The position numbers were made by a program, and so were the translations under genes. A stretch of DNA of 64,000 nt, taken from positions 6,112,001 to 6,176,000 of the forward strand of contig CBDDPY010000002.1 in the NCBI GenBank assembly GCA_965232515.1. The letters are read 5' to 3'. Within the stretch, counting starts at the first letter, position 1, and the number at the start of each line of letters is the position of its first letter. Source of the DNA: Alphaproteobacteria bacterium (GTDB lineage Bacteria > Pseudomonadota > Alphaproteobacteria > GCA-2731375). The notes below the pieces were generated by a model. It did no database searches, was not told the origin of the DNA, and saw only the letters and a program-made list of their open reading frames with translations. This document shows, one piece after another, positions 1-64,000 of this stretch.

Positions 1-7
1 GATCGTG

Positions 8-442
8 CTACTCGACCCGGGTCCAGATCTGGGATTTGCAGAAGATCAGCACGCAACCCTCGACCTTCAACGTCTTGTCGTCCTGCAGGCTCATCTTCGA
101 TTTGTAGGTCTTGCCGTCTTCCGGATTGTAGATCCGGCCTCCGGACCAGCTGGCGCCGTCCGACGTCTCGAAGCCCGACAGAAGGCGCAGGCCGACGATG
201 GTCCTGTCACGCTGGGTTTCGTCTTCGTTGAAGATATCGCGCTTCGGCACGCCTTGATCGTCGTTGGGCTCTTTCAGCCAGACGATGACGCCGCACAGGC
301 GTTCGCCGCACGGTTCGATCCGGACATGCGATTTCTCCTTCTCCGTGGCCCAAAGCCCCGCGGCACCGGCCGCCATCGCGGGTGAGATCATCGTCAGGGA
401 CACGGCGAGGGCGACAAGAAGATAGCGAAAAGCGATCAACAC
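8..442 (-). CDS. DUF2147 domain exported protein
   Basis: Signal peptide; GLWAT, CGERLCGVIVW, WSGGRIYNPEDGKTY, GCVLIFCKSQIWTR are typical of DUF2147. Confidence 0.9.
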   Translation of the reverse strand: MLIAFRYLLVALAVSLTMISPAMAAGAAGLWATEKEKSHVRIEPCGERLCGVIVWLKEPNDDQGVPKRDIFNEDETQRDRTIVGLRLLSGFETSDGASWSGGRIYNPEDGKTYKSKMSLQDDKTLKVEGCVLIFCKSQIWTRVE

Positions 443-495
443 GGCCTCCGTTGCCTATCGAACACCACGGATATATAGGGCGCGATGCCGGAGAA

Positions 496-1215
496 TCAGC
501 CGCCGTTGCACCGTTGATATGTTTCGACCCGGTTCATCAGCCGGTGCATGGGACCGTCGGCGATGCCGAGCTCGTCCAGGTGCAGCACCAGATTGTGCAG
601 ATAGTCGGCGCAACGGCCGAGCTGGCCTTCCGCCGTGGCTAGCGCCTTGACGGTCTCGTCCTCGGGCATGTCGGCGACATAGCGCTCGTGCTGGCGATTG
701 ATCACGAAGGTGACCGCGCGGATCGGCCCCTTGTCGGTGTGCACCGTCACCCATTCGGCCCGATACGCGCCGCTCAGCATCTCGCGGCGCCAGACGATCT
801 GAGTTTCGCTCTCGACGTGATCGGAATCGATCCGGAGCGCGAGACCACGACAGCTGCCGCCGGGCTCCATCCCCAGCATCAGGCCGGGCTGTTCCGGCGA
901 GCCGCGGCCGATCGGCGTCGACAGGCAAAAGCTGCGGTGATAGCCGTAGATCAAGCCCGGCACGCGATCGGCGACATGGCAGGCCGGGTTCCACATCAGC
1001 GAGCCGTAGGCGAAAATCCAGACGTCCTCGTCCGGACCGATATCGCTCAGCACGTCGCGGCGGATCGCCTCGCGCTCTTCGGCCTCCATGACGATGAAAG
1101 CGCCGATCCGGTGGGCCTCCTGGCGGATCTGGGCGACACGTTCCTCGGTGATATCCTCGCGCCGCAGGCCGTCGTTGACGATGCCCCGAAGTTTCAACCG
1201 CAAATCCTCAACCAA
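496..1215 (-). CDS. chaC: ChaC-family glutathione-specific gamma-glutamylcyclotransferase
   Basis: WIFAYGSLMWNP, RGSPEQPGLMLG, WRREM motifs. Confidence 0.9.
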   Translation of the reverse strand: MVEDLRLKLRGIVNDGLRREDITEERVAQIRQEAHRIGAFIVMEAEEREAIRRDVLSDIGPDEDVWIFAYGSLMWNPACHVADRVPGLIYGYHRSFCLSTPIGRGSPEQPGLMLGMEPGGSCRGLALRIDSDHVESETQIVWRREMLSGAYRAEWVTVHTDKGPIRAVTFVINRQHERYVADMPEDETVKALATAEGQLGRCADYLHNLVLHLDELGIADGPMHRLMNRVETYQRCNGG

Positions 1216-1338
1216 AATCGACCGCGCCCGTCTTGACGAATGGGGCCCGTCGAAAAATGCATGCCAATGCCGGAGCGGCCCGTAGTATCTCTTCTCACCT
1301 TACCTATACCCGGCAAAGGCGACAGAGCAAGCGCTGTG

Positions 1339-1920
1339 ATGAAAATTGAGGCAGTTGAGTTGAACGGCGAAGGATTGACGCTGGAGCCGTTCGCACGATC
1401 GCACTACGAGGGGCTGGCGGCGATCGTCGATGACCCGAAAATCTGGCCCTATATGGGCATGGATGCCTCGGGCGGTAGCTATGACGCCTGGTTCGCCGCC
1501 GCCGAGGCGACCACGGCAAACGGCAGCGACGCCCATTTCGTGGTCCGCCGAAATGCCGACGGCCGGCTGGTCGGCAGCAGCCGGTACCTGAACATCTTTC
1601 CCGAGCACAAGCGACTGGAGATCGGCAGTACCTGGTACGCGCCGGACGCCTGGGGCAGCAAGGTCAATCCGGAATGCAAGCTGCTGATGATCCGCCATGC
1701 TTTCGAGACGCTTGAACTGAACCGGGTCGAGTTCCGCTGCGATGCCCGCAACGAACGCTCACGCGCGGCGCTGCACAAGCTGGGCGCGGTCGAGGAGGGC
1801 GTGCTGCGCAAGCACATGATCGTGCAGCACGGCTATGTCCGCGACAGCGTCCAGTTCGGCATCATCCGCGAAGACTGGCCGGGCGTGAAGGCCGGCCTGG
1901 AGGCGCGGCTGGCCGCCTGA
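1339..1920 (+). CDS. RimJ/RimL-like GNAT N-acetyltransferase
   Basis: LEIGSTWY, NPECKLLM, DARNERSRAALHKLGAVEEGVLRKH; start placed at ATG 1339. Confidence 0.88.
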   Translation: MKIEAVELNGEGLTLEPFARSHYEGLAAIVDDPKIWPYMGMDASGGSYDAWFAAAEATTANGSDAHFVVRRNADGRLVGSSRYLNIFPEHKRLEIGSTWYAPDAWGSKVNPECKLLMIRHAFETLELNRVEFRCDARNERSRAALHKLGAVEEGVLRKHMIVQHGYVRDSVQFGIIREDWPGVKAGLEARLAA

Positions 1921-1925
1921 TCTTT

Positions 1926-2615
1926 CTATTCGGCGACCGGCAGGCCGCCGGTGCAGACGTAGAGCAGACAGCCCTCGTCCGACCAGGCCCTGTGCCCGCT
2001 GCCGACGGGGCAGCGCACCCAGGTGCCCTTGGCATAGGTGCCGTTTTCGTCGCTGACAGATCCTGCCAGCACGAAGGCCTCTTCGCCGCCGGGATGCGGA
2101 TGGTGCGGCACGCGTGCGCCGGGTGCGAACCGGACCAGCCGGATCGTCTCCGGAAACCCCGACTGGCTATAGAGCAGCTTGACCTCCAACCCGTCGACCG
2201 ACCCCGGTGACCAGTCCATGCCGGCGCTCTCGGTCGCCGTGGTCTGGCGTTCGAGGCCGGCATACTGCCGCAGCTTCACGAACAGCGTGCAGCCGTCGTC
2301 CGACCAGGGCGCATGGCCGTGGCCTTCCGGGTTCAACAGATGGCTGCCGGGCGGGTAGACGCCATGCTCGTCGGCCCACGTGCCTTCCAGCACGAGGATC
2401 TCTTCGCCCTCCGGATGGCCGTGATAGGGAAACTGCGCGCCCGCGTCGAAACGCACGATCGAGGTCACGCGACCCGCCTCGGGCGGCCCGACATGGTCGA
2501 GCCGCTTGCGCCAGATGCCGGCGGCCGGGCTGGCGACCCAGTCCATGGCGGCCGAGTCCACGACCGCGCGGCCGAAATGGCCCCGATCGATGGCCAACGC
2601 CTGTGATGACGACAT
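1926..2615 (-). CDS. ChrR-like tandem cupin protein
   Basis: Two cupin repeats: HGHPEGEEILVLEG and HPHPGGEEAFVLAG. Confidence 0.88.
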   Translation of the reverse strand: MSSSQALAIDRGHFGRAVVDSAAMDWVASPAAGIWRKRLDHVGPPEAGRVTSIVRFDAGAQFPYHGHPEGEEILVLEGTWADEHGVYPPGSHLLNPEGHGHAPWSDDGCTLFVKLRQYAGLERQTTATESAGMDWSPGSVDGLEVKLLYSQSGFPETIRLVRFAPGARVPHHPHPGGEEAFVLAGSVSDENGTYAKGTWVRCPVGSGHRAWSDEGCLLYVCTGGLPVAE

Positions 2616-2618
2616 GCG

Positions 2619-3440
2619 TTAGCTGCCGGCTTTCGCCGCGTCCCAGTACTGGTTGTTGAGGTAACCGATCATGCTGTCGTGCTGGCCCTCGAGGCACTTG
2701 CGCATGCTTTTCGCCAGGCCGTAGCTGGCGCCATGGTCGCAGTGGAACCAGGCGAAGCGCAGCGACTCGACCGTGTTCGGCGTCAGCGTCGCGTAGCGCG
2801 GATCCGATACCGTCATCCGCCACAACGATTGCCGGGTGGCCGCATCGACGCGGCCCCGCGTCGGCAGCGCGTTGATCATCTGGCTGGCGAGGCGCGCCGC
2901 GACGACGCGATCGCCCTCGGAATCGACCAGCGTGTCGCCGAGCGCCCGCAGCGGGCCGGTGGCGAGGTCGAGCTCCAGCTCGTCTTGCGGGTTATCGTCG
3001 CCCGGCATCGGTTCCGGGATTAGCGCGACGTTCTGGCCGACCGATACCGATACCTTGGCGAGCTCCAGATCCCGTACGACGTCGCCGGCGACCGCGACGC
3101 GGACCGCGACGTGCGTGCGCAGCGCGGTAATGGTCAGGTCCTTCGCCGGGTCCAGCATCACGGTGCGGCCGTCATGCGTGGTGCCGGTCGCCCGCAGGTC
3201 CGCGTCCGCCGTCGTCAGATAGCGGGTGCCGTGCACCGGCGAGCGGCGGTCCGGCTGCAGGCAATAGGCCGAGAACTCGGCCCAACACTCGCCGCCCGCA
3301 CAGTTCAGCTCGACCGGCTGGCTGTCCGCGACCAGCGCCAGCACCTGCGGCGCCGCTTCCGCCGGCGTGGCGGCGACGTTCAACGCCATCGCGCCGGCCG
3401 CGATGATCGAAAGCCCCAATGTCTTGAATTCGGTCCGCAT
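2619..3440 (-). CDS. Exported hypothetical protein with several Cys residues
   Basis: ATG 3440 preceded by GAGGGG; N-terminal signal peptide; coding-like composition. Confidence 0.75.
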   Translation of the reverse strand: MRTEFKTLGLSIIAAGAMALNVAATPAEAAPQVLALVADSQPVELNCAGGECWAEFSAYCLQPDRRSPVHGTRYLTTADADLRATGTTHDGRTVMLDPAKDLTITALRTHVAVRVAVAGDVVRDLELAKVSVSVGQNVALIPEPMPGDDNPQDELELDLATGPLRALGDTLVDSEGDRVVAARLASQMINALPTRGRVDAATRQSLWRMTVSDPRYATLTPNTVESLRFAWFHCDHGASYGLAKSMRKCLEGQHDSMIGYLNNQYWDAAKAGS

Positions 3441-3595
3441 GCGTGTCCCCTCGGCAGAATGGCGCTCGCTCACGCGGACCCGGGGCGGATGGCCGCCGCG
3501 GGCTCGGCCCGCGTGCACGTGAAAAGCGTTCCACGTCGCCGCGCCGGGGTCAATGCCACATGGCGCGATTGTGACCGCGGCGTGCGTGTCGTCGG

Positions 3596-5023
3596 TCAGG
3601 CCAACGGCGGGCGGCGATCGAACCAGGGCTGCGCCTGCTCGATCTGGCTGGCCATGCGCAGCAGCAGCGCCTCGTTGCCGAAGTCGGCGCCAAGCTGCAC
3701 GCCGACCGGCAGGCCGTCGTCGGTCCAGTGCAGCGGTAGCGAGCAGGCCGGCTGGCCGGTGATGTTGAACAATGGCGTGAACGGCAGCCGCCGGAACAAC
3801 GCGTCGAAATAATCCTCGGGCGCGGCCATCATGTCGACGGTGCCCAGCGGCAGCGGCGGATTGGCGAGCGTTGGCGACAGCAACAAATCGTAGTTTGCGA
3901 AAAAGCCACCAATCCGCCGGCCCGTCGCGTGCAGCACCTGGATGGCACGCGCATAGTCCGCGGCCGAGAAACCGCGCGCCTGCTCGGCCAGGTACCAGGT
4001 GGCACGCTCGACATCGTCCTCGCGCGGTTCCCGGCCGAGCGCGGCACAGCGCGTGTCGATGACGTGCCGCATGTTGCCGCCGATAATGATCTGCACGGCA
4101 TCATTGATGGCCGCAATGTCGACATCGATGGCGGTGGGCTCGACATGGTGGCCCAGGTCCTCGCAGAGCTTCGCCGTCGCCTCCGCGCCTGCCACGCAGA
4201 CCGGATCGACGTCGTGGCCGCTGGGCGCGGCGGTGATCAGTCCGATCCGCAGCCGGCCCGGATCGGCGCCGACCTCGTCGCTGAACGGCCGCGCCGGCGG
4301 CGGCGCGCAATAGGGATCGCCGGGCGCAGGGCCGTGCGTCGCGTCGAGCAGGGCGGCGCTGTCGCGCACGCTGCGGGTAACCGCATGGCCGACACCCATA
4401 CCGCTCCAACCCTCGCCGACATCGGGGCCGGACGGGTTGCGCGCCCGCGTCGGCTTCAGGCCGAACAGGCCGCAGTTCGCGGCCGGGATGCGGATCGAGC
4501 CACCGCCGTCGGTGGCGTGCGCCGCCGGCAGCATGCCGGCCGCCACGGCCGCCGCGGCGCCGCCGCTGGAGCCGCCGGGGCTGTGTTCGGTGTTCCAGGG
4601 ATTGCGGGTGGCGCCGTGCAGCACCGGCTCGGTGAAGAAGTTGTAGCCGAACTCCGGCGAATTGGTCTTGCCCATGATCACCAGGCCGGCGGCGCGCAGG
4701 CGTTCGGTCAGCGTGCTGTCGTGGTCGGCGACGAAGTCGGCGAACAGGCGGCTGCCGTTGGTGGTCGGCGCGCCGGTGTAGAGGACATAGAGGTCCTTCA
4801 GCATGTAGGGCACGCCCGACAGCGGACCCGCCGGCAGGCCGGCGTCGATGCTGGCCCGCGCCGTGTCGTGCATCTTGTGGACAACAGCGTTCAGCGCCGG
4901 GTTGCGGGCGTCCACCCGCTCGATGGCCGCGTCCAGCACCTCGGTCGCGCCGACCTCGCCGCGGCGGATCAGATCGGCCAACCCAAGCGCATCGTAGTTT
5001 TCGTATTCCTGGAACCCGGTCAT
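3596..5023 (-). CDS. Amidase signature family enzyme (6-aminohexanoate-cyclic-dimer hydrolase-like)
   Basis: [35 protein letters not shown]; start at MTGFQEY. Confidence 0.92.
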
Positions 5024-5105
5024 CTCGGCATGCCCCCTATGGCGAACGGTGTAGGAACAGCCTAGGTTTGTTGCCAGCATGCGCGCAAGCGAGGTGTGTA
5101 AGATC

Positions 5106-5525
5106 ATGCAGCAGCAACACCATTGTCTCGTCATCGAGCCGCCGCGGCAGGGGCTGCACGACATCACGGCCGAGATCGCCGAATGGCTGACCGAACAGGC
5201 GGTCGGCGATGGCCTGCTCACGGTGTTCATCCGACATACCTCGGCCTCGCTGTTGATCCAGGAGAACTGGGACGACGACGTGCAGGCCGATCTCGAGGCT
5301 TTCTTCATGAAGCTGGTGCCGGAGGAGTCCACGCTCTACCGCCACATCGCCGAGGGCGACGACGACATGCCGGCGCATATCAAGGGCGCGTTGACGCAGA
5401 CCCATCTGAATATACCGGTGCGTGGGCGTCAGCTACGGATCGGCCGCTATCAGGGAATCTATCTGTTCGAGCACCGCCGCAGACCCCGGCCACGGGAGCT
5501 CGACCTGCACCTGATCGGCGACTAG
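5106..5525 (+). CDS. yjbQ: YjbQ/UPF0047 (secondary thiamine-phosphate synthase-like)
   Basis: HTSASLLIQEN, EGDDDMPAHIK, G.YQGIYLFEHR. Confidence 0.9.
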   Translation: MQQQHHCLVIEPPRQGLHDITAEIAEWLTEQAVGDGLLTVFIRHTSASLLIQENWDDDVQADLEAFFMKLVPEESTLYRHIAEGDDDMPAHIKGALTQTHLNIPVRGRQLRIGRYQGIYLFEHRRRPRPRELDLHLIGD

Positions 5526-5790
5526 CCCGCATTTCTCAATCCCCGCACGGTCTGCGTCGCGCACAGGCGTCCGCTCCGCCAGGAGCGGGCCGAAAAGCGT
5601 AGCGGGCCTACGGTTGAGGGCCGCGACGCCGCGGGCGGGCGCCTGCGCGCGACCCTTCGGGCGGCGCCGTGCTGCCGACAGGGAGCGTCGCGCTGCTTGC
5701 CCGATGTCCCACATCGCGCCGCGCAGCGCTCCTGCCCTGTCGGCAGCACGACGCCGCGCAGACCATGCAGGGTTTAAGAAATGTGGGCTA
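5523..5790. mobile_element. 268-bp MITE/REPIN-like palindromic element
   Basis: 34-bp terminal inverted repeats (5523-5556 and 5757-5790, 29/34 match) beginning with TAG; internal IRs at 5556-5574/5635-5653 and 5661-5683/5735-5757; no transposase. Confidence 0.75.
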
Positions 5791-6981
5791 ACGCTCCGGA
5801 TGGGCGGGCTGCGGCGGTTCGCCGACATAGTGGGCGCGCGGGCGGATCAGGTTGCCCTGCCGGTACTGCTCCTGCGCATGCGCGATCCAGCCAACGCAAC
5901 GGCCCACGGCGAAGATCGACAGCGGCGCCGATGACGGCAGGCCGAGGGCGCGGGCCAGCAGGACCAGCGCTACGTCGATGGTCGGCTCGCCGTCGGTCAT
6001 CAGCCTGACCGCCGCCAGCACGCGATCGCCCCATTCGACGGCATCGGCCTCGCGCAGCATCGCCAGCAGAGCGTGCGCGCGGATATCGCCGGCCGGATAG
6101 AGCGGATGGCCGAAGCCAGGCAGGCTGTCGCCGCGTGACAGGCGTTCGGCGACCGCGGCTTCGACATCGCCGGCGGTCTCGAACTCGTTGAACAATGCCG
6201 CGACGCGCGCCGTGATACCGCCGTGGCGCGGACCCTGCAGCGCCGCCAGGCCGGCCAGCACCGCGGCATATGGCGTGGCGCGGGTCGAGGCGACGCAACG
6301 GACGGTGAAGGTCGACGCGTTCAGCTCGTGATCCGCGCAGAGCACGAGCGCGGCGCGCAGCAAATCGGCGCCCGCGGCGTCGACCCTCCAGGCCTCGCCC
6401 AGCACACTGTGGATCGGTGCGTCGCCCACCGGCGTGCCGGCGACGCCGGCCGCCAGCAGGCGCAGAATGCGGGCGCCGGTGCGGGCGACGCCAGCGGCTT
6501 CCAGGTTGTAGGCCCGCGCATCGGCCTCGGCTGCCCAAGGCAGCATGGCCTGACACCTGACCATGCCGTCGAGGCCGTCGGGCACGGCGACGTCGGGCGG
6601 CGGATTGTCGACGAACGGATCGGCCTCGCCGGCGTCCCACAACAGGCCCGCGACCGTTTCGAGACTGGCCGCCCGAGCCAGGCGCGCGGCATCGCGGCCG
6701 CGATAATAGAGCCGGCCGTCGGCGATCAGGGTCAGGCTGGAATCAAGTACCGGCAGGCCGAAGTTCAACGCGTCGCCGGCAATGCTTTCGGGATCGCGGC
6801 CCGGTCCCTTCCGCGCCCGCAGCGCTCGGACGTCGTCGGCCCGGTAGAGGCGGCTGCGGCTGTTGCCGCTGGCCTCCGAGCGGATCTGGCCACGGCTGAC
6901 GTAGGCGTAGAGCGTCGCCCGGCTGACGTTCAGTTCGGCTGCCGCCTCCCGCGCCGTCAGGTACTGCTTTTCCGTCGTCAT
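5788..6981 (-). CDS. HTH (excisionase/MerR-like)-citrate synthase-family fusion
   Basis: N-term YLTAREAAAELNVSRATLYAYVSRG; C-term DHELNAST, GPRHGG, GFGHPLY. Confidence 0.9.
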   Translation of the reverse strand: MTTEKQYLTAREAAAELNVSRATLYAYVSRGQIRSEASGNSRSRLYRADDVRALRARKGPGRDPESIAGDALNFGLPVLDSSLTLIADGRLYYRGRDAARLARAASLETVAGLLWDAGEADPFVDNPPPDVAVPDGLDGMVRCQAMLPWAAEADARAYNLEAAGVARTGARILRLLAAGVAGTPVGDAPIHSVLGEAWRVDAAGADLLRAALVLCADHELNASTFTVRCVASTRATPYAAVLAGLAALQGPRHGGITARVAALFNEFETAGDVEAAVAERLSRGDSLPGFGHPLYPAGDIRAHALLAMLREADAVEWGDRVLAAVRLMTDGEPTIDVALVLLARALGLPSSAPLSIFAVGRCVGWIAHAQEQYRQGNLIRPRAHYVGEPPQPAHPER

Positions 6982-6988
6982 CGTCGTG

Positions 6989-7005
6989 TTGATCGTATTA
7001 ATCAA
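6989..7005. promoter_or_regulatory. Palindromic operator candidate TTGAT-N7-ATCAA between divergent citrate synthase-family genes
   Basis: ttgatcgtattaatcaa in an AT-rich spacer, next to TTGACG (7008-7013) and a further TTGAT half-site. Confidence 0.55.
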
Positions 7006-7070
7006 TATTGACGATATATTGATCGCATGCCTATCTCCCGTCAAGCAATAGAGATCGAAAGGAGCGCGAG

Positions 7071-8168
7071 ATGGCCGCTGGATTGGAAGATGTCGTCGCC
7101 GCGGAAACCCGTCTGAGCCACGTGGATGGCCAAGCGGGGCGGCTGCTGATCGCCGGGTACGATGTGGATGACCTGGCCGGCGGCATGCGGTTCGAGGATG
7201 TGGCGGCGTTGCTCTGGCAGGATCTGGCGCCGCGGAACGCCAACGCAACGGAGATCGCCGAACAATTGGGCGCGGCCCGGCTGGCGGCGGCGGAAATGCT
7301 GCCAGAGCTCCTGCACACGACCGAAGGATTGAACCCGATCGAAGGCTTGCGCGCCGGGCTCGCCATGCTGGCCGACCACGACGACGACCGCGACCATATC
7401 CGGGTGACCGCGGCGATCCCCGTCTTCATGGCGGCACTGTCGCGGCACGCGCAAGGCCTGTCACCTGTTATGCCTGACGCGAAACGCGGGCAGGCGGATG
7501 ACTTCCTGCACATGCTGCACGGCCGGAAACCGGAGCGCTCGCATGTCGCGGCGCTCGACACCTATCTGGTGACGGTGTCGGACCACGGCATGAACGCGTC
7601 GACCTTTACCGCCCGCGTTGTCGCCTCGACTCGGGCCGGCATGGTGTCGAGCGTCGTCGCCGCGCTGTGTGCCCTGAAAGGGCCCCTGCACGGCGGCGCG
7701 CCGGGCCCGGTGCTGGACATGCTGGACGAGATCGGCTCGGCCGACCGGATCGAAGGCTGGCTCGACGCACGGCTGGCCGCGGGCGCGCGGCTGATGGGCT
7801 TCGGTCATCGGGTCTACCGCACCCGCGATCCACGCGCCGATGTCCTGAAGCGCGTCGTGCGGGATCTGCGCACCGGCGACAACCGTATCGCCTTCGCCGA
7901 GCAGATCGAGCGCGCCGCCATCGAGAAGTTGGCGACGCGTTATCCGGGCCGCCGACTCGATACCAATGTCGAGTTCTACACGGCGCTGGCGTTGGAGGCG
8001 GTCGGTCTGCCGCGCGACCTGTTCACCTGCCTGTTCGCCATGGGCCGCGTGTTGGGCTGGACGGCGCATGTCTTCGAACAGATCGCGACCAACCGCATCA
8101 TGCGTCCGCAATCGAGCTATGTCGGCCCCTGGCCCGACGGCAAGGTGCGCGCCGTCGCCGGCGGCTGA
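7071..8168 (+). CDS. Citrate synthase / 2-methylcitrate synthase
   Basis: GLEDVVAAET, DHGMNASTF, GPLHGGA, MGFGHRVY, NVEFY; AAAGGAG RBS. Confidence 0.92.
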   Translation: MAAGLEDVVAAETRLSHVDGQAGRLLIAGYDVDDLAGGMRFEDVAALLWQDLAPRNANATEIAEQLGAARLAAAEMLPELLHTTEGLNPIEGLRAGLAMLADHDDDRDHIRVTAAIPVFMAALSRHAQGLSPVMPDAKRGQADDFLHMLHGRKPERSHVAALDTYLVTVSDHGMNASTFTARVVASTRAGMVSSVVAALCALKGPLHGGAPGPVLDMLDEIGSADRIEGWLDARLAAGARLMGFGHRVYRTRDPRADVLKRVVRDLRTGDNRIAFAEQIERAAIEKLATRYPGRRLDTNVEFYTALALEAVGLPRDLFTCLFAMGRVLGWTAHVFEQIATNRIMRPQSSYVGPWPDGKVRAVAGG

Positions 8169-8221
8169 GATCGGCATCGGCGCACGTTCCGTCGCGGGCG
8201 TCGACAGGCTATGCTGTCGCC

Positions 8222-9094
8222 ATGACGAAATTGACGGACGAGCAAATCGCCGCGTTCCGGCGCGACGGCTATCTGATGGTCGGCGGCGCGGTCGACGCGG
8301 CCGCGCTGGCGGCGATGCGGCAGCAACTGGACGATTGGATCGACGAGAGCCGCGAGCATGCCGATAGCTGGGGCGAGACCGTCGGCGGATCGCCCCGGTT
8401 CGATCTGGAGGCGGGACACGCGGCCGATGCGCCGCGCCTGCGGCGGATCAACAATCCGGCCGAGATTTCAGACGCGTTTTTCGCCACCACCTTCGACGGC
8501 CCGGTGGCCGAGATGGTGGCCGACCTGATCGGCCCAGATGTGAAGTTCCACCACGGCAAGATCAACAGCAAGCAGCCGCGCACCGACAGCCGGGTCGGTT
8601 TGCATCAGGACTTCTCCTACACGCCGCACACCAACGACGACATCGTCACCGTGCTGCTGCTGCTGGATGACATGACGGTCGAGAACGGCCCGTTGCGGGT
8701 CGCGCCCGGCACCCATCGCGAGGGCCAGAAGAGCCTCTGGCACGACGGTGTGTTCACCGGGCAGGTCGCCGCCGACGTGGCGGCGGAAATGGAAGGTCGC
8801 CTGGTCACGCTGACCGGCAAGGCGGGCGATGTCTGCCTGATGCATACCAATCTGCTGCATGGGTCGGCGCCGAACGGCTCGGACGAGCGGCGGACGCTGT
8901 TTATCTCCGTCTACACGGCCGCGGACGCGGTGGCCCTGGCGGCGTCGCCGTTGCCGAACCGGTTCGAGAACAAAATCGTCGCCGGGCAGGCCGTGCGAAC
9001 CGCGCGGCTGACAGTCGACCGGGTCGAGCTGCCGGCCGCTTCGCACAGCGGCTCGTTCTTCAATCTGGCGGGTCAGGGCACCAATACGGGCTGA
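8222..9094 (+). CDS. Phytanoyl-CoA dioxygenase (PhyH) family Fe/2OG dioxygenase
   Basis: FRRDGYL, HQD, NGPLRVAPGTH, LLHGSAPN. Confidence 0.88.
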   Translation: MTKLTDEQIAAFRRDGYLMVGGAVDAAALAAMRQQLDDWIDESREHADSWGETVGGSPRFDLEAGHAADAPRLRRINNPAEISDAFFATTFDGPVAEMVADLIGPDVKFHHGKINSKQPRTDSRVGLHQDFSYTPHTNDDIVTVLLLLDDMTVENGPLRVAPGTHREGQKSLWHDGVFTGQVAADVAAEMEGRLVTLTGKAGDVCLMHTNLLHGSAPNGSDERRTLFISVYTAADAVALAASPLPNRFENKIVAGQAVRTARLTVDRVELPAASHSGSFFNLAGQGTNTG

Positions 9095-9199
9095 CCGCGC
9101 CCGTGATTGTTTTCGTCTAAGAAACAATATTGTTCCGTCTGGTCGCTTTGTGGCGGCCGTGGCCCCACTTATATGTCGTCGAAACAGGGGAGTGGCAGC

Positions 9200-10165
9200 A
9201 TGGGCATGCTGATCGACGGCGCGTGGATTGAGGACGACGCCAAGTACCGGCAATCCGGCGGCAAGTTCGTTCGCCGCGACTCGCATTTCCGCAACTGGGT
9301 GACATCGGACGGATCGTCCGGCTATCCCGCCGAGGCCGGGCGGTACCATCTCTATGTGGCCGCGGCCTGTCCCTGGGCGCACCGGACGATCCTGTTCCGC
9401 AAGCTGAAGGGTCTCGAGGACGCGATCTCGCTGTCCTATGTCGATCCGGTCGCGCTGGCCGGCGGCTGGGCCTTCACCAGCGAGCCCGACCCACTGTTCG
9501 ACGCCAATTTCCTGCACGAGATCTATCAGCGCGCCGATAAGAGCTACACCGGCCGGGTGACCGTCCCGGTGTTGTGGGACCAGCAGACCGACGGAATCGT
9601 GAACAACGAGTCGTCCGAAATCATCCGTATGTTCAACAACGCCTTCGACACGATCGGCAATGCGGCGGTGGACTACTATCCGGCGGCGCTGCGGGCTGAT
9701 ATCGACGCGATCAACGCTGTCATCTACGACCGCGTCAACAACGGCGTCTACAAGTGCGGTTTTGCCAGAGCGCAGGAGGCGTACGATGAGGCTTTCGACG
9801 TTCTGTTCGCCACGCTCGACGACCTGGAGCAACGTCTCGACGGGCAGCGCTACCTCGTCGGCGATCGTCTGACCGAGGCCGATTGGCGACTGTTCACCAC
9901 GCTGGTGCGGTTCGACGCCGTCTATTTCGGGCACTTCAAGTGCAACCTGAGGCGCATCGCCGACTACCCGAACCTGTCGAACTATCTGCGCGAGCTCTAC
10001 CAGATGCCGGGCGTTGCCGACACGGTCGATCTGGAAGATTTCAAGACCCATTACTATGCGAGCCAGTTGTCGGTCAATCCGACCGGTATCGTGGCGAGAG
10101 GGCCCGAGCTGGATCTCAGCGCGCCGCATGACCGCGGCCGTTTCGCCGTCGCCGCGGCCGAATAA
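9200..10165 (+). CDS. yqjG: Glutathionyl-hydroquinone reductase (YqjG/Xi-class GST)
   Basis: RYHLYVAAACPWAHR, VTVPVLWD, NNESSEIIR, NNGVYKCGFA. Confidence 0.92.
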   Translation: MGMLIDGAWIEDDAKYRQSGGKFVRRDSHFRNWVTSDGSSGYPAEAGRYHLYVAAACPWAHRTILFRKLKGLEDAISLSYVDPVALAGGWAFTSEPDPLFDANFLHEIYQRADKSYTGRVTVPVLWDQQTDGIVNNESSEIIRMFNNAFDTIGNAAVDYYPAALRADIDAINAVIYDRVNNGVYKCGFARAQEAYDEAFDVLFATLDDLEQRLDGQRYLVGDRLTEADWRLFTTLVRFDAVYFGHFKCNLRRIADYPNLSNYLRELYQMPGVADTVDLEDFKTHYYASQLSVNPTGIVARGPELDLSAPHDRGRFAVAAAE

Positions 10166-10222
10166 GACAGCCGCGGCAAGATGATCGCTACGGTTCGCGA
10201 CGTGCGACGGCCGGATTGAGCC

Positions 10223-11092
10223 ATGCTCGCCGGCCTGTTGTCTCCCGATAACCCGGCTTTTCAGAGCGCGGTGCTGCCGTTTCTTCTGGCCGCCGTCGTT
10301 GCCGGTTTGATCCGGCTGGCGGGCGGCAGCGGGCGCGGCGCGCTGCTGGCCGGCGCGGCGGTCGGCCTGGCGGTGCTGGTCGTCTATGCGGTCGTGCTGG
10401 GGATGCCGCCGTTTCCGCCCCGGTCGTCGGGGCAGAAGCTGTTCTACGTGGCGGTCGCGGGTCTGGTGCTCGGCATCGCGCTCGATTTGGGCCGGATGCG
10501 CGGCAGAGTTCTGACCCTGCTGCTGTTAGCATTCATTGCCGTCGCGTCGGTGTGGGTCGGCTGGCCGGCCTGGAAACGCCTGGCGGCGGCGCCTGACACC
10601 TGGATGCCGGCTGTGACGCTCCTGCTCCTGCTGACAGCGGCAGTGCCGCTGGCGCGCGCGGCGCCGAACGGGATTTCGGCGGCGGTGATGTTGCTGATCG
10701 CCGCGGTTGGCCTGGCGATGGTCGCGTTGACGGCGAACTCGGCATCGCTATCCCAGATCGCCGGCGCGCTGGCCGCCGCCGTTGGCGGCTTTCTCGTCTG
10801 GAACTGGCCCAAGGCGCGTTTCCCCGTCTCCGCCGCGCTGTTGTTCGGCGCCATGGGCGCCTTCGCGGCGCTGACGACGCAAGCGGCTCTGTTCACCCGG
10901 GCCGATCCGTGGACGCTCGCGCCCTTGGTTCTGGTGTTTCTGGCCGCGATACCGGCGTCGCGGCTGAGCATCGGCAGCGGCGCGGTTCGTGCCGCGCTGT
11001 CCCCCCTTGTCATCGGGTTTTGCGCGGCGTTGCCGGCCGCGCTCGCGGTCGCTTTGGGCTTTTGGCTCAACGGCGACGTTTACACCGGCTGA
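10223..11092 (+). CDS. Multi-pass membrane protein of unknown function
   Basis: About 9-10 hydrophobic segments; same strand as and contiguous with neighbours. Confidence 0.75.
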   Translation: MLAGLLSPDNPAFQSAVLPFLLAAVVAGLIRLAGGSGRGALLAGAAVGLAVLVVYAVVLGMPPFPPRSSGQKLFYVAVAGLVLGIALDLGRMRGRVLTLLLLAFIAVASVWVGWPAWKRLAAAPDTWMPAVTLLLLLTAAVPLARAAPNGISAAVMLLIAAVGLAMVALTANSASLSQIAGALAAAVGGFLVWNWPKARFPVSAALLFGAMGAFAALTTQAALFTRADPWTLAPLVLVFLAAIPASRLSIGSGAVRAALSPLVIGFCAALPAALAVALGFWLNGDVYTG

Positions 11093-11135
11093 CCTGCCGA
11101 CGATTTTCGCACACAACAGGAAGGGAGTGCTTCAG

Positions 11136-11720
11136 ATGAAACCGTTTCGTGTTTTGGGTATCGCCACCGCCTTCGCCTTGGCGCTCGGCACACTGCCCGC
11201 CAAGGCCGCGGACGAGATGGAGATCGACCCGGCGCATACGAATATCGCCTTCATGATCGATCATCTCGGCTATTCGATGATGCTGGGCCGGTTCGCCGAT
11301 TTCGATATCGCGCTGGCGTTCGATCAGAACCAGGTTGGCAACAGTACGCTTGCGGTATCCGTAAAGACGGAGAGCCTGACCACCTTCCATGCGAAGCGGG
11401 ACGAGCATTTGCGGTCGCCCGATTTCTTCAACACGGCCGAGTTTCCCGCGATGACCTTCACCTCGACCGCGATCGAGCAGACCGGCGACAATACCGGCAA
11501 GGTGACCGGCGATCTCACCCTGCTGGGCGTGACCAAGCCGGTGACGTTGGACGTCACCTTCAACAAGGCGGCGCCGCATCCGTTCAACAAGAAGATGACC
11601 GTCGGCTTCTCGGCCCGCGGCATGCTGAAGCGCTCCGATTTCGGCATGGCCTATGGTTTGCCGGCGATCGGCGATGACGTCGAGCTGATCATCGAGGCCG
11701 AGGCCGTGAAGCCGGAGTAG
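11136..11720 (+). CDS. yceI: YceI-family polyisoprenoid-binding protein
   Basis: Signal peptide, IDPAHT..F...HLGYS, RDEHLRSPDFFN, GDLTLLGVTKPV, RSDFGM. Confidence 0.92.
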   Translation: MKPFRVLGIATAFALALGTLPAKAADEMEIDPAHTNIAFMIDHLGYSMMLGRFADFDIALAFDQNQVGNSTLAVSVKTESLTTFHAKRDEHLRSPDFFNTAEFPAMTFTSTAIEQTGDNTGKVTGDLTLLGVTKPVTLDVTFNKAAPHPFNKKMTVGFSARGMLKRSDFGMAYGLPAIGDDVELIIEAEAVKPE

Positions 11721-11768
11721 TCTCCCGCCGGACACCATTTGGGCTCATTAGCCCTAGCGCTTGTTAAC

Positions 11769-11801
11769 CTTGAGGGCGGCCGCCCCACGGCCGCCCTCAA
11801 G
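11769..11801 (+). terminator. Perfect 14-bp hairpin downstream of yceI
   Basis: cttgagggcggccg-cccca-cggccgccctcaag followed by catttctt. Confidence 0.65.
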
Positions 11802-11920
11802 CATTTCTTAATCCGGACTATCCACCATACGTCGGTTGCGCTGCTGAACCGCCGCGCCCGGCAGCCATTCGACATCGCTGCCCGGCCGGCGGAGGCCGAT
11901 TTGCGGAACGGAACGGCGGT

Positions 11921-13159
11921 ATGTCCGGCATGATGGAATGGATGCGGCAGGCCGATTGGCTGGTCCGCCGACGGCTGGTCGCCTATTCGGCGATCTTTGT
12001 CGTGATGTATGTCGTCGCCGCCGGCATCTGGTTGGCCATGAGCAGCGGCGGCATCGACATCAACGGCAGGCCCATCGGTCCCGATTTTGTCAATGTCTGG
12101 GCGGCCGGCAGCCTGGCGCTGACCGACCGATCAGCCGACATCTACGAGTATACCGCCCATCACGAGGCCCAAAAGGCAGCTTTTGGCGGCGCCCATGTGC
12201 CCTATTTCGGCTGGCACTACCCGCCCATGTTCCTGCTGCTCGCCCTACCGCTGGCGTTGTTGCCCTACCTGGCGGCGTTGAGCCTTTGGCTGCTGTCGAC
12301 GCTGCCGCTCTTCTTGCTGGCGGTCTATCGAATTCTGCCGCGCCGCGAATCGCTTTTGCTGGCATTGGCGTTCCCCGGCGTTTTCGTCAATTTGAGCCAC
12401 GGGCAGAATGGTTTTCTCACCGCGGCCCTACTTGGCGGCGGTTTGCTGCTGCTCGAGAGGCGACCGCTGCTGGCCGGTCTGTTGTTCGGATTGCTGACCT
12501 ACAAGCCGCAGTTCGGGCTCTTGATCCCGCTGGTTTTGCTGCTCGGACAACGCTGGGATACCATTGTGGTGGCGGCCGGGACCGCGGCCTTCGTCGCCAT
12601 GGTTTCGTTGCTGTTGTTCGGACCCGAAACCTGGATCGCGTTCCTCGACAGTCTGGCGCTGACGAGAGAGGTGATCGTCGAGCAGGGTGTGACCGGCTGG
12701 CACAAGATCATGAGCGTGTTCGCGGCCGCGCGCATGTATGGCGCCGGTATCGAGCTGGCCTATCTCATTCAAGCGGCCGTCGGCATTTGCGCCATGGCGA
12801 CGGTCTTGTGGTTGTGGGCCCTGACGGTTCCGCACGGGCTGAAATGCGCCGCGCTGGTGGCCGCGACCCCGTTGCTGACGCCTTATGTCCTGGACTACGA
12901 CCTGGTCATCCTGGCCCTACCGGTGGCTTGGCTGGCGGCCGATGGATTGCGACGCGGGTTCCTGCCCTGGGAGAAGCTGACGTTGGCCGCCGTCTGGTTG
13001 CTGCCGCTTCTGTCGCGGCCGATCGGTCTGAGCCTGTCGCTGCCGATTACGCCACCGTTGTTGATGATCCTGTTGTTCGTGATCTTCCGTCGCGCCCGTA
13101 GTCCGGCGCTTGCCGGCGCAACCCCGACCGATGTTCGACCGCGGGCGGCACATGCCTGA
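11921..13159 (+). CDS. GT87/DUF2029 integral-membrane glycosyltransferase
   Basis: DFVNVWAAG, WHYPPMF, HGQNGFL, YKPQFG, PYVLDYDL. Confidence 0.88.
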   Translation: MSGMMEWMRQADWLVRRRLVAYSAIFVVMYVVAAGIWLAMSSGGIDINGRPIGPDFVNVWAAGSLALTDRSADIYEYTAHHEAQKAAFGGAHVPYFGWHYPPMFLLLALPLALLPYLAALSLWLLSTLPLFLLAVYRILPRRESLLLALAFPGVFVNLSHGQNGFLTAALLGGGLLLLERRPLLAGLLFGLLTYKPQFGLLIPLVLLLGQRWDTIVVAAGTAAFVAMVSLLLFGPETWIAFLDSLALTREVIVEQGVTGWHKIMSVFAAARMYGAGIELAYLIQAAVGICAMATVLWLWALTVPHGLKCAALVAATPLLTPYVLDYDLVILALPVAWLAADGLRRGFLPWEKLTLAAVWLLPLLSRPIGLSLSLPITPPLLMILLFVIFRRARSPALAGATPTDVRPRAAHA

Positions 13160-14150
13160 GCAGGCGGTGAACTGGACCGCCGCGGCGATCCGGGAGCTGG
13201 TCGCCGCCGTCGATGCGCCCCGGGTGGCGGTGCTATTGCCCTGCTACAACGAGGAGGCGACGGTCGTTGAGGTAATCGCCGATTTCCGCGCGGCGTTGCC
13301 CGAGGCCGAGATTTACGTCTATGACAACGCGTCGACCGACGCGACGGCCGAGCTTGCCGCCGCGGCCGGCGCGGTCGTCCGCCGCGAGCCGCTGCGCGGT
13401 AAGGGCAATGTCATTCGGCGCATGTTCGCGGACATCGATGCCGACATTTACGTGATGGCCGATAGCGACGGCACCTACGACGCCGCTGCCGCGCCCGAGC
13501 TGGTCGAGCGACTGGTCTCGGACAATCTCGATATGGTGGTCGGCACGCGGGCCGGCGGCGGCGCGGCGGCCTATCGTTGGGGGCACGTGTTCGGCAACCG
13601 CATGTTCAACAAGGTCGTCGCGATACTGTTCGGCGACGGCTTGCACGACATCCTGTCGGGCTATCGCGTGTTCTCTCGCCGCTTCGTCAAATCGTTTCCG
13701 GCGCTGGCGACGGGCTTCGAGACCGAGACCGAGCTCAGCATTCACGCCCTCGACCTGCATCTGCCCGTGGCCGAGATCGAAACCGCCTATGGCGCCCGTC
13801 CGAGCGGGTCGGTCAGTAAACTCCGCACGGTGCGGGACGGGCTGTCGATCCTCTGGACCATCATGCTGCTGTTCAAGGAGGTCCACCCGTTCTGGTTCTT
13901 CGGCGCGATCTCCGCGGCATTCGCCGCCCTGTCGTTGGGACTGGCCTATCCGGTCATCGTCGAATACCTGCTGACCGGTCAGGTGCCCCGGTTCCCGACC
14001 GCGATCCTGGCCACCGGCGTCATGCTGCTCGCCTGCCTCGGATTTGCCTGCGGGCTGATCCTGGACAGCGTCTGCCGCGGCCGCCGCGAGGCCAAGCGCA
14101 TGTGTTATCTGGCGCTGACGTCGGTCGGCGCCAAACTGCCGAGCGACTGA
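13152..14150 (+). CDS. GT2 polyprenyl-phosphate glycosyltransferase (GtrB/DPM-like)
   Basis: LLPCYNEE, YDNASTD, GKGNV, DSDGTYD, GFETETE; C-terminal TM helices; overlaps the GT87 gene. Confidence 0.9.
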   Translation: MPEQAVNWTAAAIRELVAAVDAPRVAVLLPCYNEEATVVEVIADFRAALPEAEIYVYDNASTDATAELAAAAGAVVRREPLRGKGNVIRRMFADIDADIYVMADSDGTYDAAAAPELVERLVSDNLDMVVGTRAGGGAAAYRWGHVFGNRMFNKVVAILFGDGLHDILSGYRVFSRRFVKSFPALATGFETETELSIHALDLHLPVAEIETAYGARPSGSVSKLRTVRDGLSILWTIMLLFKEVHPFWFFGAISAAFAALSLGLAYPVIVEYLLTGQVPRFPTAILATGVMLLACLGFACGLILDSVCRGRREAKRMCYLALTSVGAKLPSD

Positions 14151-14238
14151 CCGACACGCCCACGCGGTTAAGCCTTCACCTTGGCGTCGGCCGAAAAATG
14201 CCGCATCCTCTCGGTCTATCGGGAGGTTGCGACAGACA

Positions 14239-15015
14239 ATGACGGCGTCCACACCGGACCTCGACAAGCTATTTCGTCTGGACGGCCAGGTCGCGGTGGT
14301 GACCGGCGGTGGCGGCGCGATCGGCGGCCTGGCCACCCGCGTGCTGGCGCAGGCCGGCGCGCGCGTGGTCGTGACCGACCGGGATGCGGCGGCCGCGAGA
14401 GCCGTGGCCGTTGAGATCGAGTGGGCCGAGGCCCGGCAGTTGGACGTCGCGGACGAGGCCGCCGTCGATGCGCTGATGGCCGACATCGACGGCGCGCATG
14501 GTCGTATTGATGTGCTGGTCAACGCGGCCGGGATCTCGAAACGGCTGGCCTCGGAAGAGATCCCGCTCGAGACCTGGAGCCAGGTTCTGGCCGTCAATCT
14601 CACCGGCACCTTCCTCTGTGCCCGGGCCGCGGCGCGTGTGATGCTGCGACGCCGGGCGGGCGCCATCGTCAACATCTCCTCGATCATGGGGCATAGCGGC
14701 GGCGGGCTCTATCCGAACCCGGCCTATCACGCCAGCAAGGGCGGGGTCGTGAACCTGACCCGGGCGCTGGCGGCCGAATGGGGCGACCGCGGCATCCGCG
14801 TGAACGACATCGCGCCGACCTTCGTCGATACGCCGCTGGCCACGCCGGTGCTGGGCGATCCGGCGATGCGGGCCGAGATCGACCGCCTGCATCCCCTGGG
14901 CCGCGTCGCGCAGGTCGACGATCTCGCCGGCGCCATCCTCTATCTCGCGAGCCCGGCATCGGCGCTGGTCACCGGTCAGAGCCTGGCGGTCGACGGCGGC
15001 TGGCTGGCGCGCTGA
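14239..15015 (+). CDS. SDR oxidoreductase
   Basis: TGGGGAIG, NAAG, YHASKGG, VDGGW. Confidence 0.9.
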   Translation: MTASTPDLDKLFRLDGQVAVVTGGGGAIGGLATRVLAQAGARVVVTDRDAAAARAVAVEIEWAEARQLDVADEAAVDALMADIDGAHGRIDVLVNAAGISKRLASEEIPLETWSQVLAVNLTGTFLCARAAARVMLRRRAGAIVNISSIMGHSGGGLYPNPAYHASKGGVVNLTRALAAEWGDRGIRVNDIAPTFVDTPLATPVLGDPAMRAEIDRLHPLGRVAQVDDLAGAILYLASPASALVTGQSLAVDGGWLAR

Positions 15016-15036
15016 TTTCAAACAAGCTGAGGTTTT

Positions 15037-15819
15037 TTGATGAGCGGTAACATCGTGATGGAAGGCGACGGCGACATCGCGACCGTGATTCTGCGCGCGC
15101 CGGATCGGCTGAACGCGCTGAACATGGCGATGTGGGACGAGCTGCGCCGGGTGTTCGAGGGGCTCGACGCCGACAGCAGCTGGCGCTGCATCATCATTCG
15201 CGGGCACGGCGACAAGGCGTTTGCCGCCGGCGCTGACATCGCCGACTTCGAGGCCAACCGGTCCAGCGTCGAGAAGGCCCGGGCGTATGGCAAGGTCTTC
15301 CACGGCGGGCTGCACGCCGTCGCCAATTGCCGGCATCCGGTGGTGGCCCAGATCCAGGGCGCCTGTGTGGGCGGCGGTCTGGAGCTGGCCTGCTGCTGCG
15401 ACATCCGCATCTGCGGCGAGTCCAGCCGCTTCGGCGTGCCGGTGAACCGGCTGGGCCTGGTGATGGCCTATCAGGAGATGGGCGCGCTGGTCGATCTGGT
15501 CGGCAAGGCGGCGGCGCTGGAGATTGTGCTCGAAGGCCGCGTGTTCAGGGCCGAGGAGGCGCGCGAGAAAGGCCTGGTGAACCGCATCGTCGCCGACGAC
15601 ATGGTCCAGGCCGAGGCGCTGGCGACGGCCGAGCGGATCGCCGCCGGCGCGCCGCTGGTCGCGCGCTGGCACAAGCAGTTCGTCAGCCGCCTGATGGATC
15701 CGCGCCCGCTGAGCGAGGCCGAATTGGACGAAGGCTTCGCCTGCTTCGGGACGGAGGACTTCCAGATCGGCTATAAAGCCTTTCTGGCGAAAGAGAAACC
15801 GGACTTCAAGGGACGATAG
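15037..15819 (+). CDS. Enoyl-CoA hydratase/isomerase family
   Basis: AFAAGADI, CVGGGLELA..CDIRI. Confidence 0.9.
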   Translation: MMSGNIVMEGDGDIATVILRAPDRLNALNMAMWDELRRVFEGLDADSSWRCIIIRGHGDKAFAAGADIADFEANRSSVEKARAYGKVFHGGLHAVANCRHPVVAQIQGACVGGGLELACCCDIRICGESSRFGVPVNRLGLVMAYQEMGALVDLVGKAAALEIVLEGRVFRAEEAREKGLVNRIVADDMVQAEALATAERIAAGAPLVARWHKQFVSRLMDPRPLSEAELDEGFACFGTEDFQIGYKAFLAKEKPDFKGR

Positions 15820-15821
15820 AC

Positions 15822-17060
15822 ATGCCAATCGAGCGATTTGGCCCGCTGAAGGGCGTCACCGTTATCGAACTCTGCCACGTGATGGCCGGCCCGACCTGCG
15901 GGCTGATGCTGGCCGACATGGGCGCCGATGTGATCAAGGTCGAGAAGCTCGACGGCGGCGACGATACGCGCCGGGCCCTGCCGCCCGAGATCAACGGCGA
16001 GCCGGCAGCCTTCATGATGATGAACCGCAACAAGCGCGGCGTCGTCGTCGACCTGAAGACCGAAGGCGGCAAGCGCGTGCTGCGCCGTTTGCTGGAGAAG
16101 GCCGACGTCGTCACCGAGAACTACCGCAAGGGCACGATGGAAAAGCTCGGCCTCGACTACGAAGCCCTGCGCAAGGTCAATCCCGGCCTGATTTTGGCCT
16201 CGATCTCCGGCTTCGGCCGCTCAGGCCCCTATGCCGACCGTCCGGGCTTCGATCTGGTCGCCCAAGGCATGAGCGGCCTGATGAGCATCACCGGCGAAAG
16301 CCCCGAGCGGCCGCCGGTCAAGGTCGGCGCGCCGCTCTGCGACATCACCGCCGGGCTGCTGCTGGCCATGGGCGTGCTCGCCGCCTATACGCATCGCTTG
16401 AAGACCGGCGAGGGCCAGGTCGTCGATACCTCGCTGCTGGAGGCCGGCATCACGCACACCTACTGGCAATCGGCGATCTGCTTCGCCGACGGCAAGCCGC
16501 CGCTAGCCATGGGCTCGGCGCATCCGCTGAACGCGCCGTATCAGGCGGTCCGCACCAAGGACGGCTACATCAATATCGGCGCCGCGAACGTCAAGACCTG
16601 GGGCCTGTTCATCGAGGCCTTCGGTCTGCAGCGGCTGGGCGAAGACGAACGCTTCAGGGACAATGCCGGCCGCATGGCGAACCGTGAGGCGCTGATCACC
16701 GAGATTGAAACGGCCTTCGCGCCGTTCACCAGCGCCGAGCTGCTGGACAAGCTGGAGCAGGCCGGCGTGCCGGCGGGGCCCATCTTCAATGTGCAGGAGA
16801 TGCACGCCGACCCGCAAGTGCAGGCCCGCGACATGGTGCCGACGGTCGCGCATCCCGTGGCCGGCAACGTGCAGACCATCGGCCTGCCGGTGAAGTTCTC
16901 CGACACGCCCGGCAAGGTGGGGGCCGCGGCGCCGACGTTCGGTCAGCACACCCGCGAGGTCTTGCTGGAATACGGCTTCGATGCGGCCGAGATTGCGCAA
17001 CTCGCCAACGAGAAGGCGATCCACGTGGGCGACGCGCCGACCGCCGACGCCGCCGAGTAG
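15822..17060 (+). CDS. CaiB/BaiF family III CoA-transferase
   Basis: MAGP...LADMGADVIKVE, NRNKR, ISGFGRSGPY..RPGFD. Confidence 0.92.
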   Translation: MPIERFGPLKGVTVIELCHVMAGPTCGLMLADMGADVIKVEKLDGGDDTRRALPPEINGEPAAFMMMNRNKRGVVVDLKTEGGKRVLRRLLEKADVVTENYRKGTMEKLGLDYEALRKVNPGLILASISGFGRSGPYADRPGFDLVAQGMSGLMSITGESPERPPVKVGAPLCDITAGLLLAMGVLAAYTHRLKTGEGQVVDTSLLEAGITHTYWQSAICFADGKPPLAMGSAHPLNAPYQAVRTKDGYINIGAANVKTWGLFIEAFGLQRLGEDERFRDNAGRMANREALITEIETAFAPFTSAELLDKLEQAGVPAGPIFNVQEMHADPQVQARDMVPTVAHPVAGNVQTIGLPVKFSDTPGKVGAAAPTFGQHTREVLLEYGFDAAEIAQLANEKAIHVGDAPTADAAE

Positions 17061-17063
17061 CCG

Positions 17064-17756
17064 CTACTCCGCCGCGGCGGAGTCGAACAGGCCGCCGATG
17101 TAGAAGCCGCGCCGTTTCAGGCTGGCGACCCATTCGTCGGCGAAGCTCGGCGCCACCGAGCCGGTGACGATCTCGCTCGCCAGCAGCGCGTCCGACCAGG
17201 CCTTGACCTGCGGGAAGTCGTTCAGCAACCCGCTTTGCAGCCGCTGCTCGGCCATGTCGAAGCGCTGCAGGAACGGCGCATAGGCCGCGTCGACAAGGCA
17301 CAGCTTGTCGCCGTTGAAGTAGGGACCGTCATTGCCGCGCTCCTGCGCGATGGCGTCCTCCAGCTTTTGCAGCACCTTGGGCGCAGCCGCCAGACCCTCG
17401 TCGACGCCCTCGCGAGTTGCCTGGTAGTAGACGCCACTCAGGCCCTTGGAGAAATCCGGCACGAAGTCGGTCCAGGCCCGGTTGCGGGCTCGCTTGATCG
17501 GGTCCTCCGGATGCAGGCGCGGCGGCACCACTTCGTCCAGGAACTCGGCGATGGCGTTCGATTCGAACAGCGGCTCGCCGTCCACGTTCAGCACCGGCAC
17601 CTTGCCGTGCGGCGAGATCTCCAGGAACCAGCCCGGCTTCTCACGAAGATTGATGTAGGTGACCTCGAACTCGACCTGTTTCGCACGCATCACGATCACG
17701 GCGCGCTGAACCCAGGGTCAAGTTACCGAGCTCACCAGATGATATTTGCTGGCCAT
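17064..17756 (-). CDS. Glutathione S-transferase (omega/DHAR-like), predicted selenoprotein, Sec13 encoded by TGA at 17718-17720
   Basis: ATG 17756 reads MASKYHLVSSVT-TGA-PWVQRAVIVMRAK, in frame with the tracked ORF 17064-17699; TGA occupies the catalytic Cys of the C-P-[FYW]-x-Q-R motif; SPHGKVP and FESNAI follow; true stop is TAG. Confidence 0.85.
17673..17720 (-). promoter_or_regulatory. Candidate bacterial SECIS hairpin of the GST gene
   Basis: mRNA after UGA: GCGCGC(+12..+17) pairs with GCGUGC(+30..+35), loop CGUGAUCGUGAU; lower pairing GACC.UG with CAGGUC. Confidence 0.6.
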
Positions 17757-17830
17757 AACAGTGTTTCCGACATCTCGGTTGCTCAGGCCGCCAGTCTCTC
17801 CCATTGTCTGGCCGAAGGAAAGCGTCGTCG

Positions 17831-18433
17831 CTAGGCGGGCCGGCAGATCATCTCGACCGCATCGTCGGCGAATTTCACCAGGCTGGCCTTGGCCTCGCCC
17901 AAGCGGGAGCGCAGCGCCAGGCTGTGCAGCACCGCCTGCGCCAGCTTCGCCGCCGCCTCCGGCGCGCGCGACGTCGGGAACTGGCCGTCGTCCTGGGCTT
18001 GCCGAAACCGACGCGTCAGCATGTCGTCGATCTGGCTCAGCAGGTGCTTGACGTCACGCCGCACCTCGGCGTGCACGACGGCCTCGACCGGCGCCGTGCA
18101 GAAGGCGAAACAACCGCGCGCCGGCTTGCCGCCGCAATAGACGTCGAGCGCGGCGCGATAGAGCTTGCGCAGCGATTGGGCGAGGTCGGGTTCGTCGGTC
18201 AATCGGTCGCCGACCTCGGTCTCGAGCTGCGCCGCGAACCGTGCCATGGACCGGCGGTAGATCATCTCCTTGTCGCCGAATGCGTTGTAGAGGCTGGGCC
18301 GGTTCATGCCCGTGGCCCGGGCCAGATCGTCCAGCGACGTGGCGGTAAGGCCCTGGGTCCAGAACAACTGCATCGCCGCTTCCAGCGCCTCGTCGGGATC
18401 GTACTGCCGTGGCCGGCCGCGCGGTCTGCTCAT
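17831..18433 (-). CDS. TetR/AcrR (ComR/NemR-like) regulator
   Basis: RGRPRQYD, FWTQG..ATSLDDL...GMNRPSLYNAFGDK. Confidence 0.92.
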   Translation of the reverse strand: MSRPRGRPRQYDPDEALEAAMQLFWTQGLTATSLDDLARATGMNRPSLYNAFGDKEMIYRRSMARFAAQLETEVGDRLTDEPDLAQSLRKLYRAALDVYCGGKPARGCFAFCTAPVEAVVHAEVRRDVKHLLSQIDDMLTRRFRQAQDDGQFPTSRAPEAAAKLAQAVLHSLALRSRLGEAKASLVKFADDAVEMICRPA

Positions 18434-18494
18434 TTTTGTACCTATTCGCATAATTTAATTGACTCCGATAATTTTATGCGGAACGATACAAAAA
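18433..18494. promoter_or_regulatory. Paired inverted TetR operator candidates flanking a TTGACT -35 box
   Basis: tttttgtacctattcgcataa (18433-18453) versus ttatgcggaacgatacaaaaa (18474-18494), 17/21 inverted match. Confidence 0.7.
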
Positions 18495-18516
18495 ATCCAG
18501 ACCGCGAGACCCGACC

Positions 18517-19464
18517 ATGCCCAGAATCGACCATCCCAAGAGCCCCCTCGTGCCCAAGCTCCAGGGCCTGCATCTGTTCCACTTCGAAGGCGCGCCCTGC
18601 GCCCAGCGCGTCCGCTTCGCGCTGGCGGAAAAGGGCCTGGCGCGGGACCGGGACGTCGCCTGGCAGTCGGTCGCGCCCGACACGCTCGTTGCCGAGACCG
18701 GCACCTGGATCAGCCGGCATGTCTCGCTGGTCAAGAAGGACCACCTGACCGACGCCTACGCGGCAATCCACCCGAACCTGGTTGTGCCGGCGCTCGTGCA
18801 TGACGGGCGGCTCTATATCGAATCCATGGACATCGTGGACTACATCGACGCGACCTGGCCGGAGAACCGCCTGGTGCCGGACGACTCCGACCGCGCGGCG
18901 CTGGCCCGGTCACTGGTCGACCAGGCGAAGGCGCTGCATGTTTCAGTGCGTTACGTGTCGTTCCGCTGGGGCCTGGGTCGCCTCGGCAAGCTGAACGCCA
19001 GCGACGAAGAAAACCTGCGACGCCTCGAGACCGACGGTTCGCCCGAACAGCTCGTCAACTTCTATGAAAGATATGACCGCGGCCAGATCGAGGAGGCGAC
19101 CTTCGCCGAGCACCTGGCGGCGCTCGAGGGCGGCTACGGGGCGCTGGAGCGGCTGTTGTCGGGCGACGGCCAGCCGTTTCTGACGGGCGACAGCTTCAGC
19201 ATCGCCGACATTATCTGGTCGCTGAAAGTGCTCAGGATCGAGGAATGCGGCTATCCCTTCGCCGCGAACTTCCCGGCGCTGTTCGCCTGGTATGGCCGGG
19301 TGACAAGCCGGCCCGCGTTCAAGGAGGGCGTCATGTCGCGGCATACGGCGATGAGCCGGACCTTCAAGCTCAAGGCCGCCGCCGCGAACCTGATGGGCCA
19401 TGGTCTGAAGCAGGCGAGCCGGCGCCAGGATAAGACCGGTGGGAGCGCGGCGAGTGCCGCGTGA
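18517..19464 (+). CDS. GST family protein (GDAP1/reductive dehalogenase-like)
   Basis: APCAQRVRFALAEKG, HPNLVVPAL, IESMDI, FSIADI. Confidence 0.85.
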   Translation: MPRIDHPKSPLVPKLQGLHLFHFEGAPCAQRVRFALAEKGLARDRDVAWQSVAPDTLVAETGTWISRHVSLVKKDHLTDAYAAIHPNLVVPALVHDGRLYIESMDIVDYIDATWPENRLVPDDSDRAALARSLVDQAKALHVSVRYVSFRWGLGRLGKLNASDEENLRRLETDGSPEQLVNFYERYDRGQIEEATFAEHLAALEGGYGALERLLSGDGQPFLTGDSFSIADIIWSLKVLRIEECGYPFAANFPALFAWYGRVTSRPAFKEGVMSRHTAMSRTFKLKAAAANLMGHGLKQASRRQDKTGGSAASAA

Positions 19465-19801
19465 GCGGGATCGCCACCTCCAGATCGAGCGCGATCAACT
19501 GCGGCGCATGCGTTGGGTTTCGCTGCTGGAGGGAACGACGCTCGTTGTCCTGGTCTTCGTCGCCGTGCCGCTCAAGCATTTGGGCGGTTATCCGCAAGCG
19601 ACGGCGGTGATGGGCCCGGTCCATGGCATGACCTTCCTGCTCTACGTCTGGATGGCGTTTCAGACCGTCGCGACAGGCGGCTGGTCGGCCGGCGAAACAT
19701 CCCGGCTGCTGATCGTCGCCTTCATCCCATTCGGTGGGCTCGTGAACGCGGGCTTGCTGCGTCGGAAGGAAATTGAGCTGATCGCGCACGCAGGCTGCTG
19801 A
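19454..19801 (+). CDS. DUF3817 membrane protein
   Basis: LEGTTL..LVFVAVPLK, GPVHG, AFIPFG; GTG start approximate. Confidence 0.85.
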   Translation: MPRERDRHLQIERDQLRRMRWVSLLEGTTLVVLVFVAVPLKHLGGYPQATAVMGPVHGMTFLLYVWMAFQTVATGGWSAGETSRLLIVAFIPFGGLVNAGLLRRKEIELIAHAGC

Positions 19802-19806
19802 CGGAC

Positions 19807-20220
19807 ATGGCGTATCTCTGGCTGAAGGCGTTTCACATCGCGGCCGTGATGGTTTGGATCGGCGGCCTGTTGGTCTCGTCGATGGCCGTGGCCGCCGTGC
19901 AAGCGTCCTCGACGACGACGTTCGCGACGATCCGGCGATGGGACAGGCGGGTCACGTCGCCAGCCATGCTGCTGGTCTGGATCGTGGGGTTGGCGCTGGC
20001 GGCGCTGGCCGACTGGTTTCCGTCCGCCTGGCTGATTGTCAAGCTGGTGATCGTGCTGGCGCTCTCGGCCCTGCACGGCATGTTGACGGGGACGTTGCGG
20101 CGACGGGCCGAAGGTCTGGATCACCGTCCGCCCGCATTCCTGCGGTTTGCGCCACCGCTTGTCGTGGTGGGCGCGACAGCCATCGTGCTGCTGGCGGTCG
20201 TCAAACCATTCGAGGGCTAA
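19807..20220 (+). CDS. CopD/HemJ-like membrane protein
   Basis: YLWLKAFHIAAV..WIGGL, WLIVKL, HG, LAVVKPF. Confidence 0.8.
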   Translation: MAYLWLKAFHIAAVMVWIGGLLVSSMAVAAVQASSTTTFATIRRWDRRVTSPAMLLVWIVGLALAALADWFPSAWLIVKLVIVLALSALHGMLTGTLRRRAEGLDHRPPAFLRFAPPLVVVGATAIVLLAVVKPFEG

Positions 20221-20837
20221 TCCGGCCGCAGCATCTCGAAGGCTTCGTCGACGACCGCATAGTCGAAATAGCCGAGCCGGGCGACGGGCCGCAGGCGGCC
20301 GATGTCGATCTTGCCCTCGACGATGACGTCGTCGCTGATATGAATGCCGACGACCTTGCCGATCACCATGTAGTTGCCGTCGCCGCGCCGGCTTTGCGGC
20401 AGGTCGACGACCTGGTGCAGCACGCATTCGAAATGCGCCGGCGCCGCGGCGACACGCGGCGGCCTGACCTTTTCCGACGGCAGCGCGTTCAGGCCGGTAT
20501 GGTTCATCTCGTCGATGCTGCGGGCGACATGCTCTGACGAGGCATTCATCTGCTCGCGCGTCTCCCAGCTGGCGAGGTTGAAGACGAACTCGCCGGTGTC
20601 CTCGACATTCTTCAGGCTGTCCTTCTTGCCGCCCTCGGGATGGCCGCCGTTGGGGCAGTACATCACCATCGGCGGATCGTCGCAGACGGCGTTGAAATAG
20701 CTGAACGGCGCCAGGTTGACGACGCCGTCGGTGCTGATCGTCGAGATCCAGCCGATCGGCCGCGGCACGACCAGCGATTTGAAGGGACTGTGCTTCAGCG
20801 GCGGTGGCCGCATGCCCTCGGCGGGATCGAAAAACAT
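20217..20837 (-). CDS. Flavin reductase-like (DIM6/NTAB) protein
   Basis: VVPRPIGWIST, NLAPFSYFN, KDSLKN, RLGYFDY. Confidence 0.9.
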   Translation of the reverse strand: MFFDPAEGMRPPPLKHSPFKSLVVPRPIGWISTISTDGVVNLAPFSYFNAVCDDPPMVMYCPNGGHPEGGKKDSLKNVEDTGEFVFNLASWETREQMNASSEHVARSIDEMNHTGLNALPSEKVRPPRVAAAPAHFECVLHQVVDLPQSRRGDGNYMVIGKVVGIHISDDVIVEGKIDIGRLRPVARLGYFDYAVVDEAFEMLRPD

Positions 20838-20849
20838 GGGCTCAGCTCC

Positions 20850-21764
20850 TCAGATCGGGTCCCAGCTGTAATACTCGCCGGTGCCCTTCAGGTCGTAGAG
20901 GTCCTGCCGCAGGGCGGGCTCCAGCATGTCTGCGAGGTTGTCCGGCGTCCAGCCGTCGCTGTTATGCAGCGTGCGGACCGGCCGGGGCTGGGACATCAGA
21001 TAGATCTCGTTGCCGCGCACGCCGAAGATCTGGCCGCTGACGCCGCTCGCTGCGTCGCTGGTCAGGTAGACCACCAGGGGCGCGATCTGCGCCGCCGTGG
21101 CGCCGGCGCGGAATTTCTCGAAGGCTTCGGCCTGGGCCTCGCTCTGTACCGGGATTGCCTCGATCATGCGGGTCCAGGCGAACGGCGCGACGGCGTTCGA
21201 GCGCACGCCGAAGCGCTGGCCTTCCATGGCGATCACGCGCGACAGGCCGACGATGCCGAACTTGGCGGCGGCATAGTTCGCCTGGCCGATATTGCCGTTC
21301 AGCGCCGATGTCGAGGTGAACTGCACGAAGGCGCCGCTCTCCTGCGCCCGGAACCGGTCCATGGCGGCGCGGCTGACGAGATAGGTGCCGTTCAGATGCA
21401 CGTCCAGCACGGCCTGCCATTGCGCCAGCTCCATCTTATGGAACATGGCGTCGCGCAGAATGCCGGCGACGTTAACCACGGCGTCGATGCGCCCGAAGCC
21501 GTCGACCGCGGCCTGCACCATGGCGTCGGCGCCGTCGGGACTGCTGACGCTGTCATTGTTGGCGACGGCCTCGCCGCCGGCCGCCGCGATCTCGTCGGCG
21601 ACCTGCTGGGCCGGATTTTCGTCCGTGGTATCGCCGCCGAGCGTGCCGCCGAGATCGTTAACAACGACCCGCGCGCCTTCCGCCGCCATCGCCAACGCGA
21701 CCTCGCGGCCGATACCGCGGCCGGCGCCGGTGACCAGCGCGACCTTGCCGTCCATCACCCCCAT
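20850..21764 (-). CDS. SDR oxidoreductase (3-hydroxyacyl-CoA dehydrogenase-like)
   Basis: TGAGRGIG, VVVNDLG, AGILRD, GQANYAAAK; GGAG RBS. Confidence 0.92.
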   Translation of the reverse strand: MGVMDGKVALVTGAGRGIGREVALAMAAEGARVVVNDLGGTLGGDTTDENPAQQVADEIAAAGGEAVANNDSVSSPDGADAMVQAAVDGFGRIDAVVNVAGILRDAMFHKMELAQWQAVLDVHLNGTYLVSRAAMDRFRAQESGAFVQFTSTSALNGNIGQANYAAAKFGIVGLSRVIAMEGQRFGVRSNAVAPFAWTRMIEAIPVQSEAQAEAFEKFRAGATAAQIAPLVVYLTSDAASGVSGQIFGVRGNEIYLMSQPRPVRTLHNSDGWTPDNLADMLEPALRQDLYDLKGTGEYYSWDPI

Positions 21765-21973
21765 TTCTCGCTCCTCCGGAATGTCCAAGCTGTCCGCCCG
21801 GCACGCTAGCGGCAAAGCCCCGGCAGGTCCATGCTTGGCAACGGCGCGGAAAGCTGCTACATCGCCTGCATCATGACGCCCGCCAACCGACTCCGACGAC
21901 GAGGCAAGAACCAGCGGCTCCGCACGAGCCGTCGCCAGGATGCCTATGTCAAACGTCGTTCGGAATCGAAGCC

Positions 21974-22729
21974 GTGTTTTTACTTTCCCATGAGCGGTCG
22001 CAAGACGCCGCCGCAATACGTGAACTGATCGCCCGGTCTTTCGGACCGGACCACCCCGACAAACCCGTCTCCAAGCTGCGCGAGCGCTGTTCGCGTGAAC
22101 CCGATCTCTGTTTGGTCGCGCGGCAGGGTAACCATGTTGTCGGCGCGATCCGCTATTGGCATGTCGAGATCGGCGCCAGGCGGTCGACGGCGCTGCTGCT
22201 CGGACCGCTCGCGGTCGCGCCGGAGCGCCAGGGCCGCGGGATCGGCGCGGCGCTCGTCTGGTCGACGCTGGATATGGCCGAAAAGGCCGGCCATGGCTCG
22301 GTCCTGCTGGTCGGCGACCCGGCCTACTATCGCCGGTTCGGCTTCCGCGCCGCTTCAGATCTCGGGATCACGCTTGCCGGCGAGACCGAGCGGTTGCGGG
22401 TGCACGAATTACGGCCGGATGCCCTGCGGAATGTCAGTGGGGCCCTGCGGCCCGGGAGGGGCGTTCGCCGACCGGGATCCTCAGCGGCCCTCGCGATGCC
22501 AGGCCAACATCGTGACGCCCAGCACCAGCGCCAGCACCACCAGCGCCGGCAGCATCGGGATCTGCTCGACGCCGGTCACCAAGTAGTCCCCGTTCGCCCG
22601 CAGGCCGAACCAGCTCCGGCCCGCGGCGTCCCGCTCGGGCTTCACGCGCCGAACGTCGGGAATGCCGTCGCTCAGCCAGAAGCTGCCGCCGCCCGTCCGT
22701 TCCACAAGCGGTGCCAGCGGCTGCGGTGA
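21974..22729 (+). CDS. YhbS-like GNAT acetyltransferase; 3' end runs into the opposite gene
   Basis: LLLGPLAVAPERQGRGIG, LLVGDPAYYRRFGF; domain ends near 22460, ORF continues to 22729. Confidence 0.75.
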   Translation: MFLLSHERSQDAAAIRELIARSFGPDHPDKPVSKLRERCSREPDLCLVARQGNHVVGAIRYWHVEIGARRSTALLLGPLAVAPERQGRGIGAALVWSTLDMAEKAGHGSVLLVGDPAYYRRFGFRAASDLGITLAGETERLRVHELRPDALRNVSGALRPGRGVRRPGSSAALAMPGQHRDAQHQRQHHQRRQHRDLLDAGHQVVPVRPQAEPAPARGVPLGLHAPNVGNAVAQPEAAAARPFHKRCQRLR

Positions 22730-24559
22730 CGATCTGAGGTCGGCGTATTCCAGGGGATTGAGCACGCCCACCGCCGCGACCGTCGCGCGGGCGCCGTCCG
22801 ACAGCCGGTAGAGCCCGGGCTCGTTCACCTGCAGGCTGCCGCGCGCCAGGCCACCGGTCTCGTCTTCGCTCAGCGGGACGGTAAATTCCCGGCCCGACGG
22901 CGCCGTCACCGTCACGTCGCCGCCGCCCGGCGCCAGGCTGCGGCGCCAGATTTCGAGGCGATTGCCGTCGGCGGCCGCGCGCAGGTCTTCCTCCTCCAGA
23001 TCCGGCTCTTTCATCAGCCAGTGCGCCACCCGGCGCAACAGCTCGGCCTGCGGCCCGCCGCCCTCGAAGCCCCGGGTCCAGAGCCAGGCGTGGTCCGACA
23101 GCAGCTGCGCGACCCGGCCTTCGCCGATGCGGTCGAGGATCAGGACCGGCCGGTCCGATTCGCCCTGCATCAGGGTCGTGCCCCGCATCAGGTCGACATC
23201 GATCAGGCGGAACCAGCGGCCCCAGTCCGGCTCGTCCGCCTGCGCGCCCGGCAGCTCGGCCGTGACCGGATGCCGGCGGCCGGCATCCGTCAACTCGGGG
23301 CGGAAGCCGCCCGTGATGATGTCGCCGGTCGGGCTGGTCGGCAGCACCTGCGCCAGCGGCGTGCGGTGCAGGCTGAGCGGCGTCGCGAAGGCCGGGCCGG
23401 CGGCGGTCAGCACCGCGCCGCCCTGACGCACGTATTCGACGACGTTGCGCAAATAGAGATCCGGCAGCACGCCGCGGCGGCGATAGCGGTCGAAGATCAC
23501 CAGATCGAACTCGTCCAGCTTGGTCTGGAACAGCTCGCGGGTCGGGAACGAGATCAGTGACAGTTCGCGGATCGGCGTGCCGTCCTGCTTCTCCGGCGGC
23601 CGCAGGATGGTGAAATGCACGAGATCGACGGACGGATCGGCCTTCAGCAGGTTGCGCCAGGTGCGCTCGCCGGCATGCGGCTCGCCCGAAACCAGCAACA
23701 CGCGCAACCGGTCGCGCACGCCGTTGACGACGACCACCGCCCGGTTGTTGATCATGGTCAGTTCGTCCGGGCCGGATTCGACCTCGACCTCCAGCACCGT
23801 CAGGCCGCCATGTTGCAGCGTGAACGGCACCGTGTAGGGCGATCCGATCGGCACGATGTAGGACTGCGGCGGGCCATCATCCTGCTTGACCGTGACCTCG
23901 GCCGCGCCATCGCCGCCAACGCCCTGGTCCTCGATGTTGAGCGTCAGGCTCAACTCCTCGCCGACGATGCCGTAACGCGGGGCTTCTTCGATGACCAGCC
24001 GGCGGTCCCGCTCGCCGCGCTCGCCGGTCAGCAGGACATGCACCGGTCCGCCCGGATCGTCGCGTTCGACCTCGGCCCCGAGGTCATGCACCTGACCGTC
24101 GGTCACCAGCACGGCGCCGGCTACGCGCTGGCGCGGCACGTCCGAAAGCGCGCGGCGCAACGCGCCGATCAGGTGCGTGCCGTCCGGCATGGTGGCGTCG
24201 CCGGCCTCACGGCCGCCCGCATAGACAACCCGGGTCTCGAGATCGCCGTAACCCTCGAGGCGTCGCTCGAGCTGCGCGACCGCCCGTTCGGCGCGCTCTC
24301 CGCGTTCGCCCACATCCTGACTTGGCGACTCGTCGACCACGATCACCGCCACGTCGGTCAGCGGCTCGCGCTGCTCCTCGACCAGCGCCGGATTGGCCAG
24401 CGCCAGCAGGCCGAAGGCCAGCGCCAGGCTCCGCCACCAGGCGCCGGGCAGCCGTCGGGCAAGGGCGTAGCCGACGAACAGCAGCGCGAAGGCGGCGATG
24501 ATCGCCAGCAGTTCCCACGGGATCAGCGGCGCGAACGAAATGTTGGCGATGGTCGTCAT
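22481..24559 (-). CDS. Membrane protein with class I glutamine amidotransferase-like domain (MoxR locus)
   Basis: VLVTDGQVHD, RVLLVSGEPHAGERTWRNLLKADPSVDLVHFTILRPPEK. Confidence 0.88.
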   Translation of the reverse strand: MTTIANISFAPLIPWELLAIIAAFALLFVGYALARRLPGAWWRSLALAFGLLALANPALVEEQREPLTDVAVIVVDESPSQDVGERGERAERAVAQLERRLEGYGDLETRVVYAGGREAGDATMPDGTHLIGALRRALSDVPRQRVAGAVLVTDGQVHDLGAEVERDDPGGPVHVLLTGERGERDRRLVIEEAPRYGIVGEELSLTLNIEDQGVGGDGAAEVTVKQDDGPPQSYIVPIGSPYTVPFTLQHGGLTVLEVEVESGPDELTMINNRAVVVVNGVRDRLRVLLVSGEPHAGERTWRNLLKADPSVDLVHFTILRPPEKQDGTPIRELSLISFPTRELFQTKLDEFDLVIFDRYRRRGVLPDLYLRNVVEYVRQGGAVLTAAGPAFATPLSLHRTPLAQVLPTSPTGDIITGGFRPELTDAGRRHPVTAELPGAQADEPDWGRWFRLIDVDLMRGTTLMQGESDRPVLILDRIGEGRVAQLLSDHAWLWTRGFEGGGPQAELLRRVAHWLMKEPDLEEEDLRAAADGNRLEIWRRSLAPGGGDVTVTAPSGREFTVPLSEDETGGLARGSLQVNEPGLYRLSDGARATVAAVGVLNPLEYADLRSSPQPLAPLVERTGGGSFWLSDGIPDVRRVKPERDAAGRSWFGLRANGDYLVTGVEQIPMLPALVVLALVLGVTMLAWHREGR

Positions 24560-24572
24560 GCGTGCCGGTCCG

Positions 24573-27323
24573 CTATTGGCCCAGACGCTCGAGGATCGCC
24601 GGCACGTGCACCTGATCTGTCTTGTAGTTACCGGTCAGCGTGTACATCACCAGGTTGACGCCGAAGCGATAGGCCATCTCGCGTTGGCGCGGCCCGCCCG
24701 GCACCACGGCGGCCATCGGCCGGCCGAGATCGTCCGTCGCCCAGGCCGCCGCCCAGTCGTTGCCGCCGATGATGATCGAGGCGACGCCGTCATTGACGCC
24801 GCCGGGGCGCAGCTCGACCCAGACCTGGCCGTTGGCGTAGCGGCCCGGGAACGACTGCATCAGGTAGAAGGCGCGGGTCAGCACATGATGCTGCGGCACC
24901 GGCACCAGGGGCGGCACGTCCAGGCGCCGCAGCATCTGGCGCAGCCGCTGGTTGTTGGCGCTGCCGCCGCCGACGCCGCCGGGCAGGCGTAGGTTCGCCG
25001 TCTGTGAGTCCCGGGTGTCGAAGAGAATGGTGCCGCCGGTCCGCATGTAGTTGTCGATGCGCGCGAGCGCCGCATCCGACAGTGGCGGCTGGGTCGGCGT
25101 CAGCGGCCAGTAGATCAGCGGGAAGAACACCAGCTCGTCGGATTCGATATCGAGGCCGAACGGATCCGCCGGCTCGATCGAGGTGCGCCGCCGCAGGATC
25201 TCGCTGAGGCCGATCAGGCCGGCCCGGCTCATGGCGTCGATCTCGTCGTCGCCGGTCAGCACGTAGGCGAGCCGGGTGTCGAGCGTCGCCTGCAGGACGA
25301 ATTCGTCAGAGGGGTCCTGCGCCCGCGCGCTGTCCATCGGCAGGGCGGCGACGACGCCGAGCAGCAGCAATGAGGCGGCCGCGCGGGCGCGCCGTTGCGG
25401 TGACAGCAGGCCGCGCAGCGCCAGCGCCGCGACAATATCGACCAGCGCCAGCAGGATCGCGGCGGTCAGCAGCCAGGGCTTCAGGTCGGTCTCGGCCTGT
25501 TCGGCATAGGGCGCGACCGCGGAACTGCCGGGATAGTCGCCGATCTGAAGCAGACCGTCGATGCCGGACGACAGGTTCAGCGCGCGCTTGGCGTCGTCGT
25601 TGCCGTAGAAACCCGGCGGATGCTGCGGACCGGCGTCCGTCGTGTCGATGACATCGCCGGCGATCGGCCGCGCCGTGGCGCTGGCCGGTCCGAGCTGACC
25701 GTCGCCGCTCAGGCTGGCGAGCGGCGGCAGCATGGCCTCGCTGTCCTCGCCGGCGACGCCGCGCGACAGCGTCACCAGCCGGCGCAGCATGTCGACGAAC
25801 AGCCCGGTAATAGGCAGGTTGGTCCAGTCGGTGTTCGCGGTCGAGTGGAACAGCACCAGCCAGCCGTCATCCAGGCGGTCGGCGGTCACCAGCGGTGTGC
25901 CGTCGGCCAGCCGCGCCCAGGTTTTCCGGTTCAGATCCAACGACGGCTCGGCCAGCACCTGCCGGCGCACGAAGATGTCGTCGGCAATCTCCAGACCATG
26001 GAAGGGGCTGGTCTCGGGAAAATCCGCCAGCTTGGCCGGCTGCGCCCAGGACAGCGAGCCGTCGAGCGCCCGGCCGCCGCCGCGAAGTCTCACGGGGATC
26101 AGGTCGTCGGCGTTCTGCGCCATGCGCGGGCCGGCGAACCGCACCAGCATGCCGCCGTCGCGCACCCACTGCTCCGCTGCGCCGGCGGCGCCGGGATCGA
26201 GCCGGCCGATATCGGCCAGCACCAGCACGGCCGTCGGCCGCCGCAGCAGTTCGGTGACGTCGCCCAGACGCACGTCGCTATAGGGCGACAGCGCCCTGTC
26301 CAGATAATAGAGGTTCGACAGCAGCGGCTGGGTCTGTTCCTCGGTGGCGGCGCCCGAGACCATGCCGACGGGCCGCCGGCGCCAGCGTTCGTCCAGCAGC
26401 ACCACGGCCGCGGCCGATGCCTCGCCGTCGACGTCCAGCCGGACCGCCTGGTTGCGCAGTTCGCTGGGCAGTTCGAGGTCTGTTTCGGCCCGGGTCTGTC
26501 CGGCCTCGAAAGTCGCGCGGCTGCGGGCGAGAACCCGCCCGCCTTCGGCCATGGCGCGCACCCAGACCTGTTCCTCGTTTTCGGGGTCGGCGCGCAGCAC
26601 CGAGGCGCGCAGGCCGCTGCCGCTGATATCAGGCGGCAACAGCGCCTTTGCCAGTGCCAGGCTGTCCTCGGTGATGACGGTCAGGGCGCCAAGCTGCGCC
26701 AACCGCTGGCTGAGCGTTTCCGCCGCGCCGTCGTCGATGCCGTCGCTCAGCCAGACAATCTGCGGCGCCCGCTCGAAAGTGATGTCGGCCAGCGCCGCCG
26801 TGGCCGCGGACCGGTCCACCGGCCAGGGACGCGGCGTCAAGGCCCGTACGGTCGGTCGCAGGTCGGCCGCCGACGTCAGCTTGCTGACGGCGATCGGCGC
26901 GCCGTCGGCCGGCGGCGCGGTCGACAGCAGCGCCGCCGACCGGTCTTCGCGTTGCGCCCGGTCGAGCAGGCCGTCCAGCATGTCCTGGCGCGCGTCCCAG
27001 TTCGGCGCTGCGGCCCAGCCGTCGTCGACGACCAGCAGCAACGGCCCGTCACCGTCCAGCTCGGCGCTGGGATTCAGCAGCGGATGCGCCAGCGCCAGGA
27101 TCACCAGCGCCGCCAGCACCATGCGCAGGATGGTCAGCCACAGCGGCGTCGTCGCCGAGGTCTCGTCGGTGGGTCGCAGCGACAGCAGCAGCCGCACGGC
27201 CGGAAACGAGACACGCCGTGGCGTCGGCGGAATGATGCGCAGCAGCCACCAGATCACTGGCAGCAGTATCAGCCCCAGCAGCATCCAGGGCGCGGCGAAC
27301 CCAATCGCACCGAGGTTCAGCAT
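24573..27323 (-). CDS. BatA N-terminal / DUF4159 domain protein
   Basis: F.APW.L..L..LP.IWWLLR..PP..FP; C-term IIGGNDWAAAWA, GNYKTDQVH. Confidence 0.9.
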   Translation of the reverse strand: MLNLGAIGFAAPWMLLGLILLPVIWWLLRIIPPTPRRVSFPAVRLLLSLRPTDETSATTPLWLTILRMVLAALVILALAHPLLNPSAELDGDGPLLLVVDDGWAAAPNWDARQDMLDGLLDRAQREDRSAALLSTAPPADGAPIAVSKLTSAADLRPTVRALTPRPWPVDRSAATAALADITFERAPQIVWLSDGIDDGAAETLSQRLAQLGALTVITEDSLALAKALLPPDISGSGLRASVLRADPENEEQVWVRAMAEGGRVLARSRATFEAGQTRAETDLELPSELRNQAVRLDVDGEASAAAVVLLDERWRRRPVGMVSGAATEEQTQPLLSNLYYLDRALSPYSDVRLGDVTELLRRPTAVLVLADIGRLDPGAAGAAEQWVRDGGMLVRFAGPRMAQNADDLIPVRLRGGGRALDGSLSWAQPAKLADFPETSPFHGLEIADDIFVRRQVLAEPSLDLNRKTWARLADGTPLVTADRLDDGWLVLFHSTANTDWTNLPITGLFVDMLRRLVTLSRGVAGEDSEAMLPPLASLSGDGQLGPASATARPIAGDVIDTTDAGPQHPPGFYGNDDAKRALNLSSGIDGLLQIGDYPGSSAVAPYAEQAETDLKPWLLTAAILLALVDIVAALALRGLLSPQRRARAAASLLLLGVVAALPMDSARAQDPSDEFVLQATLDTRLAYVLTGDDEIDAMSRAGLIGLSEILRRRTSIEPADPFGLDIESDELVFFPLIYWPLTPTQPPLSDAALARIDNYMRTGGTILFDTRDSQTANLRLPGGVGGGSANNQRLRQMLRRLDVPPLVPVPQHHVLTRAFYLMQSFPGRYANGQVWVELRPGGVNDGVASIIIGGNDWAAAWATDDLGRPMAAVVPGGPRQREMAYRFGVNLVMYTLTGNYKTDQVHVPAILERLGQ

Positions 27324-27333
27324 GCGCGCTCCG

Positions 27334-28236
27334 TCACGCGGTCACCAGCGCATCGGCAAGTGCGCTATATAGGGAAAGGAGGGCCGTTTGCGGCGGCCGG
27401 TCTGTTCGATGGAAGGCGCAGGTCCAACCTACGCTGCGCGCGGTGACGCTGAGGTTATCGCGTCGGGCGGCGATGCGTGCGTGATAGTCGGACCGCAGTC
27501 CCTCGACACGGCCGATGGTGATGCTGCCTTCGCCTTCGACGCCCTCGAACAGCATGCGGCCATTATACGGCAAATCTTCCTCGGCCGGGTCCAGCACCTG
27601 CAACAGATGCCCGCGGGCGCCCTGACCGGCGAAGCTCTTGATCGCGGTATCGATCTCGGGCATCGGCGACAGAAAGTCGCCGATCAGCACGATCTGGGCA
27701 TAGCGCGGCACCCGGGCGATGTCGGGCAGGCTGGGCGTTGCCAGCGGCGTGTTCCCGATCAGCGCCTGCGCCATCCGGGTGAGCGCGGCCCGGCCGGTCG
27801 ACGGCGCATCGTCGACGCCCAACAGGGCGATGCGCTCGCCGCCGCGGACCAGCAGCGCCGCCAGCGCCAACAGCAGCAGCGTCGACCGCTCCAGCTTGTC
27901 CTGCTCGGCCGCGTCCGACCGGAAGTCCATCGACGGCGAACCGTCGCGCCAGAGCCAGACGCTCTGGGCGGCTTCCCATTCGTTCTCGCGCACGAACAGC
28001 TTCTGGGTCTTGGCCGATTGCCGCCAGTCGATGGCCTGGGCCGGGTCGCCGATATCGTAGCGGCGGAACTGCCAGAAGGTTTCGCCGATGCCGACGCGGC
28101 GGCGGCCGTGCACGCCCTGCGCCACGGTGGCGGCGACCCGTTCTGCGGCGACCATGAGCGGCGGCAGCGCGGCCGCCATCTGTTCGGCGCGCTGGCGGAC
28201 GACGTTGTGTTGCGCCAGCGAAGCCGTCTCTGCCAT
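27334..28236 (-). CDS. DUF58 vWA-like protein
   Basis: GVHGRRRVG.GETFWQFRRY..GD....IDWRQSA. Confidence 0.92.
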   Translation of the reverse strand: MAETASLAQHNVVRQRAEQMAAALPPLMVAAERVAATVAQGVHGRRRVGIGETFWQFRRYDIGDPAQAIDWRQSAKTQKLFVRENEWEAAQSVWLWRDGSPSMDFRSDAAEQDKLERSTLLLLALAALLVRGGERIALLGVDDAPSTGRAALTRMAQALIGNTPLATPSLPDIARVPRYAQIVLIGDFLSPMPEIDTAIKSFAGQGARGHLLQVLDPAEEDLPYNGRMLFEGVEGEGSITIGRVEGLRSDYHARIAARRDNLSVTARSVGWTCAFHRTDRPPQTALLSLYSALADALVTA

Positions 28237-28260
28237 ATGGCAGGCCTTCCCCTGTCCGTC

Positions 28261-29259
<999 letters not shown>

Positions 29260-29360
29260 GATGTCGACTATATTTGTTCCCTGGGACGAAATGACCAGAG
29301 CAAAGGTAACGATTGCGTGCGCCGGATACCATATCGGTGTCGCAAGATGAGAAAAAAGTG

Positions 29361-29939
29361 ATGACCGCAAGCCCGCCCGATCCGATGACCATCGCTGCGC
29401 GTCTGCCGAAGGGCAAGCTGCCGCCGGTGCATAAGTGGAATCCGCCGTTTTGCGGCGATCTCGACATGCGCATCGCCCGCGATGGCACCTGGTACTATCT
29501 CGGCAGTCCGATCGGCCGCAAGCCCATGGTCAAGCTGTTCTCGACGGTTCTGCGGCATGACGACGACGGCCGTTATTATTTGGTGACGCCGGTGGAAAAG
29601 ATCGGCATTACCGTCGACGACGCGCCGTTCGTCGCCGTCGAGATGACGGCGCACGGCAGCGGCCGGGATCAGGTGCTGACCTTTCGCACGCATGTCGACG
29701 ACGAGGTGATGGCCGGGCCCGAGCACCCGATTCGCGTCGAAACCGACATCGGCACCGGCGAGCCGTCGCCCTATGTGCTGGTCCGCGACCGGCTGGAGGC
29801 GCTGATTGCGCGTTCGGTGTTTTATGACCTGGTCGAGCACGGCGAGAATCGCGACATCGACGGGGTCGAGACCTTCGGCGTCTGGAGCGCCGGCGTGTTC
29901 TTCCCGATCGGCAGCTTGGACGGCGCAACGGATGGCTGA
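29361..29939 (+). CDS. DUF1285 protein
   Basis: [36 protein letters not shown]. Confidence 0.92.
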
Positions 29940-30570
29940 GAGGCATCGGACGCGAATCGTCGAGCGATTGAAGCCGGACGCCGACGACCTGAACGGCTGG
30001 GCCGCGCCGGCGCCGACGGGCGATTTCGATTTGAACCCGGTGATGCGCGACAAGCTGCGCGAGGACCGGCCGTTGCGACCGGCCGCCGTGCTGGTGCCCA
30101 TCGTCGAGCATGCCGGCGGTCCGACCGTGCTGCTGACCCTACGCACCGATCATCTGGAGCATCACGCCGGCCAGGTCAGCTTTCCCGGCGGCCGTGTCGA
30201 GGTGGAGGACAAGCATCCGCTCGACACGGCCCTGCGCGAGACCGAGGAGGAGATCGGCCTGACGCGCGCGCATATCGAGCTCGGCGGCTATCTCGACACC
30301 TACGAAACCGGCACCGGGTTCCGGATCACGCCGGTTGTCGGCTTCGTGCGTCCGGGATTCGCGCTGGCGCCGGACGATTTCGAGGTGGCGGAAGTGTTCG
30401 AGGTGCCGCTCGATTTCCTGTTCGATCCCGCCAATCACCAACGGCACAGCCGGACCTGGAACGGCGTCGAGCGGCATTATCATGCCATGCCTTATGGCGA
30501 TTACTACATATGGGGGGCGACGGCAGGCATGCTGATGAATCTGTACCGTCGCGTACACGGCTTGTTATGA
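29932..30570 (+). CDS. nudL: Nudix CoA pyrophosphatase
   Basis: [36 protein letters not shown]. Confidence 0.92.
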
Positions 30571-30583
30571 GGGGTCGCAGCCG

Positions 30584-30847
30584 ATGGTTCGTAAGCTATT
30601 CATACACCTGCTGCCGTTTCTGCTGCCGTTTATCGCGTTCGTGATCTACGCGATCGTGACGCGGCGGGCGCAGCGCAAGGGCTCCATGTGGGCGGACACG
30701 CCCTATTTCTGGCTGACCAGCAGCGGCCTGATGCTGGTGATCGCCGGTCTGGTGACGGCCGCGGTCATCGGCGGCGATCCGCCCGGCGGCACCTATGTGC
30801 CCGCCACCGTCGTCGACGGCGAGGTCGTGCCGGGCCGCGTCGAATAG
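30584..30847 (+). CDS. Small membrane protein (DUF6111-like)
   Basis: Two TM helices followed by YVPA...DG.VVPGR; lies between nudL and the CCA-family gene. Confidence 0.8.
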   Translation: MVRKLFIHLLPFLLPFIAFVIYAIVTRRAQRKGSMWADTPYFWLTSSGLMLVIAGLVTAAVIGGDPPGGTYVPATVVDGEVVPGRVE

Positions 30848-30857
30848 CGTTTCCGCC

Positions 30858-32045
30858 ATGGAACCCGCCGGCCGGTTGACGCCGCAGCCCTGGATGACGG
30901 CGCCGGAGACGGCGGCGGTCCTGGCGGCGCTGACGGCCGGCGGTGGTATCGCCCGCTTTGTCGGCGGCTGCGTGCGCGACGCATTGCTGGGCCGGCCGGT
31001 GAGCGATGTCGATATCGCCACCACCGGCGCGGCCGACGACAATATCCGACATCTCGAAGCGACCGGCATCAAGGCGGTGCCGACCGGCCTGGCGCACGGC
31101 ACGCTGACGGCGGTCAGCGGCCACCGACATTTCGAGATCACCACGCTCCGGCTCGACGTCGAGACCTTCGGCCGGCATGCCCGTATCGTCTATACCGACG
31201 ACTGGGCGGCGGACGCGGCGCGGCGCGACCTGACCATGAACGCGCTCTACGCCGATGCCGACGGCACGCTCTACGACCCCATGGGCGGGCGGGCCGACCT
31301 CGAGGCCGGGCGGGTGCGTTTCGTCGGCGACGCCGCCAAGCGCATCGCCGAGGATCGCCTCAGAATCTTGAGGTTTTTCCGCTTTCACGCCTGGTACGGC
31401 CATGGCGCGCCGGCGGCCGACGCGCTGGCCGCCTGCACGGCCGCGGCGCCTGAAATCGCGTTGCTGTCGGCCGAGCGGGTGCGGGTTGAGGTGCTGAAGC
31501 TGCTGGCCGCGCCCGCCGGGCCTGCCGTCGTGCGGCTGATGGCGGACGCCGGCGTGCTGGTCCATGTGCTGCCCGGCCCGGCCGACCTCGACGCGCTCGA
31601 TCGTCTCGCGGGCCTGGAGGCCGAACCCGAGCCACTGCGCCGCCTCGCCGCGCTGACCGATCATCCTGACACGGCCCAGCGTTTGCGCCTGTCGAACGCC
31701 GAGCGCGACCGGCTGGCCTTCCTGCACCGTCCGCTGGCCGAAGTCGTCTCAAGTACGGATATGGCCGACCTGCGCCGGGCCGCCTATCGGCATGGCGTGG
31801 ATCTGGTCGCCGACCGGCTGCTGCTGGCAGGCGAAGCGCCGGCCGCCGCGGCGATCCGCGACTGGACGCCGCCGGTCTTGCCGATCGCCGGCGCCGATGT
31901 GGTGGCCCAGGGCGTGAAGCCGGGCCCGCGGGTCGGCAGGCTGTTGGATACGGTTGAGGCCTGGTGGCTCGATGCCGACTTCGCGCCTGACCGGGCGCGG
32001 TGCCTGGCCGAACTCGACCGGCTTTTGCAGGGGGAGGGGGGGTAG
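30858..32045 (+). CDS. cca: CCA tRNA nucleotidyltransferase / poly(A) polymerase family
   Basis: RFVGGCVRD, DVDIAT, EITTLR, DAARRDLTMNA, ED.LRILRFFRF. Confidence 0.9.
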   Translation: MEPAGRLTPQPWMTAPETAAVLAALTAGGGIARFVGGCVRDALLGRPVSDVDIATTGAADDNIRHLEATGIKAVPTGLAHGTLTAVSGHRHFEITTLRLDVETFGRHARIVYTDDWAADAARRDLTMNALYADADGTLYDPMGGRADLEAGRVRFVGDAAKRIAEDRLRILRFFRFHAWYGHGAPAADALAACTAAAPEIALLSAERVRVEVLKLLAAPAGPAVVRLMADAGVLVHVLPGPADLDALDRLAGLEAEPEPLRRLAALTDHPDTAQRLRLSNAERDRLAFLHRPLAEVVSSTDMADLRRAAYRHGVDLVADRLLLAGEAPAAAAIRDWTPPVLPIAGADVVAQGVKPGPRVGRLLDTVEAWWLDADFAPDRARCLAELDRLLQGEGG

Positions 32046-32139
32046 CGCGCGGGAAACGCGTGAACAACCCCATGCACAGGACCTGTCAAGGGCCGGAAAT
32101 GGCTGAATTCGGCCGATTCCGGAAACTCCGTTTTTGCAC

Positions 32140-33009
32140 TCAGCGGGCCAGGTTGTGGGTCAGGAAATCGGCCAGCTTGTCCGCGGCCTTGTTGCGGCCG
32201 GCCGGCACGCGATGAAGGGCGATTTCGGCCTGCGGCAGGTCGGGCAAGCCTTCCTCGGCCCCGAGAAAGCGCAGGTCGGCGCGGGCGGTGCCTTCCTTCA
32301 CCAGTGTCACGGCGATGCCGGCGGCCGCGATCGCCTCGGTCGCGGACAGGCTGGAACTGGTCAGCACCACACGCCAGCGCATGTTGGCCGCGCTCAGCGC
32401 CTCGACGGCGAGATTGCGGAACAGGCTGCCGAGCGGATGGGTCGCCAGCGGCACCTCGCGGCTGAGGTCGGGCAGAGGGTCGCGGCGCGAAAAGGCCCAG
32501 CGCACGCGCTCGCTGCGCAGGACCTCGCCGCCCGTCCCGGCGGGTTGGGTGGTCAGCACCAGGTCGAACTCATCGCCGAGACCGGGCAGCAACTGCAGCG
32601 TGAAGCCGGTCGTGATCTCCAGCCGGACGCCGGGATGGATGGCGGTGAAGGTCTTGAGCAGGTCCGGCAGGACGATGGTGGCGTAGTCGTCCATGACCGC
32701 GAGGCGCGCCGTGCCCTCGATCCGGGCGTCGGTCAATGCCTCGAGCGTGCGGTCGTTGAGCGCGACCATCTGCCGGGCATAGCCGAGCAGAGTCTCGCCG
32801 TGGGCCGTCAGCCGGGTCTTGCGGCCGTCGCGGTGAAAGATCGGCGCGCCGACGACCGCCTCCAGTCGGCGCATCTGCATGCTGACCGCCGACTGTGAGC
32901 GGCCGACGGCCTGCGAGGCCCTCGTGAAGCCGTGATGGTCTTGGATCGCGAGAAAACTGCGCAGGAGCGCGACGTCGATATCGCGAAACGCCTGATTAAT
33001 CGGATTCAT
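32140..33009 (-). CDS. LysR-family regulator
   Basis: LLRSF....HGFTRAS..VGRSQSAVSMQMRRLE. Confidence 0.92.
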   Translation of the reverse strand: MNPINQAFRDIDVALLRSFLAIQDHHGFTRASQAVGRSQSAVSMQMRRLEAVVGAPIFHRDGRKTRLTAHGETLLGYARQMVALNDRTLEALTDARIEGTARLAVMDDYATIVLPDLLKTFTAIHPGVRLEITTGFTLQLLPGLGDEFDLVLTTQPAGTGGEVLRSERVRWAFSRRDPLPDLSREVPLATHPLGSLFRNLAVEALSAANMRWRVVLTSSSLSATEAIAAAGIAVTLVKEGTARADLRFLGAEEGLPDLPQAEIALHRVPAGRNKAADKLADFLTHNLAR

Positions 33010-33104
33010 TGATTGATCATATCAGAACAATTCATTTTTCAAATTGGTATGCGGGAAACAAAATGCGCGGAACTCCCAAGCTCTGACATGCAAGGAGAAC
33101 CGCC

Positions 33105-34955
33105 ATGCGCCCCTACCGATCCCGCACCACCATGGATGGCGACAACCGCGCCGGCGCCCGGGCGCTGTGGCGGGCGACCGGCATGTCGGAGGCCGACCTG
33201 GGCAAGCCGATCGTCGCCATCGCCAACAGCTTCACCCAGTTCGTGCCGGGCCACGTGCACCTGAAGGACCTGGGCCAGCTCGTCGCGCGGGAGATCGAGG
33301 CCGCCGGCGCCAACGCCAAGGAGTTCAACACCATCGCCGTCGACGACGGTATCGCCATGGGCCATGACGGCATGCTCTACAGCCTGCCGTCGCGCGAGCT
33401 GATCGCCGATTGCATCGAATACATGGTCGAGGCGCATTGCGCCGACGCGCTCGTCTGTATCTCGAACTGCGACAAGATTACGCCCGGCATGCTGATGGCG
33501 GCGATGCGGCTGAACATCCCGACCATTTTCGTCTCGGGCGGGCCGATGGAGGCCGGCAAGGTCGTCGCCGGCGACACCGTGCGCGCGGTCGACGCCATCG
33601 ACGCCATGGTCGACGGCCAGTCGCCGGATCTATCGGCGGAGGAAAAGCTGGCGGTCGAGCAGGCGGCCTGTCCGACCTGTGGCTCGTGCTCCGGCATGTT
33701 CACGGCGAATTCGATGAACTGTCTGGTCGAGGCGATCGGTCTGGCATTGCCGGGCAACGGCACCGTGCTGGCGACCCATGCCGACCGCGAGGCGTTGTTC
33801 CGTGAGGCCGGTCGGCGCATCGTCGACCTGACCCGGCGGTATTACGTCGAGGATGATGATGGCGTGCTGCCGCGTCGGATCGCCGACAAGGCGAGCTTCA
33901 AGAACGCCATGACGCTCGACATCGCCATGGGCGGCTCGACCAACACCATCCTGCACCTGCTGGCCGCGGCACAGGAGGGCGAGATCGACTTCACGCTGGC
34001 CGACATCGACCGTCTGTCGCGCGAGGTGCCGCATCTCTGCAAGCTGTCGCCGTCGACGCCGGACTTCCATATCGAGGACGTGCATCGCGCCGGCGGCATC
34101 ATGGCGATCCTGGGCGAGCTCGAACGGCTGGGCCTGATCGATACGTCGCGGCCGACCGTGCATGCGCCGAGCCTCGGCGAAGCGCTGGAAGAATGGGACG
34201 TGATGCGCAACCCAGATGCCGATGTCGACACGTTCTATCGCGCCGCGCCCGGCGGCCGGCGCACGGTCGAGGCATTTTCCCAGGACGCGCGCTACGAAAC
34301 GCTCGACCTCGATCGCGCCAACGGCTGTATTCGCAATATCGCGCACGCCTATTCGCCGGACGGCGGCCTCGCGGTTCTGTTCGGCAACCTGGCGCCCGAG
34401 GGCTGCGTGATAAAGACCGCGGGCGTGCCCGACGGCATGGCGCAGTTCAGCGGACCGGCCCGGGTCTTCGAATCCGAATCCGACACCGTCGCCGGCATCC
34501 TCGGCGGCGCCGTGCAGCCGGGCGACGTCGTGGTCGTGCGCTACGAAGGGCCGAAGGGCGGACCCGGCATGCAGGAGATGCTGCACCCGACAAGCTTCCT
34601 GCGCTCAATGAAGCTGAACACCTCGTGCGCCCTCGTCACCGACGGCCGCTTCTCCGGCGGCTCGTCGGGCCTCAGCATCGGCCATATCTCGCCCGAGGCG
34701 GCGGCCGGCGGCCTGATCGGCCTGGTGCAGGACGGCGACGCCATCGCCATCGACATCGCCAACCGCCGCCTCGATCTCCAGGTCGCCGAGGACGAGCTTG
34801 AGCGCCGGCGTCAGGCCATGTCGGCGCGCGACGGCGAGACCACCTGGCGTCCGGCCAAGCCCCGCCCCCGCAAGGTCTCGCGCGCGCTCAAGGCCTACGC
34901 CCTGCTCGCCAGCGACGCCTCGAAAGGTGCGGTGCGGCAATTGCCGGAGGCGTGA
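33105..34955 (+). CDS. ilvD: Dihydroxy-acid dehydratase
   Basis: [58 protein letters not shown]; AAGGAG RBS. Confidence 0.95.
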
Positions 34956-34968
34956 ACGGCAACCGCCC

Positions 34969-34997
34969 ATGGACCCCGGCCTGCGCCGGGGTGACGA
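34969..34997 (-). repeat. REP-like palindrome (GTCA-type) between convergent genes
   Basis: Minus strand tcGTCAccccggc-gcag-gccggggtccat; 8-bp stem. Confidence 0.65.
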
Positions 34998-35018
34998 GTG
35001 GGGTGGGCCTGGGGCGAC

Positions 35019-35747
35019 TTAATTCGTCGCCTGGGACTGGGCCAGCGGGCGGAGCTGGGTCATGAGGTCGTCGGCCATCTTGGTGCCGCTGGCCTCGACG
35101 GGTAGGCCGGCGGCGGCGAGGCCGCGGGCGGTCCAGGTGTTGCATGTGTTGAGCATGTGGAACTTGCCGGTCGCCGGATAGAACTTGCTGAAGCGGTAGA
35201 GACCGGGCTCGGACGCCGCAATGCGGTCGGCGTCGCCGCGGGCGAAGCTGCTGTCGAGATAGGCGATCAGAGCTTGGAAGCCCTCGGCCGTGACGGGCAG
35301 GTCGACGACTTCGATCGAGCGAAAGGTGGCGCCGACCCGCGATTCAAGACCGAGGAGGTGCATGACCGCCGGCGTCGGCCGCAGGCCCGCCCGCAGCGTC
35401 ATGGCGAAGGTCGGTTCGGGCTCGGGGAAGTATTCGGCATCGCCCCAACTGAAACTCAGGTAGACCGCGTCGGGGAAGTCGGCCGCCTCGGGAATGACGT
35501 CCGCCGGCAACGCCGACCGCGGCACCACGATCGCCGAATGCCAGCCGTTGCTGGTGACCTGGATCGTGACGTTGCCTTGCGCCGCGTCTGTCGACGCGGC
35601 AAGGGCAGTGAAGGGCGTGCCGGCAGCGACCAGCAACGCTGCGCCAGCGGTCAGGCATACGATCACAGTGCGTCGCGATGCGCGATGCAGTGTGCGGGTC
35701 CGGCGTCGTTGTCGGATTCCGGCGTCTATCTGCCCGGCGATTCTCAT
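35019..35747 (-). CDS. DUF2459 (TIGR02117-like) protein
   Basis: NGWHSAIVVP, FSWGD..YF, FYPATGKFH..NTCNTWTA; start uncertain. Confidence 0.82.
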   Translation of the reverse strand: MRIAGQIDAGIRQRRRTRTLHRASRRTVIVCLTAGAALLVAAGTPFTALAASTDAAQGNVTIQVTSNGWHSAIVVPRSALPADVIPEAADFPDAVYLSFSWGDAEYFPEPEPTFAMTLRAGLRPTPAVMHLLGLESRVGATFRSIEVVDLPVTAEGFQALIAYLDSSFARGDADRIAASEPGLYRFSKFYPATGKFHMLNTCNTWTARGLAAAGLPVEASGTKMADDLMTQLRPLAQSQATN

Positions 35748-35858
35748 CCCACCCCATCCGGCGCGTCTAACTCAGATATGGGCCTTTCCGGGACGGAATG
35801 AAATGCCGGACCTAGCCGAGAATCTGCGGGCGAGAAGACTTAAGGCAGACCTTGCGGT

Positions 35859-36167
35859 CTAGGCGGGATCTCCGGTGCGCACGGGAAAGCGCTGCCAGGC
35901 TTCGCCGGTTGCGACCATGCAACTGCGCCCGTCGGGGCGGGTGACGAGGACGGTCCACGAGCCCGTCTTACTGACGAACAGCTCGAACATGGCTTTGCCG
36001 CTGGGTGTCAGACCGCGCCCGACCACCTGCTCGTCGAACTGCTTCTGCAGGCTCTGCGCCGCCTTGTCGTGCGGCGCGCACACTTGTTGCGCTGTCGCGG
36101 GCTGGGCCGGCACCAGCAACGCCGATGCGATGGCCAACGCGCCCAAGGCCTGGCTTGCCGGTTTCAT
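35859..36167 (-). CDS. Small exported protein with a Cys pair
   Basis: Signal peptide, QVCA, ELFVS.TGSWTVLVT.PDG.SC.VA.GEAW. Confidence 0.8.
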   Translation of the reverse strand: MKPASQALGALAIASALLVPAQPATAQQVCAPHDKAAQSLQKQFDEQVVGRGLTPSGKAMFELFVSKTGSWTVLVTRPDGRSCMVATGEAWQRFPVRTGDPA

Positions 36168-36383
36168 CTCGATATCTCCGTTCGCTCTCGTTCCTTCCAG
36201 CTTTGACATGTGGGAAGCGGTTGTTTCCGACCCGCATCAGCAACCGCGGATTTTGGTTTCAATTGTTAACGCTGCCGTCCGACGAGCCGAGCGCCTGATT
36301 TGCTATGGTGCTCGGACCTTGCGCCAAGGCCGGTTGCGCTGGCCTTCCGTGAGGCGTGGCATGTTGGCGGGAAAAGCAAAACC

Positions 36384-37550
36384 ATGAGCATCGATTTCAC
36401 GCCGGAGCAGCAGCAGATTCGCGAGAGCGTGTCGCGCCTGTGCGCCGAGTTCGGGGATCAGTACTGGCTGGAACGGGACTCTGATGGGCGTTTTCCGGAA
36501 GAGTTCTGCCGGGCGATTGCGGACCAGGGCTATATGGGCATCGCCATGCCGACCGCGTATGGCGGCGCGGGGCTCGGGATCACCGAGGCGGCAATCCTGA
36601 TGCAGACGATCTCGCAGTCGGGCGCCGGCAACGGCGGCGTGTCGTCGGTCAGCCTCGGCATCTTCGGGCTCAATCCGGTGGTGCGCTACGGCACGGACGA
36701 ACAGAAGGCGCGCATGCTGCCGCCGATCATCCGGCGCGACGACATCGCCTGCTTCAGCGTCACCGAACCGAATACGGGGCTCGATACCACGCGCCTGAAG
36801 ACCTCGGCCGTGCGCAAGGGCGACCGGTATGTGGTGAACGGGCAGAAGATCTGGACCAGCACGGCGCAGGTCGCCAACAAGATCCTGCTGATCGCGCGCA
36901 CGGCCGAGATCAGCGAGACGGCCCGGCCCATCGACGGCCTCAGCTTGTTCTATACCGACCTCGATCGGTCGAAGGTCGAGATCCGGCGGATCGAGAAGAT
37001 GGGCCGGAAATGCGTCGACTCGAACCAGCTTTTCATCGACGGCCTGGAGATCCCGGTCGACGACCGGATTGGCGAGGAGGGCAAGGGGTTCCGCTATCTG
37101 CTGCACGGCATCAATCCCGAGCGGATCCTGATCGCCGCCGGTCTGGTGGGCCTCGGCCGGGCAGCGCTGCACAAGGCGACGGAATACGCCAAGGAGCGCG
37201 TGGTGTTCGACCGGCCGATCGGCATGAACCAGGCGATCCAGCATCCGCTCGCCGAGAGTTGGGCCGAGCTGGAGGCGGCGAACCTGATGGCGTTTCGCGC
37301 GGCGCAGCTCTACGACCGGGGCGAGGAATGCGGGGCCATGGCCAACGCCGCCAAGTATCTCGCCGGCGAGGCAGCCTTCAAGGCCTGCAACAACGCCGTC
37401 CTGACCCACGGCGGCATGGGCTACGCCAAGGAGTATCATGTCGAGCGTTACTTGCGCGAAGCGCTGATCCATCGCATTGCGCCGATCACGCCGCACCTGA
37501 TCCTCTGCTACATTGCCGAACGGGTTTTGGGATTGCCGAAATCGTATTGA
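36384..37550 (+). CDS. Acyl-CoA dehydrogenase
   Basis: FSVTEPNTGLD, NGQKIWTS, R.VFDRPIG.NQAIQH, HGGMGYAKEYHVER. Confidence 0.93.
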   Translation: MSIDFTPEQQQIRESVSRLCAEFGDQYWLERDSDGRFPEEFCRAIADQGYMGIAMPTAYGGAGLGITEAAILMQTISQSGAGNGGVSSVSLGIFGLNPVVRYGTDEQKARMLPPIIRRDDIACFSVTEPNTGLDTTRLKTSAVRKGDRYVVNGQKIWTSTAQVANKILLIARTAEISETARPIDGLSLFYTDLDRSKVEIRRIEKMGRKCVDSNQLFIDGLEIPVDDRIGEEGKGFRYLLHGINPERILIAAGLVGLGRAALHKATEYAKERVVFDRPIGMNQAIQHPLAESWAELEAANLMAFRAAQLYDRGEECGAMANAAKYLAGEAAFKACNNAVLTHGGMGYAKEYHVERYLREALIHRIAPITPHLILCYIAERVLGLPKSY

Positions 37551-37603
37551 TGTTCCGGCGTCGCGCGCCGGATGGGAAAGAAGGGGACTGACGAGGTGAA
37601 AGT

Positions 37604-38776
37604 ATGAGCCGGCCCGCCAAGGGCTTTATCGCGGGCGTGTTCGAGCATCCGACGCGCAAGGCCGTCGACAAGACGATCCCGCAACTTCATGCCGAGGTGG
37701 CGCTGGGGGCGCTGCGGGATGCGGGCCTGACCAAGGACGACGTCGACGGCTATTTCTGCGCCGGCGACGCGCCCGGCCTGGGCGGGCTGTCGATGGCGGA
37801 GTATATGGGCCTGAAGGTCCGGCACATCGACACGACCGAGACCGGCGGCTCGTCCTACACGGTGCATGTTGGGCATGCGGTCGACGCCATCGCGGCGGGG
37901 CGCTGTTCGGTGGCGCTGGTGACGCTTGCCGGCCGGCCGCGGGCGGAAGGCGTGGCGACGCTAGGGTCGCGCAACTACGGGCCGGCCTCGCCCGACGTCG
38001 GCTTCGAGCTGCCCTACGGGCCGGCGATCACCAACCTCTATGGCATGGCCGCCATGCGGCACATGTACGAGTTCGGCACGACGTCGGAACAGCTCGCCTG
38101 GATCAAGGTCGCGGCGTCGCACCATGCGCAGCACAACGAGCACGCACTGCTGCGCGACGTGGTGACCGTCGAGGACGTACTGAACTCGCCGATGATCGCC
38201 GATCCGCTGCACCGGCTCGACTGCTGCGTGATCAGCGATGGCGGCGGCGCGCTGATCATCGTCAGCCCGGAGGTCGCCAGATCGATCGGCGACCGCTGCG
38301 TGAAGGTCCTGGGCACGGGCGAGGCGGTGAAGCACCTGAACGGCGGCAAGGTCGATCTCAGCTTCAACGGCGCGGCCCTGTCCGGACCGGTCGCCTTTGC
38401 CGAGGCCGAACTGACGCCGGCTGACATGGACTACGTGTCGATCTACGACAGCTTCACCATCACCGTGCTGCAGACGCTGGAGGACCTGGGCTTCTGCGAG
38501 AAGGGCGAGGGCGGCAAGCTGGTCGCCGACGGGAATTTGATTTCGGGTGTCGGCAAGCTGCCGTTCAACACCGATGGCGGCGGGCTCTGCAACAACCATC
38601 CCGGCAACCGCGGCGGCATGACCAAGGTGATCGAAGCGGTGCGGCAGCTGCGCGGTGAAGCGCATCCGAAGGTGCAGGTGCCGGACTGTACGCTGGCGCT
38701 GGCGCACGGCACCGGCGGCTCGATCGCCACACGTATGGGCAGCGCCACGGTGATCCTGGGGAGGAACGACGCATGA
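37604..38776 (+). CDS. SCP-x/Ltp2-like thiolase-domain protein
   Basis: DCCVISDGGGA, IYDSFT, PFNTDGGGL, EAVRQLRG; no N-domain catalytic Cys (ETGGSS). Confidence 0.88.
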   Translation: MSRPAKGFIAGVFEHPTRKAVDKTIPQLHAEVALGALRDAGLTKDDVDGYFCAGDAPGLGGLSMAEYMGLKVRHIDTTETGGSSYTVHVGHAVDAIAAGRCSVALVTLAGRPRAEGVATLGSRNYGPASPDVGFELPYGPAITNLYGMAAMRHMYEFGTTSEQLAWIKVAASHHAQHNEHALLRDVVTVEDVLNSPMIADPLHRLDCCVISDGGGALIIVSPEVARSIGDRCVKVLGTGEAVKHLNGGKVDLSFNGAALSGPVAFAEAELTPADMDYVSIYDSFTITVLQTLEDLGFCEKGEGGKLVADGNLISGVGKLPFNTDGGGLCNNHPGNRGGMTKVIEAVRQLRGEAHPKVQVPDCTLALAHGTGGSIATRMGSATVILGRNDA

Positions 38777-39174
38777 CAACGGCCGAACGCAGCTATCCCG
38801 ATCCGACGACGAACCTGGAAACGGAACGCTATTGGGCGGCGGCCAAGGACGGCGTCCTGCTGATCAAAACCTGCAATGCCTGCGGCGAGGCGCATTACTA
38901 CCCCCGCGAGATCTGCCCGCATTGCGGCAGCACGGACACTGAATGGCGCGAGGCCAGCGGCAAAGGCACGATCTACAGCTATTCGGTGATGCGCCGGGCC
39001 GAGATCCCCTATGTCATCGCCTATGTCACGCTCGCCGAGAGCGTGACAATGATGAGCAACATCGTCGATGCGGATTTCGACGCCATCGCCATCGGCAAGG
39101 CGGTCGAGGTGACGTTCCGCGAGACCGAGGGCGGCATGGCGCTGCCGGTGTTCCGGCTGGCAGGAGAAGGGTGA
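38773..39174 (+). CDS. DUF35 Zn-ribbon/OB-fold protein
   Basis: CNACG...YPR..CPHC, GKGTIYSY; ATGA overlap with the thiolase gene. Confidence 0.92.
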   Translation: MTTAERSYPDPTTNLETERYWAAAKDGVLLIKTCNACGEAHYYPREICPHCGSTDTEWREASGKGTIYSYSVMRRAEIPYVIAYVTLAESVTMMSNIVDADFDAIAIGKAVEVTFRETEGGMALPVFRLAGEG

Positions 39175-39181
39175 TCCGACG

Positions 39182-39634
39182 ATGGCAGGGCTTTACTACG
39201 AAGAGTTCGAGGTCGGCATGGAATTCAAGCATGCCCTGACCCGGACGGTGACGGAGATGGACAACATCATGTTCTGCGCGCTGACGCACAATCCGCAGCC
39301 GCTGCATTTGGACGAGGAGTTCGCCAAGGAAACCGAATACGGCCACCGTCTGGTCAACAGCATCTTCACGCTGGGCCTGGTAATCGGCGTGACCGTGGGC
39401 GACACGACGCTGGGCACCACGTTGGGCAATCTCGGCATGACCGACGTGCGCTTCGCCAATCCGGTGTTCCACGGCGACACCATCCGCGCCGTCACGCGGG
39501 TGAAGGAAATGCGCGAGAGCAAGTCGCGGCCGACGCAAGGTCTGGTGACGTTCGAGCATTTCGGCTTCAACCAGCGCGACCAGGAGGTGGCGTACTGCGT
39601 GCGCACCGGCCTGATGATGAAGCGGCCGGCATGA
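39182..39634 (+). CDS. MaoC-family dehydratase
   Basis: RTVTEMDN..F..LTHNPQPLH.D, F..PVFHGDT. Confidence 0.92.
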   Translation: MAGLYYEEFEVGMEFKHALTRTVTEMDNIMFCALTHNPQPLHLDEEFAKETEYGHRLVNSIFTLGLVIGVTVGDTTLGTTLGNLGMTDVRFANPVFHGDTIRAVTRVKEMRESKSRPTQGLVTFEHFGFNQRDQEVAYCVRTGLMMKRPA

Positions 39635-40524
39635 TCATCCGGTCCTGGCTGTTCGTTCCGGGCGACAGCGAGCGCAAGCTGGAAAAGGGGCGGGAGAACC
39701 CGGCCGACGCACTGATCCTGGACCTGGAAGACGCGGTCTCGAACGACCGGCAGGAAATCGCGCGGGACATGGTGCAGGCCTATCTGAAGGCGAACGCCGA
39801 CCGTTCGCGCCAGCAGCTCTGGGTGCGGATTAATCCGCTCGACACCGAGCTGTCGCTGCCGGACCTGGCCGCGGTGATGCCGGGCGCGCCGGACGGGATC
39901 GTGCTGCCCAAGGTCTATTCGGCGGCCGACGTGAACACGCTCGGGCACTACCTCTCGGCGCTGGAAGCGCGCGAGGGCCTTGCGCAGGGGGTGACCAAGA
40001 TCTGCTGCGTCGCCACCGAAACGGCCGCCTCGCTGTTGAGTTTCCATACCTATCTGGACGGCGTCACCGAGCGGCTGGTGGCGATGACCTGGGGCGCCGA
40101 GGACCTGTCCGCGGCGCTCGGCGCCATCGACAACCGAAATCCGGCGACCGGTGAATACGACGATCCCTACCTGATGGCGAAGTCGTTGTGTCTGGCGGCG
40201 GCGCGGGCGATCGACGCCCAGCCCGTGGGCGTGGTCTTCACTGACTTTCGTGATCTGGCGGCGCTGGAGGCCGATTGTCTGCGTGATCGGCGGGCCGGCT
40301 TCGTTGGCAAGATCGCCATCCATCCGGCCCAGGTCGAGGTCATCAACCGGGCCTTTACGCCGTCCGAGGACGAGATCGCCTACGCGAAACGGGTCGTCGA
40401 GGTATTCGAGCAGAATCCCGGCCTCGGCACGGTCGGGCTGGATGGCAAGATGCTCGACATGCCACACCTGAAGCAGGCCCGCAACGTGCTGAACATGGCC
40501 GAGCAGATCAAGGCGTTGGCGTAG
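39631..40524 (+). CDS. CitE/Mcl-family CoA-ester lyase
   Basis: RSWLFVPGD, DLEDAV, VRIN, WGAEDL, GK.AIHP.Q, GKMLD.PH. Confidence 0.92.
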   Translation: MIIRSWLFVPGDSERKLEKGRENPADALILDLEDAVSNDRQEIARDMVQAYLKANADRSRQQLWVRINPLDTELSLPDLAAVMPGAPDGIVLPKVYSAADVNTLGHYLSALEAREGLAQGVTKICCVATETAASLLSFHTYLDGVTERLVAMTWGAEDLSAALGAIDNRNPATGEYDDPYLMAKSLCLAAARAIDAQPVGVVFTDFRDLAALEADCLRDRRAGFVGKIAIHPAQVEVINRAFTPSEDEIAYAKRVVEVFEQNPGLGTVGLDGKMLDMPHLKQARNVLNMAEQIKALA

Positions 40525-40602
40525 GCGCGAGCGGCGGTACAAATGGCTTGATCGCTTGTTTCGAGAAGTGCATATACACGTTTAGTGGAACGGAGCGACA
40601 AC

Positions 40603-41844
40603 ATGGCCGTTTCGGAGATGCGGGCAAAGTCTGTGGCGCGGCCCTTGCCACCCGGACTCGGCAGTGTGCTGCTGCTGACGGCATTGGCGGCGGTGGGGCA
40701 GTTCGCGTCGAACGTCTATACGCCGGCGCTGCCATTCGTGGCGACGTCCTTGGGCGTGGACGCCAGCGCGGCGCAGCTGACGCTGGCGATCTTCCTGTTC
40801 GCCTTTGCCGTATCGCAGCTAGTCTATGGACCGTTGACCGACCGGTTCGGCCGGCGGCCGGTGCTGTTCGCCGGATTGGCATTGTTTCTGGCCGGCACGC
40901 TTGCCTGTGCGCTGGCCGAAAGTCTGACCACGTTGCTTTGGGCGAGGGCCCTGCAGGCCGTGGGCGCGGCCGGCGGGCTGGTGGTCTCGCGCGCCGCGAC
41001 CCGCGACAGCTTCGACGGCGTCGAGCTCGCGCGCGCGTTTGGTGCCATCACCATCGCCTTCGCCCTGGTGCCGGGTCTGACGCCGCTGATCGGCGGCGTG
41101 GTGCAGGAGCTGGCCGGCTGGCGCGAGATCTTCTGGCTGACGCTCGCCGTCGGCGTCGCGGTTACGCTGGTCGCGACAATGAAGCTGCCGGAGACCGCAC
41201 GGTCGCGAATAGACCGCATCGATGCGCGTGAGATCGGCCGCGGCTATGGCGCGGTGCTGCGCGACCGGACGGCGGTGTCCTACGCGCTGACGGCGGGACT
41301 GGTGTTCGGCGCCATGTCGGCCTTCTTCGCGGCCTCGCCGGCGCTCTACATCGAGCAGTTGGGTGTGGGGCCGGCGGAATACGGCCTCTATCCGCCGCTC
41401 GCCGTGACCGGTTTCGTCATCGGCGGCATCATCACGCGACGGCTTGCCGGCAAGGTCGCGGCGCGACGGATCGCGGGTACCGGGCTTGCTATCATGGGCG
41501 TCGGTCTGGCCCTGATGCTGACGGTCCCGGCGCTCGGCCTGGTGCACAAACATGTCTTCAACGCGGCCATGATCGTCATCGTCACCGGGCTCGGCGTGTT
41601 TCTGCCAACGTCCATCGCCCAGGTTCTGTCGCGATTCCCGGACCGCGCCGGCACCGCCGCGGCGCTGCAGGGTTTCATTCAGATGTCGGGCGGCGCGCTG
41701 GGCGCCGTTGTCGTCAGCGCCGTGCAGCCGGCGATGCCGATCTTCGCCACGCCGGTGGTCATGGCGCTATCGGTCGGGATGGCGATTGTCTTGTTCGCGA
41801 TGGCTGTGCCGCGTGCGACTGAACGCGGATTCAGCGCGACCTGA
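40603..41844 (+). CDS. Bcr/CflA MFS efflux transporter
   Basis: YTPALP, GPLTDRFGRRPVL, LPET; about 12 TM helices. Confidence 0.9.
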   Translation: MAVSEMRAKSVARPLPPGLGSVLLLTALAAVGQFASNVYTPALPFVATSLGVDASAAQLTLAIFLFAFAVSQLVYGPLTDRFGRRPVLFAGLALFLAGTLACALAESLTTLLWARALQAVGAAGGLVVSRAATRDSFDGVELARAFGAITIAFALVPGLTPLIGGVVQELAGWREIFWLTLAVGVAVTLVATMKLPETARSRIDRIDAREIGRGYGAVLRDRTAVSYALTAGLVFGAMSAFFAASPALYIEQLGVGPAEYGLYPPLAVTGFVIGGIITRRLAGKVAARRIAGTGLAIMGVGLALMLTVPALGLVHKHVFNAAMIVIVTGLGVFLPTSIAQVLSRFPDRAGTAAALQGFIQMSGGALGAVVVSAVQPAMPIFATPVVMALSVGMAIVLFAMAVPRATERGFSAT

Positions 41845-41886
41845 CGTCAAAGCTCGTCCATACTCCCGGCCGAGGAGGATTGGACG

Positions 41887-42642
41887 ATGTCCGAGAACGT
41901 ACGTCTCGAACGGCAAGGCGACATCGCGGTCGTCACCCTCTGTCGGCCGCCGGCGAACGCGCTGGACCTGGAGGCGACCGACGCGGTCGCGGGGGTTTTC
42001 GCCGAGCTCGCCGCCGACGACGCCGTTGGCGCCGTGGTGCTGACCGGCGAGGGCAAAGCGTTCTGCGCCGGCCTCGATCTGAAACGGGTGCCGCACTACG
42101 GCGCGGAAGAGCAGGACCGCCTGCTGGATGCGCTGAACCGGGCCTTCTTCAACGTCTATCGCATGCCCGTGCCGGTCGTCTGCGCCGTCAACGGCCATGC
42201 CATTGCCGGCGGCCTGGTCCTGTTGCTCTGCACCGACAAGCGCATCGCCGCCGACGGCGATTATATGGTGGGCGTCACGGAAGTTCGCGTCGGCATACCC
42301 TATCCGTTGGGCGGTATCGAGGTCTGCCGCGCCGAGCTGGCGCCGGCTGACTTCCGGAACCTGGTGCTGTTCGGCCAGACCATCCAGCCGGCGCAGGCGC
42401 ACAAGATGGGGATCTTCGACGAGATGGTGTCGCAGGACCGCTTGTTGGACACGGCCATGGAGCAGGCTGAGATGCTGGCGCAGCTGCCGCGCGACGGCTT
42501 CCGCAAGATCAAGAGCCAGATGCGGTGGCCGGTCTTCGCGCAGATGCGCGCGGCCGTCGACGACAAGGCCGATCCGCTGTTCGGCGACTGGCTGTCGGAC
42601 GAGACCATGGAGGCCGCCGCCGCTATGCTCCGCGGCGGCTGA
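41887..42642 (+). CDS. Enoyl-CoA hydratase/isomerase family
   Basis: FCAGLDL, NGHAIAGG, EV.VGI; GAGGAGG RBS. Confidence 0.9.
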   Translation: MSENVRLERQGDIAVVTLCRPPANALDLEATDAVAGVFAELAADDAVGAVVLTGEGKAFCAGLDLKRVPHYGAEEQDRLLDALNRAFFNVYRMPVPVVCAVNGHAIAGGLVLLLCTDKRIAADGDYMVGVTEVRVGIPYPLGGIEVCRAELAPADFRNLVLFGQTIQPAQAHKMGIFDEMVSQDRLLDTAMEQAEMLAQLPRDGFRKIKSQMRWPVFAQMRAAVDDKADPLFGDWLSDETMEAAAAMLRGG

Positions 42643-42654
42643 GCAAGCCGAGGC

Positions 42655-43329
42655 GTGGGGGTGAACGAGCGTTCGGGGGATAACGACTGGTCCGCGTTGG
42701 CACGGCCCTGGAAATTGGCGCTGGCGCAGGCCTGGGCGGCGCATGCGGCCGGCAATATCGGTGTCGGCGCGGTTCTGACCGACGACGACGGCGCTGTTGT
42801 CGCCGAAGGGCGCAACCGGATCGTCGACGCCGAGGCGCCGCCGGGACGGCTGCGTTCGACCTTCATCGCGCATGCCGAGATGGACGTGCTGGCGCAACTG
42901 CGGCCCGGCGATTATCCCGGCCACACGGTCTGGACCACGCTGGAGCCCTGCCTGCTGTGTTCGTCGGCGATCGTGATGAGCAGCGTCGGCAACGTTCGCT
43001 ACGCCGCGCGCGACTGGCTTTGGGACGGCATCACCCGGCTCGCCGACGTGAACGACTTTGTCGCCAAGCGCTGGCCGACCCGGACCGGACCGCTCGACAG
43101 TCCGGTCGCCGTGTTCTGCGAGCTGCTGCCCGTGCTCTGGTTTGTCGCGCGCAAGCCCGACGGCGCCGTGATCAGACGCTACGCCGACCGGCATCCGACG
43201 CTGCTGCGGCTAGCCGAGCAGCTGGCGCGGGACGGCCGCATCGCATCGCTGATCGAGCAACCGGTCGAAACCGCTCTGGCCGCGCTATGGGACGATCTGT
43301 CGGAAGTCCACGCGGCCGCGAATTCGTAG
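42655..43329 (+). CDS. Zn-dependent nucleoside/nucleotide deaminase
   Basis: VGAVL, HAE, TLEPCLLC; start approximate. Confidence 0.85.
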   Translation: MGVNERSGDNDWSALARPWKLALAQAWAAHAAGNIGVGAVLTDDDGAVVAEGRNRIVDAEAPPGRLRSTFIAHAEMDVLAQLRPGDYPGHTVWTTLEPCLLCSSAIVMSSVGNVRYAARDWLWDGITRLADVNDFVAKRWPTRTGPLDSPVAVFCELLPVLWFVARKPDGAVIRRYADRHPTLLRLAEQLARDGRIASLIEQPVETALAALWDDLSEVHAAANS

Positions 43330-43335
43330 AGCTGG

Positions 43336-44937
43336 CTATTCGCGCAGACCCAGGGCGCCGGCGGCGCGGGTGACGTGCTGGCGCAACTCCTCCGACTCGA
43401 CCTGCAGGACACGGAAATAGTCGCCCGTGCTGTAGTTCGGGCGAATTCGCCTGACTCTCTCGAGATGCCGCCGGGCCGCGGTTTCCCGTCCGGCCAGCAT
43501 GTTGCAGTAGGTCGCGATGAACTGGACGTGGACATGCGCGTTCGGCAGCCGTGCGGCGCGGTCCGACAGATCCGCCGCATCGTCCAGCCGGCCGAACATC
43601 ACGCAGTTGACCGCCTGCTGCGCCAGCATGGCGTAGGCCATGGGGTCGTAGGGGCTGAGGCGGCGGGCAGTGCCGACGGCGTCGCGGCTGCGTCCGACAT
43701 TGCCCGCCATCCAGTGCGCCAGGCCGAGGGAATAGTGGCCGAGGGCAAAGCTGGGGCTGAGATCGATCGAGACCTGGAGCGACGATATCGCCCGCTCGTA
43801 ATCACGGCGCAGAAGCCATGCCCGGCCGAGAGCCCAGTGGCCCTGGGGATCGTGCGGGCCGGCGGCGATGCTCTCCTCGGCGAAATCGAAGGCCATGCGG
43901 ATTTGGTCCTCGCGGTCCGGCGTTGCCTCGAGGAAGGCGCGTTGCCAATGCACGAACGACAGGCCCGCCTGCACGCGCGAGAGCGCGAGGTCGAGCCGGT
44001 GCGCCTGCAAAAACAACCGCTCGGCTTCGTCGAAATCGTCCTCGGTAAACCGGAACATGTGCCAGATGCCGCGGTGGTAGGCGGTCCAGGCATCGAAGTT
44101 CGATGTCTGATAGAGCAGCGCGCGCGACTGCTCGATGCGCTCGATTTCGGCCTCGACGGCACCGACGATGATGTCAACGATCTCGTCCTGCAGGGTCAGC
44201 ACGTCCGCGAGCCGGCGGTCGTAGTTCTCGGCCCAGACCTCACGGCCGGCGACCGCGTCGGTCAGTGTCACCTGAATTCGCAGGCCCGTGCCGAAGTGGC
44301 GTACGTTGCCTTCCACGATATAGCGGACGCCGAGCCGGTCGGCGACCTGCCGGGGATCGTGATCCAGACCCCTGAAGCGAAAGGCCGAGCCGCGGGCGAT
44401 CACGAACAGCCAGGACTGGCGGGCGAGCCGGGTGGTGATGTCGAGGGCGATCCCGTCGCCGATCACCTGATGCGCGGCGTCGTCGCCGAGGCAGTGGAAC
44501 GGCAGCACGGCGAGCGAGGGCCGTGTGGGCAGCGACAGATCGATTCCGGATGCTGTATCGACCGCGTCCGACGTCGCGGCATCGCAGCTTGGGCCCACGT
44601 TGGCAAGTGAAACTTCGCCCGCCGACGGCACGGCCGCCACCTCGCCGACAAAGCGGAAGCCGCGCCGGTGGTAGGTGCGGATCAGCATCTGCCGCTTGCC
44701 GTCGTCGCCGAGGATTTGTCGCGCTGACTTGACGCGGCTCGACAGCGCGGCCTCGGAGACAATGCGGCCATCCCAGACATGCGCGATGATCTCGTCGCGG
44801 GTAACCACGCGATCGCGGTTTTCGAGCAGGTAGACCAGCAGGTCGAAGACCTGCGGCTCGGCCGCGACGAGATTGCCGTCGCGGCGGATTTCACACGCCG
44901 CCGTGTCCACCACGTAAGCGCCGAAGGCGTAGATCAT
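43336..44937 (-). CDS. Winged-helix (CadC-like)-TolB-like-TPR transcriptional regulator
   Basis: EPQVFDLLVYL, W.GRIVSEAAL, RRGFRF, PSLAVLPF, TPR region. Confidence 0.9.
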   Translation of the reverse strand: MIYAFGAYVVDTAACEIRRDGNLVAAEPQVFDLLVYLLENRDRVVTRDEIIAHVWDGRIVSEAALSSRVKSARQILGDDGKRQMLIRTYHRRGFRFVGEVAAVPSAGEVSLANVGPSCDAATSDAVDTASGIDLSLPTRPSLAVLPFHCLGDDAAHQVIGDGIALDITTRLARQSWLFVIARGSAFRFRGLDHDPRQVADRLGVRYIVEGNVRHFGTGLRIQVTLTDAVAGREVWAENYDRRLADVLTLQDEIVDIIVGAVEAEIERIEQSRALLYQTSNFDAWTAYHRGIWHMFRFTEDDFDEAERLFLQAHRLDLALSRVQAGLSFVHWQRAFLEATPDREDQIRMAFDFAEESIAAGPHDPQGHWALGRAWLLRRDYERAISSLQVSIDLSPSFALGHYSLGLAHWMAGNVGRSRDAVGTARRLSPYDPMAYAMLAQQAVNCVMFGRLDDAADLSDRAARLPNAHVHVQFIATYCNMLAGRETAARRHLERVRRIRPNYSTGDYFRVLQVESEELRQHVTRAAGALGLRE

Positions 44938-45050
44938 CCTCCATCCCCGTTCCGGGGCGCCATGTGCCGGTGCAGTGCGGATGCACGAAGGCTAATATGA
45001 CGCGGGAATGGGGTAAGCTGAACGAAATTCTGGGTGTGCGGGGGGGCCGG

Positions 45051-45323
45051 CTAATTGGCGTAGCGCGCCCGGTACTCGCGGTAGCGCGCGATCCAGTCGT
45101 CGTCACTGTCGACGGATTGATCGACGGCGGGCCACGCGGCCTCGGAAGACGGGCCCGAGAGGGACGGCCTGGCGATCTCCTCGATTGTCGTCACTCTTTC
45201 TTCCAGCGCCTTGATCCGCTCTTTCAGATCCTGGCTGGTGGTGGCGTTGGCAGCGCCGCTGACGGCGAGCACCAAGCCGAGTGCGCCTAGCGTTGTGACA
45301 AAAGTCTTTTGGATCGATGTCAT
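45051..45323 (-). CDS. Small exported protein with coiled coil
   Basis: GGAG RBS, signal peptide, LKERIKALEERV. Confidence 0.6.
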   Translation of the reverse strand: MTSIQKTFVTTLGALGLVLAVSGAANATTSQDLKERIKALEERVTTIEEIARPSLSGPSSEAAWPAVDQSVDSDDDWIARYREYRARYAN

Positions 45324-45539
45324 GTCGGGTCTCCGGATCGGGTCAGCGCCTGGCCGTCGCGACGTTCGGCAACGGGGCTCGAAACAATTGCAGCCGATGT
45401 GGGGAGGCGCCGGCCGGTCCTGAAATGACAAGCCATGACCGATCGATCAAAAAACCTTGATGAGCCGTGAGGAACCGGCTTCGCCGGATGGAGGAGGCGG
45501 CCGATACCTGTTCCTGGTCAAATATCGGATTGACCTACC

Positions 45540-46217
45540 TCAGGCCGTCGAATCGGCGATTTTTTTGATCATCCGATTGCTGAAGACAGCCGAATCCTGT
45601 TCGGCCTCGATCCCGACCGAGACCATGTCTCTCGCCAGGTCGCGATCGGTCAGCGCCAGGCCGGGGAGGTATTTGAGCAATATGCCGGCGATGGGCAGCA
45701 GCAGCCGGTAGGGCAGACCCGTCGGCCGGCGCGCGCCGGTGGGGTGAATGTATCGCGGGCGAAAAATGTACCGCCTGGGGAAGCCGGCTTCGTGCAGCAG
45801 GTTTTCGGCCCGCCCTTTGGCGAGCGCGAACAGAGTCCGGCTCTGCTCGCTGGGATCGGCCCCGCTGGCGCCGAACAGCACGAATGTCGTTTGCGGGCTG
45901 ACGCGGGCCAAGGCATCGGTGAGCGCCTGCTGATAGTCGCAGGTGATTTCGAAGAAGGTCTCCTTGGACACTTGGCCCTGATAGACGCCGAGGCAATAGA
46001 AGCAGACGTCGACGCCCACGAGTTCGGATGACACTGTCGAGAAGTCGCGAAAATCCGCGTGCACGATCTCGTGCAGTTTCTCATGCTGGATTGTGGTTTT
46101 GCGCCGGCCGATGGAGATGACTTTGTCGACGGCCGGAGATGCCAGCAGGATGTCGAGCACCTGACCGCCTACCATGCCAGTCGCGCCCGTTAGCAGAACC
46201 GTTTTCTTTGTCATCAT
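45540..46217 (-). CDS. NAD(P)H-binding atypical SDR (YraR/TIP30-like)
   Basis: TGATGMVG, FYCLG, KG.AEN, FRP.YI. Confidence 0.88.
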   Translation of the reverse strand: MMTKKTVLLTGATGMVGGQVLDILLASPAVDKVISIGRRKTTIQHEKLHEIVHADFRDFSTVSSELVGVDVCFYCLGVYQGQVSKETFFEITCDYQQALTDALARVSPQTTFVLFGASGADPSEQSRTLFALAKGRAENLLHEAGFPRRYIFRPRYIHPTGARRPTGLPYRLLLPIAGILLKYLPGLALTDRDLARDMVSVGIEAEQDSAVFSNRMIKKIADSTA

Positions 46218-46273
46218 GCCGGGATTCTACGCCGCTGCGGCGCCGCGGACGCCATAATCGCCGCGCGCCGATA

Positions 46274-47761
<1,488 letters not shown>

Positions 47762-47770
47762 GTTACCTTC

Positions 47771-49303
47771 CTATTCGGCGGCCGCCGCGCCGCCATCGTT
47801 CGCCTTCTTCATCCAGCTGTCCAGTGCCGCCGCTTCCGCCTCGCTCAGGCGCAGGCCCAGCTTCGAGCGCCGCCAGAGGATGTCGGCCGCGGTGCGCGCC
47901 CATTCGCGGGTCATGAGCCAGCGTGCCTCGGCCTCGGTCAGGTTCCAGCCGAAACGCTGGCCCAAGGCGTCGGCCGAGGTCGCATCGCCGAGCAAGTCGG
48001 CCGCCTGGGTGCCGTAGGCGCGGACCAGGCGGCGGGCCCAGGGCTCGTCGAGGAACGGGAACTCGGCGCGGAGGTGCTGGATCTGCATCGGGACACCGTC
48101 GACGGGGAAGTCGCCGCCCGGCAGCGGCGCGCCGGCGGTCCATGGGCCGCCCATCGACGGAAAATGGGCGGTCAGCTTTTCGAGCGCCGCTTCGGCGAGG
48201 CGGCGGTAGGTGGTGATCTTGCCGCCGAAGACGTTGAGCAACGGCGCGTCGCCGTCGGCGGCGTCGACCTGCAGGACGTAATCCCGTGTCGCCGCCGTCG
48301 CCGACGAGGCGCCGTCGTCGTAGAGCGGACGGACGCCGGAATAGGTCCAGACCACATCCTCGGCGGCTATCGGCCGGGCGAAGTATTCCGACGCGGCGGC
48401 GCGCAGGTAGTCCGCTTCCTCGGGCGTGCAGACGGCGGCGTCGGGCGCCGCGCCATGGTCCATGTCGGTGGTGCCGATCAGCGTAAAGTCGTCCTGGTAG
48501 GGGATGGCGAAGACGATGCGATTGTCGGCGTTCTGGAAGATGTAGGCGCGGTCGTGGTCGAACAGCTTGCGCACCACGATATGGCTGCCGCGCACCAGGC
48601 GGATGCTGGCCGGCGAATTTCGGCGCAGCTTGTTGCGGATGATGTCGTCGACCCAGGGCCCGCCGGCGTTGACCAGACCCCGCGCGCGTACTTCGCGCGT
48701 CGCGCCGCTGGCCAGGTCTTCCAGCGTCGCGCACCACAGGCCGTCGCGCCGTTCGGCCGAGAGGCAGCGGGTGCGCACGCGGATCTCGGCGCCGAGGTCG
48801 GCGGCCGCGCGCGCGTTCAACACGACGAGCCGCGAGTCCTCGACCCAGCAGTCGGAATATTCGAAGGCCTTGCGGAACGAGTCCTTCAGCGGCGCGCCGA
48901 CCGGATCCTGCCTCAGGTCGAGCGTCCTGGTCGCCGGCAGGATCTTGCGGCCGCCCAGATGATCGTAGATGAACAGGCCGAGACGCAGCAGCCAGGCCGG
49001 CCGCAGGCCGCCGTGGTGCGGCAGCACGAAGCGCATGGGCCAGGCGATATGCGGCATGGCGCGCAGCAGCGTCTCGCGCTCGATCAGCGCCTCTCGCACC
49101 AGACGGAACTCGTAATATTCGAGATAGCGCAGGCCGCCGTGGAACAGCTTGGTCGAGGCCGACGAGGTCGCCTGCGCCAGATCACCCTGCTCGCAGACCA
49201 GGACCCGCAAGCCCCGACCGGCGGCGTCCCGGGCGATGCCGCAGCCGTTGATGCCGCCGCCGACGATGACGAGATCGAATGTTTTGTCTGGCGTGTCAGC
49301 CAT
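47771..49303 (-). CDS. glpD: Aerobic glycerol-3-phosphate dehydrogenase
   Basis: GGGINGCGIARDAAGRG, TSSASTKLFHGGLRYLE, GGKITTYR. Confidence 0.96.
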   Translation of the reverse strand: MADTPDKTFDLVIVGGGINGCGIARDAAGRGLRVLVCEQGDLAQATSSASTKLFHGGLRYLEYYEFRLVREALIERETLLRAMPHIAWPMRFVLPHHGGLRPAWLLRLGLFIYDHLGGRKILPATRTLDLRQDPVGAPLKDSFRKAFEYSDCWVEDSRLVVLNARAAADLGAEIRVRTRCLSAERRDGLWCATLEDLASGATREVRARGLVNAGGPWVDDIIRNKLRRNSPASIRLVRGSHIVVRKLFDHDRAYIFQNADNRIVFAIPYQDDFTLIGTTDMDHGAAPDAAVCTPEEADYLRAAASEYFARPIAAEDVVWTYSGVRPLYDDGASSATAATRDYVLQVDAADGDAPLLNVFGGKITTYRRLAEAALEKLTAHFPSMGGPWTAGAPLPGGDFPVDGVPMQIQHLRAEFPFLDEPWARRLVRAYGTQAADLLGDATSADALGQRFGWNLTEAEARWLMTREWARTAADILWRRSKLGLRLSEAEAAALDSWMKKANDGGAAAAE

Positions 49304-50087
49304 GACCGCCGTCATCCGTCGGATCGCCGTCGGCGATCTCGATCGCGATGCCCGCACGCGCGCCGGCTTCTGCGAAGGCCGGCGGCGGCGGCCGGTCGGT
49401 GACGAAGGCGTCGATGTCGGCGAGCGTGCAGATGCGCACCGGGGCGTTGCGTTCGAATTTTTCGTGGTCCGAGACCAGGATGGTCTGCCGCGCATTGGCG
49501 ACGATGGCGCGGGCGACGGCCACCTCGCGCATGTCGTAGTCCATGATCGAGCCGTCCTCGTCCAGCGCCGAGGCGCCGATGACCGCGTAATCGACCTTGA
49601 ACTTGCGGATGAACTCCACCGCTTCATCGCCGACGATAGCGCCATCGGACTGCCGCACCATGCCGCCGGCGAGGATGATCTCCTTGCCCGGCGAGCCGGA
49701 GAGAATGTTGACCACGTTGATGTTGTTGGTCACCACGACCAGGTCGTGATGGCCGCGCAGGGCGTGCGCCACCTGTTCGGTCGTCGTGCCGATATTGACG
49801 ATCAGCGAGCAGCCGTTCGGGATCATGGCCGCGGCGCGTGCGCCGATGGCGCGCTTCTCGTCACGGGCCAGCGCCCGCCGTTCGGCATAGTCGACATTGG
49901 TCACGCTGGTGCCCAGCACCGCGCCGCCGTGCACGCGGGCGAGCAACCCGTTGAGGCTGAGCTCGTTCAGATCGCGCCGGATGGTCTGCGTCGTCACATC
50001 GAACGTCGTCGCCAGGTCGTCGACCATGACACGACCCTCGGCGCGTGCGCGCGCCATGATCTCGGTTTGACGTTCGTTGAGGTCCAT
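49296..50087 (-). CDS. glpR: DeoR-family glycerol repressor
   Basis: QTIRRDL, RVHGGA, NIGTTTE; overlaps glpD. Confidence 0.92.
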   Translation of the reverse strand: MDLNERQTEIMARARAEGRVMVDDLATTFDVTTQTIRRDLNELSLNGLLARVHGGAVLGTSVTNVDYAERRALARDEKRAIGARAAAMIPNGCSLIVNIGTTTEQVAHALRGHHDLVVVTNNINVVNILSGSPGKEIILAGGMVRQSDGAIVGDEAVEFIRKFKVDYAVIGASALDEDGSIMDYDMREVAVARAIVANARQTILVSDHEKFERNAPVRICTLADIDAFVTDRPPPPAFAEAGARAGIAIEIADGDPTDDGGHG

Positions 50088-50106
50088 GAGCGGTTGCTGA
50101 TTCAAT

Positions 50107-50188
50107 AATGTTCATTTAGAAAGATGTCGAAGTTCATATGAAATGCAAAACTTTCACTTGACGTAAAGCGAAAAATCAAATGAACATC
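50107..50188. promoter_or_regulatory. Divergent glp promoter region with candidate GlpR operators
   Basis: ATGTTCATTT (50108-50117) and AAATGAACAT (50178-50187) inverted; TTCATATGAA palindrome 50133-50142; TTGACG 50158-50163. Confidence 0.65.
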
Positions 50189-50246
50189 CGATAACCCGCA
50201 AAACGCGGGTCACTCCGCTTAGACGGACGCATTCAGGGAGGCAGAA

Positions 50247-51989
50247 ATGCGCACAGGTTTGATGTCGGCTGCCGCCGCGATGGCTTTTTTCGCGGGCATG
50301 CCGGCGGCCGTCGCGGACATGGCCGCGGCAGAGAAGTGGATCTCGGACGAGTTCCAGCCGTCGACCTTGTCGGCCGATCAGCAGAAGGCCGAGATGCAAT
50401 GGTTCATCGACGCGGCCAAGCCGTTCGCCGGCATGGAGATCAACGTGCTGTCGGAAACGATTCCGACGCACGAATACGAATCGAAGGTCCTGACCAAGGC
50501 GTTCGAGGAAATCACCGGCATCAAGGTGAACCACCAACTGCTCGGCGAGGGCGAGGTGGTGCAGGCCGTGCAGACGCAGTTGCAGACCGGCCGCAACCTC
50601 TATGACGCCTACATCAACGACAGCGACCTGATCGGTACGCATTCGCGCCTGCAGCTCGCGGTCAACCTCAGCGACTGGATGGCGGGCGAGGGCAAGGACG
50701 TCACCAACCCGATGCTCGACGTCGACGACTTCATCGGCAAGTCGTTCACCACGGGACCGGACGGTAAGCTCTATCAGCTTCCCGATCAGCAGTTCGCCAA
50801 TCTCTACTGGTTCCGCAAGGACTGGTTCGACCGCGCCGACCTGCAGGCGAAGTTCAAGGAGATGTACGGCTACGACCTGGGCGTGCCGGTGAACTGGTCG
50901 GCCTATGAGGACATCGCCGAGTTCTTCAGCGTGTACGTGAAGGAGATCGACGGCGTCCGCGTCTATGGCCACATGGACTACGGCAAGCGCGCGCCGGACC
51001 TCGGCTGGCGCATGACGGACGCCTGGCTGTCGATGGCCGGCGCCGGCTCGAAGGGCAAGCCGAACGGCGTGCCGGTGGACGAATGGGGCATCCGTATGGA
51101 GCCCGGCACCTGCAACCCCGTCGGCGCCAGCGTCAGCCGCGGCGGCGCCGCGAACGGCCCGGCCGCGGTCTACGCGATCCGCAAGTGGGACGAGTGGCTC
51201 AGGAACTACGCGCCTCCGGGAGCGGCGAGCTACGACTTCTACCAGTCGCTGCCGGCGTTGTCGCAGGGCAACGTGGCGCAGCAGATCTTCTGGTACACGG
51301 CCTTCACGGCCTCGATGGTGGCGCCGAAGGCCGACGGCAACAACACCGTCGACGACGCCGGCAAGCCGCTGTGGCGGATGGCGCCGAGCCCGCACGGCCC
51401 CTACTGGGAAGAAGGTCAGAAGCTCGGCTATCAGGACGCCGGTTCCTGGACGATTCTGAAGTCGACGCCGACAGACCGCGCCAAGGCGGCCTGGCTCTAT
51501 GCGCAGTTCGTGGTCTCGAAGACCGTTGATGTGAAGAAGAGCCATGTCGGCCTGACCTTCGTGCGCGACAGCACGATCCGGCACGAGAGCTTCACCGAGC
51601 GCGCGCCGAACCTGGGCGGCCTGGTCGAGTTCTACCGCTCGCCCGACCGCGTGCTGTGGACGCCGACCGGCATCAACGTGCCTGACTATCCGAAGCTGGC
51701 CCAGATCTGGTGGCAGCAGATCGGCGATGTGAACTCCGGCGCCTTCACGCCGCAGGAAGCCATGGACCGGCTGGCCAACGAGATGGACGTGACCATGGCG
51801 CGGATGCAGGCGGCCGACGAGGCGGCGAACGTCTATGGCGGTTGCGGCCCGCGGCTGAACGAGGAGCAGGATGCGTCCGTATGGCTGAACAAGGCCGGTT
51901 CGCCGAAGGCGAAGCTGGCGAACGAGAAGCCGCAAGGCGAGACCGTCAATTATGATGAGCTCGTGAAGCGCTGGGCTTCGGCCAAATGA
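50247..51989 (+). CDS. glpV: Glycerol ABC transporter substrate-binding protein
   Basis: FQPSTLS, SETIPTHEYES, PDQQFANLYWFR, NVPDYPKLAQ; glp context. Confidence 0.9.
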   Translation: MRTGLMSAAAAMAFFAGMPAAVADMAAAEKWISDEFQPSTLSADQQKAEMQWFIDAAKPFAGMEINVLSETIPTHEYESKVLTKAFEEITGIKVNHQLLGEGEVVQAVQTQLQTGRNLYDAYINDSDLIGTHSRLQLAVNLSDWMAGEGKDVTNPMLDVDDFIGKSFTTGPDGKLYQLPDQQFANLYWFRKDWFDRADLQAKFKEMYGYDLGVPVNWSAYEDIAEFFSVYVKEIDGVRVYGHMDYGKRAPDLGWRMTDAWLSMAGAGSKGKPNGVPVDEWGIRMEPGTCNPVGASVSRGGAANGPAAVYAIRKWDEWLRNYAPPGAASYDFYQSLPALSQGNVAQQIFWYTAFTASMVAPKADGNNTVDDAGKPLWRMAPSPHGPYWEEGQKLGYQDAGSWTILKSTPTDRAKAAWLYAQFVVSKTVDVKKSHVGLTFVRDSTIRHESFTERAPNLGGLVEFYRSPDRVLWTPTGINVPDYPKLAQIWWQQIGDVNSGAFTPQEAMDRLANEMDVTMARMQAADEAANVYGGCGPRLNEEQDASVWLNKAGSPKAKLANEKPQGETVNYDELVKRWASAK

Positions 51990-52021
51990 GGACGCCCGTC
52001 TAGAGGGCATCAACGGGCAAC

Positions 52022-52051
52022 GCGACGTCCGCGCCACGGCGCGGGCGTCGC
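52022..52051 (+). other. Intercistronic hairpin after the substrate-binding protein gene (mRNA stabiliser or partial terminator)
   Basis: gcgacgtccgcgc-cacg-gcgcgggcgtcgc, 13 bp with one G-U; no U-tail. Confidence 0.55.
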
Positions 52052-52071
52052 ACGCTCCCGAGTCGCACGAG

Positions 52072-53139
52072 ATGACGCTTGAATTCCGCAACGTTGTGAA
52101 GCGGGTCGGGGCCGAGACCCTGATCTACGAGACCTCGTTCGCGCTCGCGCCAACCGGTTTCAACGTGCTGCTGGGGCCCACCAACGCCGGCAAGACGACG
52201 CTGATCAAGCTGATGGCCGATCTCGAGAAGCCGACCGCGGGCGAGATCTGGCTGAACGGCGAGAACATCACATCAGTGCCGACGCGCAAGCGCAACGTCA
52301 GCCTGGTGCACCAGTTCTTCGTCAACTATCCCAACATGACGGTGTTCGAAAACATTGCCTCGCCGCTGCGGGTGGCGCGCGTGCCTGAGCCCGAGGTGCA
52401 GCGGCGGGTCGGCGAGGCGGCGGAGATATTGCGGCTGGGGCCGTACCTGCAGCGGCGACCGGCCGAACTCTCCGGCGGCCAGCAGCAGCGCACGGCGCTG
52501 GCCCGCGCGATCGTCAAGGAAAGCGGCCTGGCGCTGCTGGACGAGCCGCTCGCCAATTTGGACTACAAGCTGCGCGAGGAGCTGCGTGACCAGCTGCCGC
52601 AGCTCTTCGCCGGACGTCAGGCGATTGTCGTCTATGCAACGTCGGAGCCGTCGGAAGCGCTGATGCTGGGCGGGCATACGGCGACCCTGAGCGAGGGGCG
52701 TGTGACCCGGTTCGGCGAGACCGCGTCGCTCTATCGCGCGCCGGGGGATCTTGAAACCGCCAGTATCTTTTCCGATCCGCCGATCAACGTGGCGCCGATC
52801 GTCAAGACGGGGGGCGAGATTCGGCTCGGTGACGGCCCGCGCTGGCCGGCATCCGACGCCATCGCCGCGGCGCCCGACGGGGAATACGTCCTGGGCGTAC
52901 GGCCGCATTTCGTCTCGCCCATGGGCAGCGCCGAGGGCGTGCCAATCACCGGGCAGATCCAGATCACCGAGCTGTCGGGCTCGGAAAGTATCGCGCATTT
53001 CGATCTCGACGGGCGGCCCTGGGTGTCGCAGAGCCACGGCGTGCATCCCTATCGCGTCGGCGAGAGCCACGAATTCCATATCGATACGCGCGGCTGCCTG
53101 TATTTCCGGCCCGACGGGGCGCAAGTCGCGGCGGCCTGA
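52072..53139 (+). CDS. glpS: Glycerol ABC transporter ATPase
   Basis: GPTNAGKT, LSGGQQQR, DEPLANLDYKLRE. Confidence 0.9.
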   Translation: MTLEFRNVVKRVGAETLIYETSFALAPTGFNVLLGPTNAGKTTLIKLMADLEKPTAGEIWLNGENITSVPTRKRNVSLVHQFFVNYPNMTVFENIASPLRVARVPEPEVQRRVGEAAEILRLGPYLQRRPAELSGGQQQRTALARAIVKESGLALLDEPLANLDYKLREELRDQLPQLFAGRQAIVVYATSEPSEALMLGGHTATLSEGRVTRFGETASLYRAPGDLETASIFSDPPINVAPIVKTGGEIRLGDGPRWPASDAIAAAPDGEYVLGVRPHFVSPMGSAEGVPITGQIQITELSGSESIAHFDLDGRPWVSQSHGVHPYRVGESHEFHIDTRGCLYFRPDGAQVAAA

Positions 53140-53156
53140 GGCGGCGAGGGGGGCGG

Positions 53157-54239
53157 ATGGCGCGCATCGGTCTGCACGGACTTCGGCACAGCTATCTGCC
53201 GCATCCGCAGAGTCCCGCCGACTATGCGCTGAAACAGATCGACCTCGACTGGGAAGACGGCGGCGCCTACGCGCTGCTCGGGCCGTCCGGCTGCGGCAAG
53301 ACGACGTTGCTCAACATCATCTCGGGCTTGGTGACGCCGTCGGAAGGACGGATCCTGTTTGACGGCAACGACGTGACGGCGCTGCCGCCGGTCCGGCGCA
53401 ACATCGCGCAGGTCTTTCAGTTCCCGGTGATCTACGACACCATGTCGGTTTACGACAATCTCGCCTTTCCGCTGCGCAACCGTGGCGTCGACCGGCAGCA
53501 CATCGACGCCCGCGTGCAGGAAATCGCGCGCATGCTCGAGCTCGACGACATGCTCGGCCGGCGCGCGGCGGGCCTGGCGCCGGACGCCAAGCAGAAGCTG
53601 TCCATGGGCCGCGGCCTGGTGCGGGACGACGTCAACGTCATCATGTTCGACGAGCCGCTGACGGTGATCGACCCGCACCTGAAATGGAAGCTGCGCTCGA
53701 AGCTGAAGGAGCTGCACTACCAGGTCCGGGCGACGATGATCTACGTCACCCATGACCAGACCGAGGCGCTGACCTTCGCCGACCAGGTCGTGGTCATGCA
53801 GGAAGGCGAGGTCGTCCAGATCGGCACGCCGGTCGACCTGTTCGAGCGGCCGACGCATACGTTCGTCGGCCATTTCATCGGCTCGCCCGGCATGAATGTG
53901 CTGCCGTGCGAACTCCGCGACGGCGGCGCCTTCTTCAACGGCCAGCATGTGCCGACGGAAAACACGGGCGACGCGCCGGCGGGTGCGGCACGGCTGGAAC
54001 TCGGTGTCCGACCCGAATTCGTGCGTTTCGCCGACGCGGGCATTCCGGCCGATGTGGTCCGGGTGGCCGATGCCGGCCGCTATCGCGTGGTCGAGGCGCG
54101 AACCGGCGATGTGACGGTTCACGCATTGTTGCGCGAGGGCGAGTCGGCGCCCAGCGGGGCGACACATCTCAGCTTCGATCAGAGCCGCACCCGCGTTTAT
54201 GCGGACGGCTGGCTGATCGACGGCGTGGGCGGGGGCTGA
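53157..54239 (+). CDS. glpT: Glycerol ABC transporter ATPase (glpT of the glpSTPQUV nomenclature)
   Basis: GPSGCGKT, DEPLTVIDPHLKW, VTHDQTEA. Confidence 0.88.
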   Translation: MARIGLHGLRHSYLPHPQSPADYALKQIDLDWEDGGAYALLGPSGCGKTTLLNIISGLVTPSEGRILFDGNDVTALPPVRRNIAQVFQFPVIYDTMSVYDNLAFPLRNRGVDRQHIDARVQEIARMLELDDMLGRRAAGLAPDAKQKLSMGRGLVRDDVNVIMFDEPLTVIDPHLKWKLRSKLKELHYQVRATMIYVTHDQTEALTFADQVVVMQEGEVVQIGTPVDLFERPTHTFVGHFIGSPGMNVLPCELRDGGAFFNGQHVPTENTGDAPAGAARLELGVRPEFVRFADAGIPADVVRVADAGRYRVVEARTGDVTVHALLREGESAPSGATHLSFDQSRTRVYADGWLIDGVGGG

Positions 54240-54242
54240 GGC

Positions 54243-55109
<867 letters not shown>

Positions 55110-55119
55110 GGGCGGCCCG

Positions 55120-55920
<801 letters not shown>

Positions 55921-55932
55921 GGAGGACGGGCG

Positions 55933-56214
55933 ATGGGACTGGCATGGATGGCCTGGACATGGCCGACGGCGGCGTTCTTCGCCTTCATCGTGGTCTGCAT
56001 CTCGGTCATGGGCCTGCTGGAATGGCGCAGCCCCGGCGGCGCGCCGCGGCACGGCATTCTCGGGCTCGACACGACGCGCGGCGACCGGCTGTTCATCACG
56101 CTGCTCGGCTCGGCCTTCATCTTCCTGGCTTGGCTTGGCCTGGTCGGCACGCCGCTCTGGGGCGCGCTCGCCATCGCCGTCGCCTGGGGCGCCTTCGTGT
56201 TCTGGAAGGTCTAG
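55933..56214 (+). CDS. glpU: DUF2160 small membrane subunit
   Basis: WMAWTWPTA.FF, TTRGDRLFI.LL. Confidence 0.9.
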   Translation: MGLAWMAWTWPTAAFFAFIVVCISVMGLLEWRSPGGAPRHGILGLDTTRGDRLFITLLGSAFIFLAWLGLVGTPLWGALAIAVAWGAFVFWKV

Positions 56215-56222
56215 CCCCGGAT

Positions 56223-56969
56223 CTAGATTACGGATTTGGCGATCAGAACGACGGAACTCGTCGCGGCGATGACGAGCATCAGATTGCGGGCCATCCTGTC
56301 AGAGATTAAGCCGCGGCATAGGCGTGCGAGCACATAGCCCGCGATCAGGCCCGGTATGAGTGACAGGCCGAGAAGAAACTCAAGCTTTCCGAACAGATTC
56401 TCCGCATAGAGCGACGCCAGCGACAGAACGCTGCCAATCACGAATATCAAGGCGATTGTCGCGTGCGCCCGGGCCGGCTCCGCCCGTTGATAGAGAACGG
56501 CGAGCGGCGGGCCGTGAATGCCGGAAAGAGTACCCATGAGCCCCGCGCAGAAGCCGCCCACGCCGGATGCGGTGCGGGACTGACGCGGTGCGAAACCGAA
56601 CTGCCCGAGGACGATCGCCGTCAGCACAATGCCACCGAAGGCCAGCCCGAAGGACGATGGCGAAAGCGCGCCGAGCAAAAGCGCGCCCGCGACCGTTCCG
56701 ACACAAAGTCCGGGCAAGAGCGTTGCCAAGCCGTTCTTGTCGATATGGCGCCGCGCCTTCGCGACCATGGCGAGGGACAAAAACAGCATCACGAACAACG
56801 ACGGTCCGGGTGCATAGGTCGGATCGATGAGCACCAGCAGCGGCACCGCGATCATGGCGAATCCGATGCCGGCCGATGCCTGCACGAAGCCCGCAACGAC
56901 GACGATGAGATTTGCCAGCAGAATTTCGAACATCGTGCCGGTCGGCATCGCGGCAAGCGATACGATCAT
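56223..56969 (-). CDS. TauE/SafE (TSUP) sulfite exporter family
   Basis: GFVQASAGIGF, GLMGTLSGIHGPP; about 8 TM helices; ATGA overlap with the upstream PLP enzyme. Confidence 0.88.
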   Translation of the reverse strand: MIVSLAAMPTGTMFEILLANLIVVVAGFVQASAGIGFAMIAVPLLVLIDPTYAPGPSLFVMLFLSLAMVAKARRHIDKNGLATLLPGLCVGTVAGALLLGALSPSSFGLAFGGIVLTAIVLGQFGFAPRQSRTASGVGGFCAGLMGTLSGIHGPPLAVLYQRAEPARAHATIALIFVIGSVLSLASLYAENLFGKLEFLLGLSLIPGLIAGYVLARLCRGLISDRMARNLMLVIAATSSVVLIAKSVI

Positions 56970-58003
56970 GAATGCGTTGATCCGGCCAACTGGTCGGCGT
57001 AACCGAACAGCGCCGGTTGGCCACCGGTATGCCAGAACAAGATTCGCCGGCCTGCAAGCCCGCTCGTCCGTGCCAGCTCGATCAGGCCGGCCATCGTCTT
57101 GCCGGTATAGACCGGGTCGAGAAACAGGCCCTCGCGCTGCGCCGTCCGTTCGATCGCATCCGTCGTGGCGTCGTTGAGCCTGCCGTATCCGGGCGCGAGC
57201 GTGCCGTCGAACATCCTGATGTCAGCCTCGCCGACCGCTACCTGCAGTCCGGTCAGATTGCCGAGATCGTCAGCACGTTGCGCAACACGCGCTGCTTGGG
57301 CCGTTGCGCCACGGCGCACGCAGATGCCGCGCACCGGGATATCCAGACCGAGCGCGCGCAGACCGTACAGCAAACCGGTGTGGGTGAGCGCGCTTCCCGA
57401 GGCGACGATGATCTCGTCCAGCGCCTCGATCGTCGCAAGTTGGGCGGCAAGCTCCTTGGCGGCCAGAACATAGCCCAACGCGCCCAACGGTGGACGGTCC
57501 GCCGCCAGCGGGATGACGTAGGGGCGCTGGCCACGCGACCTCAGCTCGCCGGCAAGCGCCGCCACGGCGGCGTCGGCGCCGGCCTCGTCCTCGCCCTCGG
57601 GATAGCTGTGCAGCACCGCGCCCAACAGCCGGTCGAGCAGCACGTTGCCATTACTTCGGTATACGTCGCTGACATCCGGGACGCGCTCCTCGAGCTGGAT
57701 GTGACAGGCCATGCCGAACCGACGCGCCATGGCCGCGGCCGTGCGGACGAAGTTCGACTGGACGGCGCTGGTGATCAGAATGGTATCGGCCTGTTCGGCC
57801 AGCGCCGCGCCGAGATAGAACTCGAGCTGGCGCACCTTGTTGCCGCCAAACGCCAGCCCGGTACAGTCGTCGCGCTTCACATACAAGTCGAGTCCCAGCT
57901 CGGCGCCGAGATTGGCCAGCGGTTCGAGCGGCGTGGGCGTATGGGCCGCCCGCGCGCGCGGAAACGGGCGCAACGCCCTGTCGATAAGGTCAAGTTCGGC
58001 CAT
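56966..58003 (-). CDS. D-cysteine desulfhydrase/ACC deaminase/CuyA-family PLP enzyme (paralog 1)
   Basis: PTPLE, KRDDCTGLAFGGNKVRQLE, QSN, LDPVYTGK, FWHTGG. Confidence 0.92.
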   Translation of the reverse strand: MAELDLIDRALRPFPRARAAHTPTPLEPLANLGAELGLDLYVKRDDCTGLAFGGNKVRQLEFYLGAALAEQADTILITSAVQSNFVRTAAAMARRFGMACHIQLEERVPDVSDVYRSNGNVLLDRLLGAVLHSYPEGEDEAGADAAVAALAGELRSRGQRPYVIPLAADRPPLGALGYVLAAKELAAQLATIEALDEIIVASGSALTHTGLLYGLRALGLDIPVRGICVRRGATAQAARVAQRADDLGNLTGLQVAVGEADIRMFDGTLAPGYGRLNDATTDAIERTAQREGLFLDPVYTGKTMAGLIELARTSGLAGRRILFWHTGGQPALFGYADQLAGSTHS

Positions 58004-58066
58004 GGCGAAAACTCCGTTGCGTCCGGGGCGCTTTCTGGTCGACGCAAACGTCGCTACCTTGCGGCC

Positions 58067-59092
58067 ATGAATCAAGAACGCATTGCCGAGCTCGAGCGCC
58101 GATTGGCGCGCCACCCGCGTGTAGGTCTGGCGCGGCTGCCGACGCCGCTCGAGCCATTAACGCGGCTGACGGAACACCTCGGCGGGCCGCGGCTGTGGGT
58201 GAAGCGCGAGGACGAGACCGGTCTCGGCTTCGGTGGCAACAAGCTGCGCAAGCTCGATTTCGTCCTGCGCGAGGCGATCGATGCCGGCGCCGACACGCTG
58301 GTGTCCGGCGGCGTGGTGCAGTCGAACAGCCAGCGGCAGGTCGCGGCGGCAGCGGCGAAGCTGGGGCTCGGCTGTCATCTCGCCGTCTATCACGGCCGGG
58401 TGGCGCCGCCGACCGCTACCTATGAGACGTCGGGGAACGCGCTGCTGAACCGGCTCTACGGCGCGGTGCTGCACGACATCCCCTGGACCGGCGACCGCAA
58501 CGGCGCGATCCGCGATCTGGCCGACCGGCTCTCGGCCGAGGGACGCCGTCCGTTCGTCGTGCCCTATGGCGTGTCGGATGGGCTCGGCGCGGTCGGCTAT
58601 GCGTCGACGATGGCCGAGATCGCCCGACAATGCGACGCATTGGGCTTTACACCGCACGCTGTGGTGCATTGCTCGGGTAGCGGCGGCACCCAGGCGGGTC
58701 TGGTGCTGGGCGCGTCGGTGGCCCTGCCGCAGGTCGACATCGTTGGCATCGACATTGACGCCGAGCCCGAACGCGTGCGCGACGATGTCTGCCGCTATGG
58801 CGCGGCGGGCGCTGATTTGCTCGATGTGGCGTTCGCGGCCGACCGCGTCGAGGTCGTCGCCGGCCATGCCGGTCCTGCCTACGGCGTGCCGCACGCGGCG
58901 ACCGCCGACGCCATCAGGCTCGCCGGACGGCTCGAAGCGCTGGCGCTCGATCCGGTCTATTCGGGCAAGGGTTTGGCGGGTTTGATCGCGCTGATCGGCG
59001 AGGGCCGTTGGACGCCGGACGACGACGTCGTCTTCATCCATACCGGCGGCGCGCCGTCGCTGTTCGCCTACGAGGCGGCGCTGGCGCTGTGA
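58067..59092 (+). CDS. D-cysteine desulfhydrase/ACC deaminase/CuyA-family PLP enzyme (paralog 2)
   Basis: PTPLE, KREDETGLGFGGNKLRKL, QSN, SGSGGTQAG, LDPVYSGK, FIHTGG. Confidence 0.92.
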   Translation: MNQERIAELERRLARHPRVGLARLPTPLEPLTRLTEHLGGPRLWVKREDETGLGFGGNKLRKLDFVLREAIDAGADTLVSGGVVQSNSQRQVAAAAAKLGLGCHLAVYHGRVAPPTATYETSGNALLNRLYGAVLHDIPWTGDRNGAIRDLADRLSAEGRRPFVVPYGVSDGLGAVGYASTMAEIARQCDALGFTPHAVVHCSGSGGTQAGLVLGASVALPQVDIVGIDIDAEPERVRDDVCRYGAAGADLLDVAFAADRVEVVAGHAGPAYGVPHAATADAIRLAGRLEALALDPVYSGKGLAGLIALIGEGRWTPDDDVVFIHTGGAPSLFAYEAALAL

Positions 59093-59658
59093 GCCCGACT
59101 TCGCAACCCAGGTTCGAGGCGGTCGACCCCGACCGCTGGGACGACCTCGCGCGCCTGTTCGAGTCGCGTGGCAGCCCGCATTATTGCTGGTGCATGGCCT
59201 GGCGAGAGAAGCCGCCCGGATTCAAGCAAGCCGACGCCAAGGACCGGAAGGCCATGCTGAAGGCGGCCATGTGCCAGCGCGTCGCCGACGGCGTGCCGGT
59301 CGGCATCCTTGGCTATCGCGGCGACGAGCCGATCGCCTGGTGCTCGATTGCGCCGCGCGCGACCTATCGGTCGCTGGGCGGACCTGCCGAACCGGGAGCC
59401 GAGGACGCGGTCTGGTCGGTCGCCTGTTTCTTCGTCAAGCGCGCCTATCGCGGCGAGGGCATGATGCACCGGTTGCTGGAAGCCGCCACTGCCCACGCCC
59501 GCCGGCAAGGCGCCCGGATCGTCGAGGCCTATCCGGTCGATCGGGATTCGCCGAGCTACCGGTACATGGGCGTCGTCGATATCTTCCAACGCGCTGGCTT
59601 CGAGCGTGTCGGCACAGCCGGCAGCCGGCGCCACGTCGTGCGCCTTGCGCTCGACTAA
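59089..59658 (+). CDS. GNAT acetyltransferase with CWC motif
   Basis: CWCMAWR, GILGY....PIAWCSIAPR, WSVACFFV, VEAYPVD; GTGA overlap. Confidence 0.88.
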   Translation: MSPTSQPRFEAVDPDRWDDLARLFESRGSPHYCWCMAWREKPPGFKQADAKDRKAMLKAAMCQRVADGVPVGILGYRGDEPIAWCSIAPRATYRSLGGPAEPGAEDAVWSVACFFVKRAYRGEGMMHRLLEAATAHARRQGARIVEAYPVDRDSPSYRYMGVVDIFQRAGFERVGTAGSRRHVVRLALD

Positions 59659-59670
59659 CCCGCCACGGGC

Positions 59671-61386
59671 CTATCCTGACGGCCAGCGGACGCGGCGACT
59701 GGTGGGGAAGCCGTGCATGCCATTGCTGGCGAAGGCGTAGGCGTTCGAGCGCAGCGGATCGCCGCTGACGACCAGCAGGATGTCGGTCGCGCGTTCGACG
59801 ATGGGCACCAGACGGGCGGGGTCATCGTTCTCCGCGAAGATTGGGGCTGCCTTGCCGGCCGCGACCAGATCGTTGAGCGTCGGCCGGCCGGGCACCAGGT
59901 TCGACCAAGGGCCGATATAGGTCTCGAGCTTCTCGGCCGGCAGGCGGGCGTGCCGGAACAGGCCGTCGCGCACATCGGCCTTGGTCAGGCCGGCGCGGGT
60001 CAGCGTCCGCGCCACCATCGGGCTCAACACCAACAGCGGGCGGTAGGTGCCGGGCGCGAAGCCGGCGGTGAAGACGAACTCCCAGCTGGTCTGCCGCACC
60101 AGGCCGTCGGCGAGGTAGGCCAGGATTTGCTCGGGATCCTTGCCGTAGATCGACCCGACCGTGCCGCCGGCGGTGAAGCGGCCGATGGTGACGACGCTGT
60201 CGTCGGGCGCGAAGCCGCGGTCGGTCCCGAAGGTCGGCCAGCCGAGCGCGGCCGCCGCCGGCTCGTGCTCGGCCAGCACGACCCGGAAGGTATGGCCGAA
60301 GGTGCTCTTGTCGGCCGCGCCCGGCAGGAAGCCGGCGACGTTGCGTTGGAACAGACGCAGAAACCGGCCGACGCTGGTGTTGGCGCGATAACCGTCCCGC
60401 AGCGCGCCGTTCTCGCAATTGAAGCCGAGCCGGCCAATGGCGGGGCCGCTCAATATGACCAACGCGTCGCCGCCCGTGGTGTCGCCGCTGTGCTCGATGC
60501 CGTAGCCGGGATCGGCCAGCACCTCGGCGATGGCGACCAGCACCGGCATGTATTCGGGCCGGCAGTTCGCCATGACGCCGTTGACGGCGACATTCATGAC
60601 GGTGGCGGCGGCGCCCGAGGGCTGCAGCACGCCGATTACGCGGTCGGGCGCGTCGTCAGTCTGCGCGAGGAACGCGGCCACGCGGTTCCGCGTGGGCGGC
60701 ACGATGGGCAGGCCGTCGCTCCACTGCTTTTCCTCGAAGATCCGGTTGATCTCGTCGAACGCGCCGCGCGCGACGATGCCGTCGCTCGTGGTCGGCGCCG
60801 GTTCGTTTCGGGGTGTTGGCGTTTCCGTCAGGCAGCGGACCACATCGGCGACGGTGACGGCCTCAACATTGCGTGTGAGTTCGTCGTCACCCTGGCCGTC
60901 GACATGGCCGACAAGGCGGGCGACCGGCAGATCGGCGATGCCGAGGCCGCCGCAGATCGCGCCGGCCTGGCCGATGAAACCGTCGCAGACCAGGGACGCC
61001 GTGGGAATGCCGGCCTTTTCGACAACCGCGCTTGCCCGCATCACGGCGGGCGTGCACGCGCCTCAGCAGCCGACGCCGGAAACGACCGCGTCTATGCCAT
61101 GTTCGCGCAGGCGGTCGGGCAGGGCCGCCAGCACCGCGTGCTCGTCGCCGCCGAAGGTCGACCCGAAGGCCTCGTGGCCGACGAAGCGCACATCCTTGGC
61201 CGAGGCTGCAAGGGCGTCGGCGATGACCGGGAAGATCTCGTCGCCGCGGAACATATCGTCCCAGACAAAGGCGATGGTCTTGCCGTCGAGCGAAGATGGT
61301 CGCGGCGCCGGCGGTACGGCCGGTACGGCCAGCGCGCCGCCCGGCCACAGGGCGGCGAATTCTTCAGACGATGTCGGATCGCTCAT
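59671..61386 (-). CDS. UGSC-family-like selenoprotein, 571 aa, Sec108 encoded by TGA at 61063-61065
   Basis: Tracked ORFs 61063-61416 and 59671-61044 share a frame and are separated only by TGA plus six sense codons: SGVGC-U-GACTPAVMRASAVVEKAGIPT; AAGGAG RBS before ATG 61386; WSDGLPIVPPT domain; true stop is TAG. Confidence 0.88.
61027..61065 (-). promoter_or_regulatory. Candidate bacterial SECIS hairpin of the UGSC-type gene
   Basis: After UGA: GCCCGC(+12..+17)-CGUGAU-GCGGGC(+24..+29); lower stem CGCGU/GCGCG. Confidence 0.7.
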
Positions 61387-61412
61387 TGGCGTCTCCTTGG
61401 GCTTGGCGACAG

Positions 61413-62198
61413 TCACGCCGCGCGGCTGCCGAGCAGGCCGCCGTCGGTCAGCGGCTCGATCGGCCCTAGGTCCCGGTGGTGCTTATGGTCGGGGCGGGCG
61501 GTCTTGCGGTAGGCGTTCGAGACCGGATTGACGATCAGCGAGAAGATCGCCCGGTCCCAGGGCGACATGTTCACGGGCGATCCGTGCAGCAGCGTGTCGA
61601 CGAAGATCAGCGCCGTGCCCTTCTTGCCGGTCGCGGCGACGATACCGTGCGTGTCAGCAAGGTCTCGGACCAGCGGCTCGTCGACGACCCAGAGCGGATA
61701 GCTGGTCGTTTCCTCATCGAGCCTGGTTTCGTGGCTGCCGTAGGCGTGCGAGCCGGGGATGAAGTAGAGCGGTCCGTTCAGGTCGGTGACGTCGTCGAGA
61801 AACACATGCAGGTTGAGCGCCAGGGGTTGCGGAACGCCGTCCTCGGCGTGGTGGGTGGCGAAATCGTAGTGCCACTGCCAGACCTCGCCGGAAAAGGCCG
61901 CCTTGACGTTGACCTTGACCTGCTGAACGTAGAGCGGCTCGGGGCGGATCTGCCGGGCCGGTTCGATCAGGCGCGGGTCGCGGACCAGCCTGGCATAGAG
62001 ATCGTCCCGCAGATGCAGGCCCATGGCCGTGCGCACGGCGCCAGACGCCCGCTCGACGATGTTGCCGGGATGACCGTCGGCGAACAGCGCCGGCAGCCGC
62101 GCCGCGAGCGCGTCGGCCTCGGTCTCGGAAAACAGGTCGGGCAGGATCAGAAAGCCCTGCCGTTCCAGGCGCTGCAGTTCCGTGGCCGAGAGTTTCAT
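61413..62198 (-). CDS. PhyH-family Fe/2OG dioxygenase (ectoine/proline hydroxylase-like)
   Basis: KVNVKAAFSGEVWQWHYDF, NGPLYFIPGSH, LLHGSP.N.SPWDR. Confidence 0.9.
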   Translation of the reverse strand: MKLSATELQRLERQGFLILPDLFSETEADALAARLPALFADGHPGNIVERASGAVRTAMGLHLRDDLYARLVRDPRLIEPARQIRPEPLYVQQVKVNVKAAFSGEVWQWHYDFATHHAEDGVPQPLALNLHVFLDDVTDLNGPLYFIPGSHAYGSHETRLDEETTSYPLWVVDEPLVRDLADTHGIVAATGKKGTALIFVDTLLHGSPVNMSPWDRAIFSLIVNPVSNAYRKTARPDHKHHRDLGPIEPLTDGGLLGSRAA

Positions 62199-62290
62199 GG
62201 GGCTGACCCTTGCCTTGTCGATCAGGTGCGACGGACTTGATTTTCCCGACATGTCTTGCGCAAATCAAATCATCGCTGCTATTCGCTGGG

Positions 62291-62304
62291 ATAGAAATTC
62301 TATA
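62291..62304. promoter_or_regulatory. LysR box candidate (palindrome, T-N11-A) just before the lysR start
   Basis: ATAGAA-A-TTCTAT perfect palindrome in the divergent spacer. Confidence 0.6.
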
Positions 62305-62308
62305 CCTT

Positions 62309-63196
62309 ATGAAACGCCGACTACCGCCGCTCAACGCCATTCGCGCCTTCGAGGCGGCCGCCGAGCATGAAAGCTTCGCGGTCGCGGCGGGCGAGTTGGG
62401 CGTGACCAAGGGCGCGGTCAGCCAGCAGGTCCGCGCGCTGGAGGACTATCTCGGATCGCCGTTGTTCGAGCGCCAGGCGCGGGGCCTGCGCCTGACCGAC
62501 GCCGGCCGGCAGTATCATTCGGCCGTGCGCAGCAGCCTCAATACCCTGGAGCGGGCGACCGCGCGCTTCGTGCCGCCGCAGACGCGGGCGACGCTGAAGC
62601 TCAGTGTGCTGCCGGCCTTCGCCTCGATGTGGCTGGTACCGCGTTTCACCGCGTTCCAGGCCCGGTACCCGGGCATTGACGTGCAGCTGTCGGCCAATGC
62701 CGAGATCGTCGACTTCGATCGCACCGACGTGCAGGTCGGCATCCGCTACGGCGCCGGCGGCATGACCGGCGGCGGTGTGCATTCGCTGGGGCTCGACAGA
62801 CTGTTTCCGGTCTGCGCGCCGGCCTATGCCGACGCCCAGGGGTTGCGCACGCCGGCCGACCTGGCCGACTGCCGCTTGCTGCATGACACCTATTGGCAGG
62901 ACGACTGGCACCGCTGGGCCGAGGCGGCGGGTGTCGAGCTGCCGAACCGGCACACGGGTCAGTATTTCACGCACTACAGCATGGCCGCGGATGCCGCGCG
63001 GGCCGGGGCCGGCGTGCTGATCGGCCATGAACGCCTGCTGGCGCCGGCGCTTGCATCAGGCGAGTTGGTGCGCTTGCCCGGTCCGGAGATCGAGGCGGCG
63101 GACGCCTATTACGTGGTCTATCCGCGGCGGTGCGCGCACGTCGCCGCGGTCAACGACTTCGTCGCCTGGCTTCGCGACGCTTTTGAAGTTTCCTAG
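62309..63196 (+). CDS. GcvA-like LysR regulator
   Basis: MKRRLPPLNAIRAFEAAA..ESF..AA.EL.VT.GAVSQQVR.LE, FAS.WLVPR. Confidence 0.92.
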   Translation: MKRRLPPLNAIRAFEAAAEHESFAVAAGELGVTKGAVSQQVRALEDYLGSPLFERQARGLRLTDAGRQYHSAVRSSLNTLERATARFVPPQTRATLKLSVLPAFASMWLVPRFTAFQARYPGIDVQLSANAEIVDFDRTDVQVGIRYGAGGMTGGGVHSLGLDRLFPVCAPAYADAQGLRTPADLADCRLLHDTYWQDDWHRWAEAAGVELPNRHTGQYFTHYSMAADAARAGAGVLIGHERLLAPALASGELVRLPGPEIEAADAYYVVYPRRCAHVAAVNDFVAWLRDAFEVS

Positions 63197-63744
63197 TTGG
63201 CGACCTTGATCAGGCGACCCTTGGCCGTGCGAACCGGCTCGCCGTCGACGGCGCGGACGAATTCGAGCTCCATGCCGGTGCCGGACAGCGTCCGGCGATA
63301 GACCTGGACCTCGTAGCCGCCGTCGGGATTGATCTGCAGCGCATTCACCACCAGCGTGCGTTCGCGGATGTGGGCCCAGATATAGGGGACGCCGCTGGTC
63401 AGCGGATCGCGCGCATCGACCGAGCGCCAGACACCGGGCCGTTCGGCGCGAAACTGCACGGTGGTCGATTTCAACTCCTCGGCCGGGTTGTTGGGGTCGC
63501 CCTTCTGGCGCTGCACCGTGTTCCAGGTCAGCGTGAAGCCGTCGCCCGACGGCTTGACCGTGACGCCGATGTCGCGGCTGGTGAGCTGGAAATAGAGGCT
63601 GATGGCGCTTTCGGATACGGCGTTGCCCTGCCACTGTCCGAAAAACGCCGCAATGTTGAGATCCGCCGCCCGCGCCGGCCCGGCGACAACAACAACAGTG
63701 AAAACAGTACCAACGAACCTACGAAGCCAACCCTTCGGACGCAT
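63193..63744 (-). CDS. Exported hypothetical protein
   Basis: Signal peptide ending ARA-AD; beta-rich mature region; start uncertain. Confidence 0.72.
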   Translation of the reverse strand: MRPKGWLRRFVGTVFTVVVVAGPARAADLNIAAFFGQWQGNAVSESAISLYFQLTSRDIGVTVKPSGDGFTLTWNTVQRQKGDPNNPAEELKSTTVQFRAERPGVWRSVDARDPLTSGVPYIWAHIRERTLVVNALQINPDGGYEVQVYRRTLSGTGMELEFVRAVDGEPVRTAKGRLIKVAN

Positions 63745-64000
63745 TGCAGCCCCACGCTCTGTTACGACCCCGGCCGGAGTGTAGCCGATGGCGGAGCCAG
63801 CGGACAGTCGTCGATCAAGTAGCTCATGCAATGCGGGACAGCAGATTCGCTCGTTGACGCGCGATATCTGATCTTACCGGATTCACGATCCGTTACTTTT
63901 GCCCGCGACCATACATGTGTCGGAATGGTGACACGGCGAAGAATAGTCGACGCCGAACACCTTGACGCTATTGCAATTGCGGGACGGAATATTGCATCTT

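Follow-up and report, generated by a model that had tools for sequence, protein, structure and literature searches.

An in-frame UGA conserved among alphaproteobacterial orthologues predicts a selenocysteine-containing glutathione S-transferase

Does the TGA codon that interrupts a glutathione S-transferase (GST) reading frame in this alphaproteobacterial genome end translation, or does it specify selenocysteine (Sec) at the active site of a longer enzyme? The gene lies on the minus strand of the 64,000-nucleotide stretch of DNA analyzed here (the window), where translation table 11 gives a 211-residue open reading frame (17064-17699) that begins at a GTG. The preliminary description of the locus had followed the frame further upstream through an in-frame TGA, and the sequence matches that reading exactly as written: the minus strand runs from ATG GCC AGC AAA, beginning at 17756, through GTA ACT TGA CCC TGG GTT to CAG CGC GCC GTG. 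Specifically, an ATG, 11 codons and the TGA are followed by 217 codons of intact GST, which yields a 230-residue form in which the GTG of the shorter call is codon 20 and the predicted Sec stands in the context T-U-P-W-V-Q-R (Table 1). Overall, the evidence set out below makes it very likely that this is a real Sec-encoding GST gene.

Table 1. Positions of the predicted Sec-GST gene, its recoding elements and the Sec machinery of the same genome
Feature	Position	Strand or location	Description and basis
Sec-GST full CDS	17064..17756	(-)	230 codons + TAG; codon 13 TGA = predicted selenocysteine
ATG start	17754..17756	(-)	12 codons 5' of TGA; orthologue starts and codon entropy
In-frame TGA	17718..17720	(-)	codon 13, predicted Sec; TGA conservation in orthologues, Cys homologues, TDR1/GSTO1 alignment
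12-mer CAGCGCGCCGTG	17697..17708	(-)	codons 17-20, Q-R-A-V; frozen synonymous sites, Sec forms only
SECIS-like hairpin	17683..17706	(-)	starts 11 nt after UGA; folding and conservation
Stem arms	17701-17706 (GCGCGC), 17683-17688 (GCGUGC)	(-)	6 bp
Hairpin loop CGUGAUCGUGAU	17689-17700	(-)	12 nt
TAG stop	17064-17066	(-)	frame with TGA read as U
selA, selB, selD, tRNA-Sec cluster	C2:5873594-5884533	own genome	~230 kb from Sec-GST gene

With respect to the reading frame, comparison of the orthologues shows both flanks of the UGA to be translated. An ATG is found 11-12 codons ahead of the TGA in these genes, with a GGGGAGA/GGAG-like stretch 5' of it in most; at the reference position the start is ATG in 21 of 27 aligned rows, and it falls one codon later in most of the other rows. 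Between start and TGA, residues K4, Y5, H6, L7, S9, S10 and T12 are retained while their codons drift at synonymous sites, and the normalized codon entropy of codons 2-12 (0.70) is like that of the remainder of the gene (0.74), which shows that these codons are translated. The Pfam GST_N profile (PF02798, 76 positions) aligns with the 230-residue form from its position 2 onward, at residue 4, but with the 211-residue form only from position 19. Since the match of the longer form begins at position 2, its N-terminal extension is homologous to GSTs and not a product of chance. This result and the structural model described below agree with the earlier claim that the 211-residue call lacks the first β-strand and the active site.

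The TGA itself is far from unique to this assembly. All 30 orthologues from 61 related genomes (63-78% identity), which span several genera and four family codes, carry it at codon 13, as do all 10 orthologues found when 401 genomes were sampled evenly across the class. Among loci from genome contigs, codon 13 is TGA in 77 of 80 and TGC or TGT in 3 of 80 (the best 80 of 479 confirmed), although these loci were chosen as most similar to the Sec query and do not give unbiased Sec/Cys frequencies. A metagenome scan gave TGA in 61 and TGC or TGT in 19 of 80 loci (the best 80 of at least 568 confirmed); its seeds were TCPWVQR[AS], which can seed only Cys forms, and a neutral pattern, and here too the frequencies are not unbiased. 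Over the 190 loci of these three sets (30 + 80 + 80), TGA occurs 168 times and TGT or TGC 22 times, and no other codon was found at this position. Moreover, Cys occupies position 13 in all 30 homologues with at least 95% query coverage among the best 120 protein matches. The preliminary description had proposed looking for Cys/TGA pairing at codon 13 and for retention of TGA in related genomes, and both were found. At the level of these alignments, the UGA is a conserved and selected feature of the orthologue group, and it alternates only with Cys codons. Three of the orthologues (L026, L043 and L045) terminate in TGA, which indicates that TGA is still a stop codon in these organisms. When 154 distinct proteins, 135 of them Sec and 19 Cys, were placed on an unrooted FastTree tree with the catalytic column masked, the Sec and Cys labels required at least four changes, at least two of them forced by well-supported branches; the tree has no outgroup and gives no ancestral state.

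Recoding of UGA as Sec calls on dedicated machinery, and the genome that contains the window encodes selA (575.7 bits), selB (429.2 bits), selD (290.4 bits) and a tRNA-Sec (71.6 bits) with the anticodon TCA as identified by ARAGORN, all above curated cut-offs. The search for sel genes suggested earlier thus recovered every one of these components, and a genome devoid of Sec machinery, which had been named as grounds for abandoning the proposal, is not what was found. In related genomes, selB scores above cut-off in 29 of 31 that carry the TGA form; by the same profile cut-off it was not found in the other two, G013 (96% complete) and G042 (77% complete). selB also occurs in 6 of the 30 related genomes that have no TGA form. 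Judged by these profile searches, the TGA form is found in genomes with Sec-decoding genes. The genome of the window holds a second TGA gene, encoding a CMD-like protein with the motif C-V-Y-U, whose hairpin loop likewise opens with C-G-U-G. Formate dehydrogenase was considered as the reason for keeping the machinery and rejected, as the 3 TIGR01553 and 8 TIGR01591 matches in the genome are without an in-frame stop.

Downstream of the UGA, synonymous sites are unusually constrained. Of 120 conserved degenerate columns, the four with the lowest codon entropy are codons 18, 19, 20 and 17 (0.07-0.16), followed by codon 24. These four codons form the 12-mer CAGCGCGCCGTG, which covers the 5' arm of the hairpin and the start of its loop (CGUGAUCGUGAU), and whose last three bases (17697-17699) are the GTG of the 211-residue call. 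Among genes that encode Q-R-A-V here, 126 of 140 Sec forms share the identical 12-mer and none of 12 Cys forms has it; all six stem pairs are formed in 126 of 141 Sec forms as against 5 of 20 Cys forms. This pattern suggests a nucleotide-level constraint on the hairpin that is relaxed in Cys forms, and its restriction to genes in which the codon is TGA argues for a dedicated recoding signal. As given in a 2026 review (PMC13188914), the bacterial SECIS model has a 4-16 bp stem, a 3-9 nt loop with G in the first two loop positions, a UGA-to-loop distance of 16-37 nt and a minimum free energy of at most -7.5 kcal/mol. The hairpin falls within these limits in its 6-bp stem, its 17-nt spacing, its loop opening C-G-U-G and its energy when folded alone (-7.9 to -9.3 kcal/mol). 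The loop, at 12 nt in most orthologues, lies outside the 3-9 nt stated there; in the window's sequence a 2-bp ministem capped by a UGAU tetraloop is possible, which leaves a 4-nt loop. Other loop sequences occur in lineages L113, L116, L119, L173, L181 and L196.

In 77 distinct sequences, 97.4% of the 462 cells representing the six pairs of bases 15-20 with 33-38 are paired, and pair 16-37 is broken in 7 of the 77. None of the six pairs showed compensatory changes in this set, every shuffle having equaled the observed values, and RNAalifold favors a register shifted by 2 (consensus -4.86 kcal/mol) in which 82.5% of cells are paired as against 97.4%. Because covariation is absent and the register favored by RNAalifold is shifted, the hairpin structure rests on conservation, not on covariation. 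Folding energy was rejected as a discriminator of Sec and Cys forms: for the 48 nt after codon 13 the mean energy is -18.0 kcal/mol in Cys forms and -14.0 kcal/mol in Sec forms, the Cys forms being the more stable, and the z-score of the window's sequence relative to shuffles is an unremarkable -1.22.

In terms of the protein, the 230-residue form matches the Pfam families GST_N_2, GST_N and GST_N_3 together with GST_C_2 and GST_C, with GST_N_2 (1.4e-17) and GST_C_2 (2.4e-10) both above cut-off; the nine matches to NCBIfam models were all far below theirs. An AlphaFold2 model (mean pLDDT 87.8) has the canonical GST fold, beta-alpha-beta-alpha-beta-beta-alpha followed by helices, in which a strand at residues 5-10 leads to residue 13 and helix α1 spans residues 14-25; Foldseek gives TM values of 0.7-0.8 to many GSTs. 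When compared with the PDB by phmmer, the closest solved relatives in sequence are Cys-GSTs, and Sec13 is placed on the catalytic Cys that TDR1 (4e-26) and GSTO1 (1e-22) have in their C-P-F motif, in keeping with the likeness to Omega/DHAR-type Cys-GSTs claimed at the outset. Sec13 is almost certainly the catalytic residue, located at the N-terminal end of helix α1. In addition, all 20 aligned sequences share K52, V53, P54, E65 and S66, and we take the V-P cis-Pro loop before strand 3 and the E-S that opens helix 3 to be glutathione-site motifs. The surroundings of the gene offered no conserved neighbor that would hint at function. Of 109 loci, none has the TetR gene (17831-18451) or the 315-residue GST-like gene (18517-19464) beside the orthologue, and 2 have the CoA-transferase there; the commonest neighbor family occurs in only 11 of 80 loci, and no operon partner was seen.

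Enzymes of the Omega class have their catalytic Cys in C-P-F-x-x-R, and their N-terminus is extended by about 20 residues, which pack against an extension at the C-terminus. Omega-class enzymes and related Cys-GSTs (human and rat GSTO1, 1eem and 8qll; Leishmania TDR1, 4ags; the pyrimidodiazepine synthase of Drosophila; DHAR and Lambda enzymes of plants) share the two-domain fold with the Sec-GST and bear the catalytic Cys in C-P-[FYW]-x-x-R at the N-terminus of helix 1, where Sec13 aligns, and the chemistry expected in both is a mixed (seleno)disulfide with glutathione. The Sec-GST differs in having Sec for Cys and Trp for Phe in the motif, in its bacterial origin, and in an identity of only ~25-29%. 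It also has 12 residues before the catalytic residue as compared with ~31 in GSTO1, strand 1 being reached already at residue 5, and no N-terminal extension of the Omega kind. The position of the motif is kept (U for C, W for F), but we would not file the protein as an Omega-class enzyme, and liken it to Omega in its probable mode of action. Xi-class/YqjG glutathionyl-hydroquinone reductases (C-P-W-A-H-R) are also Cys-type GSTs with Trp after Pro, and a YqjG-like gene with CPWAHR is indeed present in the window (9368-9385, plus strand), as previously remarked. In the 230-residue Sec-GST, however, the motif continues V-Q-R rather than A-H-R. A Xi-class (YqjG) identity was rejected, with no Xi/YqjG entry among the 60 PDB matches listed by phmmer.

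The family as such has been predicted before, and the novelty implied by the preliminary description was overstated. Supplement file 1 of Zhang, Fomenko and Gladyshev 2005 (Genome Biol 6:R37, PMC1088965) holds four selenoproteins labeled 'Glutathione S-transferase'. Two of these Sargasso Sea entries, AACY01041448 and AACY01726075, have TGA at nucleotides 37-39 and, compared by eye, share with the present gene the motif H-L-I-S-x-V-T-u-P-W-V-Q-R-A-V-I-V-L-R; AACY01726075 has long runs identical to this protein, such as PIKRARNRAWTDFVPDFSKGLS, and the same bases CAGCGCGCCGTGAT after its TGA. The exact orthologue group is thus represented in that supplement. The other two entries (R-R-u-P-Y/W-A-I-R) belong to a different subfamily. 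A GST-like selenoprotein family also appears in the GOS analysis (PMC2398784), and the 2026 review (PMC13188914), in its listing, has a 'GST-like protein, PF13409', which is also the best Pfam family of this protein. A Sec-GST family is, on the evidence of the 2005 supplement, already a prediction from ocean metagenomes and not a new kind of thing. The 2005 entries and this gene are alike known from sequence analysis alone. The supplement's entries are short shotgun fragments, whereas the present gene is full-length and sits in an assembled 7.4-Mb genome with sel genes. In the 2005 paper, Sec forms are described as rare relative to widespread Cys homologues; in this orthologue group, by contrast, the TGA form is the commoner in the samples taken here.

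Two accounts of the locus would dispense with Sec. In one, the TGA is a real stop, the 12 codons ahead of it are leader or untranslated, and any functional product of the pseudogene or truncated gene is the 211-residue protein from the GTG at 17699. The table 11 frame is exactly this form, public gene calls agree with it, 90 of the best 120 database matches are 208-217 residues long (87-93% query coverage), and the GTG at codon 20, which 85 of 88 Sec forms retain, could in principle double as an internal start. A nonsense mutation is nonetheless not expected at one codon in more than 100 orthologues, down to 57% identity, and the stretch ahead of it varies as coding sequence does and is homologous to GST strand 1. 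The 211-residue form would lose that strand, the catalytic residue and six residues from the beginning of helix α1; there is no Shine-Dalgarno-like sequence 5' of the GTG, and the Cys forms, which are continuous, do not keep codon 20 (GTC, GTA, GTT and GCG occur). With the TGA conserved and Sec machinery present, the earlier view of an intact gene rather than a pseudogene is well supported, and we consider truncation extremely improbable. In the other account, the UGA is read through without Sec, by near-cognate decoding as Trp, Cys or Arg, or by insertion of Cys through the Sec pathway at low selenium, and the product is mostly a thiol or inactive form. The off-consensus loop size, the lack of covariation and the undistinctive folding energy are compatible with such read-through, which is nevertheless at odds with the company that the TGA form keeps with selB, with an alternation confined to Cys codons as in a Sec/Cys pair, and with a downstream constraint confined to TGA forms. 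Unassisted read-through is also inefficient, which would be odd for a catalytic residue and odd as a clade-wide persistent state. We regard this second account as very unlikely, and insertion of Sec as the preferred reading.

Building from the established bacterial mechanism, SelB-GTP-Sec-tRNA(Sec) would bind the hairpin and deliver Sec with the UGA in the A site, the signal recognized by SelB being the UGA, 11 nt, a 6-bp G+C stem and a loop opening C-G-U-G; if SelB-mediated delivery failed, translation would stop after 12 residues. The glutathione site is predicted by homology to be intact, given the invariance of K52-V53-P54 and E65-S66, and the selenolate may by the same homology act like the Cys of Omega/Lambda/DHAR-type GSTs. 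It would attack a disulfide, a glutathionylated or an otherwise oxidized substrate to form an enzyme-Se-S-glutathione intermediate, which a second glutathione would then resolve, regenerating the selenolate. Within this scheme, a thiol-transferase or reductase of the Omega/DHAR kind is our tentative assignment, put at a little under an even chance, while a glutathione-dependent hydroperoxide reductase is conceivable but on the unlikely side, and the remaining share goes to some other substrate. For the activity of a natural Sec-GST, our search of the literature found only catalogues and engineered seleno-GSTs.

The latter enzymes bear on the idea that the protein is a natural glutathione peroxidase on a GST scaffold, in which a hydroperoxide would oxidize the selenol to a selenenic acid that two glutathiones recycle, and not a thiol-transferase or reductase of the Omega/DHAR type. 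Foldseek's best matches are the soybean Tau-class GSTs 4chs, 4top and 2vo4 (TM 0.73-0.78), and phmmer pairs residue 13 of the query with residue 13 of 2vo4. Seleno-GSTs engineered from Tau, Theta and Zeta enzymes by Ser-to-Sec replacement, which are glutathione peroxidase mimics, likewise carry Sec at the catalytic Ser/Cys position; these were made by chemical modification or auxotrophic expression, whereas the Sec-GST here is predicted to be encoded by a UGA and hairpin and to be naturally selected. In a variant of a soybean Tau GST, chemical conversion to Sec of Ser13, the residue that corresponds to Sec13, was reported in PMC10812501 to raise kcat with cumene hydroperoxide 177-fold and to allow reduction of H2O2. 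On the other side, the C-P-[FW]-x-x-R motif belongs to Cys-GSTs of the Omega, TDR1 and DHAR kind, the best relatives by sequence; the Sec-GST has no conserved peroxide-stress genes beside it, and natural Cys forms exist in the same orthologue group. A Cys at this site is a poor peroxidase and a competent thiol-transferase. A natural peroxidase is rated as less likely than not, and a thiol-transferase or reductase remains our tentative preference.

A broader proposal can be framed, namely that Sec is the norm in this alphaproteobacterial GST clade, strongly preferred over Cys, and not an occasional departure from a Cys enzyme. In this proposal, the recoding signal would be a distinct bacterial SECIS class (12-nt loop, frozen CCGUGAU, CGUG shared with the second selenoprotein gene), and the GST would help to keep the Sec machinery alive as a natural 'seleno-GST' with chemistry beyond the reach of Cys, such as reduction of hydroperoxides or unusual electrophiles. 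As a whole this is speculative, and we hold it to be rather doubtful. With respect to annotation, the Sec-GST is a textbook selenoprotein cut short by gene callers: the 90 truncated calls among the best 120 database homologues are without strand 1 and the active site, and as no NCBIfam model matches at cut-off, the mis-annotation will keep propagating. What a natural Sec-GST does is of biological interest in a clade that pairs Sec with Cys enzymes, and natural orthologues of the two forms, matched at 65-75% identity, offer a clean comparison.

Re-reading of the minus strand at 17064..17756 reproduced exactly the frame given in the preliminary description, in which an ATG and eleven codons precede an in-frame TGA and the remainder is intact. 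With the TGA read as selenocysteine (Sec, U), the product of this predicted Sec glutathione transferase gene (Sec-GST) has 230 residues and begins MASKYHLVSSVT-U-PWVQRAV, whereas the table 11 ORF has 211 residues and starts only at codon 20, a GTG at 17699. Specifically, the Pfam GST_N match begins at profile position 2 of 76 on the 230-residue form but at position 19 of 76 on the 211-residue form, which indicates that the extra 19 residues are part of the domain and that the extension does restore the N-terminal portion of the fold, as had been claimed.

Coordinates of Sec-GST, its neighbours and Sec-related genes (G000, the window's own genome; C2, its contig; L241, a locus extracted from it; unprefixed positions refer to the window)
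Feature	Location	Strand	Remarks
Sec-GST start ATG	17756-17754	minus	followed by eleven sense codons
Sec-GST in-frame TGA	17720-17718	minus	read as U (Sec)
Putative SECIS hairpin	17706-17683	minus	GCGCGC 11 nt after UGA; GCGUGC twelve nt further on
Sec-GST stop TAG	17066-17064	minus	after 217 further sense codons past TGA
TetR-family regulator	17831-18451	minus	directly upstream of Sec-GST, same strand, 74-nt gap
315-aa GST-like gene	18517-19464	plus	divergent from TetR gene
GST with Xi-class / YqjG-type motif C-P-W-A-H-R	9368-9385	plus	context HLYVAAACPWAHRTILFRK
Second candidate selenoprotein TGA	G000:C2:6315336-6315338 (L241 937-939)	minus	CMD-family; outside window
selA	within G000 C2:5873594-5884533		575.7 bits
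selB	within G000 C2:5873594-5884533		429.2 bits
selD	within G000 C2:5873594-5884533		290.4 bits
tRNA-Sec	within G000 C2:5873594-5884533		71.6 bits; anticodon TCA by ARAGORN

With respect to the stretch upstream of the TGA, normalised codon entropy averaged 0.70 over the conserved residues in codons 2-12 of the Sec form (88 distinct coding sequences), as compared with 0.74 for the other conserved columns outside codons 17-25, those eight included. Synonymous drift is evident at K4 (AAA/AAG), L7 (CTG/TTG/CTC/CTA) and S10 (TCG/TCC/TCT). Such protein-like variation is what a translated peptide under selection shows, and not what a leader region shows.

The TGA itself is conserved. A six-frame search of 61 related genomes with the 230-residue query identified an orthologue in 31 (the window's own included; 59-83% identity), each with exactly one TGA inside the match. 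Loci were extracted from 30 of these, the copy at a contig end in related genome G012 being left out, and all 30 carry the TGA at the same codon within an invariant T-U-P-W-V-Q-R, with an ATG 11-12 codons before it and, in most, a GGGGAGA-like stretch before the ATG. Three orthologues (L026, L043 and L045) also terminate in TGA, so that these organisms continue to use TGA as a stop codon and read it according to context. In a class-wide sample of 401 evenly drawn genomes from 308 genera, all 10 genomes with an orthologue (E 1e-70 or better) had the TGA, one row counting 2. With one genome taken for each species, a scan by the codon-independent patterns FESNAIAE and RGNDGPYF confirmed 479 related loci, in records titled as uncultured Alphaproteobacteria, Rhodospirillaceae or Defluviicoccus, with a few bins labelled Gammaproteobacteria or Pseudomonadales; codon 13 in the best 80 of the 479 was TGA in 77, TGT in 2 and TGC in 1.

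In homologues, this TGA pairs with Cys. Among the best 120 protein-database matches, all 30 that cover 95-100% of the query have Cys in T-C-P-W-V-Q-R, and 90 are entries of 208-217 residues (query coverage 87-93%), which are truncated calls. In a metagenome scan for which the Cys motif supplied part of the seeding, codon 13 was TGA in 61 of 80 loci, TGC in 11 and TGT in 8; the 190 loci inspected overall have no other codon there. When 154 distinct proteins were placed on an unrooted tree, with masking of the catalytic column, at least 4 changes of the Sec/Cys label were required.

In terms of a recoding signal, the strong evidence for the putative SECIS hairpin comes from synonymous sites and not from pairing variation. 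Of 120 conserved degenerate codon columns, the lowest synonymous diversity was observed at codons 18, 19, 20 and 17, followed by codon 24, and these make up the hairpin 5' arm, loop start and 3' arm. Q-R-A-V is encoded at codons 17-20 in 140 of 141 distinct Sec forms, with the identical CAGCGCGCCGTG in 126 of the 140; 12 of 20 distinct Cys forms also encode it, with ten different 12-mers and CAGCGCGCCGTG in none of the 12. Likewise, the complete six-pair stem occurs in 126 of 141 Sec forms versus 5 of 20 Cys forms. A nucleotide-level constraint thus lies precisely at the site expected for a bacterial SECIS, and only when the codon is TGA. Across 77 distinct sequences, standard pairs occupy 97.4% of 462 hairpin cells (12 unpaired); where bases vary, only one partner changes (G-U becoming G-C in one pair and C-G becoming U-G in a second), and no compensatory change occurs. 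RNAalifold favours a register two bases off, and raw folding energy does not discriminate the two forms, as the Cys forms fold more stably.

Compared with the bacterial consensus model in the Fig. 2 legend of PMC13188914, the hairpin agrees in spacing (17 nt), stem length, G near the loop start and energy (-7.9 to -9.3 kcal/mol), but most orthologues have a 12-nt loop, longer than the 3-9 nt specified there. In the window's sequence, a C-G/G-C ministem cuts the loop to a UGAU tetraloop, and the same source notes that some SECIS elements fall outside the model. A minority of TGA-form loci depart from the frozen CCGUGAU, with CGGUCAU in L113, L116 and L119 and further variants in L173, L181/L182, L183 and L196; by eye, the stem could reach 8 bp in L113, L181/L182 and L196, where column 31 is C and column 21 is A or G. 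Such departures may mean that the signal and SelB co-evolved within particular lineages.

The genome (7.39 Mb, 4 contigs, 96% complete) encodes selA, selB, selD and tRNA-Sec in one cluster about 230 kb from Sec-GST. Among the 61 related genomes, selB is above cut-off in 29 of 31 with the TGA form and 6 of 30 without it; because the genomes are kin, these counts show consistency and do not amount to a statistical test. The two exceptions are drafts (G013, 96% complete with 6% contamination; G042, 77% complete). The selD match (G000:C2:5873594-5874502, L011) sits in a 778-aa open frame, as compared with a model of 311 positions, which suggests a fused SelD. Separately, a 505-aa open frame with one TGA inside weakly matches the selB model over the model's GTPase portion (38 bits; G000:C2:3662617-3663141).

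A second candidate selenoprotein is a 328-residue ORF with a Pfam CMD domain (L241 571-1557, minus) and a classic C-x-x-U motif (C-V-Y-U, in N-G-C-V-Y-U-T-T-S-H). Its 7-bp hairpin, 24 nt after the UGA, has the loop CGUGC, and the C-G-U-G common to both hairpin loops is suggestive, from two genes only. No in-frame stop interrupts any of the genome's formate dehydrogenase alpha homologues (C2:6664306-6666354, 7170136-7171776 and six further places), and thus the commonest bacterial selenoprotein is not why the Sec machinery is kept.

At the protein level, Pfam matches both GST superfamily domains, and an AlphaFold2 model from 20 sequences (pLDDT 87.8, pTM 0.87) places strand 1 at residues 5-10 and helix 1 at 14-25. 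In this model residue 13 lies at the N-terminal end of helix 1, where thioredoxin-fold enzymes have their catalytic residue. The nearest solved structures by sequence are the Cys-GSTs Leishmania TDR1 (4e-26) and rat/human GSTO1 (1e-22 to 6e-20), followed by pyrimidodiazepine synthase, DHARs and Lambda GSTs; the catalytic Cys of these enzymes aligns with residue 13. Structural matches rank Tau-class GSTs first, then Omega and DHAR (TM 0.7-0.8, 24-29% identity). K52-V53-P54 and E65-S66, which we take by GST analogy to hold glutathione, are invariant among aligned homologues. Sec-GST would accordingly be expected to bind glutathione, and its selenolate to play the part that the thiolate has in Omega/DHAR-type enzymes, with catalysis proceeding through an enzyme-Se-S-glutathione intermediate. 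A serious alternative is that the enzyme is a peroxidase; a soybean Tau GST with Ser13 replaced by Sec is a strong glutathione peroxidase, according to PMC10812501.

The neighbourhood gives no functional hint. Sec-GST is convergent with a family III CoA-transferase, and in this genome it and the 315-aa GST-like gene flank one TetR regulator; this arrangement recurs beside orthologues at 0 of 109 loci, and none of the three neighbours is conserved there. The YqjG-type gene mentioned in the preliminary description is likewise present in the window. Elsewhere, a paralogous GST (G000:C2:6643760-6644413) without an in-frame stop is 40% identical to Sec-GST over residues 5-227.

Taken together, the conserved TGA, its pairing with Cys, the Sec machinery and the TGA-specific hairpin constraint support the Sec-GST interpretation, and we regard a real Sec-encoding GST gene at 17064..17756 as very highly probable. 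The family itself has already been predicted: 'Glutathione S-transferase' (COG0625; 4 sequences) is one of 15 new selenoprotein families listed in the 2005 Sargasso Sea selenoproteome (PMC1088965). Two of the four entries in its supplement have TGA at nucleotides 37-39, with the same flanking peptide and post-TGA bases as Sec-GST, and so belong to this orthologue group; one, AACY01726075, also shares long identical runs further on. The GOS analysis (PMC2398784) counts 12 Sec GST sequences, and a 2026 review (PMC13188914) places a 'GST-like protein, PF13409' among known prokaryotic selenoproteins, nearly all of which it describes as functionally uncharacterised. For bench work on natural Sec-GST, a literature search mostly outside subscription journals brought up nothing beyond catalogues, reviews and engineered enzymes. 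The residual interest lies in a natural Sec-GST without any biochemistry in the literature found, in the systematically shortened calls held by public databases, in a hairpin that poorly fits the consensus SECIS model, and in a clade in which the Sec form predominates.

Follow-up and report, generated by a model that had tools for sequence, protein, structure and literature searches.

The UGSC selenoproteins (Pfam PF24696, NCBIfam NF041046) form a family that has long been known but is uncharacterised. Its canonical members are ca. 150–170 amino acids long and carry a U-G-S-C motif, and UGSC-containing proteins rank among the most abundant selenoproteins of ocean metagenomes, where 37 samples yielded 255 such genes (Table 2, PMC2398784). 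A fusion of UGSC with a second domain, Unknown_1, was noted as early as 2008 by Zhang & Gladyshev, who guessed a Trx-like fold for the UGSC domain (PMC2398784). The available text of the 2022 and 2026 reviews reports no experiments on members of the family.

Three other described systems bear on the locus presented here. GrdB, the selenoprotein B of glycine/sarcosine/betaine reductase, and PrdB of D-proline reductase share the Pfam family PF07355; the GRDB domain proper has ca. 350 amino acids, and a C-terminal module of GrdB bears selenocysteine. The Grd system depends on a thioredoxin-type reductant. EctD, the ectoine hydroxylase, and GriE, a leucine 5-hydroxylase, represent the PhyH-fold hydroxylases of free amino acids. 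CuyA and CuyZ of Ruegeria pomeroyi are reportedly a cysteate sulfo-lyase and its accompanying sulfite exporter.

The locus comprises seven genes within a window of 64 kb, the whole stretch analysed, from an aerobic-type alphaproteobacterium. On the minus strand, a gene for a TauE/SafE-family exporter of sulfite-type anions (56223–56969; Pfam TauE, E 2.7e-30, 106.2 bits) follows that of the CuyA-like PLP lyase 1 (56966–58006; PALP, E 7e-44), whose stop codon overlaps the tauE start (ATGA). PLP lyase 2, of the D-cysteine desulfhydrase/ACC deaminase/CuyA family (58067–59092, plus strand; PALP, E 4.8e-37), is encoded divergently from PLP lyase 1 at a distance of 60 nt, and its stop codon is overlapped by the start (GTGA) of a GNAT acetyltransferase gene (59089–59658, plus strand; Acetyltransf_1, 32.5 bits at a cut-off of 20.7). 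With these overlaps, TauE is coupled to PLP lyase 1, and GNAT is translationally coupled to PLP lyase 2. The GNAT gene converges with the selenoprotein gene (59671–61386, minus strand), with 12 nt between the two stop codons. Upstream of the latter lies the gene of a PhyH-family Fe(II)/2OG dioxygenase (61413–62252, minus strand; Pfam PhyH, E 2.2e-30; alternative start at 62198), the stop codon of which is separated by 26 nt (61387–61412) from the selenoprotein ATG, preceded by the ribosome-binding site AAGGAGA. Finally, a LysR gene (62309–63196, plus strand; HTH_1 and LysR_substrate domains, start read from the sequence) diverges from the PhyH gene at a distance of 56 nt. The first-pass annotation had described the same order, strands and 26-bp gap, all confirmed from the sequence, and its gene identities agree with the Pfam and NCBIfam family matches.

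The selenoprotein, translated with TGA as U, has 571 amino acids with selenocysteine at residue 108 (codon 61063–61065, minus strand; motif GVGC-U-GACT). The motif was found in 32 homologous loci, of which 19 have TGA at this codon, 12 TGC or TGT and one TAC; the same column holds Cys in 14 and Tyr in one of 15 full-length database homologues; the tblastn HSP to related loci continues through the in-frame TGA unbroken. Since related loci have TGA or a Cys codon at this position and the alignment runs through it, the gene is a genuine selenoprotein gene, in agreement with the first-pass annotation, and its TGA neither chance nor error. A SECIS-like stem-loop (61028–61061, minus strand) has an inner stem GCCCGC/GCGGGC with a CGUGAU loop (61034–61051), and this inner stem begins 11 nt 3' of the UGA. 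Its fold z-score is −0.38, the energy being ordinary for this G+C content, so the hairpin is not distinctive on energy alone, and the consensus fold of 20 Sec genes contains 12 pairs, with compensatory changes in 0 of 12. The inner stem is fully paired (6/6) in 17 of the 19 Sec loci and in none of the 13 Cys/Tyr loci, the peptide encoded over this region being nearly identical in both groups; the hairpin is retained at synonymous sites in TGA-bearing genes alone. The selA/B/D and tRNA-Sec genes were not found within the 64-kb window. If the TGA were a true stop or the mark of a pseudogene, the gene would yield two products, an N-terminal piece of 107 aa and, from the GTG at 61044, a protein of 457 aa, and gene callers do give such products: the called reading frames split at the TGA (61063–61416 and 59671–61044) and database entries of ca. 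455 aa begin just past it. This reading would, however, cut the redox motif U-x-x-C in two, and it is opposed by the TGA/Cys distribution, by the single HSP across the codon and by the restriction of the hairpin to TGA-bearing genes, which together make it very improbable.

The domain annotated earlier as UGSC is present, in residues 13–187 (60826–61350, minus strand; Pfam PF24696, E 9e-25, 88.2 bits), but a second domain of ca. 380 amino acids behind it had been missed. The protein scores 40.2 bits with the NCBIfam UGSC equivalog model (cut-off 125), is much longer than canonical members and has U-G-A-C in place of their U-G-S-C, sharing with them the UGSC domain, the U-x-x-C pair and the occurrence of Cys-containing homologues. 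The second domain, residues ca. 204–571 (59674–60777, minus strand), contains the motifs WSDGLPIVPPT, AVNGVMAxCRPEYMP and EHSGDTTG, and corresponds to Unknown_1 by the motif AVNGVMAGCRPEYMP...HS-G.T.G common to both (Fig S1A of PMC2398784). By its motifs and domain matches, the protein is not a plain UGSC protein but a UGSC/Unknown_1 fusion. Homologues number 3479 at E ≤ 1e-3 among 8000 candidates scored for the whole protein, and 4087 representative clusters at E ≤ 1e-3 for Unknown_1. The AF2 model of the selenoprotein has a pLDDT of 95.2 and a pTM of 0.94, and that of Unknown_1 a pLDDT of 94.9. Unknown_1 matches no Pfam model even at E ≤ 10 and no NCBIfam model, and the PDB gave no confident fold match (top, class I fumarate hydratase, probability 0.80, TM 0.24); lacking a confident structural relative, its chemistry is a matter of guesswork. 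Its nearly invariant cysteine, Cys275, is encoded at 60562–60564 (minus strand). The two domains are coupled among homologues: they are fused in both orders (Unknown_1 precedes UGSC in P0215, P0217 and P0252, which terminate where Sec would stand) and are encoded by separate adjacent genes in 6 of the 10 plasmid regions viewed.

New here is the homology between the UGSC domain and the C-terminal module with which GrdB carries its Sec, and it differs from the Trx-like fold guessed in 2008. In hhalign, profiles of 107 and 32 sequences align over 112 columns with Sec on Sec (probability 94.5%, E 7.6e-8), BLASTP to GrdB also places Sec on Sec (E 0.005), and the Pfam UGSC model matches GrdB residues 333–415 (E 0.0014). 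The two thus share a homologous alpha/beta module in which the Sec columns coincide, G-x-C-T and E-[KR]-A-G-[IL]-P come next, and both have a U-x-x-C redox pair (here Sec108-Gly-Ala-Cys111), which bears out the earlier description of the selenoprotein as reductase-like. Homology is confined to these ca. 112 columns: the GRDB domain proper is absent here, the Pfam GRDB model (PF07355) having no match to the selenoprotein at E ≤ 10, and the catalytic domain, Unknown_1, is unrelated. Genes for a pyruvoyl partner (GrdE/PrdA), GrdA or GrdC are not found in the window, and the aerobic-type host is unlike those of the GrdB/PrdB systems.

A thioredoxin-type electron supply is suggested because in one homologue, P0269, Unknown_1 is fused instead to a ferredoxin:thioredoxin reductase catalytic domain (61.3 bits), and because 4 of the 10 plasmid regions include trxB or a gene for a ca. 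300-aa Pyr_redox_2 protein in the same row of genes; no TrxB-like gene was found within the 64-kb window. The selenoprotein would most likely work as a thioredoxin-type reductase. A working analogy is offered by the thioredoxin-dependent single-Cys reductases MsrA/B, ArsC and PAPS reductase; common to both sides would be one conserved catalytic Cys that goes together with a CxxC/UxxC redoxin, and a TrxB-like flavoprotein encoded in the operon; the analogy is functional, sequence or fold similarity of these enzymes to the selenoprotein not being detected.

The PhyH protein resembles hydroxylases of the EctD/GriE type, sharing the PhyH fold and the H-x-D...H iron triad, which is visible in its sequence (WHYDF...LLHGS). 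Its PDB relatives are 7dzz, ‘Phytanoyl-CoA dioxygenase’ (2.8e-50), EctD 4mhr (2.1e-39) and the leucine hydroxylase 5nch (3.2e-39); no paper naming the substrate of the 7dzz group, the closest of them, was found. The protein falls under the EctD equivalog cut-off (158.4 bits, cut-off 336.5) and no ect genes lie near it. The LysR protein belongs to the GcvA subfamily (NCBIfam NF008352, 301.9 bits, cut-off 288). In the LysR/PhyH intergenic region, an imperfect palindrome read from the sequence, ATAGA-AAT-TCTAT (62291–62303), is a candidate LysR box, and a consensus scan found no sigma-70-like promoter.

The PhyH and selenoprotein genes probably form an operon, because of the 26-nt gap, the AAGGAGA, the retention of the pair in a ca. 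90%-identical relative (locus L001) and an analogous arrangement elsewhere, in which the gene of TauD, from a different Fe/2OG oxygenase family, precedes that of the selenoprotein by 31 nt (L005, L007, L010). The earlier pairing of oxygenase and selenoprotein stands in part: among 31 loci scanned (158 neighbouring proteins) an oxygenase lies directly upstream in that one other lineage only (three loci), and PhyH itself pairs with the selenoprotein in L001 alone. Together with the housekeeping neighbours of several loci (IMPDH/rsmB and guaA in L009, guaA in L030, pheS/rplT in L004), this argues against an obligatory hydroxylase partner. In one further lineage (four loci) the gene stands behind a betaine-type ABC importer. 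The selenoprotein could be a stand-alone housekeeping-type reductase that serves repair or detoxification much as Msr or Prx enzymes do, with PhyH and LysR as a unit of their own, adjacent to it by an accident of this lineage. Besides the housekeeping flanks, the abundance of UGSC proteins in the ocean and the 60–70% identity of the selenoprotein over many alphaproteobacterial families with changing neighbours fit this account. It is set against the short gap on a common strand, the second, independent oxygenase adjacency, and the regulators, with a dedicated AraC gene adjoining in 11 loci of the Cys clade (9 confirmed by Pfam) and LysR flanking 5 of the 10 plasmid loci, a pattern typical of substrate-induced catabolic genes. 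The account is a tentative one, to be taken seriously but not preferred to the operon.

As for the PLP lyases, both have CuyA as the best NCBIfam match. PLP lyase 1 scores 333.6 bits for CuyA (cut-off 450) and 275 for D-cysteine desulfhydrase (cut-off 429), with D-cysteine desulfhydrase as its PDB match (3.6e-68); being below the CuyA cut-off it is not an equivalog, and D-cysteine or another beta-substituted amino acid could equally be its substrate. PLP lyase 2, queried from 58157 without its first 30 residues, scores 317 bits (cut-off 450). The likeness to CuyA/CuyZ lies in a lyase of the D-cysteine desulfhydrase family followed by an overlapping TauE-family exporter gene.

The first-pass annotation had joined all seven genes in one Se-dependent amino-acid/organosulfur pathway. 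The genes are contiguous and tightly coupled within each pair, and PLP enzymes accompany the oxygenase–selenoprotein pair also in L005, L007 and L010, where it stands behind a PLP aldolase of the GntG family (327.7 bits, cut-off 230) and an aminotransferase is encoded as well. On the other hand, the annotation's own refuting test, recurrence in other genomes, speaks against it. When the window's proteins were compared by tblastn with 35 related loci of other genomes, PhyH and the GcvA-like LysR recur were seen to recur in one locus each, L001, and the PLP lyases in one, L033 of the same MAG (PLP lyase 2 copy 87% identical, ca. 50 nt from the selenoprotein gene); TauE has a homologue in 0 of 35. 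This relative itself is without GNAT and TauE at the corresponding positions, DeoR and GlpD following PLP lyase 1 in place of TauE. Moreover, the units lie in four separate transcription directions, and PLP lyase 1–TauE can be explained alone as a CuyA/CuyZ-like pair. A single pathway is accordingly improbable and is not conserved among these loci; the annotation rightly allowed for the PLP/TauE half being no more than a neighbour, and as a whole it is partly supported.

The explanation we favour, at about even odds, is a mosaic of three units. In the second, PLP lyase 1 would remove a sulfonate or sulfide group and TauE export the anion; the third would combine a paralogous lyase, PLP lyase 2, with the GNAT acetyltransferase. 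In the first, the GcvA-type LysR probably controls the two-gene PhyH–selenoprotein operon, the hydroxylase acting on a small free amino acid or zwitterionic solute. In the selenoenzyme, a GrdB-like Sec module joined to the catalytic domain with Cys275, the U-x-x-C pair would cycle between selenol/thiol and selenenylsulfide, passing electrons to the substrate or to an oxidised Cys in Unknown_1, or serving as a nucleophile, and would be re-reduced by an NADPH-dependent flavoprotein of the thioredoxin-reductase type encoded elsewhere in the genome. Its substrate in this organism is probably tied to the amino-acid-like substrate or product of the hydroxylase, a tie that would be lineage-specific.

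The genes around the selenoprotein are arranged in four transcription units. The selenoprotein gene itself (571 codons, 59671–61386, minus strand) lies behind a gene for a PhyH-family dioxygenase (61413–62252, minus strand), from which it is separated by a 26-nt gap containing AAGGAGA; a LysR regulator gene (62309–63196, plus strand) diverges from the dioxygenase gene, and the near-palindrome ATAGA-AAT-TCTAT between them (62291–62303) is a candidate LysR box. The stop codon of the selenoprotein gene is found 12 nt beyond that of a GNAT gene (59089–59658, plus strand), whose start overlaps the stop of the PLP lyase 2 gene (58067–59092, plus strand) in GTGA. Oriented in the opposite direction and 60 nt away is the gene for PLP lyase 1 (56966–58006, minus strand), its stop overlapped through ATGA by the TauE gene (56223–56969, minus strand). 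This map comes from translated frames, family scans and inspection of the sequence itself, which bear out everything that the first-pass annotation had described as seen; raw ORF lists are noisy here because the G+C content of the window around 56–63 kb is ca. 65–70%. A signal-peptide-like N-terminus marks a 212-aa ORF (63193–63831, minus strand) that matches no Pfam or NCBIfam family and is kept beside the LysR gene at 87% identity in L001, a contig of a close relative. The left boundary is set by an unrelated glycerol/G3P cluster upstream of TauE (46277–56214), comprising an FGGY kinase, a GlpD-like protein with DAO and DAO_C domains, SBP_bac_1, two ABC ATPases, two permeases and DUF2160. 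Scans of positions 55800–64000 for sigma-70 promoters (none found, 1.1 expected) and terminators (four terminator-like sites, 4.9 expected) were uninformative. Elsewhere in the window, a row of BatA/DUF4159, DUF58 and MoxR-type AAA_3 genes (22484–29370, an "aerotolerance" Bat-like operon) also comprises a gene for a 692-aa protein without a Pfam family, and an acyl-CoA cluster (36300–42639) with an acyl-CoA dehydrogenase, a thiolase-like protein with a ChsH2-type OB-fold partner, a MaoC dehydratase, an HpcH/citrate-lyase-like aldolase, an MFS transporter and an enoyl-CoA hydratase resembles side-chain or dicarboxylate degradation sets.

With TGA read as selenocysteine (Sec), the frame on the minus strand is open from the ATG at 61386 to the stop at 59671–59673, and its single in-frame TGA (61063–61065) falls within GVGC-U-GACTPAV. 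The motif was identifiable in 32 of 35 related loci from other genomes, with TGA at the Sec position in 19, TGC or TGT in 12 and TAC in one; in tblastn one HSP spans the TGA codon without a break. An alignment of 15 full-length database homologues has Cys in this column in 14 and Tyr in one, and database entries of ca. 455 aa begin directly behind the TGA, which is the product that gene callers make from a Sec gene. UGA at the Cys position of homologues, with conservation on both sides, is the mark of a bacterial selenoprotein, and the selenoprotein is real. Tyr (TAC) occupies the Sec/Cys position, in GVGC-Y-GACT, in P0034, a homologue encoded in the L019:8306 region, which may rely on the preceding Cys or be inactive.

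Starting 11 nt after the UGA, a hairpin GCCCGC-CGUGAU-GCGGGC with the loop CGUGAU can form. Its inner six pairs are all intact in 17 of the 19 Sec loci versus none of the 13 Cys/Tyr loci (107/114 versus 49/78 paired cells, respectively), while the Cys/Tyr loci encode almost the same peptide across it; at synonymous positions, conservation of the hairpin is confined to the genes that need it. Its folding energy is ordinary for the composition (z-score −0.38), compensatory changes were found in 0 of 12 pairs, and Rfam, which may hold no bacterial SECIS model, gave no match anywhere in the window at gathering thresholds. We take this hairpin, situated directly downstream of the UGA, to be a putative SECIS element. 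None of selA, selB, selD and tRNA-Sec is present within the 64-kb window (no genes in a tRNA scan; Pfam scan of 51 window genes).

The Pfam UGSC model (PF24696) covers only residues 13–187 of the protein, at 88.2 bits against a cut-off of 25, and the NCBIfam equivalog "UGSC family (seleno)protein" (NF041046) reaches 40.2 bits against a cut-off of 125; judged by these scores, the selenoprotein is to be regarded as a domain-level member of the UGSC family, not as an equivalog. It departs from the canonical form, a protein of ca. 150–170 aa with a U/C-G-S-C motif, in having U-G-A-C, 571 aa and a second domain, and for its remaining ca. 380 residues neither Pfam nor NCBIfam gives a match, even at E ≤ 10. 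Homologues are numerous: 3479 of the 8000 candidates scored were found at E ≤ 1e-3, and the C-terminal part alone has 4087 representative clusters at the same threshold. From the Sargasso/GOS surveys onwards, UGSC-containing proteins have figured in lists of the most abundant selenoproteins of prokaryotes.

The two-domain architecture has been described before. Zhang and Gladyshev (2008; PMC2398784) counted UGSC-containing proteins among the selenoproteins most abundant in the GOS metagenomes, listing them in Table 2 with 255 genes and a UxxC motif but without a known domain, and supplementary Fig S1 already depicts a "UGSC/Unknown_1" fusion. The Unknown_1 alignment reproduced there reads AVNGVMAGCRPEYMP...YGVEHS-GNTPG..., and, in a by-eye comparison, residues ca. 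266–325 of the window protein share the motifs AVNGVMAxCRPEYMP, YG(V/I)EHS and FN of Fig S1A; the single conserved Cys of the published alignment corresponds to C275. This residue is nearly invariant in 107 sequences. The order of domains, UGSC followed by an Unknown_1 domain with its conserved Cys, is that of the published fusion, and the selenoprotein adds a member to a family already described but functionally uncharacterised. Reviews of 2022 and 2026 still list the UGSC family, the latter grouping it with selenoproteins of largely uncharacterized biological function, and the literature found under the family name consists, judged by titles, of selenoproteome surveys or reviews only.

Both AF2 models, based on alignments of 107 and 89 sequences, are confident (full-length protein, pLDDT 95.2 and pTM 0.94; C-terminal domain, pLDDT 94.9). 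In the N-terminal domain, which is predicted to form a parallel alpha/beta unit, a strand ends and a helix begins at C-U-G-A-C. Unknown_1 appears, in PDB sequence and Foldseek searches, to be without a recognisable solved relative. The candidates offered by these searches were rejected: ketoreductase 2fr0, the sole Foldseek PDB match of the full chain at E ≤ 1e-3, has a TM score of 0.17 and matches the Rossmann-like N-domain only; the two matches of the C-terminal domain to class I fumarate hydratase at E ≤ 1e-3 have a probability of at most 0.80, TM scores of 0.21–0.24 and an rmsd of 17–18 A; PdxY, the sole match of a PDB-sequence profile search with the family alignment, is at chance level (E 0.14). 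ESM Atlas look-alikes of the C-terminal domain were limited to clusters lacking annotation and one in which 41% of the members carry UGSC.

The UGSC domain is related to the Sec-bearing C-terminal module of selenoprotein B, as judged from profile comparisons. Translated with TGA as Sec, the GrdB of L034, a locus of an uncultured member of Rhodospirillaceae, reads ...ILTST-U-GTCTRCGATLVKELERAGLPTAHVC, resembling ...VSGVGC-U-GACTPAVMRASAVVEKAGIPTASLVC of the window protein, and a pairwise BLASTP of the two (E 0.005) places Sec on Sec. The Pfam UGSC model hits GrdB residues 333–415 with an E value of 0.0014, below threshold, and an hhalign comparison of a 21-sequence alignment with one GrdB was weak (probability 16%). 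The homology claim is based not on the latter but on deeper alignments: profiles of 107 family members and 32 GrdB proteins align with a probability of 94.5% and an E value of 7.6e-8 over 112 columns (UGSC 72–189, GrdB 326–439), the Sec columns being matched. What the protein shares with GrdB/PrdB is this Sec-bearing C-terminal module with U-x-x-C; the GRDB catalytic domain (PF07355) does not match it even at E ≤ 10, and no GrdA, GrdE/PrdA pyruvoyl subunit or GrdC/D is encoded by the 51 window genes scanned. Only in L034 do GrdC-beta, GrdA and GrdB occur within ca. 4 kb of a UGSC fusion gene: the cluster (L034:10166–13503) is ca. 0.5–4 kb from the UGSC/Unknown_1 gene and comprises GrdC-beta (529.8 bits, cut-off 450), a fragment of GrdA, and GrdB, in which an in-frame TGA encodes residue 364. 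To find Grd genes in an alphaproteobacterial MAG is itself unusual. The consensus of database GrdB entries (P0271–P0336) has W at the Sec column, in STWGTCT, which suggests that many of them were predicted with TGA as Trp, which would make the W an artefact of annotation.

UGSC and Unknown_1 are coupled in every possible way, being fused in both orders and encoded by adjacent genes. The reverse-order fusions, with Unknown_1 preceding UGSC (database proteins P0215, P0217 and P0252), terminate at the profile position expected for Sec. Adjacent separate genes were found in 6 of the 10 plasmid regions inspected, the hosts being haloarchaea, Roseovarius, Variovorax SRS16 and Paracoccus ferrooxidans. 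On plasmid pFER4 of the last (L045:3881–4450 and 8853–9855), a Sec-type stand-alone UGSC gene lies directly upstream of the Unknown_1 gene, with selB located ca. 3.3 kb downstream; the annotation divides this UGSC at the TGA into two small hypothetical proteins. In P0269, Unknown_1 is fused to a ferredoxin:thioredoxin-reductase catalytic (beta) domain in place of UGSC. In P0191 and P0204, it occurs within proteins of more than 1200 aa with N-terminal pentapeptide or copper-amine-oxidase repeats. In 4 of the 10 plasmid regions, the gene row also includes trxB or a ca. 300-aa Pyr_redox_2 gene, and a different FAD oxidoreductase gene is located directly downstream in Sporomusa. On the grounds of the GrdB homology, the coupling of the two domains and the TrxB-type neighbours, a relay is proposed in which electrons would pass from NAD(P)H through a TrxB-like flavoprotein to UGSC (U/C-x-x-C) and on to Unknown_1 (Cys275 and the substrate); the Rosetta-stone and operon evidence points to this order.

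The neighbours of the selenoprotein gene vary between loci, according to a Pfam scan of 158 neighbouring genes in 31 loci (158 of 161 rows, the three rows of the near-identical relative L001 being excluded). In a tree of 32 proteins, which leaves out the partial sequences of L026, L029, L030 and L033, the Cys clade stands apart from the Sec clade. In the former, the gene is abutted by one for an AraC regulator (cluster C5 in 11 loci, 9 of them Pfam-confirmed) and followed in three by an acyl-CoA ligase gene, while in the latter each context belongs to one lineage. In one lineage (L005, L007, L010), the gene lies 31 nt behind that for a TauD-family Fe/2OG oxygenase, itself preceded by a GntG-family PLP aldolase gene (327.7 bits, cut-off 230); an FMO-like monooxygenase gene and an aminotransferase gene run towards it from the opposite side. 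In another lineage (L008, L024, L027, L032), the genes preceding it encode a ProX/ChoX-like ABC importer of the betaine type. L023 has, 4 kb away, a gene for a 2OG oxygenase of a third kind. Genes for aconitase X (AcnX) and DUF126 adjoin fused UGSC/Unknown_1 genes on plasmids of two unrelated bacteria, Sporomusa termitida (L038) and Vibrio europaeus (L040); some AcnX enzymes are cis-3-hydroxy-L-proline dehydratases, and these neighbours would fit a hydroxy-amino-acid theme. Family III CoA-transferases occur at three plasmid loci. The link between oxygenase and selenoprotein that the first-pass annotation had put forward is upheld in part: a second oxygenase family adjoins the gene in L005, L007 and L010, but at several loci the gene lies among housekeeping genes. 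Two independent events of an oxygenase placed directly upstream, in about a dozen contexts, are more than we would expect by chance, and this recurrence gives a thin hint of zwitterionic amino-acid or betaine-like substrates.

By similarity, the PhyH protein is a predicted free-amino-acid hydroxylase of the EctD/GriE type, its PDB relatives being 7dzz (2.8e-50), EctD (2.1e-39) and leucine hydroxylase (3.2e-39). It differs from ectoine hydroxylase itself in scoring 158.4 bits with the EctD equivalog model (TIGR02408, cut-off 336.5), and no ectABC genes are present in the window. Nothing relevant was found in the literature under the PDB codes of its closest relatives (7DZZ, 7E00, 7DT0, 8H7T). 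LysR exceeds the cut-off of the GcvA subfamily model (NF008352; 301.9 versus 288 bits), and the selenoprotein gene is probably co-transcribed with the hydroxylase gene under LysR control. Both PLP lyases are members of the family of D-Cys desulfhydrase, ACC deaminase and CuyA and are below every equivalog cut-off, including that of the D-cysteate sulfo-lyase CuyA (NF052482, cut-off 450), with 333.6 bits for PLP lyase 1 and, from a query without its first 30 residues, 317.0 bits for PLP lyase 2. The best solved relative of PLP lyase 1 is D-cysteine desulfhydrase (3.6e-68). The TauE-family exporter gene adjoins PLP lyase 1 only, not PLP lyase 2, and overlaps it in what we take to be an arrangement like that of CuyA/CuyZ for cysteate desulfonation.

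When the window proteins were compared with the 35 loci by tblastn, homologues of PhyH and LysR were found in L001 only, those of both PLP lyases in L033 only, and that of TauE in none; about a third of the loci are short-flanked, and absence from these is provisional. The contigs L001 and L033 overlap and come from one MAG, whose selenoprotein is ca. 90% identical to that of the window, and they therefore carry little independent weight. In this MAG, GNAT is missing (ca. 50 nt separate the selenoprotein gene from that of PLP lyase 2), and the gene for PLP lyase 1 in L033 is followed by DeoR and GlpD, not TauE. The seven-gene set is a lineage-specific juxtaposition, and its standing as a "pathway" matters less for that reason. 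The interpretation offered in the first-pass annotation is supported in part: a real, GrdB-related, reductase-like selenoprotein stands, whereas the candidate Se-dependent amino-acid/organosulfur pathway is not conserved as a set of seven genes. The homology of the Sec module to that of GrdB, the tightly coupled Unknown_1 and the probable TrxB-like electron path are testable handles. What is added to the description of the family is this homology, the evidence for the relay from TrxB through UGSC to Unknown_1, and culturable Cys-type hosts. The latter include Roseibium aggregatum, Parasedimentitalea maritima, Bradyrhizobium and Tardiphaga; as Cys-type orthologues are found beside dedicated AraC regulators in culturable bacteria, genetics and inducer screens are feasible.

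A further reading, which we consider unlikely, is that the system is an aerobic counterpart of the clostridial glycine, betaine and proline reductases. Here, a substrate domain without a confident solved-fold match would be joined to a Sec module of the GrdB type, and the enzyme would use electrons from thioredoxin reductase for the reductive cleavage of a C–N (or C–O or S–O) bond in a zwitterionic amino-acid derivative, e.g., an ectoine-, proline- or betaine-like compound, which the neighbouring Fe/2OG hydroxylase would make or prime. If true, the reductase reading would provide a substrate class for one of the ocean's most abundant orphan selenoproteins and would account for its recurring oxygenase, PLP-aldolase and betaine-transporter neighbours.

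Follow-up and report, generated by a model that had tools for sequence, protein, structure and literature searches.

The minus strand of the analysed window, a 64,000-nucleotide stretch of an alphaproteobacterial genome, was found to carry one gene for a predicted 571-residue selenoprotein (61386..59671), which gene callers cut in two at an in-frame TGA. The comparative evidence shows it as a real gene, whose first part encodes a UGSC-family module and whose second part encodes a large C-terminal domain (C-domain). The whole of the best explanation, in which the UGSC module is read through by selenocysteine insertion, is fused to the C-domain and would act as its redox arm, is given a probability of about 0.8.

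Gene structure and homologues of the split frame

The elements of the gene are as follows.
61386..59671 (-): selenoprotein gene, 571 codons plus TAG stop, with a single in-frame TGA as putative Sec108
61393..61398 (-): Shine-Dalgarno-like AAGGAG, with a 6-nt spacer before the ATG
61386-61384 (-): start ATG, beginning 107 sense codons ahead of the TGA
61063..61065 (-): TGA codon 108 (putative Sec108), in the motif C107-U108-G-A-C111
59673-59671 (-): stop TAG, the end of the frame resumed past the TGA

Standard ORF calling yields precisely two ORFs in this region. The first, 61063..61416, has 117 aa from an upstream GTG or 107 aa from the ATG, and the second, 59671..61044, has 457 aa from a GTG and lies in the same frame. 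The first-pass annotation had joined the 107-aa and 457-aa ORFs into one frame broken by a TGA; the minus-strand codons which it quoted were present letter for letter, and the read-through product has 571 residues with U108 within G-V-G-C-U-G-A-C-T-P...E-K-A-G-I-P-T. Its description of the signals was also accurate, as the 107-aa ORF is preceded by a good ribosome-binding site (AAGGAG, 6 nt from the ATG), no Shine-Dalgarno-like word was present at usable distance before the internal GTG/ATG of the downstream ORF, and the frame closes in TAG.

Homologues which span both halves and possess cysteine in place of the predicted selenocysteine had been anticipated in that annotation and were found. 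Among the 120 best database matches, 42 are full-length proteins, of which 41 have cysteine and one has tyrosine at column 108; an alignment of 15 full-length homologues gave Cys in 14 and Tyr in one. The full-length Cys homologues are 563-605 aa long and span 97-99% of the 571-residue protein. The other 78 database matches are shorter proteins of 390-468 aa, representing truncated calls, and in 68 of them M(L)RASA, directly past the Sec site, forms the N-terminus. With 78 of the 120 nearest entries cut short at the Sec codon, the two ORFs should be merged when this genome and its relatives are annotated.

The TGA itself is well conserved. Each of the 32 best genomic matches from the same bacterial family contains exactly one TGA and 0 other stops, and the TGA column is kept in 28/28 related loci of that family as G-x-G-C-*-G-[A/S/P]-C. 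Among 37 orthologous loci from public genomes, 23 have TGA, 13 have TGC/TGT and one has TAC. In a class-wide sample, an orthologue at E<=1e-120 was found in 8/301 genomes, seven with the TGA and one without. C107 is replaced by G or A in 5/23 Sec forms (L080, L081, L083, L101, L107) and by A in 5/42 full-length database homologues; as C107 is variable, the conserved redox core is U-x-x-C and not C-U-x-x-C. The earlier idea of three adjacent redox residues (C107, U108 and C111) is weakened by this variation, with the U-x-x-C pair being kept and C107 dropping out.

Selenium machinery and predicted decoding of the TGA

Profile searches of the genome detected selD (290 bits), selB (429), selA (576) and tRNA-Sec (71.6), all above their curated cut-offs and clustered at C2:5.873-5.885 Mb. 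The search for selA, selB, selC and selD advised in the first-pass annotation was thus positive for every component. The combined sequence evidence shows UGA-108 as a predicted selenocysteine codon, served by the SelA, SelB, SelD and tRNA-Sec of this genome.

Minimum-free-energy folds revealed a hairpin immediately downstream of the codon.
61025..61061 (-): SECIS-like hairpin, nt +5 to +41 from the U of the UGA

Its upper stem GCCCGC/GCGGGC with the 6-nt loop CGUGAU occupies nt +15 to +32, the loop containing G/U and lying 17 nt past the UGA, and the hairpin was recovered in the minimum-free-energy folds of 26/27 distinct sequences. Through synonymous codon choice, 19/23 Sec forms have the upper stem, versus 0/14 non-TGA forms. 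Sec forms use Pro-CCC (19/23), Ala-GCC (22/23), Val-GTG (23/23) and Arg-CGG (19/23), while non-TGA forms use Pro-CCG (9/14), Ala-GCG (8/14) and Arg-CGC (12/14). The remaining 4 Sec forms fold differently, into a 7-bp hairpin whose loop is CGUGC. The single-sequence fold of the region was no more stable than shuffles (z = 0.08), a value made uninformative by the GC-rich DNA. A pair count on one consensus structure over 28 related sequences gave 81.7% paired versus 81.6% in shuffled alignments, with no excess covariation and 262/500 shuffles as high as the real 28-sequence alignment. As the lower-stem register differs between two paralogue groups, the synonymous-codon contrast between Sec and Cys forms was relied on instead; the two groups are also phylogenetically distinct, so a P value of this contrast overstates the case. 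The codon contrast shows a putative hairpin just past the UGA, held by synonymous codon choice, which would help the decoding.

A true stop at the TGA, giving a 107-aa protein and a separate 457-aa protein from the internal GTG/ATG, is extremely unlikely. The two ORFs of the standard calling and the 78 matches deposited at 390-468 aa agree with it, but it is contradicted by the full-length forms with Cys at the column (41/42), the internal start lacking a ribosome-binding site, the constraint on downstream synonymous codons in TGA forms only and the sel genes of the genome, and it would split the UGSC domain (PF24696, residues 13-187) mid-way. The retention of the TGA was also checked in other sequencing runs, an assembly error having been named earlier as a possible refutation, and contigs of three runs retain it. 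Across the TGA site, 0 differences were found in contigs of X1, which may be the source sample, and of X3, from a different sample, and an X4 contig spanning 60275-61120 has 18 differences, none of them on 61063-61065. X4 represents contigs from an RNA library of a ~98%-identical relative and is not proof of transcription, and the raw RNA run X20, with 0 reads matched, gives no information on expression. That the TGA arose by misassembly or by a recent nonsense mutation, leaving a pseudogene, has nothing beyond the stop codon itself in its favour and is effectively refuted by these contigs and by the conservation of the TGA over 8 genera of the family and beyond.

Domain organization and partnership

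The predicted selenoprotein is composed of two domains.
60826..61350 (-): UGSC domain, residues 13-187, Pfam PF24696, 88.2 bits against a cut-off of 25, E 9e-25
59674..60801 (-): C-domain, residues 196-571 (start approximate), function unassigned, no Pfam/NCBIfam match
60562..60564 (-): Cys275 codon, the only near-invariant cysteine of the C-domain

The match to PF24696 covers profile positions 3-171 of 172, so the assignment of the Sec segment to the UGSC family made in the first-pass annotation was correct. The NCBIfam equivalog NF041046 gave 40.2 bits against a cut-off of 125, on residues 92-177 only. As judged by these scores, the 571-aa protein is a divergent, fused UGSC-domain protein and not an equivalog of the small stand-alone protein. 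It shares with the UGSC family (PF24696/NF041046) the position of U-x-x-C followed by E-x-x-G-I-P, the Sec/Cys alternation and a downstream SECIS hairpin. It differs in falling below the cut-off of the ~147-position NCBIfam model and in the motif, C-U-G-A-C rather than U-G-S-C, and its length of 571 aa, unlike that of the stand-alone UGSC proteins, results from the fusion of a ~375-aa domain to the C-terminal side. The motif reads U-G-A-C or U-G-P-C in orthologues and U-G-S-C in the sister paralogue, the U-x-x-C spacing being kept in all of them.

The full-length AlphaFold model has a pLDDT of 94.9 and a pTM of 0.94. In the model, the UGSC domain forms a Rossmann/flavodoxin-like alpha/beta sandwich with parallel beta-alpha-beta units, and U108 sits in a strand-to-helix turn between strand 100-106 and helix 111-124. 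VIA-align of residues 30-192 gave Z 9-11 to many unrelated Rossmann-like chains; the top rows for the Sec-bearing domain were SDR, PurE and periplasmic-binding-like chains, and a thioredoxin-fold chain was absent among the best 50. The model and the profile match together show residues 13-187 as a predicted UGSC-family module of Rossmann-like alpha/beta type, whereas a Trx-like fold was suggested for UGSC in the paper on the UGSC/Unknown_1 fusion (PMC2398784).

The C-domain possesses the conserved motifs W-S-D-G-L-P-I-V-P-P-T (222-232) and N-G-V-M-A-x-C275-R-P-E-Y. It had been described earlier as a 'WSDGLPIVPPT' domain of no known function, and this description holds, as no family in Pfam or NCBIfam matched it. 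The domain is widespread, with 4074 cluster representatives at E<=0.001. Conservation of Cys275 reaches at least 90% in the alignments (72 and 104 sequences), and this residue may be a candidate redox or catalytic partner of U108/C111. The C-domain model has a pLDDT of 92.3, and Foldseek against PDB gave 0 matches at E<=0.001 for it. Class I fumarate hydratase, the best of its Foldseek matches, was rejected as unconvincing (E 1.9e-3, TM 0.23, rmsd 18). The wide VIA-align search gave a best Z of 5.9 and none of at least 8, the two best full-length Foldseek matches had E ~8e-4 with TM <=0.2, and PDB sequence searches with profiles A4 and A3 gave nothing below E 0.15. A subdomain of ~95 residues (model residues 210-363) resembles PurM/ThiL N-domains, capsid/encapsulin and IspF-type sandwiches. 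ESM Atlas matches were only unnamed clusters of 353-371 aa, with Actinomycetota as the commonest phylum. The C-domain has no convincing solved relative and a new fold is not claimed; these structure and sequence comparisons gave no relative which would lend it a chemistry.

In nearly all cases the C-domain was shown to have a UGSC module as its partner, within the same protein or from a neighbouring gene. This genome (G000) contains exactly 3 UGSC matches, all with TGA, and 3 C-domain matches, forming three pairs, namely this fusion and a C-domain gene followed by a UGSC gene at both 4.68 Mb and 5.876 Mb. Among 97 listed C-domain-only matches in the family, a UGSC match lies <=1.5 kb downstream on the same strand in 65 and upstream in 15, so 80/97 are paired. 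PF24696 is present in 59/104 C-domain representatives of at least 340 aa, and one of the 104 has a ferredoxin-thioredoxin-reductase beta domain (FeThRed_B) instead. A CPTC motif precedes the C-domain on its N-terminal side in the 4.68 Mb paralogue. The Sec fusion of the sister paralogue (53-55% identity) is followed by a C-domain-only paralogue and then by a thioredoxin reductase (TrxR)-like gene. A TrxR-like match was found at 19/22 sister-paralogue loci (L028-L049) and at the longer loci L064-L067; the best NCBIfam match of this gene is TIGR01292, with 224.8 bits, below the cut-off of 343. For the orthologue group of the present gene, no TrxR-like gene was found in the window or in L058-L063. 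Genomes of the bacterial family possess 5-8 UGSC genes each, in varied contexts.

Possible function and relation to known systems

The UGSC module may be a dedicated selenol/thiol redox arm of the C-domain. It would attack a substrate bound by the C-domain, or reduce a C275-linked intermediate or disulfide, and would be left as a U108-C111 selenenylsulfide, to be re-reduced by a TrxR-type flavoprotein or the thioredoxin system. The fusion would then be a self-contained reductase, its logic comparable to that of selenoprotein B of the glycine/D-proline reductases. This step as a whole stands at about even odds.

It is unlikely that catalysis resides in the UGSC module alone, acting for instance as a peroxidase or disulfide reductase, with the C-domain as a non-catalytic scaffold of substrate-recruiting or regulatory role. 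Stand-alone UGSC selenoproteins are common (most of 150 listed matches are open frames of 170-280 aa), no chemistry is assignable to the C-domain, and reviews place UGSC with thiol oxidoreductase-like families of unknown function (PMC13188914, PMC2398784). Against this, the stand-alone UGSC genes mostly adjoin a C-domain gene, as the 80 pairs attest. The C-domain combines a length of ~375 aa with strong conservation, including invariant polar residues and a single near-invariant Cys, a pattern more typical of an enzyme, and like a redox client it is elsewhere combined with other redox modules, the CPTC N-terminus and FeThRed_B.

With selenoprotein B (GrdB/GrdF/GrdH, PrdB) the fusion shares a U-x-x-C selenol/thiol pair on an alpha/beta module, which would likewise act on a substrate carried by a partner polypeptide. 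The glycine/sarcosine/betaine and D-proline reductases draw their reducing power ultimately from a thioredoxin-type system. The likeness of the Sec segment to the GrdB/PrdB Sec region, asserted in the first-pass annotation, was recovered as a faint local similarity around the Sec site (PrdB E 0.02, 14.3 bits against a cut-off of 300; GrdH E 0.16, 10.8 bits against a cut-off of 775) and did not extend to the family level: in the comparison with PF07355, TIGR01918 and TIGR04483, the selenoprotein B family PF07355 had no match at E<=1 in the 571-aa protein. The partner domain has no relationship to GrdE/PrdA, a pyruvoyl proprotein is not in evidence, and the host bacteria belong to Alphaproteobacteria of aerobic type, not to the Stickland fermenters.

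That the fusion is a glycine/sarcosine/betaine-reductase-like component, which replaces a selenoprotein A/B-type partner and passes an intermediate to a GrdC/GrdD-type protein C, is very unlikely. Besides the faint likeness to PrdB/GrdH, it is favoured by the locus L061, where a 62%-identical orthologue is flanked by an amidase gene on one side and a GrdC gene on the other (NF040746, 529.8 bits, cut-off 450), with GrdE-like and GrdB-family genes 2-5 kb away. This grd context was, however, met at 1/10 enlarged loci, and no such neighbours were found in the window. The PF07355 matches of the present genome are two short ones, 230-240 kb away in the sel region, and in a profile-profile comparison (hhalign) the C-domain and the GrdE-like protein reached a probability of 5.6%. 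The same comparison of profile A3 with the GrdB-family ORF gave 0.2%, which says little as that ORF stops short of its own Sec segment.

A role of the C-domain/UGSC pair in selenium trafficking, supplying reduced selenium to selenophosphate synthetase, is very unlikely. One split pair of the present genome lies between tRNA-Sec and a fusion of pyridine-nucleotide-disulfide-oxidoreductase with SelD, with selB and selA 4-7 kb away, and UGSC-selD adjacency was also found in G024. Genes of selenoproteins are often near sel genes. The adjacency is limited to these two genomes, both of genus g1, among 31 genomes with selD and was rejected as a general rule; the 5-8 UGSC genes per genome and their varied contexts fit diverse substrates better than one housekeeping role.

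The redox-arm reading follows the same 'Rosetta-stone' logic as the MsrA/B-Trx, Prx-Grx and oxidoreductase-SelD fusions, a client enzyme joined to its dedicated reductant. Here the C-domain client is found with alternative redox partners (UGSC, the CPTC N-terminus, FeThRed_B) and, unlike the clients of the MsrA/B-Trx and Prx-Grx fusions, belongs to no characterised family. More tentatively, the C-domain may be the catalytic subunit of an unrecognised modular class of selenol-dependent reductases with a UGSC Sec module and TrxR-like recharging, 5-8 paralogous sets per genome acting on different small-molecule substrates. If true, such a class would parallel, in an aerobic lineage, the principle of the glycine/proline reductases, and it would be built on a fold that lacks a solved relative. 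The bacterial family of these paralogous sets is described as marine or host-associated alphaproteobacterial.

The first-pass annotation had presented the gene as encoding a hidden selenoprotein, and the kind of protein is not new. Zhang and Gladyshev reported both the UGSC family and a 'UGSC/Unknown_1' fusion in 2007-2008 (PMC1976440; PLoS Genet 2008, PMC2398784), and NCBI already names long Cys homologues (e.g. P0022, P0034, P0058) 'UGSC family (seleno)protein' (NF041046). Judging from the text and the Fig. S1A legend of PMC2398784, Unknown_1 is likely the same as the C-domain. As family and fusion have been in print since then, the gene adds a further, mis-split member to a kind already known; it represents no new kind of recoding and no new selenoprotein class, and it is a clean example of a selenoprotein split by gene callers. 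A literature search found no functional study of the UGSC family, for which the near-obligate C-domain pairing, the TrxR-like operon partner and the confident model give a concrete, testable hypothesis.

The genes flanking the selenoprotein gene in the window are as follows.
61413..62252 (-): PhyH-family Fe(II)/2-oxoglutarate dioxygenase gene, upstream and co-directional, Pfam PF05721, 107 bits
62210..63196 (+): LysR/GcvA-type regulator gene, divergent, from profile matches
59008..59658 (+): GNAT acetyltransferase gene, convergent, Pfam PF00583, E 1.2e-7, ending 13 nt from the selenoprotein stop

The PhyH stop lies 26 nt ahead of the selenoprotein ATG, so the two genes are probably co-transcribed, and the convergent GNAT gene makes the selenoprotein gene the last in its transcription unit. 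The best NCBIfam match of the PhyH gene is ectoine hydroxylase (158 bits, below the cut-off of 336.5). The upstream PhyH-type dioxygenase and the LysR regulator suggest catabolism of a small nitrogenous or sulfonated compound. The minus-strand ORFs 59068..59634 and 58157..59041 have no family match, and the former was discarded as probably spurious as the GNAT gene occupies the plus strand there. A promoter/terminator scan gave 0 candidate promoters and 2 candidate terminators, numbers that shuffled sequences also reach. In tblastn of 13 window proteins against 10 enlarged orthologue loci, PhyH, PALP/CuyA-like and TauE were shared in 0/10, and no conserved neighbour of the orthologue group was found among these loci. 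The neighbours at the orthologue loci vary and include an ABC transporter, an amidase with GrdC, an aldehyde dehydrogenase, TRAP DctP and IMPDH/RsmB.

Gene structure and conservation of the Sec codon

The gene under study occupies the minus strand of the window and its reading frame is organized as follows.

61386, minus strand: ATG start codon, with AAGGAG upstream at a spacer of 6 nt
61065-61063, minus strand: TGA, following 107 sense codons
59673-59671, minus strand: TAG, reached in the same unbroken frame past the TGA
61063..61416 and 59671..61044, minus strand: two pieces given by standard ORF calling, sharing one frame

Translation with TGA as Sec (U) gives 571 residues, with U108 in the context G-V-G-C-U-G-A-C-T-P-A-V-M-R-A-S-A-V-V-E-K-A-G-I-P-T. 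The codons quoted in the first-pass annotation are identical to the window sequence. Its observation of a 571-aa read-through protein divided by ORF calling is confirmed, as the frame is broken only at TGA and the two called ORFs are in frame, and its interpretation as a Sec-encoding gene split in two is supported.

The Sec machinery that the annotation proposed to look for (selA, selB, selC and selD) is present, with selA, selB, selD and tRNA-Sec each over its curated cut-off and clustered ~230-240 kb away from the window. TGA is kept in contigs of three sequencing runs, X1 (possibly the source sample), X3 (another sample) and X4, an RNA library filed under another organism label. The X4 contig (846 nt, covering 60275-61120) has 18 differences, none of them at the TGA codon. 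As the codon is kept in these contigs and conserved among relatives, an assembly error, which the annotation had named as a risk, and a pseudogene are both excluded for practical purposes.

A word-indexed search, in which 8000 candidates were scored, gave 2708 proteins at E<=0.001. Among the best 120 of these, 42 are full length (538-605 aa, query coverage 93-99%), and 41 of them have Cys at column 108 and one has Tyr; the full-length Cys forms are continuous across this column in the alignment, and several long Cys forms are named 'UGSC family (seleno)protein' by NCBI. The remaining 78 have 390-468 aa, 68 of them starting with M(L)RASA directly past the Sec site; they are the shortened products that gene calling is expected to make of Sec forms. 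In genomic DNA, a match was found in 33/33 genomes of the same bacterial family. The 32 best family rows (52-100% identity) contain exactly one TGA each and no other stop, and the TGA falls within G-x-G-C-*-G-[A/S/P]-C in all 28 fetched family loci. An even sample of the class (301 genomes) has orthologues at E<=1e-120 in 8 genomes, seven with TGA and one with Cys. Scanning one genome per GTDB species gave 36 loci; after adding the window and the homologous locus L053, the site-covering set of 37 loci showed TGA in 23, TGC/TGT in 13 and TAC in one. Homologues spanning both halves with Cys or TGA at position 108, as the Sec reading predicts, are thus found both as proteins (41/42 Cys) and as loci (23/37 TGA). 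The Tyr form, G-V-G-C-Y-G-A-C, with TAC at this column in one orthologue (locus L096, JAWKVM010000042.1; protein P0034), could reflect a sequencing variant or a protein that has lost redox activity.

RNA folding indicated that a hairpin, taken as the SECIS element, can form at +5..+41, beginning 4 nt past the UGA, with an upper stem of 6 bp (GCCCGC/GCGGGC) and the loop CGUGAU. The identical upper stem and loop are found in the minimum-free-energy fold of 26/27 distinct family sequences. The single-sequence fold of this region gave a z-score of 0.08 against shuffles, and the formal pair count for one consensus structure showed no paired excess over shuffles. At the sequence level, the contrast in synonymous codons on the same peptide, C-T-P-A-V-M/L-R-A, is decisive. 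The 23 Sec forms use Pro-CCC (19/23), Ala-GCC (22/23), Val-GTG (23/23) and Arg-CGG (19/23), while the 14 non-TGA forms favor Pro-CCG (9/14), Ala-GCG (8/14) and Arg-CGC (12/14) with mixed Val codons. The upper stem is present in 19/23 Sec forms and 0/14 non-TGA forms (nominal Fisher P 5e-7, which overstates independence as the two groups coincide with phylogenetic groups). The other four Sec forms have a common alternative 7-bp hairpin with a CGUGC loop, few nt further downstream.

UGSC domain and C-terminal domain

Pfam UGSC (PF24696) matches residues 13-187 with 88.2 bits, which bears out the proposed family membership. The NCBIfam equivalog of the small UGSC protein gives a local match only (40.2 bits, cut-off 125). 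The suggested likeness to the GrdB/PrdB Sec region holds partly, as PrdB and GrdH match around the Sec site, though faintly. UGSC-containing proteins were listed among selenoproteins of unknown function in a 2007 report (PMC1976440). In a 2008 study of GOS metagenomes, UGSC ranks with the most abundant families (255 Sec and 21 Cys sequences), and Unknown_1 is described both as part of a 'UGSC/Unknown_1' fusion and as a protein of its own (PMC2398784). The family is still without function in later reviews (PMC9312934, PMC13188914), and full-text searches on UGSC gave no functional study. The gene is a new, mis-split protein of a known selenoprotein family, and this kind of fusion was noted previously. 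New here are quantitative evidence for Sec decoding, the near-obligate pairing of C-domain and UGSC domain, the thioredoxin reductase (TrxR)-like operon partner of a sister paralogue, and confident models.

The full-length AlphaFold2 model, built on an alignment of 72 sequences, has very high confidence (pLDDT 94.9, pTM 0.94). It places U108 in the turn joining strand 100-106 to helix 111-124 and C111 on the first turn of this helix. The modelled UGSC domain resembles many Rossmann-like chains (Z 9-11), but this arrangement is widespread and does not point to a function. Three adjacent redox residues (C107, U108, C111) had been proposed; U-x-x-C is kept, but C107 is variable across homologues and Sec forms, so U-x-x-C is taken as the putative redox core.

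Residues ~196-571, the C-domain, matched no Pfam or NCBIfam model, in line with their earlier description as unassigned. A search for the family gave 4074 cluster representatives (50% identity) at E<=0.001 and 549 at E<=1e-30. Stand-alone proteins of ~350 aa belong to it, and in the Atlas these come most often from Actinomycetota. The separate C-domain model is confident (pLDDT 92.3). No convincing solved relative was found by Foldseek (0 matches at E<=0.001), VIA-align (best Z 5.9) or PDB profile searches (lowest E not below 0.15). Near-invariant positions include W222, D224-G-L-P227, P230-P-T232, N269, C275, P277, N336, R341, N349, G364, E373 and W383.

Pairing of C-domain and UGSC domain

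The window's genome has exactly three UGSC matches, one TGA in each, and exactly three C-domain matches, forming three pairs.

C-domain/UGSC pairs in the window's genome
Window, 61386..59671, minus strand: fused C-domain and UGSC (gene under study)
4.68 Mb: 485-aa protein (CPTC-containing N-terminus and C-domain), then stand-alone S-D-U-G-S-C protein
5.876 Mb: C-domain gene, then stand-alone UGSC gene, between tRNA-Sec and an oxidoreductase-SelD fusion

Among 97 C-domain-only matches listed for the bacterial family, a UGSC match lies <=1.5 kb downstream on the same strand in 65 and upstream in 15, and 17 have no partner among the 150 UGSC matches listed; the listed matches cover all but 90 of the C-domain rows and 26 of the UGSC rows. 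PF24696 is carried by 59 of the 104 C-domain representatives of at least 340 aa (from the best 150), and one has a ferredoxin-thioredoxin-reductase catalytic domain in its place. The sister paralogue (53-55% identity; motif G-M-G-C-U-G-S-C) is found in a conserved three-gene array of Sec fusion, C-domain-only paralogue and TrxR-like flavoprotein. The best match of this flavoprotein is TIGR01292 (224.8 bits, under the cut-off of 343). It is present at 19/22 loci (L028-L049) by its first ~80-90 residues only, up to the locus edge, and whole in L064-L067. This near-obligate pairing is the main functional evidence. The C-domain behaves as if served by a thiol/selenol redox module of its own, whose client it is. 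With a probability of about one half, the protein would work as a reductase: U108 would react with either a substrate or the C-domain residue C275, C111 would serve as the resolving residue, and a TrxR/Trx-type system would recharge the pair.

Genomic contexts

Among the loci compared, neither a TrxR-like neighbour nor a conserved context was found for the window's orthologue group. In the window, a PhyH-family dioxygenase gene precedes the selenoprotein gene with a gap of 26 nt, and both appear to be placed under a divergent LysR/GcvA-type regulator; a convergent GNAT gene lies past the 3' end. This GNAT gene and an unassigned 294-aa ORF separate the selenoprotein gene from a CuyA-like PLP enzyme followed directly by a TauE/SafE sulfite-exporter gene (56223-58114, minus strand). 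The CuyA-like protein scores 333 bits with the D-cysteate sulfo-lyase model (cut-off 450), and the two genes look like a sulfonate-desulfonation pair.

In an alphaproteobacterial MAG (L061, G019:C10:159441-177138), the orthologue, 62% identical to the window selenoprotein, has an amidase on one side and a genuine GrdC gene on the other, and GrdE-like and GrdB-family genes lie close by. This glycine/sarcosine/betaine-reductase-like set comprises GrdE/GrdG-like, GrdB/GrdF-family and GrdC genes, the last over its NCBIfam cut-off, and the GrdB/GrdF-family ORF stops at the expected Sec position. A glycine-reductase-like connection of the fusion, seen at this locus alone, is a lead. Far from the selenoprotein gene, the window encodes a homologue of the L061 amidase (3608-5002, minus strand; 27% identity, tblastn E 4.8e-26).

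The selenium gene island ~230-240 kb off the window (L112, G000:C2:5868001-5887000) carries on one strand selA, selB, a response regulator, a histidine kinase, tRNA-Sec, a C-domain paralogue, a stand-alone UGSC selenoprotein and a pyridine-nucleotide-disulfide-oxidoreductase/SelD fusion (TIGR03169 plus selD). It is flanked by two short GRDB/PrdB-like ORFs, each ending at a would-be Sec codon. Many genomes of the family have two selD genes, one Sec-SelD with in-frame TGA and one oxidoreductase-SelD fusion without TGA. UGSC selenoprotein genes are markedly expanded in G003-G023 and other genomes of the family (5-8 PF24696 matches each), and nearly all of the 150 listed matches have one TGA.

Across runs X15-X18, X9-X14 and X20-X24, words of the gene occur in small shares in coral, marine and marine-sediment metagenomes, and poly-A RNA libraries are among the runs labelled with the same species as the best DNA match. 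By record titles, most relatives from the species scan are Rhodospirillaceae MAGs of sponge or marine origin, hinting at a host-associated marine bacterium as the source.
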